DNA from: Marsupella aquatica
Lineage: Eukaryota > Plantae > Marchantiophyta
Assembly: GCA_973895155.1 (NCBI GenBank)
Contig: OZ316892.1
Span: forward strand, 27,366,307-27,430,306
Direction of reading: 5' to 3'
Length of the DNA: 64,000 bases
A model generated the notes under the pieces. It did not search any database. It was not told where the DNA came from and saw only the letters and a program-made list of their open reading frames with translations. A program made the translations under genes and the position numbers. Position 1 is the stretch's first letter, and each line of letters opens with the position of its first letter. This document shows, piece by piece, positions 1-64,000 of this stretch.

Positions 1-3000
1 CACATCTTAGGAGGAGAAAATCAATTTATGGCATGCTCGGCTTGGTCACATGAGTGAAAAAAAGTTTGGAAATTTTACACAAGCGACATCTCCTACCAGG
101 ATTGCAAGCATGCAAGTTGAGTTTTTGTGATCATTGCATTGTCGGTAAGAAAACAATAACTCCATTTGTGACTGCTATTCATCATTCTAAAGTTGTACTT
201 GAGTATATTCATTCCGATGTGTGGGGTCCTGCTCCGGTTCCTCACATTCAGGCAAACAATACTATGTATCGTTTATCGATGATTACTCAAGGTATGTTTG
301 GATTTATTTCATTGCCCATAAGTTTGAAGTGCTTTCCATCTTCAAACAATGGGGAGCTCAAGTTGAGACACAGACTGCAAAGAATGTGAGATATCTACGA
401 TCAGATAATGGTGGTGAATACACCTCTGGCGAGTTCAACACGTATTGTGCAAATAAGGGAATTACTCACCATCTCACAACTATGTACACTCCTGAGCAAA
501 ATGGTGTTGCTGAGCGACTTAACCGCACATTGTTGGAGCGAGCAAGGAGCATGTTGAGCCACTCTAAATTGCCACAAATCTTTTGGGCGAAAGCTGTGAA
601 CATTGTTGCTTATCTAGTAAATCTCTCTCCTAGTCGAGCAATTACTTACAAAACCCCCTTTGAGTTATGGCACAATCGACCTGCTGATTATTCAAAGCTT
701 AGGGTTTTTGGCTGTGAAGCATATGCACATGTTCCTAGCAACAATAGGACTAAGCTAGATTCTAGAGCCCAGAAATGCATTTTTCTTGGTTATCAGCATG
801 AAGTTAAAGGTTATCGGTTGTGGGATCCAGTTGATTGCAAGTTACTTGTTAGTCGGGATGTATCCTTCAATGAAGAAAAATCATTGAAGGAGGGGGAGAT
901 AGATCAATTCCCTACTACTAACAAAGAGCAATCTCCTCCTCTAGAGGATTTAAGGGGAAAGGATGTGTCAGATGAAGAATATGTTGACACCACTATAAGG
1001 CAAAGCACACTACAATCAGATTAGCCAGAGTCTTCAGTGCGAAGAGGAACTCGCAAACGTCAAGCCCGAGAAAGGTATGGAACTTGGCTTCCTTCTGATC
1101 AAGTGGATTTGGATGAAGAATCTATTGATGCATTGGTGACAGAAGATGGAGATCCATCCTCATTTCGAGAGGTCCTAGCTTCTATGGAGAAGCAACAATG
1201 GCAGGCGGCGATGCGCATGGAAATGAAATCACTTCATGATAACAAGACTTGGGAACTCACAAGTCTACCTAGTGACAAGCAGGCTGTTGACAGCAAGTGG
1301 GTGTATAGAAAGAAAGATGGACCCACGGAGGATGCTGAGAAGATATTTAAGGCTCGGTTGGTAGCCAAGGGTTTTACTCAACAGAAAGGTATAGACTACA
1401 ATGAGGTTTTTTCACCCGTAGCAAAGCATTCAACAATATGTTTGCTATGTGCTCTTGTAGTTTTATTTGATCTAGTTTTAGATCAAATGGATGTTGTCAC
1501 GACATTCTTATATGGATCGTTGGATGAGGTGATTTACATGAGGCAACCAGAGGGTTTTGTACAAAAGGGCAAGGAAAATTTGGTATGCAGATTGCTAAAA
1601 TCCTTGTATGGATTAAAGCAGAGCCCAAGGCAGTGGAACAAGCGTTTTGATGAATTTTTGAAATCGCTTGGATTTGTGCAAAGCGTGTACGATCCATGTG
1701 TTTACATCAGGCGTGTGAACAACACAGGTTTTAAGTTTGTCATCCTTGTACTTTATGTGGATGACATGCTCATTGCAGCAAAGGATAGGGGCGAAGTTGA
1801 TAAGCTTAAGGCCCAACTCAGTTCTGAGTTTAAGACGAAGGACTTGGGCACAGCCAAGAGGATCCTAGGCATGGAGATTGTCAGGGATGTGAACAAAGCC
1901 AAACTTTGGCTGACGCAAAAACGATATGCAGAGAAGGTGCTCTCAAAATTCAACATGGCAGATGCTAAGGCTGTGAGTGTTCCTTTGGCAAGGCATTTCA
2001 ATATTTCTGCAGCATTTTGTCCATCGGATGCAACAGAAAAAAGTTTGATGTCCAAAGTTCCTTATGAAAGTGCTGTGGGCAGTTTAATGTATCTCATGGT
2101 ATGCACCCGACCAGACATAGCTTATGCCGTTAGCAAGGTAAGCAGATACATGACAAATCCAGGAAAAGTCCATTGGGAAGCAGTGAAATGGATTTTGCGC
2201 TACATCAGAGGTTCCACTAAGAAGGGTTTATTGTTTGATGCAAGTTCAAACAATATGAAAGTGCTTCAAGGTTATGTGGATGCAGACTACGCAAGTGATC
2301 TGGATAAGAGGAGATCAACAATTGGATATGTATTTACACTTGCTGGTGGATGCATTAGTTGGAAGTCTACTCTCCAAAAGTGTGTTGCAAAGTCTACTAT
2401 GGATGCCGAGTATGTAGCGGCAGCAGAAGCAGCATCAGAGACCATTTGGTTGAAAAAGCTTGTCAAAGAGATGGGTTTATCACAAGATTCTGTGTATCTT
2501 CATTGTGACAGTCAAAGTGCAATTTACACTGCCAAGAATCAGGTGATGGATGGCAGGGTAAAGCACATTGATGTCCGCTATCATTTCATCCGACAGGCAT
2601 TATCGGATGATGAATTTGAGCTTGTCAAGATTGATGGAAAGCTTAATCCAGCGGATGCTTTTACCAAAGTATTAGACTCCAATAGTTTTTCAAGGCATTG
2701 TAATTATTTACAAATATTGTAAATAGAGTTAACCAAGAAATTGTCTCTATATGAGTACTCCATCCGATGGCTTATCGGCTACGGCTTAGTTCTAGTTAAC
2801 CCTTGCATTAGGAGGAGGGCCTTTTGGCCTTATTGTCTTGAACTTCCCGCGGAGGAACTTGTAAGGAAAAGACAATATTATGAACCGTCCCAAGACGTGA
2901 GTCAAGGGGGAGTTTGTAGAGGTTAACTCAGTCTTGGGTTGAACTATGGTTAGGATGTTAACTAGGGTTAGAGTAAACCCTAGTTGAAGAGATTGATCCT

Positions 3001-3240
3001 TATCTCTTCAACTTGTATGTGGTGTGAGAACACACACAAGAGAGTTCTCAAGAGAGAACACAGGGATATAGCAAGAGATGAGAGCTTGAAGAGATGAGAG
3101 CTATGGTGATGCTTGAGTACACACATAACCGCTAATAAAGCTTGGTCTTCCCGTGGACGTAGCCAACCTTGAGGCAAACCACGTAACTATTGAGCACGTG
3201 CATGTTTGGAGTGTTTTTCCTGATCTGATTTCTCCCCACA
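1..3240 (+). mobile_element. Ty1/copia LTR retrotransposon, tandem copy 1 (5' part outside window): integrase, RT, RNase H, PPT, LTR
   Basis: Integrase motifs (LWHARLGH, HSDVWGP, LRSDNGGEY, PEQNGVAER), RT (KARLVAKG, SLYGLKQSPRQW, YVDD), RNase H (YVDAD, CDSQSAI, KHID, ADAFTK) in copia order. Near-identical to 5628-8867 (offset 5627). Confidence 0.97.
2915..3240 (+). repeat. LTR (326 bp), internal/shared
   Basis: Starts TGTAG after the PPT, ends CACA before ATTGGTATCAGAGC. Contains AATAAA and the CCCGTGGACGTAGCC...AACCACGT motif. Confidence 0.95.
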
Positions 3241-3242
3241 AT

Positions 3243-3254
3243 TGGTATCAGAGC
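3243..3254 (+). promoter_or_regulatory. Primer-binding site, initiator tRNA-Met type (also at 8870-8881)
   Basis: TGGTATCAGAGC 2 nt after the LTR end; canonical plant copia PBS. Confidence 0.93.
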
Positions 3255-4315
3255 TCAGATTTTTTCAGTCGATTAGGAACTCCATAGAACTTGCTTCAAG
3301 TAGAGCGAACAGCGGATGATTTCCTCTTCAAAGCGGAGCTATTGGAAGAAGATCAGACTCAATCTTCTCACAAGTGTGGAGCACACAACTAGGGGCTCAT
3401 TTCAGTGAAGCAATGAAGGCCTGAGGTCAAAAACGGAAACAATTGTAAGTGACGGTTTTCAATTTACGTTATCGGGCAAGAGATAAGGTCAATTTCTCAG
3501 ATCAGTCTTTTTGATTGTTCTATCGGGACTTGAAACTGAGACACGCTTGAGCGCCTCGTCTTTCTAGATGTTTCGATATCAACATCGCTGAATTTTGTCA
3601 AACGGTTGAGAAGTAATCTTAATTTCAATTCTTGTTTTTTTGAGCTCAAAACTTTCAATGAATCGTTTCTCCCTCATTATTCCACCGTTTTGCGAGTTCT
3701 TTATATCGATCTTGATGCCCTCAAAGTCTAGTTTCTGAATCTGAAATCAAAATTGGATTTGGTCAAAAACTGAGACGGGAATTTGAGTGAATCCACCGAG
3801 GAGTACTTTCTGTCGCGAGTAGTCGCGACTTCCGCGGACGCGCGAGGAGGTCGAAAACTTCGAGGAGGCCTTTTAGGGCTCGACAAGGCTCGGGCAGGGG
3901 GAAGTGCCCCCTGTGAATTTCCCCCACAGGGGCTGTACAAGGGCGGAGCGGCAAACAAAATCGAATCAACTTCAACTTTTGGAGAGGTGTACTTGGGGAA
4001 GCTAGGCAAGCATTGGTGTGCTCAATTTTGGAAACGCATAGTAGTGGAATCTTTGGCATAAAAGATTCCCTCGAGGGGTATTTATTTCATTTTTTACCCC
4101 CCTTCGGTTAGAGTAAAAATTCTCGGCACTCGAGAGTCTGTTTGACAAACCGTTTTCAGCATTTGGAGCGTTACCTTGTGGGCTACACACAAGAGTGATC
4201 AGTTTCAAAATTCACCAACTTTCATTTTTGGCCTTATTTTCACACCCCGCATTTGAGCATTCGACGTTTATTTCTTGTTGGAAGGCAACTCCACACTACA
4301 TTTGGCATTCTAGCG

Positions 4316-7300
4316 ATGGCGACTACTAGGATTGGAGGTCAAAGGTTTGAGGTGGAAAAATTTGATGGTCGGATGGACTATACAATGTGGGAACGTAACG
4401 TGAGGGATGCACTTAGGGCGATGGGCCTAGGCAAGGTACTAAGATCTCAACCCAAGGAGATGGAAGATGATGATTGGCATGATCTTCAAGATCAAGCGGT
4501 AAGCATTGTTGGAATGTACCTGAAAAACAATGTGAAGAAGCAGTTCGAGGAAAAATCAACACAAACGGTGACGGACTTATTTCAAGCATTGCGCAACAAG
4601 TACTACAAGAAGGAGATGTCAAACCGAATGTATGCAAGCCTGAAGCTCATGCAATTCAAAATGGCTGATGGAGTCAAGATTCAAGATCATATCGATCAGT
4701 TCAATGATCTTGTGGTTGACCTAGAGAATTTGGGGGAGCATTTGAGCGAAGAAAAGAAAGCCTTACAACTCTTGAGTTCACTACCACCTTCATACCAATC
4801 TTTGTCTCGAGTTCTTCTATTCCGTGATAAGACAACTATATCCTACAATGATGTGGTGAGTGTCCTGTTGACCGATGATATGCAATCTAAGCTGGTTTCT
4901 TCAGCTCATCCTACCTCAACCTCATCATCAACAGCACTGTTGGTAGAAAGAGGCAAATCAAGGGAGCCATCTCATGAAAACAAAAGGTTTAACCCACTTC
5001 CATGGAGCGAGGAAGGTTCCACGACCGATCTTTTGATAGGAGGAGGTTTAGATCCAGATCTAGATCTCGATCCAAATCACCATCCAAGTCTACTCGTGAG
5101 ATAAAGTGTTGGAAGTGTGATAAAGTGGGCCACATGAAGAAGGATTGTTGCGTCAAAGACACATTCAAGGAAGTTGCCAGTTCTTTAGCCCAAGTAGTTG
5201 TTCGAGAAGAGGATAGTGAAGGATTTGCATTGTGTACCACTTCCCAAGTTGAGGATTGTCAATGGATTTTGGATTCCGCTTGCTCGTATCACATATGTTA
5301 CATGCGTGAATTTTTCTCATCCTACACTCCTATCAACGGATCTGTTTTGATGGGAAATAATCATTCTTGCAAAGTTTTAGGGATTGGATCCGTAAAGATT
5401 CAACTACCTGATGGCAAGTACTGTACTCTATCAAATGTCAGACACATTCCAGAAATGTGTAAGAATTTGATTTCTCTTGGCTACTTGGATGCGAAGGGTT
5501 ATCAATGGAGTGCAACTGATGGGGTGTTAACAGTCACGCATGGATCAACTGAAGTTCTTATTGGCAAGAGAAAAAGAAACATCTATGTCTTGGAAGGCAT
5601 CACCCTTCCTGCCGAAGTCAATTTGGTCACATCTTAGGAGGAGAAAATCAATTTATGGCATGCTCGGCTTGGTCACATGAGTGAAAAAAAGTTTGGAAAT
5701 TTTACACAAGCGACATCTCCTACCAGGATTGCAAGCATGCAAGTTGAGTTTTTGTGATCATTGCATTGTCGGTAAGAAAACAATAACTCCATTTGTGACT
5801 GCTATTCATCATTCTAAAGTTGTACTTGAGTATATTCATTCCGATGTGTGGGGTCCTGCTCCGGTTCCTCACATTCAGGCAAACAATACTATGTATCGTT
5901 TATCGATGATTACTCAAGGTATGTTTGGATTTATTTCATTGCCCATAAGTTTGAAGTGCTTTCCATCTTCAAACAATGGGGAGCTCAAGTTGAGACACAG
6001 ACTGCAAAGAATGTGAGATATCTACGATCAGATAATGGTGGTGAATACACCTCTGGCGAGTTCAACACGTATTGTGCAAATAAGGGAATTACTCACCATC
6101 TCACAACTGTGTACACTCCTGAGCAAAATGGTGTTGCTGAGCGACTTAACCGCACATTGTTGGAGCGAGCAAGGAGCATGTTGAGCCACTCTAAATTGCC
6201 ACAAATCTTTTGGGCGAAAGCTGTGAACATTGTTGCTTATCTAGTAAATCTCTCTCCTAGTCGAGCAATTACTTACAAAACCCCCTTTGAGTTATGGCAC
6301 AATCGACCTGCTGATTATTCAAAGCTTAGGGTTTTTGGCTGTGAAGCATATGCACATGTTCCTAGCAACAATAGGACTAAGCTAGATTCTAGAGCCCAGA
6401 AATGCATTTTTCTTGGTTATCAGCATGAAGTTAAAGGTTATCGGTTGTGGGATCCAGTTGATTGCAAGTTACTTGTTAGTCGGGATGTATCCTTCAATGA
6501 AGAAAAATCATTGAAGGAGGGGGAGATAGATCAATTCCCTACTACTAACAAAGAGCAATCTCCTCCTCTAGAGGATTTAAGGGGAAAGGATGTGTCAGAT
6601 GAAGAATATGTTGACACCACTATAAGGCAAAGCACACTACAATCAGATTAGCCAGAGTCTTCAGTGCGAAGAGGAACTCGCAAACGTCAAGCCCGAGAAA
6701 GGTATGGAACTTGGCTTCCTTCTGATCAAGTGGATTTGGATGAAGAATCTATTGATGCATTGGTGACAGAAGATGGAGATCCATCCTCATTTCGAGAGGT
6801 CCTAGCTTCTATGGAGAAGCAACAATGGCAGGCGGCGATGCGCATGGAAATGAAATCACTTCATGATAACAAGACTTGGGAACTCACAAGTCTACCTAGT
6901 GACAAGCAGGCTGTTGACAGCAAGTGGGTGTATAGAAAGAAAGATGGACCCACGGAGGATGCTGAGAAGATATTTAAGGCTCGGTTGGTAGCCAAGGGTT
7001 TTACTCAACAGAAAGGTATAGACTACAATGAGGTTTTTTCACCCGTAGCAAAGCATTCAACAATATGTTTGCTATGTGCTCTTGTAGTTTTATTTGATCT
7101 AGTTTTAGATCAAATGGATGTTGTCACGACATTCTTATATGGATCGTTGGATGAGGTGATTTACATGAGGCAACCAGAGGGTTTTGTACAAAAGGGCAAG
7201 GAAAATTTGGTATGCAGATTGCTAAAATCCTTGTATGGATTAAAGCAGAGCCCAAGGCAGTGGAACAAGCGTTTTGATGAATTTTTGAAATCGCTTGGAT

Positions 7301-8349
7301 TTGTGCAAAGCGTGTACGATCCATGTGTTTACATCAGGCGTGTGAACAACACAGGTTTTAAGTTTGTCATCCTTGTACTTTATGTGGATGACATGCTCAT
7401 TGCAGCAAAGGATAGGGGCGAAGTTGATAAGCTTAAGGCCCAACTCAGTTCTGAGTTTAAGACGAAGGACTTGGGCACAGCCAAGAGGATCCTAGGCATG
7501 GAGATTGTCAGGGATGTGAACAAAGCCAAACTTTGGCTGACGCAAAAACGATATGCAGAGAAGGTGCTCTCAAAATTCAACATGGCAGATGCTAAGGCTG
7601 TGAGTGTTCCTTTGGCAAGGCATTTCAATATTTCTGCAGCATTTTGTCCATCGGATGCAACAGAAAAAAGTTTGATGTCCAAAGTTCCTTATGAAAGTGC
7701 TGTGGGCAGTTTAATGTATCTCATGGTATGCACCCGACCAGACATAGCTTATGCCGTTAGCAAGGTAAGCAGATACATGACAAATCCAGGAAAAGTCCAT
7801 TGGGAAGCAGTGAAATGGATTTTGCGCTACATCAGAGGTTCCACTAAGAAGGGTTTATTGTTTGATGCAAGTTCAAACAATATGAAAGTGCTTCAAGGTT
7901 ATGTGGATGCAGACTACGCAGGTGATCTGGATAAGAGGAGATCAACAATTGGATATGTATTTACACTTGCTGGTGGATGCATTAGTTGGAAGTCTACTCT
8001 CCAAAAGTGTGTTGCAAAGTCTACTATGGATGCCGAGTATGTAGCGGCAGCAGAAGCAGCATCAGAGACCATTTGGTTGAAAAAGCTTGTCAAAGAGATG
8101 GGTTTATCACAAGATTCTGTGTATCTTCATTGTGACAGTCAAAGTGCAATTTACACTGCCAAGAATCAGGTGATGGATGGCAGGGTAAAGCACATTGATG
8201 TCCGCTATCATTTCATCCGACAGGCATTATCGGATGATGAATTTGAGCTTGTCAAGATTGATGGAAAGCTTAATCCAGCGGATGCTTTTACCAAAGTATT
8301 AGACTCCAATAGTTTTTCAAGGCATTGTAATTATTTACAAATATTGTAA
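4316..8349 (+). pseudogene. Disrupted gag-pol polyprotein of copy 2 (equivalent 9943-13976 in copy 3; <1-2722 in copy 1)
   Basis: Frameshift near 4990-5002, TAG at 5635-5637, frameshift in the A-run at ~5684-5690, frameshift near 5865, TAG at 6649-6651. The RT-RH segment 6664-8349 is open. Confidence 0.93.
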
Positions 8350-8541
8350 ATAGAGTTAACCAAGAAATTGTCTCTATATGAGTACTCCATCCGATGGCTT
8401 ATCGGCTACGGCTTAGTTCTAGTTAACCCTTGCATTAGGAGGAGGGCCTTTTGGCCTTATTGTCTTGAACTTCCCGCGGAGGAACTTGTAAGGAAAAGAC
8501 AATATTATGAACCGTCCCAAGACGTGAGTCAAGGGGGAGTT

Positions 8542-8867
8542 TGTAGAGGTTAACTCAGTCTTGGGTTGAACTATGGTTAGGATGTTAACTAGGGTTAGAG
8601 TAAACCCTAGTTGAAGAGATTGATCCTTATCTCTTCAACTTGTATGTGGTGTGAGAACACACACAAGAGAGTTCTCAAGAGAGAACACAGGGATATAGCA
8701 AGAGATGAGAGCTTGAAGAGATGAGAGCTATGGTGATGCTTGAGTACACACATAACCGCTAATAAAGCTTGGTCTTCCCGTGGACGTAGCCAACCTTGAG
8801 GCAAACCACGTAACTATTGAGCACGTGCATGTTTGGAGTGTTTTTCCTGATCTGATTTCTCCCCACA
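8542..8867 (+). repeat. LTR (326 bp), internal/shared
   Basis: Appears identical to 2915-3240; preceded by PPT, followed by PBS. Confidence 0.95.
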
Positions 8868-11800
8868 ATTGGTATCAGAGCTCAGATTTTTTCAGTCGAT
8901 TAGGAACTCCATAGAACTTGCTTCAAGTAGAGCGAACAGCGGATGATTTCCTCTTCAAAGCGGAGCTATTGGAAGAAGATCAGACTCAATCTTCTCACAA
9001 GTGTGGAGCACACAACTAGGGGCTCATTTCAGTGAAGCAATGAAGGCCTGAGGTCAAAAACGGAAACAATTGTAAGTGACGGTTTTCAATTTACGTTATC
9101 GGGCAAGAGATAAGGTCAATTTCTCAGATCAGTCTTTTTGATTGTTCTATCGGGACTTGAAACTGAGACACGCTTGAGCGCCTCGTCTTTCTAGATGTTT
9201 CGATATCAACATCGCTGAATTTTGTCAAACGGTTGAGAAGTAATCTTAATTTCAATTCTTGTTTTTTTGAGCTCAAAACTTTCAATGAATCGTTTCTCCC
9301 TCATTATTCCACCGTTTTGCGAGTTCTTTATATCGATCTTGATGCCCTCAAAGTCTAGTTTCTGAATCTGAAATCAAAATTGGATTTGGTCAAAAACTGA
9401 GACGGGAATTTGAGTGAATCCACCGAGGAGTACTTTCTGTCGCGAGTAGTCGCGACTTCCGCGGACGCGCGAGGAGGTCGAAAACTTCGAGGAGGCCTTT
9501 TAGGGCTCGACAAGGCTCGGGCAGGGGGAAGTGCCCCCTGTGAATTTCCCCCACAGGGGCTGTACAAGGGCGGAGCGGCAAACAAAATCGAATCAACTTC
9601 AACTTTTGGAGAGGTGTACTTGGGGAAGCTAGGCAAGCATTGGTGTGCTCAATTTTGGAAACGCATAGTAGTGGAATCTTTGGCATAAAAGATTCCCTCG
9701 AGGGGTATTTATTTCATTTTTTACCCCCCTTCGGTTAGAGTAAAAATTCTCGGCACTCGAGAGTCTGTTTGACAAACCGTTTTCAGCATTTGGAGCGTTA
9801 CCTTGTGGGCTACACACAAGAGTGATCAGTTTCAAAATTCACCAACTTTCATTTTTGGCCTTATTTTCACACCCCGCATTTGAGCATTCGACGTTTATTT
9901 CTTGTTGGAAGGCAACTCCACACTACATTTGGCATTCTAGCGATGGCGACTACTAGGATTGGAGGTCAAAGGTTTGAGGTGGAAAAATTTGATGGTCGGA
10001 TGGACTATACAATGTGGGAACGTAACGTGAGGGATGCACTTAGGGCGATGGGCCTAGGCAAGGTACTAAGATCTCAACCCAAGGAGATGGAAGATGATGA
10101 TTGGCATGATCTTCAAGATCAAGCGGTAAGCATTGTTGGAATGTACCTGAAAAACAATGTGAAGAAGCAGTTCGAGGAAAAATCAACACAAACGGTGACG
10201 GACTTATTTCAAGCATTGCGCAACAAGTACTACAAGAAGGAGATGTCAAACCGAATGTATGCAAGCCTGAAGCTCATGCAATTCAAAATGGCTGATGGAG
10301 TCAAGATTCAAGATCATATCGATCAGTTCAATGATCTTGTGGTTGACCTAGAGAATTTGGGGGAGCATTTGAGCGAAGAAAAGAAAGCCTTACAACTCTT
10401 GAGTTCACTACCACCTTCATACCAATCTTTGTCTCGAGTTCTTCTATTCCGTGATAAGACAACTATATCCTACAATGATGTGGTGAGTGTCCTGTTGACC
10501 GATGATATGCAATCTAAGCTGGTTTCTTCAGCTCATCCTACCTCAACCTCATCATCAACAGCACTGTTGGTAGAAAGAGGCAAATCAAGGGAGCCATCTC
10601 ATGAAAACAAAAGGTTTAACCCACTTCCATGGAGCGAGGAAGGTTCCACGACCGATCTTTTGATAGGAGGAGGTTTAGATCCAGATCTAGATCTCGATCC
10701 AAATCACCATCCAAGTCTACTCGTGAGATAAAGTGTTGGAAGTGTGATAAAGTGGGCCACATGAAGAAGGATTGTTGCGTCAAAGACACATTCAAGGAAG
10801 TTGCCAGTTCTTTAGCCCAAGTAGTTGTTCGAGAAGAGGATAGTGAAGGATTTGCATTGTGTACCACTTCCCAAGTTGAGGATTGTCAATGGATTTTGGA
10901 TTCCGCTTGCTCGTATCACATATGTTACATGCGTGAATTTTTCTCATCCTACACTCCTATCAACGGATCTGTTTTGATGGGAAATAATCATTCTTGCAAA
11001 GTTTTAGGGATTGGATCCGTAAAGATTCAACTACCTGATGGCAAGTACTGTACTCTATCAAATGTCAGACACATTCCAGAAATGTGTAAGAATTTGATTT
11101 CTCTTGGCTACTTGGATGCGAAGGGTTATCAATGGAGTGCAACTGATGGGGTGTTAACAGTCACGCATGGATCAACTGAAGTTCTTATTGGCAAGAGAAA
11201 AAGAAACATCTATGTCTTGGAAGGCATCACCCTTCCTGCCGAAGTCAATTTGGTCACATCTTAGGAGGAGAAAATCAATTTATGGCATGCTCGGCTTGGT
11301 CACATGAGTGAAAAAAAGTTTGGAAATTTTACACAAGCGACATCTCCTACCAGGATTGCAAGCATGCAAGTTGAGTTTTTGTGATCATTGCATTGTCGGT
11401 AAGAAAACAATAACTCCATTTGTGACTGCTATTCATCATTCTAAAGTTGTACTTGAGTATATTCATTCCGATGTGTGGGGTCCTGCTCCGGTTCCTCACA
11501 TTCAGGCAAACAATACTATGTATCGTTTATCGATGATTACTCAAGGTATGTTTGGATTTATTTCATTGCCCATAAGTTTGAAGTGCTTTCCATCTTCAAA
11601 CAATGGGGAGCTCAAGTTGAGACACAGACTGCAAAGAATGTGAGATATCTACGATCAGATAATGGTGGTGAATACACCTCTGGCGAGTTCAACACGTATT
11701 GTGCAAATAAGGGAATTACTCACCATCTCACAACTGTGTACACTCCTGAGCAAAATGGTGTTGCTGAGCGACTTAACCGCACATTGTTGGAGCGAGCAAG

Positions 11801-14168
11801 GAGCATGTTGAGCCACTCTAAATTGCCACAAATCTTTTGGGCGAAAGCTGTGAACATTGTTGCTTATCTAGTAAATCTCTCTCCTAGTCGAGCAATTACT
11901 TACAAAACCCCCTTTGAGTTATGGCACAATCGACCTGCTGATTATTCAAAGCTTAGGGTTTTTGGCTGTGAAGCATATGCACATGTTCCTAGCAACAATA
12001 GGACTAAGCTAGATTCTAGAGCCCAGAAATGCATTTTTCTTGGTTATCAGCATGAAGTTAAAGGTTATCGGTTGTGGGATCCAGTTGATTGCAAGTTACT
12101 TGTTAGTCGGGATGTATCCTTCAATGAAGAAAAATCATTGAAGGAGGGGGAGATAGATCAATTCCCTACTACTAACAAAGAGCAATCTCCTCCTCTAGAG
12201 GATTTAAGGGGAAAGGATGTGTCAGATGAAGAATATGTTGACACCACTATAAGGCAAAGCACACTACAATCAGATTAGCCAGAGTCTTCAGTGCGAAGAG
12301 GAACTCGCAAACGTCAAGCCCGAGAAAGGTATGGAACTTGGCTTCCTTCTGATCAAGTGGATTTGGATGAAGAATCTATTGATGCATTGGTGACAGAAGA
12401 TGGAGATCCATCCTCATTTCGAGAGGTCCTAGCTTCTATGGAGAAGCAACAATGGCAGGCGGCGATGCGCATGGAAATGAAATCACTTCATGATAACAAG
12501 ACTTGGGAACTCACAAGTCTACCTAGTGACAAGCAGGCTGTTGACAGCAAGTGGGTGTATAGAAAGAAAGATGGACCCACGGAGGATGCTGAGAAGATAT
12601 TTAAGGCTCGGTTGGTAGCCAAGGGTTTTACTCAACAGAAAGGTATAGACTACAATGAGGTTTTTTCACCCGTAGCAAAGCATTCAACAATATGTTTGCT
12701 ATGTGCTCTTGTAGTTTTATTTGATCTAGTTTTAGATCAAATGGATGTTGTCACGACATTCTTATATGGATCGTTGGATGAGGTGATTTACATGAGGCAA
12801 CCAGAGGGTTTTGTACAAAAGGGCAAGGAAAATTTGGTATGCAGATTGCTAAAATCCTTGTATGGATTAAAGCAGAGCCCAAGGCAGTGGAACAAGCGTT
12901 TTGATGAATTTTTGAAATCGCTTGGATTTGTGCAAAGCGTGTACGATCCATGTGTTTACATCAGGCGTGTGAACAACACAGGTTTTAAGTTTGTCATCCT
13001 TGTACTTTATGTGGATGACATGCTCATTGCAGCAAAGGATAGGGGCGAAGTTGATAAGCTTAAGGCCCAACTCAGTTCTGAGTTTAAGACGAAGGACTTG
13101 GGCACAGCCAAGAGGATCCTAGGCATGGAGATTGTTAGGGATGTGAACAAAGCCAAACTTTGGCTGACGCAAAAACGATATGCAGAGAAGGTGCTCTCAA
13201 AATTCAACATGGCAGATGCTAAGGCTGTGAGTGTTCCTTTGGCAAGGCATTTCAATATTTCTGCAGCATTTTGTCCATCGGATGCAACAGAAAAAAGTTT
13301 GATGTCCAAAGTTCCTTATGAAAGTGCTGTGGGCAGTTTAATGTATCTCATGGTATGCACCCGACCAGACATAGCTTATGCCGTTAGCAAGGTAAGCAGA
13401 TACATGACAAATCCAGGAAAAGTCCATTGGGAAGCAGTGAAATGGATTTTGCGCTACATCAGAGGTTCCACTAAGAAGGGTTTATTGTTTGATGCAAGTT
13501 CAAACAATATGAAAGTGCTTCAAGGTTATGTGGATGCAGACTACGCAGGTGATCTGGATAAGAGGAGATCAACAATTGGATATGTATTTACACTTGCTGG
13601 TGGATGCATTAGTTGGAAGTCTACTCTCCAAAAGTGTGTTGCAAAGTCTACTATGGATGCCGAGTATGTAGCGGCAGCAGAAGCAGCATCAGAGACCATT
13701 TGGTTGAAAAAGCTTGTCAAAGAGATGGGTTTATCACAAGATTCTGTGTATCTTCATTGTGACAGTCAAAGTGCAATTTACACTGCCAAGAATCAGGTGA
13801 TGGATGGCAGGGTAAAGCACATTGATGTCCGCTATCATTTCATCCGACAGGCATTATCGGATGATGAATTTGAGCTTGTCAAGATTGATGGAAAGCTTAA
13901 TCCAGCGGATGCTTTTACCAAAGTATTAGACTCCAATAGTTTTTCAAGGCATTGTAATTATTTACAAATATTGTAAATAGAGTTAACCAAGAAATTGTCT
14001 CTATATGAGTACTCCATCCGATGGCTTATCGGCTACGGCTTAGTTCTAGTTAACCCTTGCATTAGGAGGAGGGCCTTTTGGCCTTATTGTCTTGAACTTC
14101 CCGCGGAGGAACTTGTAAGGAAAAGACAATATTATGAACCGTCCCAAGACGTGAGTCAAGGGGGAGTT

Positions 14169-14494
14169 TGTAGAGGTTAACTCAGTCTTGGGTTGAACTA
14201 TGGTTAGGATGTTAACTAGGGTTAGAGTAAACCCTAGTTGAAGAGATTGATCCTTATCTCTTCAACTTGTATGTGGTGTGAGAACACACACAAGAGAGTT
14301 CTCAAGAGAGAACACAGGGATATAGCAAGATATGAGAGCTTGAAGAGATGAGAGCTATGGTGATGCTTGAGTACACACATAACCGCTAATAAAGCTTGGT
14401 CTTCCCGTGGACGTAGCCAACCTTGAGGCGAACCACGTAACTATTGAGCACGTGCATGTTTGGAGTGTTTTTCCTGATCTGATTTCTCTCCACA
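14169..14494 (+). repeat. LTR (326 bp), terminal 3' LTR
   Basis: TG...CA. Differs from the internal LTRs at 14331 (T vs G), 14430 (G vs A) and 14489 (T vs C). Confidence 0.95.
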
Positions 14495-14595
14495 CTCAAA
14501 GCTTCATAGTGATGGATGATGAGTTTTGGCCATAGCTTTTCACACGGGTATGTAAAGTTGTTTTCTGTTTTTCACTAGCCTCTACAATGACTTAT

Positions 14596-16225
14596 GGTCA
14601 TGGCATATGACAAATCTTTATGGCAAACAGTAATGATACATGAATTTGGTAGGTTGTACATTTTTCTGTCCCTAAGCTTAATTAGGTAGTTAAGTTCCAT
14701 CCAATTTTGACATTTGAGACCCTTATTGAAAGAAAGGGAAGAAGAAGGGTGGGAGAGAGCTCGTCCTCTCCTCCGCTCCACCAGTAGAGTACCAGTAGAA
14801 GAGCGGGTCATGGCATGTGACCAATCTTTATGGGAAAATGTAATCTAATATGAATTTGGCAGTCTGTAACTGCTTAGGTCCCTAACCTTTAGTTGAACTG
14901 CTAAGTTAGAGTCAACCGCATCTTGAGATTTGAGACCCCCCACTTGAAGAAAGGGAAGAAGAAGGGCCATAATCTAGTATGAATTTGACAGTCCATCGAG
15001 CAGTCCATGACTGTTTTGGTCGCTAACCTTAACTTAGTTTAACTTCTAAGTTAAGGTCCATCAAATTTTGGGGTTTAAGACCCCCCACTGGAAGAAGAAG
15101 GGCTCTAATGTAATAGAAAATTGACAGTCCATAGGGCCAATCAAATTTTGAGGATTAAGACCCCCCACTGGAAGAAAGGGAAGAAGAGGGCCCTAATCTA
15201 ATATGAATTTGACAATCCATGACTTTTTCCAACCCTAATCTTAACTTAGTTTAACTACTAAGTTAATGTCCATCAAATTTTGAAGTTTAAGACCCCTCAC
15301 TGGAAGAAAGGGAAGACGAAGGGCTCTAATGTAATATAATTTGACAGCCCATAACGTTTTTGGTCCCTAACCTAACCTTACTGCAGTATAAGTATTAAGC
15401 TCAGGTTCATCAAATTTTGAGGTTTGGGACCCCCCATTGGAAAAAAAAGGAAGAAGAACTCACTGCCCTAATCTAATATGAAATGGACAGTCACAACCTC
15501 TTTGGTCCCTAATCTGAACTTAGTTAAACTACTAAGTTAAGGTCCATCAATTTTTGAGGCTTGAGACCCCCCACCTAAACCAAGGGAAGAAGAAGGGCCC
15601 TAATCTAATATGAATTTGACATTTAATTTAACTTAGTTTAAACCACCACTAACCATATAAAAGGGGGAAGTGTCCAATGTTTCTCCCTTTTCACATTTCA
15701 CTTCCCCCTTTTATATGGTTAGTGGTGATTTAAATACTATAGTCCCTTCTCACTTGCTTCACAATCTCAGGAAAATGGTATTATCAATGGTGAAACGTGT
15801 TGGAAGTTTTGTCATGGTTAGTGGTGGTTTAAATAATAAAATTAAGGTCCATCAAATTTTGAGATTTGAGACCCACCACTCGAAGAAGAAAGGGGAGAGA
15901 GGTTTTGTCATGGTTAGTGGTGGTTTAAATAATAAATTAAGGTCCATCAAATGAGATTTGAGACCCACCTTCTCACTTGCTTCACAATTTCAGTAAAATG
16001 GTATTATTAACGGTGAGCCTTGTTGGATTCAGAGTTTGTCATGGCTAGTGGTAGCCATGACAAAATCCTTCACACTTGCTTCACTATTTCAGGAAAATGG
16101 TATAACCTGTTGGATTCAGGTTTTGTCATGGTTACGGTAGTGGTGGTTTAAATACTAAATTAAGGTCCAACAAATTTTGAGATTTGAGACCCACCACTCG
16201 AAGAAAGGGAAGAAGAAGGGCGGAG
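14596..16225. repeat. Degenerate tandem repeat region (~120-bp core unit)
   Basis: Recurring GGTCCATCAAATTTTGAG..GACCCCCCACTGGAAGAAAGGGAAGAAGAAGGGCCCTAATCTAATATGAATTTGACAGTC..CCTAACC..AACTTAGTT blocks (~10 partial copies), plus a second unit containing CATGGTTAGTGGTGGTTTAAAT. Confidence 0.8.
15637..15734. repeat. 36-bp inverted repeat (fold-back, 1 mismatch, 26-nt spacer)
   Basis: TTTAAACCACCACTAACCATATAAAAGGGGGAAGTG (15637-15672) pairs with CACTTCCCCCTTTTATATGGTTAGTGGTGATTTAAA (15699-15734). Confidence 0.85.
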
Positions 16226-17497
16226 AGAAAACTCCTCGTGTCCTCTGCTACTGCAGTAGTAGTAGAGTACTACTGTAGCAGAAGAGCGGCAGCAGCACAA
16301 AAGACTGGACAGTCAGTCTACTGCAATAGTACCTCTCTAGGGAAAGGAGGACGAGGCGGAGGAGGAGGGGGACAGCGCAAGAAGGCGCGGTTTGGTCGCA
16401 AAAATTAGAAGACCGACTCTCTCGCCCTCTCTCTCTCTCTGCATTTGTGTTTTCTCGTCTTTCACTCGTCTTTCTCGTCTCTCTTTCCGCATCCCGCATC
16501 CCGCAGCCGTCCCTTCTGCGTGAATTTGCGTCAGCAGCCCGCTCCAGCCTGCGGGAGTCGGTCGTCGATAGATTTTTCGTTCGGGTGCACAAAATCGCTT
16601 CCACATCTCCTGCATCCGTTACCTCTGCATGCGGTCTAGCCGGTCGTCGTGATCTTCTCGCGGTCTGCTGTGAAGCGAGAGAGGTGGAGAGAAAGATTGC
16701 TAGTGATAGAGTCGTAGTGTTGTGCAAAGTAGGCGAGAATCCAGAGAAGAAGCGCTTTTCCGCTTGGCGAATTGCTCATTCGGGGGCGGTAGGCACTACT
16801 ACTACTACGACGACGACGACTGTACGAAGAAACGTTGGGCTTCCCACTTCTTTGGCTGTGGGCGGTGGTCCGAGTGCTTTGGTTTGAATATTGAGGGGGC
16901 GGGATATGTCTGTTGGGTTGTCAGTTTGTCACGACCTTGGTGTCTATTTTGTCGCGAGAGTCAATAGAGACACGGACACATTGTACTGCAGTGCTGGGAG
17001 AAAGAAGGCGCTCGCTTATCAGGGAGGAAGCGGAGCAACGGGCTAGAAAAACCGGCATTGTAGGCAACGGACGGGCTTGCAGTCTGGCTGGTTACCGAGT
17101 AGGATAAATTAATGCGTCTCTGGTTTGTTTGTACGTGCTTAACGAGGAAGCGGCTCTGAAGCGGAGGAGGAAGGAGGCGACTAGAAGAATAAGGAGGTGG
17201 AGCTATTAGTGCAGTGCTGTCGACAAGTATAAGGACAGTTGGAGGAGTTTTGGGGAGATTGAGGAGTTTTAGGAGGTTGAAGAGTTGGAGGCGCGTAGGG
17301 AACGAATCAGACCTGAGGTTGGGGAGGTTTTGCATTGTGCTGCGGGGTTTCGTTTGATCTTGATAACGACATCGTCGCTTCTGGTGATGAGTGTTTGAGG
17401 TAGGACGCTAGTGTCAAATACCAGCGGCATTTTTGTGTGGATCATCAAGGCGTCATCGTGCTCTGCTGAGCGGCCATTAAGAGTAAGGTGCGGCGGA

Positions 17498-20400
17498 ATG
17501 GCGGCAACCAATATCGGGATGATGGACGGGGCGTATTTCGTGGGGCGGAACGAGATTCTGTCGTGGATTAACTCAACCTTGAGCCTCAATTTGAACAAAG
17601 TGGAAGAGGTATGTGTCTCCGTTTGCCTTCACCTTCAAATTCTTCTGATATGATCATCAGCATAGAAAGATGGAAGGGGTCGTTTGGTGGTGGTTGTAGC
17701 GGTGGACACCTTTTTGCATCCGTTCCGCCAAGATGATGGATTGCTCATTTCGATTGCAATAACATCTATCTCCCTTCTTGACCACTGCCCTTTCTACAAA
17801 ACTGAGGCAGTCTTGTTCGATAGCTTGGAGTTGTTGGACAGCTCCCAAAGGCCAAATTTCGGCTTCTGTTGGTCATGTGTTAGTCTTTTGTTCGTGGACG
17901 CCGGTAGGTGCATGTAGTAACCGCCAGTCATTGTGAAAAGTTTATGTTATGACAGGTTCGGGATAGTATAGTCAGTAATGTAGGTCCCTCTGGTACACCA
18001 GGTGAAAATGCCTTCCTCCTACTTTACGTCACTTTCCGAGCACTCTGCACTTCTACGCCTCCTCATCCATCTGTTGCCACTTCGTCCTAATCGGAGCATG
18101 AAGTGCCTGATGTGGCGTGCCAGAACGTGCAGTTCTGGCTCGGGGTGATGCGACTGGTGTGTGCGTGGGGTGGGACTCAGTGGTTGTAGTCCATTTGGTT
18201 AAATTCTCATCGTGTAGCGCAATGCTTAATGTAATTTAGGGAAGGCTATTTGCCCCTTTTTGTCTCGCCTCGTGCTGCTAGTGCGTACTGAGAGGATGCA
18301 CCTCGTGGTAGCTCAGTGTCGTTATGGGAGGGGTGAGTTCCCTTTTGTGTCCTAGCTCGTACTGCTGGGGGGTCTGGGATATTGCACCTTGTGTCGCAGA
18401 TGCCTTTGATTGTGCAGTCCTTGGACTCTGCTATTATCTTCGATGCACTGCAAGTTAGATAAAGGATGAGAGGTCGGGTACCTGCCCAAACTTTGTTTGC
18501 TCAGGAGTGCTCGACTTTGAGAACATTCCTTGTTCACTTCTCCATCGTGGTGACCTTGAGGAGGTCGAGTAATGCCGCAAGAGGCTCGACCTCAAAGGGC
18601 ATTCAGGGAATAATTCCATCCATAGTAGGGAGAATGAGAGAAGACTGAGTTTTGACGGCATTGATGTTGTCGTCACCTGTCGGCGGCAACCGTTCGGACG
18701 GCAATGTGTAGACCAAAGTAAATTCGTCAATGATGCGCTAGTTCACTGTGGTGCCGGTCATTTTGACCTTTGCCAAAATTGTTTTGCGAAACTATCCGTT
18801 GCGTCGCCAATGCATCGTCGTCGGCGCGGGATGCGGTTCCGTTTGTCCTATTGTTGGGAACTACCCAGCAGAGATTGTAACAGTTCGTTCATTGTCCTTG
18901 TTCGACATGTCCGTACTCTCACGAAGTTCGACGAAGTGAGTGGAAGTCAAACAGGTTTGGTGGCGGCTCTTCTCCGCAGTCTTAAGGATGGCTCTTCTGC
19001 CGTTGTTGAGAACCTGGGCTCTAGAGAGCTTGCCAGAGTGTTGCGATAGGATGAATGAGCCCATGGAGATATCAGTGTGGGGGCATGAGTGGATGGAATG
19101 AATCAGTAGTTGACTGTAGCGTTTCTTTTTCGCGGTGCGAAGAGTATTCTCCCTTGGCGCTGTTGAAATCACGTCTCTAGATAACTCTAAAATGAGCGTT
19201 TCAAATGTAAAACGGGTCAGTTGACCGTCTACTAATGGGTGGATCGTCTTTCGATTCCAAAGCAAAAACGTTGTGGAAAACGGGTCATTGGAGTCCTTAG
19301 ATCGAGATTTTGAAACTGAGAACCCTCGCTATTGTGCAGGCTGCTTCTGGAGCCGTGCACTGCCAGCTGCTGGACGCCACGCATCCGGGTGTTGTACCTA
19401 TGCACAAGGTCTGTTATTTATGAATTATTTACTGATATCCAGCCTTGCTTTGTTCTCTGCAATTCGATTTCTGAACTATCTTCCTCGCTGCCATTGGCTT
19501 TTGCTACCCGAAATCGATTGAGGAAGTGGTTTATCGTTCGTGTACCTGCAGGGCTAGAGATTCTAAGTTCGTGAAACTGGTGCATTTCTAATTGCCTTTT
19601 CCGACATTTTCTGCAGGTGAACTTTGACGCGAAGACGGAATATGAAATGATCCAGAACTACAAGGTGTTACAGGATGTCTTTAACAAACTCAAGATTAGC
19701 AAGGTACGCTTATCAGTTTCGGCCAATCGAACTCAAGGTCACTCGGTGGTTTTCCTCACGCTTTACCGGAGACACGAGAAGATGCTGGATGTCAACCAAT
19801 GTGGCTCATATTTGCGTGGCTTGTCCTCATTTTTTGGTGCAGCACATTGAGGTTAGCAAGTTGGTGAAAGGAAGGCCACTGGACAATCTCGAATTTATGC
19901 AGTGGTTGAAAAGATACTGTGACTCTATAAACCCTGGCTTAGGATCTGGGTAAGTCGCCGATGACAATTTCAATGCCCTGTATAATCTGGAACCTGTTGG
20001 TTAGTCATGGGTCTCTGAATCCCTATCTGAAACATTGGCAATTTGCCTTCAGATATACTGTTGGGCTCTATTATCCTGAATAAGTATCCTGCACTAGGCG
20101 GTTGCCATTCCTTTTCCGTTTCCTCTGCTTGTTACCGTCATGTTATGTTGATGTTGGCTGTGTCCTTTCTCAGGTACAATGCTACAGAGAGACGAGAGTC
20201 CTGCAAAGGAGGGAGGGAGGCAAATAAGAAGGCATTTCTGCCAAGTAATGCTGCCCCCTACTCATCTGGCAAGTCAACTCCTTCCAGCACCCGGCCCAGC
20301 ACTCCCGCCATGTCTGCTCTGCGCAAGACTGACAACTCACATACGACATCCAGTGGCATGAGTGAGTTGCTCGTCTCTTGTGTGCATCCCCTAGGATGAT

Positions 20401-21475
20401 AAGATTGGTTCCGATTTTTTTTTGATTGTGCTCTGTAAGTCTCGTTATATCACTAATATGTCATTCATTCTAGAGGATTACCTAAGGCCTCGGTAACCTC
20501 ACTGTGAACGTTACGTGTTCATGCAGTGAACAGAGGAGGAAAACATGCATCTAGTCTGCCGAATGTATCAAGTGTCCCACCAGCCCAAATTCAGGCTCTA
20601 AATGAACAGGTAAGGGCTGAAACTTTCCTCACCGCGACACTTCCTCATTGTAATGTTTTTATGGATTGTATAATATTGCTTCAAGATGTTTCAAGCTGTA
20701 GATCTTTGATTTGTGCAATTGATACAGTCCGACGAAAACTGGACTTCAAGACTACTTGACATTGAGTGAAGATTCCTCGCACTGTCGTCCATGTTTACAG
20801 ATAACAGAGCTGAAACTGTCAGTTGATAGTCTGGAGAAAGAAAGGGATTTTTACTTTGCGAAGCTGCGGGACATTGAGATACTATGCCAAAACCCAGAAT
20901 TGGGCCATCTTCCTGTACGTGTCATGATCGCAAATGCTGCCACCTTTGTTTGCGAGTGTCATGCAATCCCAGATGATTGCAGCTAAGTGAAGGAAGTATT
21001 ATAGGGTGGGGCCAAGAATGCATGTTATTACCTTCTGGCTTTCTCAAAGGTTTTTCTTTAACCTTTTGGCTGCATCAGACGTTTGACACCGTACTGGGTT
21101 TTTGCCGAGTGCATGTGGACACCGCTTCGAGGATGAAAAAAATATCGATTGTTCTGTGCACAGGTGGTTATGGCAGTTCAAAAGATTCTGTACGCAGCTG
21201 ATGACAACCCTTCAGTGATTGCTGAAGCTCAGGCGTTGATCAGTCAATCTGCTGCTCGGGAAAGCCCTAAGGACTCCTTAATGGAAGATGACGATGATTC
21301 CTTTTTTGACTCCTTGACAGCACGGCGTGATGCTCACAAGCGCAAACAACAGCTCTCCCCTCCCGAGACTACTGATGAGGCTTCCTTGCTTCTATCACCA
21401 AGGCAACGCAGAATATCCTGTGGGGACTCTAATGGAGACTTTCTTCAAGGAGTATCACCTGTCAAGGTACAGTAA
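17498..21475 (+). CDS. EB1: Microtubule end-binding protein EB1 (RP/EB family), EB1c-like tail; 8 coding exons
   Basis: Exons 17498-17608, 19340-19408, 19617-19703, 19843-19949, 20174-20361, 20527-20609, 20801-20914, 21164-21475, all GT-AG and phase-consistent. CH domain ([52 protein letters not shown]) and EBH domain ([20 protein letters not shown]). Confidence 0.95.
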
Positions 21476-24400
21476 CACAGTCAGACAGGTATTTCAAAGT
21501 TGGATTATCAGTGGGGCCTGCTTACGGAAGCTCACTTCCATTTTTTTTGAATCCAGGATGCAATGGCAAGTGCTCCAATGATGGGGGAGGTATAGTATTT
21601 ATACCAACTAGTCATTTAAGAGGTATTTATGTTCAGTTACTGTTAGTTGTAAATGAAGCAGGTCATCTGGATGTTACTTGGGAATCTGGAAGAATCTACT
21701 TGTTTCTACAGACATTCCCACTGGATTCTTTCATATAAGTGCACATTGTGGGAGATGGTAAAAGCAATTTCTGAGATGTACATCCTCTACTACCCACATG
21801 CATTTTAAATCTTTGCGCGAGTTCTCGTAATGCCTAGCTTACCGCATATTTTACAAGGCCATGACAGTGTCAGCGTATGCGCTCGATTGGTGCAAATTTC
21901 ATATGTTTGTCTGTGCCTTCGCTCACACTGGAGCTTTTGAATATCCAAGTGGTGCTATTTTTGATTTTCCACAGTACTGTGTTAGTTTCCCCGTGAATTA
22001 GTGGTTTCATTGCTGCGCTTGTGATCTACAGTGTATGCATCATGGGTCGCCGCAGATGCTACCGTAAAGCTGTTTTGTGGTCTTATGCTTGTTGTAACTA
22101 ATTATTCCATCTCGTGTATGAACTCGTTTTCTTGACATGATTGGGACTTAATGTCTTGTTGCGTGTCTTGTTGCGAGACACCTATCTAATGAACTCATTG
22201 TTAAATATCTTCTTCTTTAGTGAAATGTTTACAGCCGAGCCATGTTTTCCAGTTTTGAGTTGCAAGATGGCGTCCTAGATATCGTTCCTAAGTGGTGGGC
22301 GCAATCACCTAACCACGCCAAGGGCTTGTGGAACAAATGCCGAAGCCCACGCGGAATTTCGTGATCAGTCCTCTTTACATTTTCCCTCTTTTTAATTCAG
22401 TGATTGTCCTGCAAGCTAGTTCTGATCCTAGAGACCGAAGGAGGTCTTTATGGTGCAAGCAGAGGAATGGTCAGCAGAAGGCTGGTGGGGAAGACGGCCA
22501 AGATAGCAGAGTTTTTCAATAGTTGTAGGTTGGATCAAATGCCCCCTACCCGCAAGCGTGATTACATTGTTGTTTAGATCCGATTTAGTAGACAAATCTT
22601 TGCACCCTGTCCAAACGCTTGTAGGCTTGCACAGGGCTAGTCTGTACGTGCGAGGAAGGGAAGGAGCCTTTAGGTCTCAGATGTTCGGGGCCTAGAGAGA
22701 ATGGTTGATTGAGCGCAGATTGTCTTTTGTCCCCTGATCGTTCACCTTGTGAGACTTGGGGGGCATGGTATCAACTTGACCAAAAAGAATAGAAGTGCTC
22801 TCTCACCTCGCCGAGCAAGCGGCTGAGAACTAAAAAGTAGACTCATACATCAGTTGTGTTGTTTGGAAGTTTCTATGTAGAAATTTCGTGGGTCTGACCA
22901 TCCTGGTCATTCTGCTTTTACTACAGCCTCGTCATAGTCTGCATGCTACCAAGATGGCTCAGATATTTATGCGACAGTAACTAAGACAAAACTCTCCATC
23001 AATTTCAGTTCAAGGGGACATGAATTGATGATTTGGAGATGTATCATCGGACTGCGAGCGATTGTTCCCCTCTGGTTGATGCAGCGGGCAGCCCAGTGCT
23101 AGGTATCAGTTCACTCCTTCACCTTTGCCTGCGATCCTCATTCGCCTTTGAATGCTGGGAAATCTGATGAGAGCAGGAGCTTATGTCTAGGGGTAGGAGT
23201 GTATATTTATACAGGTGATGCTCTTTATGACACTCCCACTCCATCGCCAGAATTTGATCCTTTCCCCTCAGCTAATCTTCGTTGAAAGCGATGTAATGCT
23301 CTCTTGCAGCAGCGGTACCCCTAATAAAGGTGCGAGAAAAAGTAAATTCCATCTGATGGGATTCTTAGTAATAAGCCTCTCTTGCCTAGGTTTTCTGGTG
23401 TTGGGAGAGTCGGTTGGATTTTTCTAGACTGAAAAGTAGACGATTTCACCTGGTGAGCTAAGGATATTATACGTTTGGACCTTAAAGTTGGAGAGGGTTA
23501 TAATGAATAGATATCTCTAAGGTCATCTACATGTTTACGTCAGTTCAACGGTGATGGCTTTGTTGAATGAGATTGGCCTGTCCTCTGGTCTGGTACTAGA
23601 CTCCCGTGGCCCTTGTGAGAATTTTGTCAATTTACGGAGGTCAACAGTAATCGAATCACCTTGATTTGTACTGATCTTGCCTCGTGTTTTTAATAGAGTA
23701 GTCCCAGTGGCGGGATACATACCATTGCTTGTGTATTTTAAGTCTTGGATTTCACATGACTTCTGGCAATTTCAGCGGTTGTAGACACTAATGAAGTAAA
23801 ATAGTGGTCTATTTTCTCGCCGTTGCTTCTTGAGAGCATGACCTCAAGGTTCTCTATTCGTCCACGTCCTCTCCACCCCAACCATTTCCGACTTGTCCTA
23901 CGAATAAGCTGACCTAGTACTGCTGGGGAGGTCATCGAAGTAGGCTTTGCAGCTGTAACACCTAATTCTTTTCACGCAAAAGCAGTACACCATGATGCGT
24001 TCTCTTGATGTCTACTGTCCATCTGGAAACGACCTGTCCCGTCTCGCCTCATCAAAGACGTCGTTCAGTAGTGAACATGTAGACCCCAATCAATAATGTT
24101 CAACCCTGCATTTGCTAGAAGCCATTGCAGACATCTCCGACTGAGTCTCTCTGATGTCATGTTTTGCATTGCAAATGGACTCCAGGTCAAGGTTAACGGC
24201 GTTGCATATATAATTCCGCACGAAAATGAATTGGAACTTCAACTTGTAGCTGCCACACCCAAGGTTCGCCCCTAGCTAACCTCATTTTACCCAATTAATT
24301 CTTGAGCACTAACACGTTTGTCATTCACTGTCCAGACATAGTCGTTGTTCCCCTCCTGCTTGTCAGTTTGCTGCTTGAGTGCAAGCACATGGCTAGAGCT

Positions 24401-27400
24401 GTTTCCTTCATGAGAAACTAAGTTTTTCTTGCAAGCAGCCACCCATCATCTTGGGAGCCTTGTGGATGTTGTGGGGCTGGCCACTCATCTACAATCGTCT
24501 AGCCGTCTCTCTGTGACTCTGGTCAATTGTCTGTGTTCTGCCTGTTGATCTGCTTCGAATACCTGACGTTATTCCTTCTTACTTTTAACGCATCTTTTTT
24601 TAATTACTGTAGTACAGTCCATGACTTGATGTAACGCTTCCTTGCAAATCACAGATCTTGAGGATCAGTGGTTTGCATTGCATTTCTAATCATGTTTATA
24701 ATAGTAAAAAACTTTCCCCTAAATAAATGGTTGATCTGGTAAGTCGGTTCCCCGGATGTAATGTGGGCTTGAATGGGACGCGGAAAACGTATCTTGATGA
24801 ATTTATGCAAGTCTAAGCTGCTGGTTTTGCGAAACAGAAATCCAGTCCAGATATATCATAACTCCCGAGTTACATTCTACCTGCGAGTTGATCCAGTAGG
24901 AAACCTTTTTGTGAACAATCATGACAATTAACTATTCAATCATGTATTCAATCAACTATAGGACAATGACCCTACTAAAAGCGACTAGTTGATTGTTCAC
25001 AATATGAAATGGCTGACAAATAGTAATTCAGGATTAACGGGTGTTTTTCTCTGATTAGTGTTCGTTACTTGTGTCGTGTTGCTTGAATGTTAATATTTTT
25101 GGATAGGACCAGTGGCTACTTTGGGAATGGAATGCAATTTTCGTGAACATCTTGTGCGTGGCCTTTGCTTGTTCCCGATGTCAGTGTGATAATGGTGGTA
25201 TGTGTTAGAGACTTCTATGACTGCTACTAGAGAGGGTAATACTGCTGTGTCAGTACAGTGTGTATGAAGCTGGCTCTACTCATTGAGTGTCACCCACATT
25301 ATTAGCGGTGAACAAATCATGTTGTCAATCTGATTCGAGTGTCGATAGAAATCACAAATCTTCATCGCCAACCAAACTTTGCTTTCAACATCGTTGAAGG
25401 TTAATTATTCTTATTCATTGCCAAACAATCGTTAGCTTCGTTGTAAGATGTCTTTAGATGCTCTCGTTGGGATGCACATCGTGCAGATTCGGAGTGACAG
25501 GTCAGTTTCATTCACTTCGGGGCCATCACTCTTCTTTCCTAAAGGTTTTTCCACATCATCAATATCTACGAGAAACTCTGATGTATTGATGATGTAGAAA
25601 AAAATAAGGAATTTTTTTTATCGATAAGGGACTGATTAGGTCGCGTAACAAAGAAAATCTTAGATCGGTTGTCCTTCCATGCCTTGTAACTCTTTAGGGC
25701 TTTCATGTCATCGGCTGAAGTTTTGTCAGCAGGTCAATATGCTTTGATTTGATTAGTAAATGGGATATCTGGAGCCCAACTCCAGTAAGTCTATCATTCT
25801 ATCACAATTATAATCCGTACATCCTTACAATTTTGGTTTATTCTATAGCCTTGGATGTGAATATTCAACCACATCAAAAGCGGTGCAGTGAGACCTTAGG
25901 CTCCTCGGCAATAAGTCCAGAGCTCAAATCGCATTGCTTGTAATATTGATTAGCATCCCTTTGTTCGCAACCTCATGGTGGCGGGTCCATGTACCTTGGG
26001 TGCTTGTGCTTTGGACAAAAAATACCAAGCAAGTAAACAGACAGAAAAACTCGATTTAGTTGCAAGACAAGCTTGAACAAGTTTGTGGCAGGAGAGGAGG
26101 TAAAATACCTGAATTTAGTGTTGCTACATAAACCCTATGACTTAAAAACCTTCGTAGTAGGAGCCTCTGGAAGGCACTATGTAGTGCCCAACGGTCCATT
26201 CCAAAGGCCAGCAAAAGCACCCACCCAAAGTGATATATGGATGAGTGAAATGATGCAAATCTCTTCTTCCCTTTAGTATAGTCTAGATCATTTTGTTTTA
26301 TAATGAATGGGCACCCACATACAACATGCAACATGCAACAAGCCAAGGCAGCTTTAAGAGCACTTTGTTTCTCAAAAATTCTAATTGGCAAACCATCATC
26401 ATGAGTGACTTTCTTCAATAGAGTAAATGCTTTGGTCCATGGGGGCCGGATTAAATTTCTGATTGGAACTGTTGGCTCATAATGTGTCACATAAACCTTA
26501 CTGTAGGTCGGATTTAATTGTCGTCTCAAAATTTTTGCATTTGCATTTCGAGATGTTCAGATTTTGTTTTTCCAATCTAATTGTTGTCTAAATAAAATTT
26601 TGCATGGGGGGATGTTCAGATTGTTTTTTCCTCCAGATCTTAGTCGTAAGCTTCCATATTCTATTGTCTAGAAATAAAGAGTATTTGGACCCCTGCTCAG
26701 GCTTGGGTTCCCTTGAGTTAGTCCCCCTCATTGTGGGCCGCCTTGGTTATATGTGGTTCCTTTTAATGTTCATAATTTGTATCTTTCAACAAGAAAAAGT
26801 GCCATATAGAGTGACGTGTAAGTCTACAGGTGTGGGATACATAATGGCATATACATATTTCTTACTTGTCATTGGGGACCTGACGCTGCATCACAAATAT
26901 TGGATTCCAATTACTGACTGGTGTCAAAAAGGTTTAGAGACTTTGTAAATATCTATTAAATATGCAGTAAACACTAATATTCCTATGTTTTCAGAGAAAA
27001 TTTATGTGTTCTGTGTTCTCTATGTTCCCCAAAACTATCTCCAAGTTTCTCAAAATGGGCCATCCAATTTGTTTACTGAGCCCTGAATTCTCAGCATTAT
27101 GTACTTGTCATGTCATATTCAAGAATGTTAAGAATGTCATGTAAGAGGGACATGCCATATACTTAGAAATATTAATTTGAGAAATGGGTCAACAGTGATG
27201 CCAAGCGACGGGTTAAGCTTGTTCTTGTGCACAAGCACTAGTTCTCCAGGCCATGATGTGTTATGATTTATTCACGAATTGCGTGATTTAATTTGCAAGG
27301 CCCCATGGATTGTAACATTTGACAAAACGCTTGGATGGACTGTTGTACCTGTATTCTTTTCATATTTACTTTTTGGGGTGTCAAACGCTTTGGTGTACTG

Positions 27401-28289
27401 TTGTAATCCAAATGGATCCCACTGAAATATATTGAAATAGTGTCTTCTTTTTAGATTTACAATTGTATACATCAATCATTGTATGTTATCACTGAATATT
27501 GTTATCAATCATTATATTGTTATCTCTAATTATCAATATTTTTAAATATATATATTTTTTTTCAAAATTGAAGGTGACGGTAAATAGTGTCAGTTGACTG
27601 AAAATCAAGAGATACCCCTAATTAGTGTGTGTGACACTAATTATTAATGACACTAATTCTTTCGTGAGACTAAATATTGTAAAGAGTGTATTCTAAAAAA
27701 ATTCTTTGGATGCAAATTCATACTTTTCTGATTAACATTATCCTCTGGGTTGCAAGGTTCGTGGAGTAGTCCATCCGAGAATTGCTTTGGACTATGTAAT
27801 CCATGTGAACATCAACACATGCACACAGTATTTTGAAATAATAATAATAGTACGTTTGAACTATGCATTGGATTGATGCGATGATGGGTTTAGAAGTTAT
27901 CTCCATTAGTAAGCTAGCAAGTCACTGATTACTGACTACTCTGAGATGGGAGGTTGGGATATGTGTCATGAACTTGTAATGGTAAATAATGGCTCACACA
28001 TTCACTCTTCAATAATACCAATGCTATTGTATACCATAGTCCTCATTAGGTTTGAGCAATTAAAACTATTTGGCCCCTCACAAAAATTTAACAACGGTCT
28101 GGAAAACTATGCAGACAGTTCAGGAAATGTGGAGAAGATTACATGTCAGATGTTATAGCCTAAAGTACAGTATATGAAACAAAATGCCCCTAATGGTGTT
28201 TTTTTTTTTGATATAGACAACAAACACAGGTTTTGCATTTTGCTTCAATTGGTATTTATAACATGGGAAATAAAAAGTGCCAATTGCCA

Positions 28290-28860
28290 AAACCTTCAAG
28301 CAAAATAAAAATAACCTCTTTTTTATAACCTGTCCCCCAAACCATACCAATTTATTAATGTTTCTCCCAAAAAAATTTATTGACTAACTTGACCCCCATT
28401 TCATATTTGGGTTAGTATTACCGCCGTAGATGTAAGTCAACCTTTATCCTCATTGTGTAGTGCCTCTGGTTATCACATGGTGAGGCGCAATTGCTGTGGG
28501 CTTAATCTGCTTATCTTCCCCTTTCTCGTGTCACTGGCCAAAAGTTCCAGGCCAAAAAGTGGCCAAAGTCTATTATTATTCTGGAAACAACAATTTTGAA
28601 GTTTTTTTCCCCTAAAGCAGAGCAGGTGGAGGGGGCAGATCAACAAGTTAATCTGCAACCAATGGTGTCTTTCCACATGGCAGCAGGAGTACCTATGCCA
28701 ATGAACCCAAAGTAGAGTTATTTATATTGAGACAATAACCCACATACAAATTGGGGGTTAGGTCAGGAAATAAATTATTTCAGGGACACCTTCCTAAATT
28801 GGGTTAGTTCCAGGGGGACGGGTTAGTAAAAACCTGATTAAACTAAAGTTGAAGGAAGCA
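28290..28860. mobile_element. Degenerate fold-back/MITE-like remnant
   Basis: 28320-28415 is an imperfect reverse complement of 28735-28830 (e.g. TAACTTGACCCCCATTTCATATTTGGGTTA vs TAACCCACATACAAATTGGGGGTTAGGTCA). Boundaries approximate. Confidence 0.45.
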
Positions 28861-31080
28861 AAATACCACTAGCGTTTGTTTTAGTGACCCAAATTAGCCA
28901 AATTTCACCTCCCCAAATGCTTTTGACATTGTTGGAAATTAGTTAATTTTTCTCTGTCTCATTAACTAATGTCCCATCTATTCTCAGCCCCATTAATCAA
29001 AATTGATGTCATCCTTAAATCTAGAGATAGATCTCATAATAAAAAAACATTAAAGTAAAAAGAATATTTTGAGAGCTTCTCCTTAATAGAGTCTATATAG
29101 CCACTCTAGCGAAAACATATAAAACTTTAAAAAATAGGCTCGGGACCTACACTAGTAGACTACTATATCCCTTTGATGTCAGTCGTTGTTGTTATGTGCT
29201 GCACGCTTCTGCATAATCACCAAAGTAATAATGGTTGCATTTGTGCTCGCACGAGGGAGGGAGGATAATGATGAATATCCTATTCATATGGAACCGGGTC
29301 ATAACTAGAATCTGCCCATTATTATCCTCCTGAGATAACCGAAAATTGGTACAGCGAATCTAAACAACTTTTATTGTAAACTGATTCGGGCCACTGTCTG
29401 TAACGAGATTACATCATTTCTGTCTTACATGTGCGTGTTGTAACTATTTCGTCCTTTACTTCTCATATATGTTGTACTAGCCTGATTACACGTCACTTGA
29501 ACGTAAATAGAAATGAAGGAAAAAGAAAACCTGCAAAATAAAAATACTGTGTTATCTTCCATTTATATTTGCCCCATTCCTGTGTTTGATTCACTCTCAC
29601 TTTGTTCTTATTTAGAGTACAGTTTTGTCCTTATTTTAGAGTTCATTTTTGTCTCCCTTTGTTATTATTTAGAGTCCAGTTTAGACTTGTTTTAGAGCCC
29701 AGTTTTGTCCTTATTTGGAGTACTGTCTAGAATCTTCATTCTAGACCTTCGCCCTTGAAAATAGCTTATGTTAGAAAATTATTAGTAAGATGCTGGTGCC
29801 AATAGTATAGTATTATGGGTATAATAAGTAAACTGCTATATATATTATAATTTATAATCAAAGGTTATCATTCATGACGTAGTGGAGAGTGAGCCATAGG
29901 CATCATCATCTTTTTGGTAATATTTTTGTATTTAGACAATGCATGTGAGTAGGGTGGCTTGTGGAATCTGCCTATGGGGAGCCCTTCCCATGCATAGAGA
30001 GACGGGTATTCTGGCTACTGAAAGAGAAATAATTAAGAGAAAACAACGAGTAAGAAGGAAGAAACAAGAAAAGGTAAGATTTGAAATTAGAAAACAGAAA
30101 GCCAGGTTGATCGAGAAGGGAGTGCACAAAGGCTTGATAGCTGTCCATGCTTAATTGGGGATGTATGTATAAACTGGAATGGTGGCAAACTAGTGTAGGT
30201 AATGTCAAATGGGTTCCTGTTCCGAAATGGAGCATCCTGTTTGAGAGGATGCTAGAATGAACCATTGTAACCTGCGTGGACCACTCTGAAGCATTACTTT
30301 TTACTCCGGTAGCATCTTTCATTTGTATAATTTTTCATTGCTTGGAGTGGGAAATGTTCTTGGGCTATTGGACTGTCGAGGTCAAACGGTGTGATCTATC
30401 CAAGCATCAACTTCTTCTTTCTGGTGGCTTGTGCGAGTTTGTTTTATAAGAGTTTCAAGCCATCTCTTCTTTGTGTGTTTAGTAATGTCTCTAATGGCAA
30501 GGATAGTTTTTGTTTGGGTTCGGCTGCGGCATTCTGCCTATTTTCCTTTTGGAGGCTTGGGTAGTGTTCTTTGTGAGTGCTGGTTTTAGTTGCAGGTGGA
30601 ATATATAATATGAGGCACTATCACTTTTAACTAGAAAAAACGAAAGCACTTTTGGATCTGGCCATAATTGTAAACCAGCTCCTAATTAAGTGCTTTTTGA
30701 CCAATTGCAAAAACTTGTTGTTATACTCAGTGTAACACTATAATCCCTTGTCATACAGTACTGTAATCTACAGTTGATGTGTAAACAACTGTTCTTTACA
30801 CCCAAAGTATCATCCTGGTTAGCCCTCGGACAGAAGTGTAGGCCTGACATGTCAACAGTTTCCGACCTGATGTCCACCAAACTCTTCTGTAAGACTGTAA
30901 CTGAGGCGTTTGGGTCTGACATGTCAGCATCTGTAAACCTGACGTCACATCGCTGTCCTGTAAGTCTTGTAAGGCTGTAACTGAACTCATTCGAAATGTC
31001 ATGATTGTAGAGTAGTACAGATTTTACTCTGGTTCCTTTGTCACTCAAGCTCTTGTACAGTACAGTCGTTCGGTACAAGA

Positions 31081-33585
31081 GTGAGGTCTTACAGTAGTTG
31101 GCTTACTCGGTGTCAGTTTACGGCTTACTCGGTCTTGAGTCAGTTTACTAGTAAAACGAACATTCATCGAGAAAGAACAAAGAAACGAACGAAAGAAGTA
31201 GAGGAATTTTGCTCCACAGCTCTAGACACGCGATCTGATCTCCTCTTCTCTCTCGTCTGGTCTGGTCTTGTCTGTGCGCATTTCAATCAGAAATTCGATT
31301 TCAGCAGCATCAAGTCAGGACCAGGACCATCGCGGGTGCAGCAGCAGCAGCAGCAGCAGCAGTGCTACAAAGAGGAAGCGAAGAAGGTGAACACCATCGC
31401 CAGGCGGAGCGGTTCTTTTGTTGGTCGAGTGCAAGAGAAGAGACTGGATTCGCTCTTGTCGTCGGGATCGTCGACTGCATTTGGCAAAGTGGGTGTTGTT
31501 GCAGGAGAAGAAGCAAAAGGAGGAGGAGAAAAGAGAGTACAAGAGAAGAAATTGGATTCGGTCTCGTGGTCGTCGTCGACTGCATTGGGTAGAGTGGGTG
31601 TTGTTGCACGAGACGAAGCAAAAGGAGGAGGAGAAGGGAAGAGAGAAGGAGCAGAGAAGGAATTGTATTCGATCTCGACGACGAACCCATTTGGGCCCGG
31701 GAGGAGTGGCAAGAGCAGGAGCATCAGCAGCATCAATAGTAGCATCACCAGCAGCGGCAGTGGGACCCCAAATCCTCTCACAGCGGCGCATTGCACGGCG
31801 AGTCGATTGTCACGTTCATCCGTCTCGGTGGTAGAGGAGGAAGGAAAAGTGGGGGAGGTGGTGGTGATCGAGGAGGAAGAGGAAAGAAGGAAAGGGAGGA
31901 CGACAGCGGAGCTTAATAGATTGTGTGAGCTTCTCGAGGAGGAGAGGAGCAAGAGTGCGGAACGGACCCGAATTGGAAGAGGAAGAGGGGAGGCCCTTGA
32001 AAAAGAGGAGGGCGAATTGCCTGAGATTAACTGCTGCTTCCCTTCGCCTCCCCCGTCGCCATCACCATCGTTGTCGACTACACCTCTGAGACCCACAGAG
32101 AAGAGGAATTTGGAGAGAAGTGGATCGGCAGGAAGGAAATCTTCTTCCGCAGCTTTGACGCAGAAGGAGGGAGAGGTTCATCAGCCTTTCGAGGTTTTAT
32201 CAACGACACCTGCAAGATTTTGCGAGATTCTCCCTGCTGGTCATTTGTCTTCTGTACCTAAGGAGGCGAATTGCTTGACTTGCGAGAGTAAAGAAGACGA
32301 TCAGCTGCTGCAGCAGAGGTCGCCTTTTGAAGGGCTTGAGGGAATTCTTGGGGAGCTTGCGAAGATTGGTGAACCCCCTCCTTATTTTTCTCCTCCATCT
32401 GAACCAAAAGAGGGAGAGGGAGAGCAAGAGGAAGAGGCAGTGACTGTTCCAAAAGCGGATTGTGCATTATCTAGCACATCAACAGCAAAGCAACATCATC
32501 AAGATCAGCAGGTCCGCAGCAGCAGTAGGAAGGAGGGGCTAGCAGGACTTGTGGAGCATGCGAGATTCGGCGAAATTTCCACTAGTCTTGGGTTCACTGG
32601 CACTTCATTGGTCTGCAGCACCCATCATGAGACGAAGCCGAGTAACGAAGTAGAAGAAGTGGAGAAGAACTGCATTGTTGTTCACGAGAAGGAGAACAAG
32701 TCGTTGAAGCCCTGGGAATACGAATTGTTCCACGGATTTTCGCAGGAACCGGTCTGTTACGTCGAAAGAGAGACTCCTCGCACTCCTAAGGATTTTAATA
32801 ATCATCATTCAAGGAGCAGCACTTGGGAGGAAGATTTACTTGCAGGGTTTTCCAATCTCTCTCTTCAGAACAAGCGGAACAACCAATTTACAGGAGAAGG
32901 GTTTTCGCACCTCTTCGATCAAAACGTCGTCGACAACAACTTACTAGTAGAAGGGTCGACGAGTCTCTCGATTCAGAGCAACAACCACGACAGTGAATTA
33001 TCGGGAGAAGAAGGGTGTTTTAATCCCGCTCTTCTTACCAGCAACGACAACCTCAGCAGCTTCGCAAGTGAAGAATCGAATCTCTCTTTTCAGAACAGCA
33101 ACCACCACAACATCAAGAGCCTGAACAATAACTTGAGAGGAGAAAGGTTTCCGAATCCCTCTCTTGAGGGAAACATAAACCACGTCAACCACAACGTAAC
33201 AGGAGACGGGGTTGATACTAAGGTCGAGGTCTCTGTTGAGAAGTACATCAACAACAGTGGAACAAGAGAAGCGGGTGATAACACTAAAGTTGAGGACAAG
33301 CACATCAGTTTTGTGGGTCAGCAACTGGACCGCCATTACGAGGAAGAATTCAGCTCAGCTGTCGCATCCGTGGAAAGCTTGAGTTTGGGAGATTTAGTGA
33401 AATCTTGTCCAGGAGAAAGAGCAGCGGCAGCTGTCGAGCACCAAGAGAAGAGCTTCCAATCTCTCTGCCTTTCTTCCTTTCACAGCCTTACCGACGATTG
33501 CCTTGAGAAGAGACAATTCTTACAGAGCTTTGTGAGTCGCATTCCCCCTCCTCCACCGAGCTGCTACACCAGAAATAGAATCAAA
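31081..33585 (+). CDS. Putative non-AUG-initiated, low-complexity N-terminal extension in frame with the aminopeptidase (true start unknown)
   Basis: 835 codons without a stop or Met, contiguous with ATG 33586. Last in-frame stop is TGA 30982-30984. Contains frame-preserving repeats (108-nt duplication, CAG tract). Confidence 0.6.
31339..31362 (+). repeat. (CAG)8 microsatellite, poly-Q in the extension frame
   Basis: Direct reading. Confidence 0.9.
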
Positions 33586-35822
33586 ATGGCACCGATCGAC
33601 CCTCATTCGTACGCTGACTCGTCACATCCACTCACCAAGCACGTAGCTTTGTCCCTCTTTCTCGACTTCCAGACCAAAATTATCAGCGGGACTGCAACTC
33701 TGACGTTGGAGAGGTCTCACAAGGGAGAGATTTTTCTAGACACTCGAGATCTGACGATCGAATCGGCAGAGGACTCCCAAAAGAAGAAGAGCCTGAAGTT
33801 CTTCCTCGAGAAACCGGATGCGATCAAGGGATCTCTCTTGAGGATCGTTCTTGAAGAGGAGGCCTCCGCCTTCTCTGTCACGTTCAAAACTTCTCAATCT
33901 GCTTCAGCCCTTCAGTGGCTCGACCCATCCCAAACAGCTGGGGAGAAATTGCCATATGTGTTCACTCAATGTCAAGCCATCCATGCCCGGTCCATCTTCC
34001 CCTGCCAAGACACTCCCATTGCCCGAATTACATACTCGGCTGACGTTAACGTTCCAGCTGAGCTCTCTGTGGTCATGTCTGCTGCTCATGTGGGACGAAC
34101 TCTGAGCTCAGATTCCGCGGCCAGAGCCATTGAAAGCTTTGTGATGGAGCAGCCCATTCCGCCGTACCTCTTCGCTTTAGCTGCAGGGGACATTACCTAT
34201 GAGGAGGTCGGGCCCCGGACCCGGATCTATGCAGAGCCGTCAGAGGTAAAGGCTGCAGCGTACGAATTCGCCAATACTGAGGAGACGGTGAAGAAAGCAG
34301 AGGCACTTTTTGGGCCGTATGATTGGGAAAGGTTTGACCTCCTGGTCATGCCGCCCAGTTTCCCCTATGGTGGAATGGAGAACCCGAGGATGGTGTTTCT
34401 GACCCCGACCATCATCGTTGGGGATCGTAGCGGGGTGGAGGTGGTTGCCCACGAGCTAGCACACAGTTGGACTGGGAATCTCATCAGCAATGCGACTGCC
34501 AATGACTTCTGGCTCAATGAGGTACTGTGTATATCACCTCTCCCAACCTCAGGACTGATCAGTGTATATTGCCATGTCGAACCTTCAACAAGCGGGTAAA
34601 ATTCTGGGTTAGTACTCTCAATAATAAACAAAACACTGAGGCAAAACATATTTTTTCTCCTGATGTGCGCGAGTTAAATAGTGGAAGAGAGCCAACGTCG
34701 GTCATCAAAGATTGATAGGTCAGAAAATCTCTGGGACTCCAATTTCTTAATGATTCTTCGAAATCATCATTCACACGGGTGAACTCACGTGTTATGCGGT
34801 GTCTCAACATTTCAGATTCCAAGTGTGAATATTTACCCTGTCCCAGCAGCTTTGCATTGAGTGACTGAAGTTTTCTCCCTCTCTAAAAAAGTGTTAGGCG
34901 GGCTATGAATCAGAAAGTAATCCTCGATTTACGACTCTTGAGACATGTATCGTTTTGCTCGCAGGGATTCACAACGTATGCAGAGCGCCGCATTATTGAG
35001 GCGCAGGATGGGCTAGCGAGTGTTCAACTGCACATCGGTATTGGGTGGCAAGGGCTCGAGGAAGAGGTTGAGCGCTTCAAGGAGCGGCCTGAGATGACAA
35101 AACTGAAGATGCACATGGAAGGCGTCGATCCAGATGAAATCTACTCCAAGATCCCGTATGAGAAAGGATTCCAGTTTCTGCGACGATTGGAGTTCCAGGT
35201 GGGACGGCCAACCTTTGATGATTTCCTCAAAAAATATATTGCCAAGTTCAGATTCCAATCCATTGATACGGAGACCTTTCTAGTATTCCTCAAGGAAAAC
35301 CTGCCCAGAATAGAGGAGCAAGTGGATCTCCAAACATGGATTCATGGGACAGGAATTCCTGATGATGCCGTTCGGCCCAAAGCAGGCCTCTTAGAAAGAC
35401 TTCAGAGTCTGGCAGATGGGTATCAATCTGGTGGGAAGCCTACGGCAGTGGAAACGGAGACATGGTCTGCTCAAGCATGGATAGTCTACATTGAGCGTTT
35501 ACCTAAAAAGCTAAGTGCAGAACAGATAAGGGAGCTCGACGAACTGTATCATTTCTCTGAGTCTCCTAACTGGGAAATCAAAATAGGAATACTGACCATC
35601 GGAGCAAATTCTGCCTATCAGCCTTTTTATCCCCAAATTGAGACGTCATTGCACAATGTCGGGAGGATGAAGTATCTCAAACCACTCTATCAAGGTCTTC
35701 TCGAGGGCTCCTCAGAGGGAAAGAACCTGGCTTTGAAAGTGTTTGCTGAAGCCAAGAGCAAGTACCATCCTATTGCCCAGGTTGTTATACAAGGATTGTT
35801 GACAAAGTACACTTCTTCATAA
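33586..35822 (+). CDS. LKHA4: Leukotriene A4 hydrolase-like M1 zinc aminopeptidase (leucine aminopeptidase), ~597 aa core, 2 exons
   Basis: Exons 33586-34521 and 34965-35822 (GT-AG, phase 0). Conserved plant start MAPIDPHSY, TQCQAIHARS, GGMENP, zinc motif HELAHSW...WLNEG, IPYEKG, GRMKYLKPLY. Confidence 0.96.
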
Positions 35823-36693
35823 GGTGCAGACAGACTTTCATATTCCTGGAAAAGACGATGCGATTCGCCATCTGCGTAGCTCCTCGTTTATTTCAGGGAA
35901 TCATCCAAATTTTGCTCTGTTGAATGTATTAGGAGTTTCAAACAAGTTGTCCGTTGTATAAAAAGTGTACTTGGGTACCTTTCCATTATTCCCTAAAGCT
36001 CTGTACAGTAAATTTCACCTGCCTGGAGAGCTTTGAGTCCATTTGAGATTTGCGTCACTAGTTTGGGAAGGATTTGGCCCGAGGAACCAACTCCATTCTT
36101 CTCTCCTAGGCAGAGCTTTTGTTTGAAGAATTGAGTCCTGCCTGGCAATATTGTCCAGGATACGAAGCTGTGGTAGCTTTGAAAGTGAATCCATAAATTA
36201 CAATTCCAGGGCCCTCGTAGGGCAATGAAACAAAAGGATACCATTTTTGTTTAAATCACAAAACCTGGATCTACCAGGTTTCACCATTTTAGTACATTTT
36301 TTCATTTTTAGTACATTTTTCCTGGAGCAAAGTTTCACCTTAGAGGAGAAAAACATTTTTAGTATATTTTTCCTGAAATTGTGGAGCAGAATTTCACCCT
36401 AGAAGAGAAAAATTCCTGAAATTTGCAAAGTTTCACCCTAGAGGAGAGAAAAATGTGAAGAAGGGAGAAGCGGTGGTTTCAGACAAACCCATTTCCTGTG
36501 GTACATTAAGAACACGTAACACTTTCCCAAAAAGTATTGCAAATGCGGTCCGTTGATACAGTGAATGATTTCAGGTTCGCTGATTGTAATGGCAACTTGC
36601 TCATGCTCGTGTACGATTTGTATAATCACGCTTCTAAGAACATGAGTGAGGACAAATGGTTTATACAAATCTACAGGGACGACACCAATTGTC

Positions 36694-36819
36694 TTCTCTT
36701 CCGTCACCGAGAGGTGGACTTCCACTAGGAAAGGAGACAGCAACAATGGACGGGCCAGCTACAGGGACGAAACCAAACTTTACTCGTCTGGAAGTCCACC
36801 TCTCGGTGACGGAAGAGAA
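36694..36819. repeat. Perfect 31-bp inverted repeat with 64-nt spacer
   Basis: TTCTCTTCCGTCACCGAGAGGTGGACTTCCA (36694-36724) and its exact reverse complement at 36789-36819. Confidence 0.9.
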
Positions 36820-37974
36820 TAGTCATACAGAAGTGCGAACTACTAGCAATTGCTGACGATAACTGAAACTCTGCATTGCATTTTGCATAGACTTCATCCA
36901 GAACGAGTGTAGTCACAGTCACCGAGGGTCATACTGACGAAAGAACTCCTCAGTTCCGATAACTCCACACGCAATCCCATCCACACCTAAGACAATTTAT
37001 GTAGGAAGCGAGGCAAAGCCGAGGCCCAGTACACCACGAGTCTCCTGAAAAGCATACAAATCTGCATCGTTTAAACTCTAAACTTGTTGCAACGTATCTT
37101 AACCCAGTACTTCGTATAACGAGATTCACTCTTGGGCAACTGAATTTGGGGGCATTAGCCCTTGGACCCCCTTGTGCAAGAAAACTATTGGGAACAGAAT
37201 TGTATGACTACCAATATTATTTGCAATGTGAAATACGTCCCCTTTTGAACAATAAATTTGCAACAAATTAAAATCACTAAAACTTCAGTAAAATTAATCA
37301 CTATCATACACATGTTCCAACTCATTCATCTTCAAAATAAATTTTGTAAATTGAACTTAAGCAATCAATTTTCCCGATACATATCAGAATGTTACAGCAC
37401 GGAAACGGAGGCCCCTCTTTCACCTAGCTTCACCGAGGAGCCTGACATTACTAGCTGATTCTAAAACAATGATGTAAAATCTTAAAATGTTAATATCAAT
37501 TTTCCTCCAGCGGACAGAAGATACTCGAGATCGAAACCAAAGAATTGACAAGGAGATAACAATCCTCCACTCCCCGGCGGTAATAGTATGAGAACTGGTC
37601 AGCTGACGAAATGGCATCACGCTGAACCCATTTTAGATCATTTTTCCACACAATCGTGGTTTCTCGCTAGAGTACAAGCCACAAAGAATGTAATCGAGTC
37701 ACTCCACGACCCATTGTAAGGGTGAGGGAGGTTTGCAATTCGAATCCTGAGAATCTATTTAGATCGATTAAGCGATTCATCCAAATTGGTACAGGTGCTG
37801 GATGACCACATGAATGCCATCGTTTCGTTATCCCGCTTGGTTTGTTAGTAAGGGAGCCCCAAGTGACCCAGCGTCATATCCAGACCCTCTCGTCTCACTG
37901 GAAGGTGTCCCCTACACAAAACCGGTGTACAGCTAAGTTGATCTCACGAGGGCCAAGTTTTTATAAGAGATGGT

Positions 37975-40900
37975 TTACGAGAGGGGATTCTTGGCACAGG
38001 AGGTGAAGTAATCGAAGGGAACGTCAAAGTATTGACCGGTCAAGATTTTCTCAGTGATGTATCTGTTGGCTGCCTCAGTCGTATAGAAGCCATCCCAGTA
38101 CAAATGTGAGCTGGGGCTGGAACAACTCGTAGCCTGCATGGGAGTGGGAGGATCGGTCGTAATATCAACCCCAGGAGGACCGCATGGTACTAATCTGTTG
38201 ACGTTGTAAGGAGATGAAGGCACTCCACAGCAAGCGACATTAGTGGAAGTGAATCCTGCCACGTGAACGCAATTTGTCTCAGTGAAAGGACGCAATCTCC
38301 CAAAACTTGAATGGAGCTTAAATCAAGGGACTACAATGTATACCTAGTAGCAAGTTCTGGTCTAAACAATAGAGAATTATTACCCAAATTAACTAATAGG
38401 AACATTCGGTACTCTGCCTGAAAAACTGTCTTAGGAAACTATTTTTGATGCCTCGCTGATCCCCAGACCAACTTCGACTTGCCCAACAACGATCAAAACG
38501 TTAGCTAAAATCGCAGGGAGAGATTGAAGCCGGATTTCAAGCCAACGCAAACACAATGCGGACTGAAGAAAGCGAGTGAGAAAGATCCACAGATTGATTC
38601 ATACCAGATTCACCATCATTTATTAGGTCGATGGTAATGTTATAAAGGGACAGGTAGACCATATTTGCTTTGCTTGAAGAACGCCAAGATTTTACACGCC
38701 TCTGCAGTTTCTTGTTGAATTTCTGGACAAGGGCATTCACAGCAATCAGACACCCCCTCTGATCTAGATCCGCCTCCGTATGGGGAAGCAAGGTGAGAAG
38801 GAACGGTTGGCATCCAAGGGGCTCCACATCAAAGATTATGACGTTGTTCCCTACATCGTACCTGGCAAAAGTCTGCAGTCACAAAAACAGAGTCTTCAGG
38901 TCCTGCTTGTCCCAAAAATCTGGATATCGATAACACGTAGACAACATATTTCGAAATATTAAAACGCACGACGCAATGACTCCACCGGGGCCCGAATAGA
39001 ATGTGGAGCTCAACGTGCACACTTCCAGCCAAGTACCGATCAGGATAAAAAGTGAGTACTCTTAAACCGAGGTCAGGTTTGCTGAGACGAACAAGCATTC
39101 GTTTGAAGTTGGAGAGCGAGCGGAATGGAACAGTACTTTGCTGACCTGATCCAAGTTCTCAGACCTGAATGTTTCTTAGACCTGGGGGAGAGATAGGCAT
39201 TATGCAGTACATCGCAGGTATCAATTCTCATCCCAGTAAAAGATCTGCTGAAGGTCCAGCATTGCTTAAAGTTGGATAGACTAGAAGGATGGAAGAGTCC
39301 AACGACCCCTTGTTCATGTTGCGCAGAAAAGTAAGCAAGTACACACTACCGATTCCCTGAGTGAGATAGAAAATGGTTGAGCAACTAGGTCCGTAAGCAC
39401 AGAATCACCGAATAGGCATTAGTGGCGCAACAGATTCCAGGGAAAATAATCCACGGTCATCCACAGCATTGGACAATGGATCTAGTCAAAAGACGCGATC
39501 ACAGGAGATAAGACAACGGACAGTAAGGTGGGGCAAAGAATCTCACCTTGACAGCAACGTCGTACTTAGACATCAGATCTGAAAATTTGCTCTCAATGTG
39601 CCCTGCGGTATAATTCATGTTGTAGAAGTTCACGATGTCGTGTCGTCCCATACCCACCAGGTACAAGCCGTTGCTGAAATTGTCATAGGGAGGAAGACGT
39701 GCCTTGGCGTGGTCACCTGCACAAAATGTACACAAGACTCAAAACTAGTGACCCAAATCGGCATGTAGACTATCCAAACACCTGCTCCAAATTGAATTGA
39801 ATTGTGTCTCTGCCTCCTAAGCTTGTACTAAGCTGGCTGAAGATATCAAATGGGGATTCCCCACCCACAGCTCACTGACTCTTTACCGGTTAAGATCTCA
39901 ATTTGCTACACAATATCCATCACATCCACAAAGATGCACAAATCACATGACAAGGCCTGGACACTGTAAAATGGTAACAAGCATGCCCGCTAGGCTAATC
40001 TGCGGAAAGAATTTGAGGGCACCTTCTTCGACAGTTGTTGATTTTTCCACATTGTTCGTCTCCCCTTCCTGCAGAGCTCTCTTTGTGTTTGGAATGGTCT
40101 TAGAGGCATGGACTAAGCTTGTCGTGGACTTGAATTCCTCAAATTGCTTAATTTGCATTGGAAGGGAGAAGGGATTCAGAAACATGAAGGGTCCTGCTGT
40201 CTGTCCCGTTGACACTTTGCCTATGGTGGAGAACGCCGAACCAAAGCTTACTCCTTTTGAAAAATCGGATGACACTGTCTGGGCATAGGAAGGAACCCTT
40301 GGGAGCCCAACCGCTTCACCTGCAAAGACGACATGCAAAGATGGACGTCAGTCCAACCCAATCCCAAAATCAAACTACGGCGGCCTCCTCCCTGGACGAC
40401 TCCATCGTCTGCTATTTCTAGTTGCAATTCGTGAATTCACGAACTTTGACGTACCGACTTGGAAAACAAAACTTCAGCCACACGGATCTCAACGAAAACA
40501 GTGCTTCGCTGAAGAAACAAGTATGTTGTAGTAGTTCTTGAACAGAATTGAGGCAATGATGACCACTAGCATCCAGTTATATGGAACTTGATTGTAGTAT
40601 GATACATCCGAGGCCCGAACAGCGTGTTTGACAGGCATTGGACTCTCTAGGGTACGATTAGCCGCTGACTCCAGATCCCAGCGAAGCAAGGGACAGAGAT
40701 ATGTCAACAAACTTGTTGTCAAACAATAATATCTGCAATGCAATCCAGCTGAAGATCTAAACAAGCAATATGAAGACTATGTTTAAGCAACCGGACTGCG
40801 TTGGACATTGTTCAAAGTCAGGCATCAGGACAGGGAGAACCAGGACAGGGGACATCCTCATCACCGTAGAGAAAGTCAAGTTCATGATGTGATAGAAGGA

Positions 40901-41573
40901 TGCAGGCTAATGAGTTCTAGTCTCTGAAATTTCACCAGAATTTATCTCGAATCTCGTGAAGCCCAACTGAGGGGACAGGACAGTGCACAACTACTAGAAG
41001 TAAAAATCCCACGGATCCTCCTCATCTCCTGACCCAAATTGGCTACAAATAGAAAATCTAATGCTACGCATATACTGCATTTACATTCAGGCTGAAGAGT
41101 GACTCCCATCTTCGTGATCTAACTCAAATCCACAAGAAGTATTTTGACCGTAACTTTCGCAATGGAATGCAAAAGCCGCAGATCAGAGAATGTAGGAGGT
41201 CAATTCTGTCATGAGCTCTGTTCCTTCAGTTTCCACAGAGTGAGCGGAAGCATAAGCAGAAAATTGACGTCAGGGCAGACACAGGCGCAAATGGAGAAGG
41301 TGTGGCTGTAGAATTGTACTCACAGAGGAAGTCCAGGACAAGGCGTCCGTCACTGAAACGACCGGAGGGCTTTCCAAAGTAGGAGCTGCCATAGGGGGCG
41401 TAATCATAATTCAGGAGGCTGGGGAAAGTAGCTGAAATGCTCCCCGTGTCAAATAGACCATCACCGAACGCGAACACAGATCTGAAACACTCGTTTGCTT
41501 CCACAGTGGGGCTGCTGAACAATGCATACTGCACCAAGACTAGCCCTATCAAACAGCGCAACTTCCTCATCAT
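37975..41573 (-). CDS. GDSL/SGNH esterase-lipase family protein with substituted catalytic residues; 5 exons
   Basis: Exons 41573-41324, 40319-40023, 39716-39547, 38872-38605, 38255-37975 (GT-AG, phases consistent). Signal-peptide-like N-terminus, VFAFGDGLFDTG, PYG..GRFSDGRL, PLGCQP, ACCG, LYWDGFYTTEAAN. Confidence 0.9.
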
Positions 41574-42281
41574 TCCTTTCTTTTTCTTCCCTTTCCTTTC
41601 CTTTCCTCTGGTCTTCGTCAGCAGTCCTCTGAAACTTGCTGATCTATTCCACACCCATTCGAAATCAGTACGAAGAAACCTGTTGGCGAACGAAATGAGT
41701 CGATTTTCGTAGGAAGTGAAATCTTCTCGACCTCAGAGATCAAATGACCAATTCACTGAAAAGAATCAAAACAAAGCACAATGTAGTATACGCAAAGGAG
41801 GTCCGAGAGGACAAAAAAACGTAACCTCAGGGGATGCTTTTGCTTTCCTACAGTACTGAACTGAGGCAGATCTGTGTTTCTCTCGACAAACTCCGACAGC
41901 TTCTCCTAATGAGTACCGAAGTACCTTGACAAGAGATCCTCCGATGTAAAGGTGGATGGGAGCTTCGGATTCACCAACTGAAAGAGACTAGCTCCGATTC
42001 CCGTCGTTGCAATGGCGGCCGAGCGATCCACCAGGATGTAGACGGCCAAAAGCGTCAGTCCGGTTCTGCCCGAGGGGAACGAAGCATGGGCAGGGACCAA
42101 CAAAAGCTCAGGCCTGGGCAGTGGTCTGCTGCCCGTCTGCCCGTCTGCCCGTCTCGAAAAAGGTAGAGAACAGCCCTGACCGGGTGCCCGACGCGCCAAG
42201 CAGCCCGAGATATGTGGTGGGTCCGGGATCTGGGAATGCTTGCGTGGATGACACCAGCACAGCATGAAGGCCTAACGTTTA

Positions 42282-42408
42282 GGGCCCGTAAAATCGGTGC
42301 ACGCCCTAAAATTGATAAGTAGGGTAACCCTTGCCTAGAGGTATTATGGGCTGTAGTTCTAAAATTGATATGTAGGGTAACCCATGCCAGTGTATTTTTT
42401 ACGGGCCC
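42282..42408. mobile_element. Small MITE-like element with 12-bp terminal inverted repeats
   Basis: GGGCCCGTAAAA (42282-42293) and TTTTACGGGCCC (42397-42408). The internal ~51-bp unit (TAAAATTGAT..GTAGGGTAACCC.TGCCTAGAGGTATTATGGGCTGTAGT) recurs at ~43410-43500. Confidence 0.55.
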
Positions 42409-45163
42409 CATTAGAGGTTCTTTTCAAAATTCTTGGCTCCACAGCGTGCCACCTCATCATGACACGCCGCAAACAGGAAGAGACTTGTTTTTGGATAAAA
42501 TTAACTTATACATTCGTGTTTGTGATAACTTCTGTAAAAATTGGGATGCCATGCCGTAAAAAGAATGTAAAAAAATTGAGGTAAAACTGCTCTCAGTAAC
42601 GGTTTTATTTTCATTTTGATTTTATTCAAAACATAAAATTTTCCCGACAACAATTTTTGATTTGACATTGTTGAGTCAAATCATAATAAAAACTCACGTA
42701 TAATATGACATTGGAAAGATCTTGAAGAGACGATCCTGATGAGCTCAACATTGTCACCATTCGATAAGAATTGAGGAAGTAATTTTGAAAAATAGATTTT
42801 TACCCATGATTTCATAATCTCTAACGTGAATAGAAATCTTTGTTGTACAACCCCTGAAATGTTGACCCCTTTCATGAGAATGAAACTAAAATTAACAGAT
42901 TTTATCGAGTATTAAGGAGATTATGAATTTTAGAATTTATTTAACTTTTTAATGAACTTAACATTGATAGATTTAGTTCTAAAAGCTGGTTTTGTATCTG
43001 ATCTTAATTATGGTTGCATTGGTAAGTTTGGCAACTATTTCAAGTGTCAAACATTGACTTGTCCATTTTTGAATTTTTTTTCTTTAGATTAGGAGGTCCA
43101 TCTAGGCTTCAGTTTCTAGAATAACATGGGGGTCCATGGATTAATTAAGGTTTTTACTTTTTGGCTGGAGTGGGGAATGTCCTGTGTGTAAAGGAGAAGA
43201 TGCTCAAAATATTTCTTATTTGATTATTTTCCTGACCTTCAGATCTCCCTGGATTTAAGGATAACCATTAGATTCTGGCTAATGGGACCTGTGATTAGGT
43301 GGAACACTATTGAGACAGAAAAAATACTAGCTAATTTTTGCCAAAATGGCAAAAGCTTTTTGGGGAGGTGGAATTTTGCAAATTTCTGCCACTAAAAAAA
43401 AGGCTGACTCATGCCTAGAGGTAATATGGGCTGTAGTCCTTCAATTCTAAAATTGATGTGTAGGGTAACCTATGCCTGGAGGTATTATGGGCTGTAGTCC
43501 TGGAGTGTATCCTAAAGGGTAGTGCTAATTGCACATCAACCAGCCAAAGCCGGATAAGGAGGAACAACAGTCAATGATATAAAGATACATGGGGTTTGTT
43601 GTGGTATAGAAATTAGCACATCAAAAAAGGGGGTTTGTTGTGGTATAGCACATCAAAAATGGGGTATGCTTGTTGGGACCTTTAATGTGGAGCAAGCTCT
43701 ACACTGATGTGGATCCTGGAAATGTGCAGATGTACAACCTCATGTCTTCAACTTTTGTGCACGATGGCAGAGTTTCCCAAGAGCACGGTCGTATCCAGAA
43801 GGTTGTAATCCCCTAAGGGTGGTGGCCCGATAGGGTTATACTCATGGCCCTCAAACAGGCCATAGCAAGCATAGCCACCATACTCTCTTTTGCCATAAAG
43901 TTTTGCATTTAATTTGAGACTTGCAAGGCCGGCCAAGGACTATTAGACTTTGGAACCCCCTCACTGGCCAGTCTGGCAAGGGGGTTATGGGTGGGGATCG
44001 ACCAGTCCTCTCCTTAAGGAGAAAATAGGGGATTACAAATTAAATAAAGAGAGAGGCATGGTTGTGTGGTAGCTCACTTGAGTTGAGACTCATTGTCTAG
44101 TGTTGAAATGGTGTGATTGATTGTTCCCTTTATGTGGGGTTTCACAGATTTCCCCTTAATAAAAAATGATAACATGAATGACAAATTCAATAAATGGAAC
44201 AACAAGTAAAACGTAAAACAGGTAAAAAGGAAGCTTGCATGGGCCACAACACTTGACAAACAGCTCAGATAGACCACTCAACCTTTTTTTAAATGTCACT
44301 TTTTAGATCTCAAAAGTGTTCATCAGAGTTGCAAAGTTGTCTATCTGAGCATTGATTTGACCCTTTATCCCTGGCAGCAAGAACAGGCAGGTTACGAGTG
44401 CAAGATAGTAATCCCCATTTCCACAGACTGGAGCAGCCCTTTTGTTTGTAGGTGAGTTGCTGCCTAAATTCTACCTAGACAATGCTCAGGCTACTTAATA
44501 CAAAAAAAAAAGATTTCCCCTCAATTTTTCAAACCCCTTTTTCTAGCTGAGACGCTTCATTGCCAAGCCTAACAAATGGATTTTGTTGAAATCTAGAGAA
44601 TTGAACAGTTCACATTCATGTCTCACAAAAATATCACAATTTCCCAAGGAAAAAAGGTCAGAAATGGGAGCCTAGATGGACATCCACATTTGCCAAAAAT
44701 GCTCTAATTGACTTTCACAACCAGGATGGATGGCAACAAAATCCTATTTTCTTGTTCACTTGGATGATACTTGTCACACGAAGAGTGAAATGTGATAGAA
44801 AACAAGACAGACATTTTTGGAACTCTTAGAGACTCTCACAATTCTCAATGAAAGTTGACTATTAATAGTATAATTGTTCTAAAACCCAAAGATATTGACT
44901 GTTCCCTACCAAGGAAGGAATTGAAGGTCAGATTTTACTGATAAAAATTGTCACAAAGTGGGAAGAGTGTATTGTAGTCTTTGAAAATCCATAGCTCTTG
45001 TAAAACTCTATGAAAGTTGGTGATATTTAACTTGATGAAAATAATTTTCTAAGCTGATTTTAGTGAAACCAAAACTGCTGACTCCTCTTCATATGGAGGG
45101 AGAAATTGAAGATAGGGGTGATGATAGAAAGCTTTAGAAAGCAAAAAGAGTGTGAGCAAGTGA

Positions 45164-45340
45164 GTGTAAAGGGTGTCATGGTCCATGGGGATTGTATGGT
45201 TCACAAGCTTGATACATGGGGATATAAGTTCAAGAAACTTGTCATTACACTCCCAAATGCATGAAAAAGAAAAGGCAGCAATGATGCTCCCATGGACAGT
45301 TTGAAACCACAGAACCCATGGACCATGACACCATTTACAC
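45164..45340. repeat. 26-bp inverted repeat (1 mismatch), ~125-nt spacer
   Basis: GTGTAAAGGGTGTCATGGTCCATGGG (45164-45189) vs CCCATGGACCATGACACCATTTACAC (45315-45340). Confidence 0.8.
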
Positions 45341-48300
45341 CTTCACTCATTAAAGTTTTTAGCTTCCACCATACTTGGAATATAAGAGTAAGACATGGTT
45401 GGGTTGCACTGATCAGAATGCAGTTATACACGCTACACTTATACAAGGTTCAACGTATATTTAATGACAATGTACTCTTTAATGACAATGTACTCAAACT
45501 GTAGAATAATTATGTAATTCACAGCAAGAGCGTGCAGCCCTAGTCGTCGCATCCTGACAAAAAGTAGCATCCTGCCGTCAGCCCAATGTACATTTGTACG
45601 TCTCGTTTTATTTCCCTGCCCGGCTGCCCGTAACCTAAACTCTCGTACGAGATCCACGATATTCCTTTTTTATATCTCTACCCGTAAATTCACTGTTGTA
45701 CGAGATTCCTTCTGAGCTCGATCTGTCGACTGTGGCCCGTTGGGAGTGATGCCCGAGGTCAGAGCCTCACACTGCCCGCAGCACTCTGCCCGCGCAAGAC
45801 GCTAGCGAGCGGTGGAGATGCTGTAGATTGACTTTTACGAGACATCTTGATCGTACGTTGTGTCTCTCATGACTCCTGAATAGTCTCGGGCATGCTGCAT
45901 GCATGACGGCCATGCGTTTGTCATGACGCGCTAGGTCCCCGGCTCCCCGGCCTCGTGCGGTCGCACTGTCCTGTACACTCTCATCGTACAGTAGTAGGAG
46001 AGCGCATGCCCTAAGCGAAAAGTTCGTTAATAAAGTTTTCGTTTCAAGCCATAACGAAAACCCCATCAATGATTTACGTAGACTTTAGAAAAAATTCGGC
46101 GTCATTACCATTTAGATGATTTAGTGCTCTGGTTTTTGTCATTTTGGGCACGGGGTCACTTGAAAGTCATTTATGATCATTTTGCCCGCTGACCAATGGC
46201 TGTGGCCCAACGAAATGAAGAAGATAAACCCTAAGAATCAGGCGTCCATTTATATCTAGCAGGCTATAGTGCACTGATAGAGCATTTGTGGGAAGGTGGA
46301 GGTAGAGGGTTTGGGTGTAGGGTGTTTTCTCCATTAACCCCACCCAGAGGAAATATTTGACACTTATGCTGATGGCAGACTGAGTATTGCAGGCAGGGTG
46401 AGTTTCTAAAGTGGCTAGATGAGTTTAAATGTTCAAACCTCTATTTACGCTCAAAGAACATGCACTCAGGCTAATCTATCTCTATATATACTACAATTGT
46501 TTCTACCTTTACTACCTGCTCAGAGTGACATTGTAGGAGAAATATTTTTATGTTTAGAATATGCTTATGAGTAGTAAAAGGCCTGGGGAGTCCTTGCTGT
46601 GCATAGGATGGGTACGACTAGTATTGTTATTATTGAAATCAGGGTCTTGCTGTAAAAAGTGTTGTAGTTGCAAGCTGAACTTCAAAGAAGTGAATTGGAT
46701 ACTAGCGTCTGATTAATAGCAGAAAGATATAACTCCTATACTTGCATGGGATGCCATGACCACCTTGCCTCAATTGAGAAGAACAACAATCGTTCCGCTG
46801 CAATATATTGGGACCCAGCTCAGAATCATAGGCCTTTCCAAGTCAATTTCCGTGCACATTGTTTTAGCAAGCAAATAGGAATTTTTGCTAGTGAACTAGA
46901 GTATGGCTAGCAAGTCACAACCATGGTTGTTTTTGCCTGGCTCTTGATTTTGGCTGACTCCATATTGCCTAAGGATAATTCCACAAATTGGACCAAAAGA
47001 AAAAGGACAAAATCTAAGATATATGCCACCAAGTTTTATTTAGGATTTTTTCTTCATATGAGAAAAGTATTTTTTCTCATATGATTTATGTTTTCCTGGC
47101 AACAGGAAGGAATTCCAAATTTCCTGTTTGCTCGCGGAGTAATGATGCTGCATCATTACCCAACTGCAATCCAGGGTTGAGGATATTTGACAGACTCCTA
47201 TTAGATGTCACCCAACCACTAGTTTTACCAGGCACCTGCTGGGCTACTCCTGGCTGCTGCATGAAACGTACTATAAAGTATTTTCCGGGGTTTACTGCCT
47301 GCCAAATCACCAGAAATTGATAGCCTTGGTGGAATCAAAGGTCTTTTGTTAGGCTCCCCACTGTCCGGAATCTATGGCTGTTAGGCTACCCATTACCCTG
47401 AATCTATGGGTCTTTTGGTTGGATGGGATGCAAACAGAGCACCAAGCTTTGAAAGCTGACTTAAAAACTATGGGAACTATGGCATCGAACAGATTGACGA
47501 TATCAATTATTCTGACTGCAGTACTTGTTTGCATGTTGCAAGCTCATACACAGTTTTTTACTTTTGCTTTTAGGTGAGTGGGATGACCACACAGTTAGAA
47601 AGGTAATTAATGAGATCACCTGACATGTTCCAGGAATATAAATTCCAGTATCTCTTGGCCCAAAATGTGGATACCACCATTTCCCTTCATAAACTATACA
47701 TGAAACAATTTGAAGAAGCTAAAGCAAAGAACAAGGTGCACAAAGTAATTTTAAAGTTTTTTCTTCTTTGGTGGCAAAGTCTTAATTAAGGAGAAGCTAC
47801 TACCAATATTACTTAACAAGATATATTTCTGACAATTATATCCCCCTAGATTTTAGTGATAAAAGTTAGATTCTGGCTAATGGCGTCTCTGGGTCAGGTG
47901 GGAAACTGGCCAGTCTAAAACAAAAACCTGACAAATTTTAGCTATTTAAAAGAATGCTGGAATGGAGCTTCCTTCCTTGTGCATGGGCCCCCCATGCAAG
48001 AAAGTCTCCCAACGAGATAAAGTTTAGTTCAATAACAACATGTAAAGTGTACTTCTTTTGAGGCTTTTAAGGGGACTACCAACCAAAGTTTTCAATGGGC
48101 TCTTTAAGGAGGGAAAAAAGGACTACTCCAAAAAGGTTTTTACCCATCACTAGTTGCATATATGCCTTCCTGTCATGGGTTTGACATGCCCTCCCGGAAT
48201 TTTTAAAAATTAGTAAACAGCGTTTTCCCAGGATGGGAAGGCCACGCCCTCTTGTGTTATACCATTTTCGATTTTTTTTCCTTAATTTGTTGGAAAGGAG

Positions 48301-49627
48301 ACAAAAATAGAAAACCATTAATCTACAATATATAATTCACTATTGAAGTCTATCATTCATGATCTACTCAGTGGGAGTGAAAGCCACAGACCCTAATGTC
48401 TTTGGGAATATAAATACTGCGATAAATATTTGATATTTAGACTATGCTTCTGAGTAGGGAGGGCATGGACAACACAAACTGTGCATATCATGGGTATTTG
48501 AGCTAGACTATCCCAAATCTTGGTTTACCATGGGCAGCCCCTCACAGAATTTGTCTTAGTGACATGGTACCTGTGCAAAGCAAAACTAGTGTATTCATGC
48601 CAGTTTAAATAATACCTAGGCTGAATGTCAGAGAGAATAGATGGTGCCCCTTTCAAGTTTCACTCCCAATAACAGATGTGCCTTACAGTCACGTCTTGAG
48701 GCAGGCATCACTTAAAACCATAGGCCCTTAGCGCATCTCCAATGGTGGGAACGAGCCTCTAGCTACTGAAGAGCATATAGTGGCTAATTTTGGAGGGATG
48801 GCTTCCCATCGGTGGCCCCTATCTCTAAATAAATGGCAACCAGCCATTTCTTTCACAACCCTAGCTGCCATGTTTGGTAGGAACAACAGTTGGGAGAGAT
48901 CATGGCTATGCTTGAGATTTTGAATCTGGGTATGCCAATACCTCACGTACTTTGGAGCGGAGAGAGGTCAAAATAATGGGAGAACCTTGGGTAAAACCTA
49001 TGCTGACAGAATCTAGATGTATTGTGTAGGTACATCTCTCCATACCATGATAAACCTCATTATTTTCTTTAAATCAATGGTGCATACCTTATATTACCAA
49101 ATTTTGATGTGTGATTATTGGCAGGGAGATGGAAGCCTAGCTAGTTTATGGCCTCCAAATGATAGACTAAATTTAGCACTCATTCATCCATGAATCATTG
49201 GAGATCTCTATCTTACCTTTTGATCCCATAGTGTACACCCCAAAACTAGGGATACTAGTAGGGGATCTCCAATATAGACCAATTTTTCTCTTCCAGGGAA
49301 CAAGGTTAGTGCTCAGAACATAGCCTATGGGTGAGTTTAATTGGTGAAGAGACTCTTTCTAGTTCATTTTGTCAAGTCCCATGACAGCCAGGTTGTGGTG
49401 GGTGAACTGGCCATCTGTAAACCAAGGAATTCTGAGAATTCTGGGACAAAAGTGTGCAGGCTAGGCTCAAGACATGTTAAAACGTTTTTCGGTAGGGTAC
49501 TTCCAAAATTTAAACCCAGACTGCACTGAGACTTTCTATATTTGAGACCCCCTAAGAATATGATACGTAGTCAATAGTCTTGGCAACTGCACATCAAAGT
49601 ATGATATACATGGTGTGAGGCATCCCT

Positions 49628-49755
49628 CCATATCATAATAAACTTGTTATTGTCTTAAAATGAGTAAACACCTTATATTACCACATATTGATCCATATCA
49701 TGATAAACCTGTTATTGTCTTGAAATGAATACACACCTTATATTACCACATCATT
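49628..49755. repeat. Two-copy ~64-bp direct repeat (third degenerate copy ~49040-49120)
   Basis: CCATATCAT.ATAAAC.TGTTATTGTCTT.AAATGA.TA.ACACCTTATATTACCACAT occurs twice. Confidence 0.75.
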
Positions 49756-49974
49756 TTGATATGTGATTATAGACAAGGCTAATCTACCCTCTAATGATAT
49801 GATACCTAGTCTGCTAATCGACCATCTAATGATATGATAGCTAGTGTGGTGCATCCTAGGGTACAATGATAATGTAATATAGTGATCCGAGCCTAGACTG
49901 CAGAGCCCTGGAATCCGGGAGTGGTGAAGTCTTGCGGGTGGGCCCCTATGGCAGACTCGTGCCCGGATCAGTGG

Positions 49975-50240
49975 GCCCCTGCCCGACTCCAAGTAAGAGT
50001 ACCTGCCCCGTTCTGGCGGACACTTGCCCGGAAACTGTAGTGTGGGCCTTTCTGAGCTTCCAAGTCGGGCAGCACCCGGGCAGCGGATCTGGATCTTCTG
50101 TAGCATACTATTTTGGGCCTGCCCGAGCTTCGAACCCGGGCAGCACGCGGGCAGCGGATCTGGATCTGCTGTCGCGGACTATTAGGCCCTGCCCAACTTC
50201 AAACGCGGGCAGTACGCGGGCAGCGGACTCCTGCCCGCCT
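49975..50240. repeat. GC-rich ~70-bp tandem repeat built from CTGCCC/GGGCAG motifs
   Basis: GGGCAGCAC.CGGGCAGCGGATCTGGATCT at ~50068, ~50138 and a variant at ~50208; CCTGCCC motifs precede each unit at varying distance. Confidence 0.8.
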
Positions 50241-50854
50241 TGCTTGTTTTGAACGCTGCCCCTGTGTGGCTGCGGATCGGACGGATGTATTGCAAAATAA
50301 TTCAGCTCTGGATCTCTCGGATGGCTGGGGAAGCATGGGCCAAGCAAAGGATGCATCGAGTCCACCCCTCTGACTGCCTGCCCCTGTCCATAGGTCTGGA
50401 GGATTCCCAGAATTAGTCGGTGTCTCCTAGAGATCGAGATCCCTCTCTATCGTAGCTGAAGCTCCGAGATTGTCCATCAGTCCTGAACAAAAGCCATCTG
50501 CTTGTTGACCACGTCTTGTGGGGTGGAAATTGGATGCGATTCAGTGATCGAGCTCGAGGACTGTGAGTCTCATCACGCAGGCAAGATCCACTCTTTGTCT
50601 GTCCGCCTGCAGAAATTCCGCTCTGGTGTGATCCCCGGTTTGAGGCAAAGCGAAGAAATTGAGTTGTTGGAACTGATGAATTGACCCACTGTCCCACTGT
50701 AGTATGCTCCTGACGAAGAGTGTTCACTTTCGGTGGAGTCAGGCGGAAGGGTGGGAAATGATGAAGGTTTTACAGCAGTAGATCCATATTCGATCCGTCC
50801 GAGAAGGAGATTCACGAGGTGATCTGGCAAAAAGCTGCCGACTGGCCTGGAAGG

Positions 50855-53800
50855 ATGGGAAGGATGGAGGGGACGATAATGGCTAGAGTGATGCTGTTGA
50901 GATTGGGATTGGTGCTGGTGTTGGTGCAGCTGAGCGGCGCTCCTGGAGCTAATGGTGACTGCTTTCCCGCACTCTTCAACTTTGGAGACTCCACCTCCGA
51001 TTCTGGAGGGATTCATGCAACTTTCCCTAAGCTGGCACCGTCCGAGTTTGGTCCATATGGAGACACCTATCCTGGCGTGCCATGGAACAAGTTTAGTGAT
51101 GGACGTCTACAACTCGATTTCATTTGTAAGTGTTGCTTTTTTGCAACCGTTGTCCAGCCCAACTATGTGTTTATGCTCTGATTAGAGTCCGATGGCGTGC
51201 ATATATTAGATTCAACTCGAGATAATTGGGGAGTGACGGCTGGATGAGGGGTTCCTTTGAATGATGTGCACAGTTGTTAGATCGTGATCATGAGCACCAT
51301 TTCTGTCACGCTGAGGCAGAGATTGTGTTGTAATTTCTCTGGGAGAGGGCGTGAATTGAAGTTCAAAGCATTTTTCCACCCTCTATGAAACTCTAGGAAT
51401 TGGTTGACACAATTTGCCGGTCGATGGCATAGTATCTACTTGTTTAGTGTGCTTTTTGGTTTACTCTACAGTTCAGTGCCTTGATCTTCTCAACTTCTCA
51501 TGATCTACTCAACTCTACTTGATCATAGCAAAAATGTACAACTCCTTACTAGCTATACCCTTTGTGGGGAAGACTGGTTTCAGTGCCTTAATTATTTCGA
51601 TCTTGATTAGTGTCTGGGCGAGGGGGGCGTTAGCATGGTAGCTAGCACAAACCAATTTCTGCAAGATCCACAGCACTGCATTTTTTGGAGTCATGCCTCT
51701 TATTTTGATGGGCTTTCAAAAGTTGAGCGCTCACAATCTTCTTTCCCTCTCATTTACTGGATCGAGATCTATCAAGATTTATAAGTTGGCGAAGTATTGA
51801 AGCCTGGATCTTCGAAAAGTAGCCGTCAGAGGTCAGATGCATGCCCCGTCATCTCATGCGCATTCATCAGCACCCGCCAGCAAGGGATACAGTCATACAG
51901 GGTTGCTTCCTCGCATTGCTTGCTTCCAAGTTGCACCACAGTCGGTTTTACACAAATTCTGGACTCCATTGTTGCACTCTAGCACCATGACATCTGCTAC
52001 TAAGTGGAGATGGCTCGCGACTGTAGCTTGCTGGAAAAGTACAGTAATCAGCCGGAAGCTTGGTCTATCATTGGATTATTGTGAATGTGAGCATGCAGCT
52101 ATGTCGCCGTCTCATATACAGACACTGATCTGGAAGTGAAGGGGAAAACGGGATAGAATTTCATAGAATTTCTCTGGGGAGATTGCTTGATTAGAGAACG
52201 TTGTTCCCGAAAAGTTGGACGATCGTGGGAAGATTATTCACAGGATGCAATGTGGGCCTCATTTTCTTACAGCTCAGGGGCTGGGACTCAAATACTTGAC
52301 GTCTGCTATGCAACCGGTGGATTCGGACTACTCAGACGGATGCAACTTCGCCACAGCCGGGGCCACAGTGATGCCGATCACGTACATGAGCCCCTTTCCA
52401 CTTCCAGTGCAGTACCTCCAGTTCCTCCGGTTCCAACAAGAAGTCATCGCCCTCCGTTCTGATCCTGGTATGTTGTACTGTAATACTCTCAGTATTTTCT
52501 CGTGATCTGTTCGTACATCTGTAGATGGGTATGTGGTAGAAACTTTCCGTCATTTATCTCGTCTTAGTCTACTTCAGTTGTCATGGACCCATTTTACATT
52601 TGGTCCTGTCTTCCAGTCTAGATAGAAATGTGTCCAACTTCTGTTGACGTATTGGGCTCAGACTTCGTGTTGGGTTGATGAAGATTGATCAATCTCACGG
52701 TCCAGTCGGAACCATCCTTAGATCTCGTGTGAGGACCGACTGTGTTTGAGTCATGTCTGACCATAGTTTGGAGTCGGGACTGACAAGTGACGTTGTCATT
52801 GACTATGTCTGGTGACTTTCTTAACAGCGACGCCTGCAAAGATGTTGGCGAGGATTCCGCAAGTGGATGCTTTCAGCAAGGGGCTCTACACGATAGCGTT
52901 GGGAGGAAACGATTTCACTTTCGGATACAACAAGGGCATGACTCTCGACGAGGTGGACGAGTATCTCCCACTCGTGGCAGATGGTCTCGTGAATGCAGTG
53001 AGGCTGCTCTACGAAGCTGGAGGCAGGTATTTCATCGTGTGGGACATCGAGCCGCATGGCTGCCTACCTTACATACTCACTTTTGCCAAGAACAAGCCCG
53101 AGTACAAGCCGGACGAATTGGACGAGCACGGTTGCATAATCAGCTTCAATGAGGCCTCGAAGCGTTTTAATGTCATGCTCAAGGAGAAGATTGCCAAGGC
53201 CAGGGAGGAGTTGCCTGAGATCAGCCTCCACATGCTCTCAACCTATGATATCAAGATCAACCTTAGCCAAAATCTGACTGCCAATGGTAAGTGATCAGTT
53301 CTCTCACTTTTATTGTCCGATTCCGATTCGGTCTATCGTTAGAGATTGCAATCTGGTGATGCGGAGTCTGATGAATGTTATCTGCCAGTCGGTTGTTTTT
53401 TCGCCGTCACCCTTCGAAAGAATGAAGTACGCTTTATAATGTCAAACAGTTTCTTCAAGTTTCCTCTCGCTCTCAAAGCCGTAATGAATGCGGATGAGAC
53501 GCAATCAAACCCACTGATTGATTGATTGGAATCCACTCTTGTCCTCTGATGTAGAATGTTGAAAGTTTCAAACACGTGGTAGTGTACGGTCCACTCAAAA
53601 GTCTTCGGACAGAGGATAAGCAATGAATCCTACTTTTCTGACGAAAGCAGCAGTAGTAAAATTATTTATATATATATATATATATACTACCGGGCATTAA
53701 TGACTGCCCACAGTACCTCCCCCATTCCCCAAATTTTCCAGATCCTTGGACAAGATATCTGCTCACCAGAACTTTGACTCTAATAATGGGCATGCATGGA

Positions 53801-54919
53801 ACAAGGCTCGTCAAATCTTCCAGAGGTGTTCAGAGATGAGGGTCTTCTTATGGTTTTGAGGGAGTGGTACCAGTTGAGGAAGTGTCATGGCATAGTTCCA
53901 TGAGACCTGAAAGAGCCCTCAGAATTGTAAATTTCTGTGGAGACATCCCGACAATCCAGGTTTGGATGCTGACAGGGTGGAGTACACAATTACGGCACCT
54001 ACCACCGTGCCAGAGGGAGAAAAAATAAGGGACTATTAGAGCCATCCGGTTTTTGGAGGATCTTTCTAACAAGGGAATTAAGGGCACAATCAAAGGCTAA
54101 CTTCTCAATTAGTGACAATTCTACAGATCTGGGAGAAATGATGGCCAGATTTGAGATCTTCACGAAACCTGGCTCTCAAGGAAACAGCTCCTGTAGGACC
54201 TTGGGGACTCTAAGATAGAAGTGGTTTGAAGGGAGAATGGGTTCCAGGGGTGTTGAGAGGCAATTTGCTGCATTAAGTATAGAGCTCCTTTTATCTCTCA
54301 ATCCCATATTTCATGTTCGCATGCCCAATTTGTTTCTACTAAGCCTGAAGAACTGAGGTTGGGAGTTGGGATCTTCACATTACCTGGCTCTAGGCTAAAC
54401 AAATGGTCTCATGAACTTAAGAAACCTTGGCTCTAGGCAAGTCAGACTGACTGATACGTCTGAAACAGGAGTTTGCTAAAGGGATGGAAGACATCTACTT
54501 TTCAAATCTCTAGGCAGGTGTAGCCAAAAGTTTTACTATTATAAGAATTGATTGGTCCTTGACGGTGATGCATTGAAGTGTTAGAGCTGTTAACAAGTAC
54601 TGGAGCTTTTGAACTGAGATTTTTGGAATGCTGTGATATTCTGTGGACAGGATTCAAGTACGATCTGAAGGCTTGCTGCGGGGTTCCATCAGAGTACAAC
54701 TACCATCTGGAGGTCAATTGTGGAAAGACTAAGACCATCAAGGATGTCACTTACCATGCAGTGAAGTGCGACAACCCCAACGAATATACAGTCTGGGATG
54801 GAGTTCACAACACTGAGGCTGCTAGTCGATACGTTGCCCAGATGCTTTTCTCTGGCGGATACTTTGACGTTCCGTTCCCTAAGCTCTCTGAAACGTGCGG
54901 TCTCAAGCCTCTTGATTGA
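50855..54919 (+). CDS. GDSL/SGNH esterase-lipase, catalytically intact; 4 exons
   Basis: Exons 50855 (or ATG 50864/50879)-51125, 52273-52467, 52828-53286, 54651-54919. Signal peptide, FNFGDSTSDSG (Ser), NFATAGA, GGNDF, PHGCLP, WDGVHNTE (Asp/His). Confidence 0.94.
53667..53686. repeat. (TA)n microsatellite in intron
   Basis: Direct reading. Confidence 0.9.
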
Positions 54920-57900
54920 TTGACAACGTTTCGACATCAACAAGATGTACGACATTGATATGTCCCCACAGGATATTCTACTTCAGGACACTTGACGCAA
55001 AACTCACCAGTTACTTTTTTGCCTGGCCAAATGGTTTGTACACTCCCTGGATACAGTAGCTGGTTATCATCAGCTTCGGAGGGGAATGGATTGAGGGTTG
55101 TTGGATTCATTGCTGTTAGTACCGGTGTCAGATTACACACCTCATCCGGAGCCATTCTTCTCGAATGAGTTCTGCTTGAGAGAGGATAGCATTTTCCAAC
55201 GTCTGGAGCTTTGCGGCTCAATACTGAATCTAAGGAGGAAGCTCTGGTGCCAAGAGGATTCGCTGGGATGCGACAGAATTGTGTGGGAACTGGGAGAAGG
55301 CATCTGTCCAGAGTTTAGTGTCTGTTACTATGCGGGGATCTCCAAACCTTGAGGTGTCCTCGATGTTGAATCAACTGTGGAGGAGGGCCTGAGCTATGTG
55401 ATAATGACACGAGGTGTGATAGTCGTACTATAGAAAACTGTGTTGTAACTGATTTGTGTGAAAATAGCTAGGTCAGCTAGGTACAAACACCCCATTCTTT
55501 TAAGTCTCAGCACTCCAGGTATTACCTGAAGCCGAGAACCAAAATTAAGATTGAAATATTCATCGCTCAATCGTCGAAAATCTCTTCCAATGATGTATTT
55601 TGTAGATAGCATGCACCGAATGGGTTCAATTGATTGATCAGGCAGCTACACCGATTGGAAATATTTTCATCAATTGAATCCTAAAATTGGCCAAACAATG
55701 ATATCTCTTGAATTTGGAGGAGAAAGATGGCGAAGGCCAGTCTTCAGTGATGTTCTATAATTGGTAATTGAGCTGATTGTGCCAAAAACTTATTGGCTGC
55801 CAGGTAGGACAGGTACACTCGGGAATCATGGAGCAGTAAACTTTCCTGACCATTACGTTTCGAGAAACTCGTGCAAGAGAAGTTAATTGGAGAAAGCTTG
55901 GAAGTTGCTGAAAAAGAGTAATGAAAACTCGCAAGTACACAATACATACCAGGAGCGAACAGTCGAACAAAAATTTCCGTCTCAGAGCAGTGTTATTCCA
56001 TTGTAACAAGTTGACAAGATGGTTATATATAGACCCTCTTTCTTGATTTCTTGTGACAAGGATTATGAAGGGCCTCGATGGTCTGCTTAACTGGGTATGC
56101 TTATAGAGTATTGAAGCACACGTTGTGACTCTTGAAGTTATACTCTTGGGTGGTGGATCTATCCTAAAATAGATTCAGAAATTATCGAAAGAACCATCCT
56201 CAGATATGTGATAACTGTTTTCTGTATAAAACCCAACAGTTCAGTGTAGTTACATGGAGCACGGTTTTAGCTCTGAAGCTTCTCTAGTTTCCAGTTAGAA
56301 ACATTCGCCTCGTAAGGAAAGAACCCAACAGCATATCTGGAGGACTCACTGTGCCTATAACAATGATGCTCTAAGCTGAATGGTCCGGTTTGATTTAGAC
56401 TTCATTACCTGAGTATAATATATGGAGGACCCTCTTCAATTGTCAAATAGTCGTATGTGAGCTAACAACCGAGTTACTCCTTTATCTTACTGTCGACTAG
56501 CATTCGACAACGTTTGTTCATTACCAGTCTTATCTGTAAAATGAATCATTTTGGCCCTGACCATGCCCCCAAAGCGCTAGATGGGGCAATGAAATTTCCC
56601 AACGTTACATACTCTAGGCCTAGACCTGCTAAAGAGCAAGGATTTAAGTGAAACGTCCCCAATTGAACATAAAACCTGACACAACACCAAGAAGGACAGC
56701 TTGTGGTAGGCATACACTTTTTGGGTGGTTTCATGCCTTTCAAGTCTTCGCCTTAACACGCCCTCGCCCGGACTCAAGTCCCCCTTCCTTTCTGTAAAAG
56801 TTGAGTGCACTCAATTAGATAGAACAGCATCATAACATTATTGGACTTTGGTTTGCCAGACCGTGACCCTTTCGTTTAAGGTAATTTCACCTCAAATATT
56901 GAAATAAAATTCATGAACATGAAATGGCGCACATTTGATAGAATGTGCCAATGACTTTCAGCCACAGAGTTGAAATACTTAGGTAACAGTTAAGCCTCAT
57001 GTGTACAAGTTTACATATCAAAATCATGCAAGAGGGTTAAGACCTCAAGGTTTGGCTCTTACCATGTCAAAATCGTCAACCGCGAGAACCAGATCAGCCT
57101 TGGAGGCATGATAGTGGTTCTCTTCTTCAATGCCTGGGCCTCACTGTAGACTGTCATATAACCGGTGGATAAAGGCTGTCTTAGTTGTTTTATACCAGGC
57201 GTAGGCTTGGCAACAATTATATCCCCTCTCCTTGGTCGAAACTCGCTCGATGGATCCTGGGTTGCCCACAAAACTCGGTCCCGAGGTAGCCATATTTCTC
57301 CCGTCTTGAAATCGCCTCCATACCTTCAACATCAGTAAAATCATTCCCTCTGTATGGACTAAGACTCCACTCACGACCATCATAGCTGTCCGGGCTACTA
57401 TTCCCCTCCATTCCCATGCTATTAGCTATTCGAACAGCTTGTCGTGCACGATACCTGTCGCAGTGGGTGGACTACTACTACCGCGATCTGGACTAAAGAG
57501 ATGACTTGACCACCCCAACGACCCAAATCCCTGTCTGGACAACCATGCCACCCCTTCCACCCAACAGGATACTCGATAATATACATGTAAATTCAATTCC
57601 AATACGACTGGAGATGTTCAGCATTTCCTTCTGCCCGGAGGGTCCCCAACTTGACAAAATGTACTCTGAACTTGGGCCCAGAAGGTAGCCAAACTTATGT
57701 TGGCAATATGTTGAACATGGGGAAGCAAGGTACTCCACCAACCCGGGGAGCATGGCGGGACACTCATGGCAGTCAATCCTGCTACCTAACTTCAGCTTCG
57801 AAGATGATATTGAACAGTTTGAGTGGAAAGACATCAATTCATCCGTATAAGGTAAGAAACACAGCAGAGATTTCAAATTTTAAGTGAGAATTCATATATT

Positions 57901-58145
57901 CAAAGCTGAAGATAGGGATTTCTTCCTTGCCATATCTGCTTGCACTTATCCCTTTGCAGGAGCAGATGAAGTCGACATAACTCAATCCAATTGCAGAGAA
58001 CTCGCAGTTTGCTCGCCAGTTGCTGAGTTATTGCCGATCATTCAACTTGCTTGACCAAATGTCACTGTCTTGCATGAGAATGCGAAGAGCAAATTGGTTT
58101 GACATAACCCATCAGTGTAGAACATTCTGCAGAGCCTTCCAAGAG

Positions 58146-60580
58146 CTACTCGTAAATGTGTATCATTCCATCCCAGCTGCAAGAAGCCATCACTGAAGGG
58201 AGCACAGGGTGGTAAGAAACGTCGGTGCAGGCGTTTCGATGAGCTTCCAGTTTTCTAAGCAATTTAGAAGACTTGTAGTTGTAGATATGCACATGACCGT
58301 CTGCAGAACCGGTCACCACAAAACTCCCACATGGGCTAAAATTGCATTGAATCGGATGGGCTGAAACCTGATGACCCTCATAGCGTTTGTATTTGTCCAT
58401 CTTAAAAGGCGATTTCGCGGAGAAGATTGCGATATAATTCGCGTTGGACTGTGCAATGAACGTCTGCTCAAATGGGTGATACCGCACACAAGGGCATGTG
58501 TAGGCCTCAATGTAAACCTGGTCCAACGAAGGGAATCTCAGGTTATAAGCAATGTAAAGGAGTTTCTCCAAGTCCGCCATTTCTCTAAAGTCCGCAAATC
58601 AAACTTTGAAAATTCCCAGTTCAGATTTCTTGTAACGGTTGTAAACCCTGTATATAGCTATGTTGTAACTGTGTAAATTTTTATTTTAAAACCATACATT
58701 CAAACTTTGTACATATATAAATTACATAACTAAGTAACTAAGGAATGGGATTTCTGAACAGGTCCCCTAACAGCTTAACAAAAGATATCTGCTAAGAAAT
58801 TTCACCTAGGAATACTATGGAGAAAATCTGGCTCAGTGCTATTGAACTGTGCTAATGGAACTGCATCTGCTTGTCACGCAACGGTTCAGAAGGAAAGCAA
58901 GAAAGGACTGGATTTAACAGAACTAGTTTGACGATACTTGATGAAACAAGTCTACAAGTTTCTCCATCACTACTACTTTAGAACGAACCACATGAGGCTG
59001 AGTTTAACCAAGGGCTACCTGATTTGAGAGCGCTACTTGTGTGTTGTAATCCCAAACCACAATTGCTTTATCACTGGAATGCCGCTTGATCATATCCGAA
59101 GTAGAAACAAAATGTTTTCCATCTGCGCTGAAGTCCACATCCATGATTGGTCCCAAGCTTCTTGACAAATACTCTTTATCCGATTTCCCAGTTCGAATAT
59201 CCCACAATTTGAGTGCCCCTTTGGAACCTCCGGAGAGAAAAACGTCTCGATCCAAGGGATGAAATTTCACAGCATTAATGAATTGATCATCCAAGAAAAC
59301 TTGAACATCTGATCCCAACTCAACATCGGTGAGCCTGCAGGTCTTATCAAATCCACAGCTCAGGAGAAACTTCCCATCTGTTGTCCATTGAATGTCCTTC
59401 ACTGCTGCCTTATGGGAACCGAGCCTTCGTAGCATCTGCTGGCCTGAATTCGCCCAGACATTCCACACAATGGCTTGGTGGTCCATCCCAGCTGATGCCA
59501 TCAAAGAAACTGAAAGGAACCAAGAAGGCACTCAGGACGTGCCAAGTTTGCACAGAAGCGTCATCCAAGAAAGTTGAGGCAGACCTAAACTGGACTTTAA
59601 TTGATAACAGTATTGTTTAATGTTTCATGTCCACTTATGACATTTGCTTCTTCAATTTGAATCAAACTCAAAATCTAGAGTGGAATTCCTTCAATTTTGA
59701 GGGGGCTGTTTGACAAAGGTCTCACACATAAGAACCCATGAGAAATGGTGCCGAGAAAGCGGCAACAAAAGCCAAAACAGGTCCGTGACAAAATTTATCA
59801 TACCATGAGTCGGAGACCAGCGAACCGCATTAACTCCCTTTGTATGACCCTCTAGTTGAGCAACGCGACCTCTGGGAAGGCGATTATAATTAGCTGCATG
59901 GGGGACTATGTTCTGTAGCGTCTTCAGGATGTGATATGGTAGTTCCACATTCAGAATATCTTTCACCTCTGCAACACAGTCCACGGCTTAACCAATTTCA
60001 ACATAAATGAGGCGAAAGCACAGTGACGTTGGTAGAAAATATTTCAGGCCTGCTGTGACTACCATTGCAATCGCGCTGCTGTATCGATGTCTAGACCTTC
60101 CCATAAGAATTTCCCAAGGAATAAACCCTCGTCCACTTCTCCAATGAAATTGGTTTTTTCCAAAACGTGGTCCATCAGCTAGGGTACAGGATTCGGTAGG
60201 CAATTTACGTGGGGCAGTTTGAACGATTTGAAATTCCTTGATAGGACGAAGGGAAGGATCCATGATGTCAGCCATTGTTCCAGGTAGAGTTTTAACAGAT
60301 CATCGTTTTTGAAAAGATAGTGACAAGTGAGGAAGAGATGCAAACCAGGTGATGGATGAACCGGAGCAGAGTGTGATGGCCTGGTCGTTTCAGCCCCTGA
60401 TGCAGAGGCAGCAGCAGACGAAGCTGCAGCTCGTTCTCTTTTGGAGATGTACCGCCCGGGATGGAGCGAGCTAGGGGCTGGGATCGGCAACTGGCCACCT
60501 CCCTGTGAGGAAAAGACGCCCCTTGCCTCGATCTTCCTGCGCTTCATCGAATAAATCTCGTCCAATTCCCGCCGATTCAT
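58146..60580 (-). CDS. WDR25: WD40-repeat protein, WDR25-like; 4 exons
   Basis: Exons 60580-60346, 59968-59804, 59509-59019, 58517-58146 (GT-AG, phases consistent). PGRYISKRER N-terminal motif, LEGHTKGVNAVRWSPTH, SNQVYIEAYTCPCVRYHP, AQSNANYIAIFS, SCSWDG. The start codon is less certain. Confidence 0.88.
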
Positions 60581-60929
60581 GGTCTTGCAGCTCTCACCTC
60601 ACTTCACCTCACTTCACCTCAGCTCATCTCATCTCAGCTCATGTCATCGCATTCATCGCTAACTCAATTCACGGAAATGAACCGGATCGATGAACTTTCT
60701 TGAGAAGGAGAATGGAGGGCAAAATTCCAACAGATGTGGAGCTCGCATTTGTGAATTAGACATCGTCCCGTCCAAGAAATGGTTTGAAGTTTGATCGAAT
60801 ATCTCGAACTCTTCTTCAACGATTTTGCTGTTTGCTTTAATCAATTTATGCAGGACTAGTTCAATACTGGTGTTGCACCAAAAACATGCCATGTCTGCCA
60901 AGATTTGGAGATCTTGATTTGGTTGAGAA

Positions 60930-61790
60930 AAAAGATGTCCCAAAGCCAAGAGGTTGGTGAGAAAAAAGATGATGTGCCGGCCAAAAGATGTTGTGTAAGC
61001 CAAGAGATCATTGAGAAAAAAGATGTTATGTCGATCAAAAGAGCCTTGAGAAAAAAGATGTTCCGGCCAAAAGATGTTGTGTAAGCCAAGAGATCATTGA
61101 GAAAAAAGATGTTATGTCGATCAAAAGAGCCTTGAGAAAAAAGATGTTGTGTCGGCCAAGATGTCATTGAGAAAAAAGATATCATGTCAGTCAACTAAGA
61201 AGTAGTTCAGACAAAGGATGTTGTGTCGACCAAGACATCCTTAAGAAAAAATATGCCGTGTTCGCCAAGACATCATGGAGAGAAAAGATATCACGTCGAT
61301 CAAGGTATTGTGTCAGCCAAGACATCATTGAGAAAAAAAATGTAGTGTCGCCCAACATGTTATTAAGAAAAAAGATATCGTGTCGCCCAAGATGTCATTA
61401 AGAAAGAGATGTCATGTCGCCTAAGATATTGTTAAGGAAAAAGATGTTGTGTCGCCCAAGAGGTCATTAAGGAAAACGATGTTGTGTTGCCCAAAGTGTC
61501 ATTAAGAAAAAATATCGTGTCGCCCAAGATGTCCTTAAGAAAAAAGATATCATGTCACCCAAGATGTCCTTAAGACAAGAGCAGGGACAAGAGATGTCAT
61601 GTTACGCAAGACGTTGTTAAGAAAAAAGGTGTCGTGGCGCCAAAGAGGTCATGTCGCCCAAGGTGTCATTAAGAAGAAAGATATCGTGTCAGGCAAGATA
61701 TTGTTAAGAAAAAAGATGTCATGGCACCCAAGCCGGGCACCCAAGATGTCCTTAAGTAAAGAGATGTCATGTTGCCCGAGATGTTGTTAA
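60930..61790. repeat. ~31-bp minisatellite array with higher-order duplication; degenerate ~20-bp A/G-rich repeats continue to ~62170
   Basis: Consensus AAGATGT(T/C)GTGTCGCCCAAGATGTCATTAAGAAAA, more than 20 diverged copies. An 87-bp-offset near-exact duplication lies at ~60975-61150. Confidence 0.9.
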
Positions 61791-62243
61791 GTTGAAATAT
61801 GTCTTTAAGACATATATTGCACAACAGATGGTGTGGTGGGAAAAATATGTAGAGGTGAAAAAAGATATCAAGGTAAGAAAAAAAGTTGAAGTGAGAAAAA
61901 GATGTTGAGGTGAACAAAGATGTCGATGAGAAAAAAAGATGTTGAGTTGAGAAGGTATATGTTAGTCAGTGAGAAAAAATGCTAAGGGATGTCAAGGTGG
62001 AAAAAGATGTCAAGGAGAGAAAACATGGCGAAGTGAGAAATAGATGTCAAAGAAAGAAAATATGTTGAGGGTGAAGGAAAGATGCAAGGAAAGATGCCGT
62101 AATGAGCTATAGATCGATGTCAATGTGAGAATAAAATGGCGAGATGAGAAAAATATGTCAAAACAAGGTAAAGTTATTGTGGTGGTGTTCAACAACGCAT
62201 GTGTTGCACTTAAAAATTGGAGGGCGCAAGATAATGGTCACCG

Positions 62244-62575
62244 TGTTAAGGATTGCTCTTAGTCTTGTGACTCATAGGTTACGGCACTTAGGCTAACCAC
62301 AGTTAGGATCTTAGCTGAGGTTAGATTAGTCGTGTGTGACCTTGTATATACCAGGGCTAGTGTAAGCCGCTGGTGTGTGGTGCTTACTGATTGTAATAGA
62401 GCAACTTGAGGAAGAGGGAGAGGATGTGTGTTCGTCTACTCTTGAAGTAAAGCTTGAGTGTTCGTGTGGACGTAGCCTTGGAGAAGAGGTGAACCACGTA
62501 GAGATTGTGTCGACTACGTGTGCATGGAATGAGTCATGGTTGTATGGTCGTTGCGAATGACGTCTTAGTTCAACA
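62244..62575 (+). mobile_element. Solo LTR (332 bp) of a copia family related to the tandem element, with 5-bp TSD CACCG
   Basis: TGTTAA...TTCAACA termini. CACCG at 62239-62243 and 62576-62580. TATA-like TATATA ~62345. TAAAGCTT..GTGGACGTAGCC..GAACCACGTA motif shared with the 326-bp LTRs. Confidence 0.88.
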
Positions 62576-64000
62576 CACCGCAGTATAGAGGCCAAACACA
62601 ACCGAGTGATAGAAACAAATCTGTTTTTATATTTAATTTTTAGAATAATAAATGTTTTATGTATGGTATTATACTCAAGTTTTTTAATTTAATGCTAAAA
62701 TTTTGTTTTTAATTAATATTAAATTAATTATTTATCTTGGTCAGGTTAGGGTAGGTTACGGGTAGCTTGGGAAGGAGAATTGAGATTAAAAGGGGTATGG
62801 ATGGATCCAACAGTTCCAGAAAAACAAAATTTTAATGAATGAAGGGCTTAGATTAGTTCCCATTTTTTCTTGAGTTTGTAAATGTAAGATTTATAGAGGA
62901 TATGATGTTATAATGACTTCTCATCTCCTTGTACCAAAGTTATTGTGTTTGACTCTATTCAATTAATTTTTTCTCATAATTACAATATGTAGTCAATATT
63001 GTTTTCTTGTGCATTCATGATGATAAAGTGATCTCCTTGATACTCATACAGTCATACATGCAAAAGAGTTAGTTTCATTTTTTGTCTTTTGTTGCCACCA
63101 TTTGATCCCTTTCGTGAAAAGGTTTCCATTCCTTTAGGTCCACGCTATATTTAATTCACTTTTGGTGTTAAGCCTTCTGTTTATTGATTCCTTCTTTTTT
63201 TGGCATTGCAAATTTGAATGACGACCACTTCATAAAAAGGTCCAACCCTTGTCTTTAATTTGGAAGGATTTGGTAAAGCTAACTTGTTTCCAGGTACTCA
63301 CTCACTCATATCAACAATATGAGCAACACTAGGGTTTTTTTGGTGCCCAAAATCTAGTACAACATTGAATTTCTATGGTTAATACCACAACTAGCAAAGT
63401 GTCATTTTAGTTTACCTTACTTTAATATCTTGTTCCCCCAAACTGATCCATCTGCTTATCCAAAACTAATTAATTCCCCACCCCCCTCCCCCTCCAATTC
63501 ATATATATGGGTTGGCTTGACAAGACTATTCTTATCCAAAATGGCACATGGAGGCTTGTGATTCACCCTTGCTAAGCCCCTCCAACTGTGCTTTCACCCT
63601 GGACCAGGTTCACTCAACCAATACTCATTAAAAGGTGAGTGCCTCCTACTGACTATGAGCAAAAGCTATTGAGTTTTGGTCCCCCTCCTTGGCCTCACTT
63701 TTTTTGTTTGTAAGGGGGTGGGCTTGGGCAAATTACATGTCATCTCGGGTTACTCTAGTGTGGTTAGGCCAACAAACATACAAAATGGAGGCAACCTGGA
63801 AATAAATGCATTTTGGGGTCAGGAAAGTAAAAATAATTGTGTATCTTATCAAATATTGATTACCCACATTCCCATGATTGTCGGATGGAGAAACCTGGTC
63901 CAGAATGAAAGTACCATCGGATACATGGGCAAAGAGTAAACCTCCATTGTCCACCATCCAATCACATGTCATCACAGATTAGTATAATTGAGTTGAGCCA

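Follow-up and report, generated by a model that had tools for sequence, protein, structure and literature searches.

In the 64,000-nucleotide stretch of DNA analyzed here (the window), from Marsupella aquatica, a leafy liverwort close to Calypogeia, the normal AUG of an LTA4H-like aminopeptidase gene is preceded by roughly 700-850 in-frame codons that are almost free of AUG. Comparison with other liverworts supports a view of this region as a coding extension of the aminopeptidase that is under a second, anti-AUG constraint. We put at about 60% the probability that one mRNA gives rise, through leaky scanning, both to a long isoform started at a non-AUG codon (about 1240-1450 aa, with a mostly disordered N-half) and to the 597-aa enzyme. 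The features of the locus are the following.

17498..21475, + strand: EB1 gene, the upstream neighbour
30985..33585, + strand: N-terminal extension, 867 codons without stop or Met in the frame of the aminopeptidase
31003..33585, + strand: AUG-depleted zone, with 2 ATGs in any frame
31339..31362, + strand: in-frame CAG run encoding 8 Gln
31427..31677, + strand: tandem duplication, 82% identical, with a partial third copy
31894..31956, + strand: conserved block GRTTAELN.LCELLEEERSKS, from the comparison with Calypogeia fissa
32347..32394, + strand: conserved block LGELAKIGEPPPYFSP, identical in the window and in both C. fissa long proteins
32558..32653, + strand: out-of-frame uORF of 31 codons, containing ATG 32558 and ATG 32627
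32698..32856, + strand: conserved blocks KSLKPWEYELFHGFS, PKDFNN and RSSTWEEDLLAGFSN
33454..33567, + strand: conserved end block FQSLCLS...CLEKRQFLQ.FVSRIPPPPPSCY
33535..33546, + strand: SRIP, a motif of the SxIP type
33586..34521, + strand: coding exon 1 of the aminopeptidase, beginning at the conserved AUG, with GGMEN, HELAH and WLNE
34522..34964, + strand: GT-AG intron of 443 nt, skipped exactly in two contigs of run X1
34965..35822, + strand: coding exon 2 of the aminopeptidase, ending at the stop, with IPYEKG (catalytic Tyr) and the Leuk-A4-hydro_C domain

The aminopeptidase and the open frame upstream of it

The AUG at 33586 lies in a strong context (ATCAAA ATG G, with A at -3 and G at +4), and its predicted product is a 597-aa LTA4H-like M1 aminopeptidase. 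Three Pfam domains are recognized (Peptidase_M1_N, E 3e-20; Peptidase_M1, E 2e-15; Leuk-A4-hydro_C, E 5e-28), and the motifs that define M1 aminopeptidases (GXMEN, HEXXH-X18-E and the catalytic Tyr) are intact as GGMEN, HELAH...WLNE and IPYEKG. These domains and catalytic motifs are common to human LTA4H (PDB 1hs6) and to the plant leucine aminopeptidases of 590-620 aa.

A preliminary description of the locus had claimed a frame without stops or ATG from 30985 to 33586, and this is borne out: there are no stops in the aminopeptidase frame across 30985-34596, and the earliest in-frame ATG, that of MAPIDPHS at 33586, is reached after 867 codons that include no Met. Over the extension the other two frames contain 25 and 42 stops, and among 2000 order-2 Markov simulations an open frame of 700 codons was obtained in none, the longest being 489. 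The ATGs of 30985-33585 are those at 30996, 31001, 32558 and 32627, every one of them out of frame; throughout the 1555 nt of 31003-32557 the triplet is absent in any frame. For 31081-33585 the earlier count of two ATGs, both out of frame, stands, while the expectation of about 39 set beside it was too high, as the dinucleotide composition of the interval predicts 24.5. Here ATG is the most depleted of all 64 triplets (ratio 0.08, with 0.55 for the runner-up), and the depletion is strand-specific as had been proposed, with 37 occurrences of CAT. The reported preference for NAC before G-starting codons is likewise recovered: NAY codons in that position end in C 15 times and in T twice, against a C:T ratio of 43:41 elsewhere.

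In shuffles that keep the protein and the codon pool fixed, out-of-frame ATGs from 31444 onward number 2 versus 9.5 expected (P=0.0004); the same procedure applied to the peptidase CDS gives 25 versus 18.8 expected. ATG has the lowest z-score (-3.5), but those of CTA and GCG (both -3.3) are close to it, so that the depletion of out-of-frame ATG alone is moderate evidence; combined with the complete lack of in-frame Met it becomes strong. The 153 codons on the 5' side of CTG31444 (30985-31443) are also open (0 stops versus 6.3 expected, P=0.0012), and thus the translation start may lie upstream of that codon.

Calypogeia fissa homologues and spliced contigs of a relative

The annotated long proteins are all from C. 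fissa (CAM6118045.1 and CAM6113903.1, respectively 58% and 57% identical to the extension of the window), and both begin with AUG. Relative to the window each has 22 indel events, none of which breaks the frame in the annotated models. Eleven (11) blocks of at least 6 residues are identical across the window and the two proteins. Since this homology begins near 31540, coding behaviour extends over about 680 codons or more. In both C. fissa long copies the second zinc His and the catalytic Tyr have been lost, and their branch is about fourfold longer. Their extensions contain 11 and 9 Met residues, which align with Val, Thr and others in the window and look gained. Two further C. fissa copies, CAM6084658.1 and CAM6090940.1, have an intact active site. 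That Met content is normal in the copies without these catalytic residues, where the short enzyme would be of no use, fits an AUG purge maintained to let ribosomes arrive at the AUG of the enzyme. Either C. fissa clade may be sister to the window gene (support 93/86 and 80/83; AU p=0.108). In a structure model of a C. fissa homologue the extension is mostly below pLDDT 50, in agreement with the disordered N-domain that had been suggested; the block at 31894..31956 is its sole confidently predicted helix.

Two intron-skipping contigs of run X1, which comes from a relative and not from M. aquatica itself, place the leader and the main ORF on one spliced RNA from 31643 on; in that relative the region is joined to the enzyme, and not spliced out, an outcome that the preliminary description had considered. 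The first contig (4620 nt) covers 31643-34519 and joins 34963, omitting the 443-nt intron; its part 5' of the AUG measures about 2155 nt, and versus the window there are 41 gap letters, which sum to +3. The second, from a more distant paralogue, keeps two motif blocks, with spacing differences of 234 and 3 nt relative to the window; the KSLKPWEYELFHGFS block is present in it. Among the roughly 200 X1 substitutions in the extension, a subset of nine was examined, of which seven are nonsynonymous, with no sign of purifying selection. The lack of X1 cover at 30202-31371 carries no evidential weight. An apparent frameshift in run X5 at 30968-31231 (a 23-letter gap) was rejected, as the gaps net to -21.

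Marchantia and other land plants

EB1 is the upstream neighbour of the aminopeptidase both in the window and in Marchantia polymorpha, and on this basis the two aminopeptidase genes are considered syntenic orthologues. The Marchantia gene (MARPO_0007s0135; E 5e-124 to human LTA4H) is annotated as a 593-aa protein in four accessions, and its MTPIDPHS is preceded by at least 303 open codons without Met (fused model OAE35712.1 and Logan ORF P0126). For 307 codons, zero Met has a probability of 0.003 and zero stops one of 4e-7. Overall, the Marchantia and window extensions are barely alignable (score 69, shuffle P=0.03; P=0.05-0.08 between Marchantia and the C. fissa copies), with a SRIP block in the last 60-70 residues for which the match between Marchantia and the window reaches P=0.0005. 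P0126 starts with an M whose codon is not visible, and OAE35712.1 enters the extension three residues later at a splice junction, so that Marchantia may have an intron 5' of this point, and an exon upstream of it. As a true EB1-peptidase fusion the 1480-aa OAE35712.1 was rejected, since in the window EB1 and the peptidase are distinct genes; it is also contradicted by a Logan EB1 piece that ends at its own stop.

Unlike the window gene, LTA4H-like loci of mosses and flowering plants are without a long open leader (in 13 of 13 the open frame ahead of the AUG spans no more than 72 codons), and such a leader is thus not generic to the family. Two fern LTA4H-like transcript ORFs begin at nt 341 and 255. 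The arrangement spans leafy and complex thalloid liverworts. The double constraint suggested at the outset, coding and AUG-free, gains support from the C. fissa protein homology, the spliced contigs of the relative and the Met-free counterpart in Marchantia.

With the extension alone, no relatives were found by a protein search at near lengths, nor any match by phmmer among 1.84 billion representatives, and residues 1-308 of the Marchantia extension likewise returned no relatives. None of 209 pattern matches in metagenome loci could be confirmed, the ESM Atlas gave one unrelated match at 0.75 in one search and none in another, and Pfam offered just ANAPC16 (E 0.03), below the family cut-off. 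These searches work on cluster representatives, and as the C. fissa and Marchantia proteins themselves were not among the results, the empty outcome does not show absence.

Translation start and alternative readings

The units of the tandem duplication (31427-31566 and 31535-31677, 82% identity) and the partial third copy each have an in-frame Leu codon behind an A-rich run. These codons, CTG31444, TTG31552 and TTG31663, are candidate near-cognate starts; both the favorable context described for CTG31444 (A at -3, G at +4) and its echo by TTG31552 in the duplicated unit were confirmed. In the window sequence there are 34 in-frame near-cognate codons in 30985-31900. A hairpin was not found downstream of CTG31444 (z +0.6) or of TTG31552. 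Use of CUG and ACG starts in plants is described in PMC7605272.

The scheme that follows is inferred as regards the start codon, the origin of two isoforms from one mRNA, their translation and the function of the tail. A minority of scanning ribosomes would initiate within about 31020-31665, at a single near-cognate codon or at several, yielding a protein of 1240-1450 aa. The others would traverse the AUG-free leader, leak past the 31-codon uORF or re-initiate after it (according to PMC3105428, re-initiation is allowed after uORFs of less than about 35 codons), and begin the 597-aa enzyme at AUG 33586. The disordered N-half of the long form, with its short conserved motifs, might act as a targeting or scaffold tail.

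Against this scheme stand the unusual length of the scan, 2.2-2.6 kb, and ATG 32558 and ATG 32627, either of which, having A at -3, could catch ribosomes on their way.

Among the alternatives, the one with the most appreciable, if minor, share of the probability has the long isoform starting at a weak AUG in an upstream exon, spliced in at an acceptor near 31060, 31143 or 31290, and the enzyme again arising by leaky scanning. Such an AUG would account for the downstream purge too, and it would agree with the acceptor-like AG sites in the region (two of them in phase 0), with the junction through which OAE35712.1 enters the extension, and with the AUG that begins the C. fissa long models. However, the stop-free state of 30985-31443 (P=0.0012) would be needless for an intron, the four Marchantia accessions give the 593-aa form alone, and the C. 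fissa Met residues that face Val, Thr and others look gained. Somewhat less probable is the use of two promoters, with a long mRNA for the long protein and a short one, started within the extension, for the enzyme. This would spare ribosomes both the 2.5-kb scan and the ATGs at 32558 and 32627, but it leaves unexplained why ATG is absent over 31003-32557 and Met from 867 codons; the X1 contig, having a single depth figure, cannot test it.

We regard as improbable that a formerly coding region is now just a long AUG-free 5' leader, and that the 597-aa enzyme is the sole product. Depletion of AUG is normal for leaders, the searches for a family, a fold or distant relatives of the extension came back empty, and the preponderance of nonsynonymous changes in X1 (7 of the 9 examined) would also suit a loss of coding function. 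Against it are the openness of one frame among three, the in-frame indels versus both C. fissa and X1, the persistence of identical peptide blocks, and the independent open frame in Marchantia. Lastly, pro-forms of vacuolar aminopeptidases are known in yeast, and the long non-AUG-started protein could be the only product, later processed, with AUG 33586 a retained ancestral Met. This is very improbable, given the strong context of that AUG and the path cleared to it, and given that genes with a non-AUG start alone tend to carry out-of-frame AUGs, as described in PMC3105428.

The SRIP motif and EB1

SRIP is the only motif clearly common to the window and Marchantia extensions. The consensus given for EB1 binding in PMC3649978 is X1X2[ST]X3[IL]PX4X5X6, where X1-X4 include a basic residue and acidic residues are excluded, and both FVSRIPPPP (window, C. 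fissa) and FCSRIPLPP (Marchantia) conform to it; the same source describes many credible SxIP motifs that EB1 does not bind. In the C. fissa model a low-confidence predicted helix ends at SRIP, and in Marchantia the flanks are Ser-rich. As in the SxIP-type plus-end proteins that bind EB1, a single SRIP occurs, in a stretch that appears to be of low complexity and rich in Ser and Pro. We know of no aminopeptidase among proteins of that type. Docking of the long form on EB1 at microtubule plus ends through SRIP is a tentative proposal, for which we see the odds as unfavorable. Less likely still is the full liverwort-wide scheme, in which the mRNA of a housekeeping aminopeptidase would hide, behind a 2.5-kb AUG-purged corridor, a tail with a non-AUG start whose length runs from 300 codons to over 800, as much as two or three times the longest of the human survey discussed below. 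The tail would dock the enzyme by this motif on the EB1 encoded next door, creating a plus-end-tracking peptidase isoform, while duplicates in Calypogeia would have split off a long form that is AUG-started and catalytically dead.

Relation to known non-AUG extensions

The human non-AUG extensions surveyed by Ivanov et al. 2011 (PMC3105428) resemble the window in having an open leader without in-frame AUG and with few out-of-frame AUGs, coding-type conservation, and two predicted isoforms that coincide at the C-terminus. As reported in that survey they reach at most 300 codons (median 51 for new cases), whereas the extension studied here has a minimum of about 680 codons and a maximum of 867. 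Extended proteoforms from in-frame upstream near-cognate starts, of the kind proposed for the window, are described for maize, rice and soybean (PMC13096810) and for tomato and Arabidopsis (PMC7605272), where they are often proposed to alter localisation. In maize, over 90% of the extensions are reported to be shorter than 500 nt and conservation is limited (PMC13096810), in contrast to the 2-2.6 kb of the window extension and an arrangement found in both leafy and complex thalloid liverworts. The literature, taken without supplements, yielded no description of this gene or extension; the supplement of PMC13096810 could list very long extensions, and its main text does not mention Marchantia, bryophytes or an aminopeptidase.

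If the two-isoform reading is true, a plant mRNA encodes, beside a conserved enzyme, an unannotated isoform of twice its length, and a stretch of more than 2 kb, coding yet AUG-free, has to be scanned by ribosomes. The size range of non-AUG extensions would be pushed well beyond the 300 codons of the human survey, and the case would be a counter-example to the published picture of plant extensions as short, with poor conservation. Since the same arrangement exists at MARPO_0007s0135 in a model plant, the start codon, the isoforms and the SRIP-EB1 idea are directly testable. The finding also suggests that annotations of bryophyte genomes may miss long Met-free open leaders.

The enzyme gene and its open 5' frame

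The enzyme is an LTA4H-like M1 aminopeptidase of two exons, in which GGMEN, HELAH-X18-E and the catalytic Tyr are intact. It is closest to sequences of Calypogeia fissa (84-88% identity), with Riccia and Marchantia following, which points to a leafy liverwort as host.

Aminopeptidase coding sequence in the window
33586-34521 and 34965-35822, + strand: aminopeptidase coding exons, 597-aa product

As the preliminary description had claimed, the aminopeptidase frame stays open from 30985 up to 33586, where the conserved MAPIDPHS begins, and the 867 codons before it include no Met; the other two frames contain 25 and 42 stops across this extension, and a 700-codon open frame arose in none of 2000 simulations. 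The reported strand-specific scarcity of ATG also holds: between 31081 and 33585 CAT occurs 37 times and ATG only at 32558 and 32627, against 24.5 expected from dinucleotide composition, a ratio (0.08) that is the lowest of the 64 triplets in this interval, the next being 0.55. With protein and codon pool fixed, the 2 out-of-frame ATGs compare with 9.5 expected (P = 0.0004), and the same control on the peptidase coding sequence gives 25 versus 18.8. Since CTA and GCG reach similar z-scores in this test, the out-of-frame depletion taken alone is only moderate evidence for a purge.

Surroundings

Positions 1-14494 are a near-perfect tandem repeat (99.8-99.9%, unit 5627 bp) with gag/pol frames interrupted by stops, which from their translations we take to be copia-like; the array is either very recent or an assembly artefact. 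Degenerate satellite-like repeats of ~150 bp (14596-16264) separate it from the EB1 gene. An inverted 270-bp repeat pair, 72% identical (28871-29130 and 43145-43405), flanks the aminopeptidase gene, and a high-copy dispersed repeat (36258-36451; depth in thousands, many loose ends) lies immediately 3' of the 3' UTR. Other frames resemble, by their motifs, a GDSL-lipase exon (52803-53291, + strand) and WD40-repeat exons (58149-59531, - strand).

Conservation and transcription of the extension

Sequence comparison argues that the extension is coding. It recurs, with homology beginning near 31540, in two C. fissa proteins of 1222 and 1175 aa (58% and 57% identity), and all three sequences agree exactly over 11 blocks of at least 6 residues each. 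Indels in multiples of three, proposed earlier as a check in related species, are what the annotated proteins show: each alignment has 22 indel events, and by the annotation every one keeps the frame. The C. fissa gene models could mask frameshifts inside small introns, but the conserved blocks hold a single frame from end to end.

Run X1, from a relative, shows the extension transcribed there. A 4620-nt contig spans 31643-34519 and joins 34963, leaving out exactly the 443-nt intron; it reaches ~2155 nt upstream of the AUG, and its gaps come to net +3. A more distant contig of 4170 nt likewise lacks the intron, extends ~1870 nt upstream of the AUG, and retains two motif blocks at spacings that preserve the frame. 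Weighing against this support, seven of the nine X1 substitutions printed for the extension (a subset of roughly 200) are non-synonymous; none of the nine creates a stop or an ATG.

The arrangement of extension before enzyme is, judging from Marchantia polymorpha proteins, old. The orthologue, annotated solely as a 593-aa form in four accessions, shares its cluster with OAE35712.1, a mis-fused model, and with the Logan ORF P0126; in these two, as protein sequences, 303-307 open, Met-free residues immediately precede MTPIDPHS (chance P in 307 codons, 0.003 for no Met and 4e-7 for no stop). The annotated 1480-aa CH-domain protein OAE35712.1 was discarded as such, being a fusion of adjacent EB1 and aminopeptidase genes. 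EB1 also lies upstream in the window (17498-21475), and the two aminopeptidase genes are therefore syntenic orthologues. These liverwort classes split ~400 million years ago. The two extensions have diverged almost past alignment (P = 0.03), the exception being SF[VC]SRIP[PL]PP next to the AUG (P = 0.0005 over the final 60-70 residues). By contrast, among metagenome loci that carry the enzyme's start motif, six Sphagnum-like and seven flowering-plant-like by sequence, none of the 13 shows more than 72 open codons ahead of the AUG, and each has an ATG within 96-472 nt.

Long copies in Calypogeia fissa that lack active-site residues

Both long C. fissa copies, CAM6118045.1 (P0002) and CAM6113903.1 (P0004), read HELAQ where the window gene reads HELAH, and IPSEKG in place of IPYEKG; they have lost the zinc His and catalytic Tyr, yet their frames are open over 1175-1222 aa, and their peptidase parts are 96% identical to each other. 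They are likely pseudo-enzymes. Their branch is ~4 times longer than that of the window gene, in a tree where their position is not fixed (AU p = 0.108). Their extensions contain 11 and 9 Met, opposite Val, Thr and other residues in the window. With Marchantia as outgroup, the Met-free extension is read as ancestral, Met having arisen in the copies whose short enzyme is dead, as expected if the purge exists so that ribosomes reach the AUG at 33586.

Candidate starts of the proposed long form

The alternative that the long form begins at an upstream AUG is kept alive by the only annotated long proteins, those of C. fissa, which start with AUG. That the start is non-AUG, with leaky scanning on a single mRNA, has a probability of about 0.6. 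The proposed in-frame candidates CTG31444 and TTG31552 do have good context and are echoed in the tandem duplication; no hairpin was found downstream of either. Because the frame is open for 153 codons further 5' of CTG31444 (6.3 stops expected, P = 0.0012) and another run, X5, differs there by net -21 nt, initiation could occur in 31020-31440. The long form would be ~1240-1450 aa. Both internal ATGs (32558 and 32627) fall inside one 31-codon uORF, short enough for re-initiation according to PMC3105428; this uORF may tune the ratio of long to short form.

Directly 5' of the ATG-free zone, 30805-30980 contains repeated TGACATGTCA, TGACGTCA and CTGTAA elements; their promoter-like character suggests a TSS near 31000-31100. 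TATATAA occurs at 30602.

Predicted structure and possible role

In an AlphaFold2 model of P0004 (50-row alignment) the peptidase is confident and the extension almost entirely below pLDDT 50; a single helix in it, TTAELN..LCELLEEERSKS, is confident, and a weak one runs up to SRIP. Within a conserved block, EDLLAGFSNLSL (32830-32868) resembles a CRM1-type nuclear export signal. An SxIP-type motif stands at the same single place in all four extensions, with a second in one, and fits the 9-residue EB1-binding consensus as quoted in PMC3649978, where credible SxIP motifs are also shown often to fail to bind. A microtubule plus-end role of the tail through the putative EB1-binding SRIP is a possibility, though less likely than not; that EB1 lies nearby may simply reflect synteny.

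Relation to known systems

The feature is real, and the extension is very probably translated. The proposed mechanism is akin to that of described non-AUG extensions that rely on leaky scanning, and tomato and Arabidopsis use CUG and ACG starts (PMC7605272). The size differs: the longest extension of a human survey is 300 codons (PMC3105428) against at least about 680 and up to 867 here, over 90% of maize extensions are below 500 nt and plant cases have limited conservation (PMC13096810), and the accessible text of PMC9082881 gives no longer example. A search of the main texts of the open literature found no description of the aminopeptidase extension. The extension is unusual in size and age, and directly testable in Marchantia.
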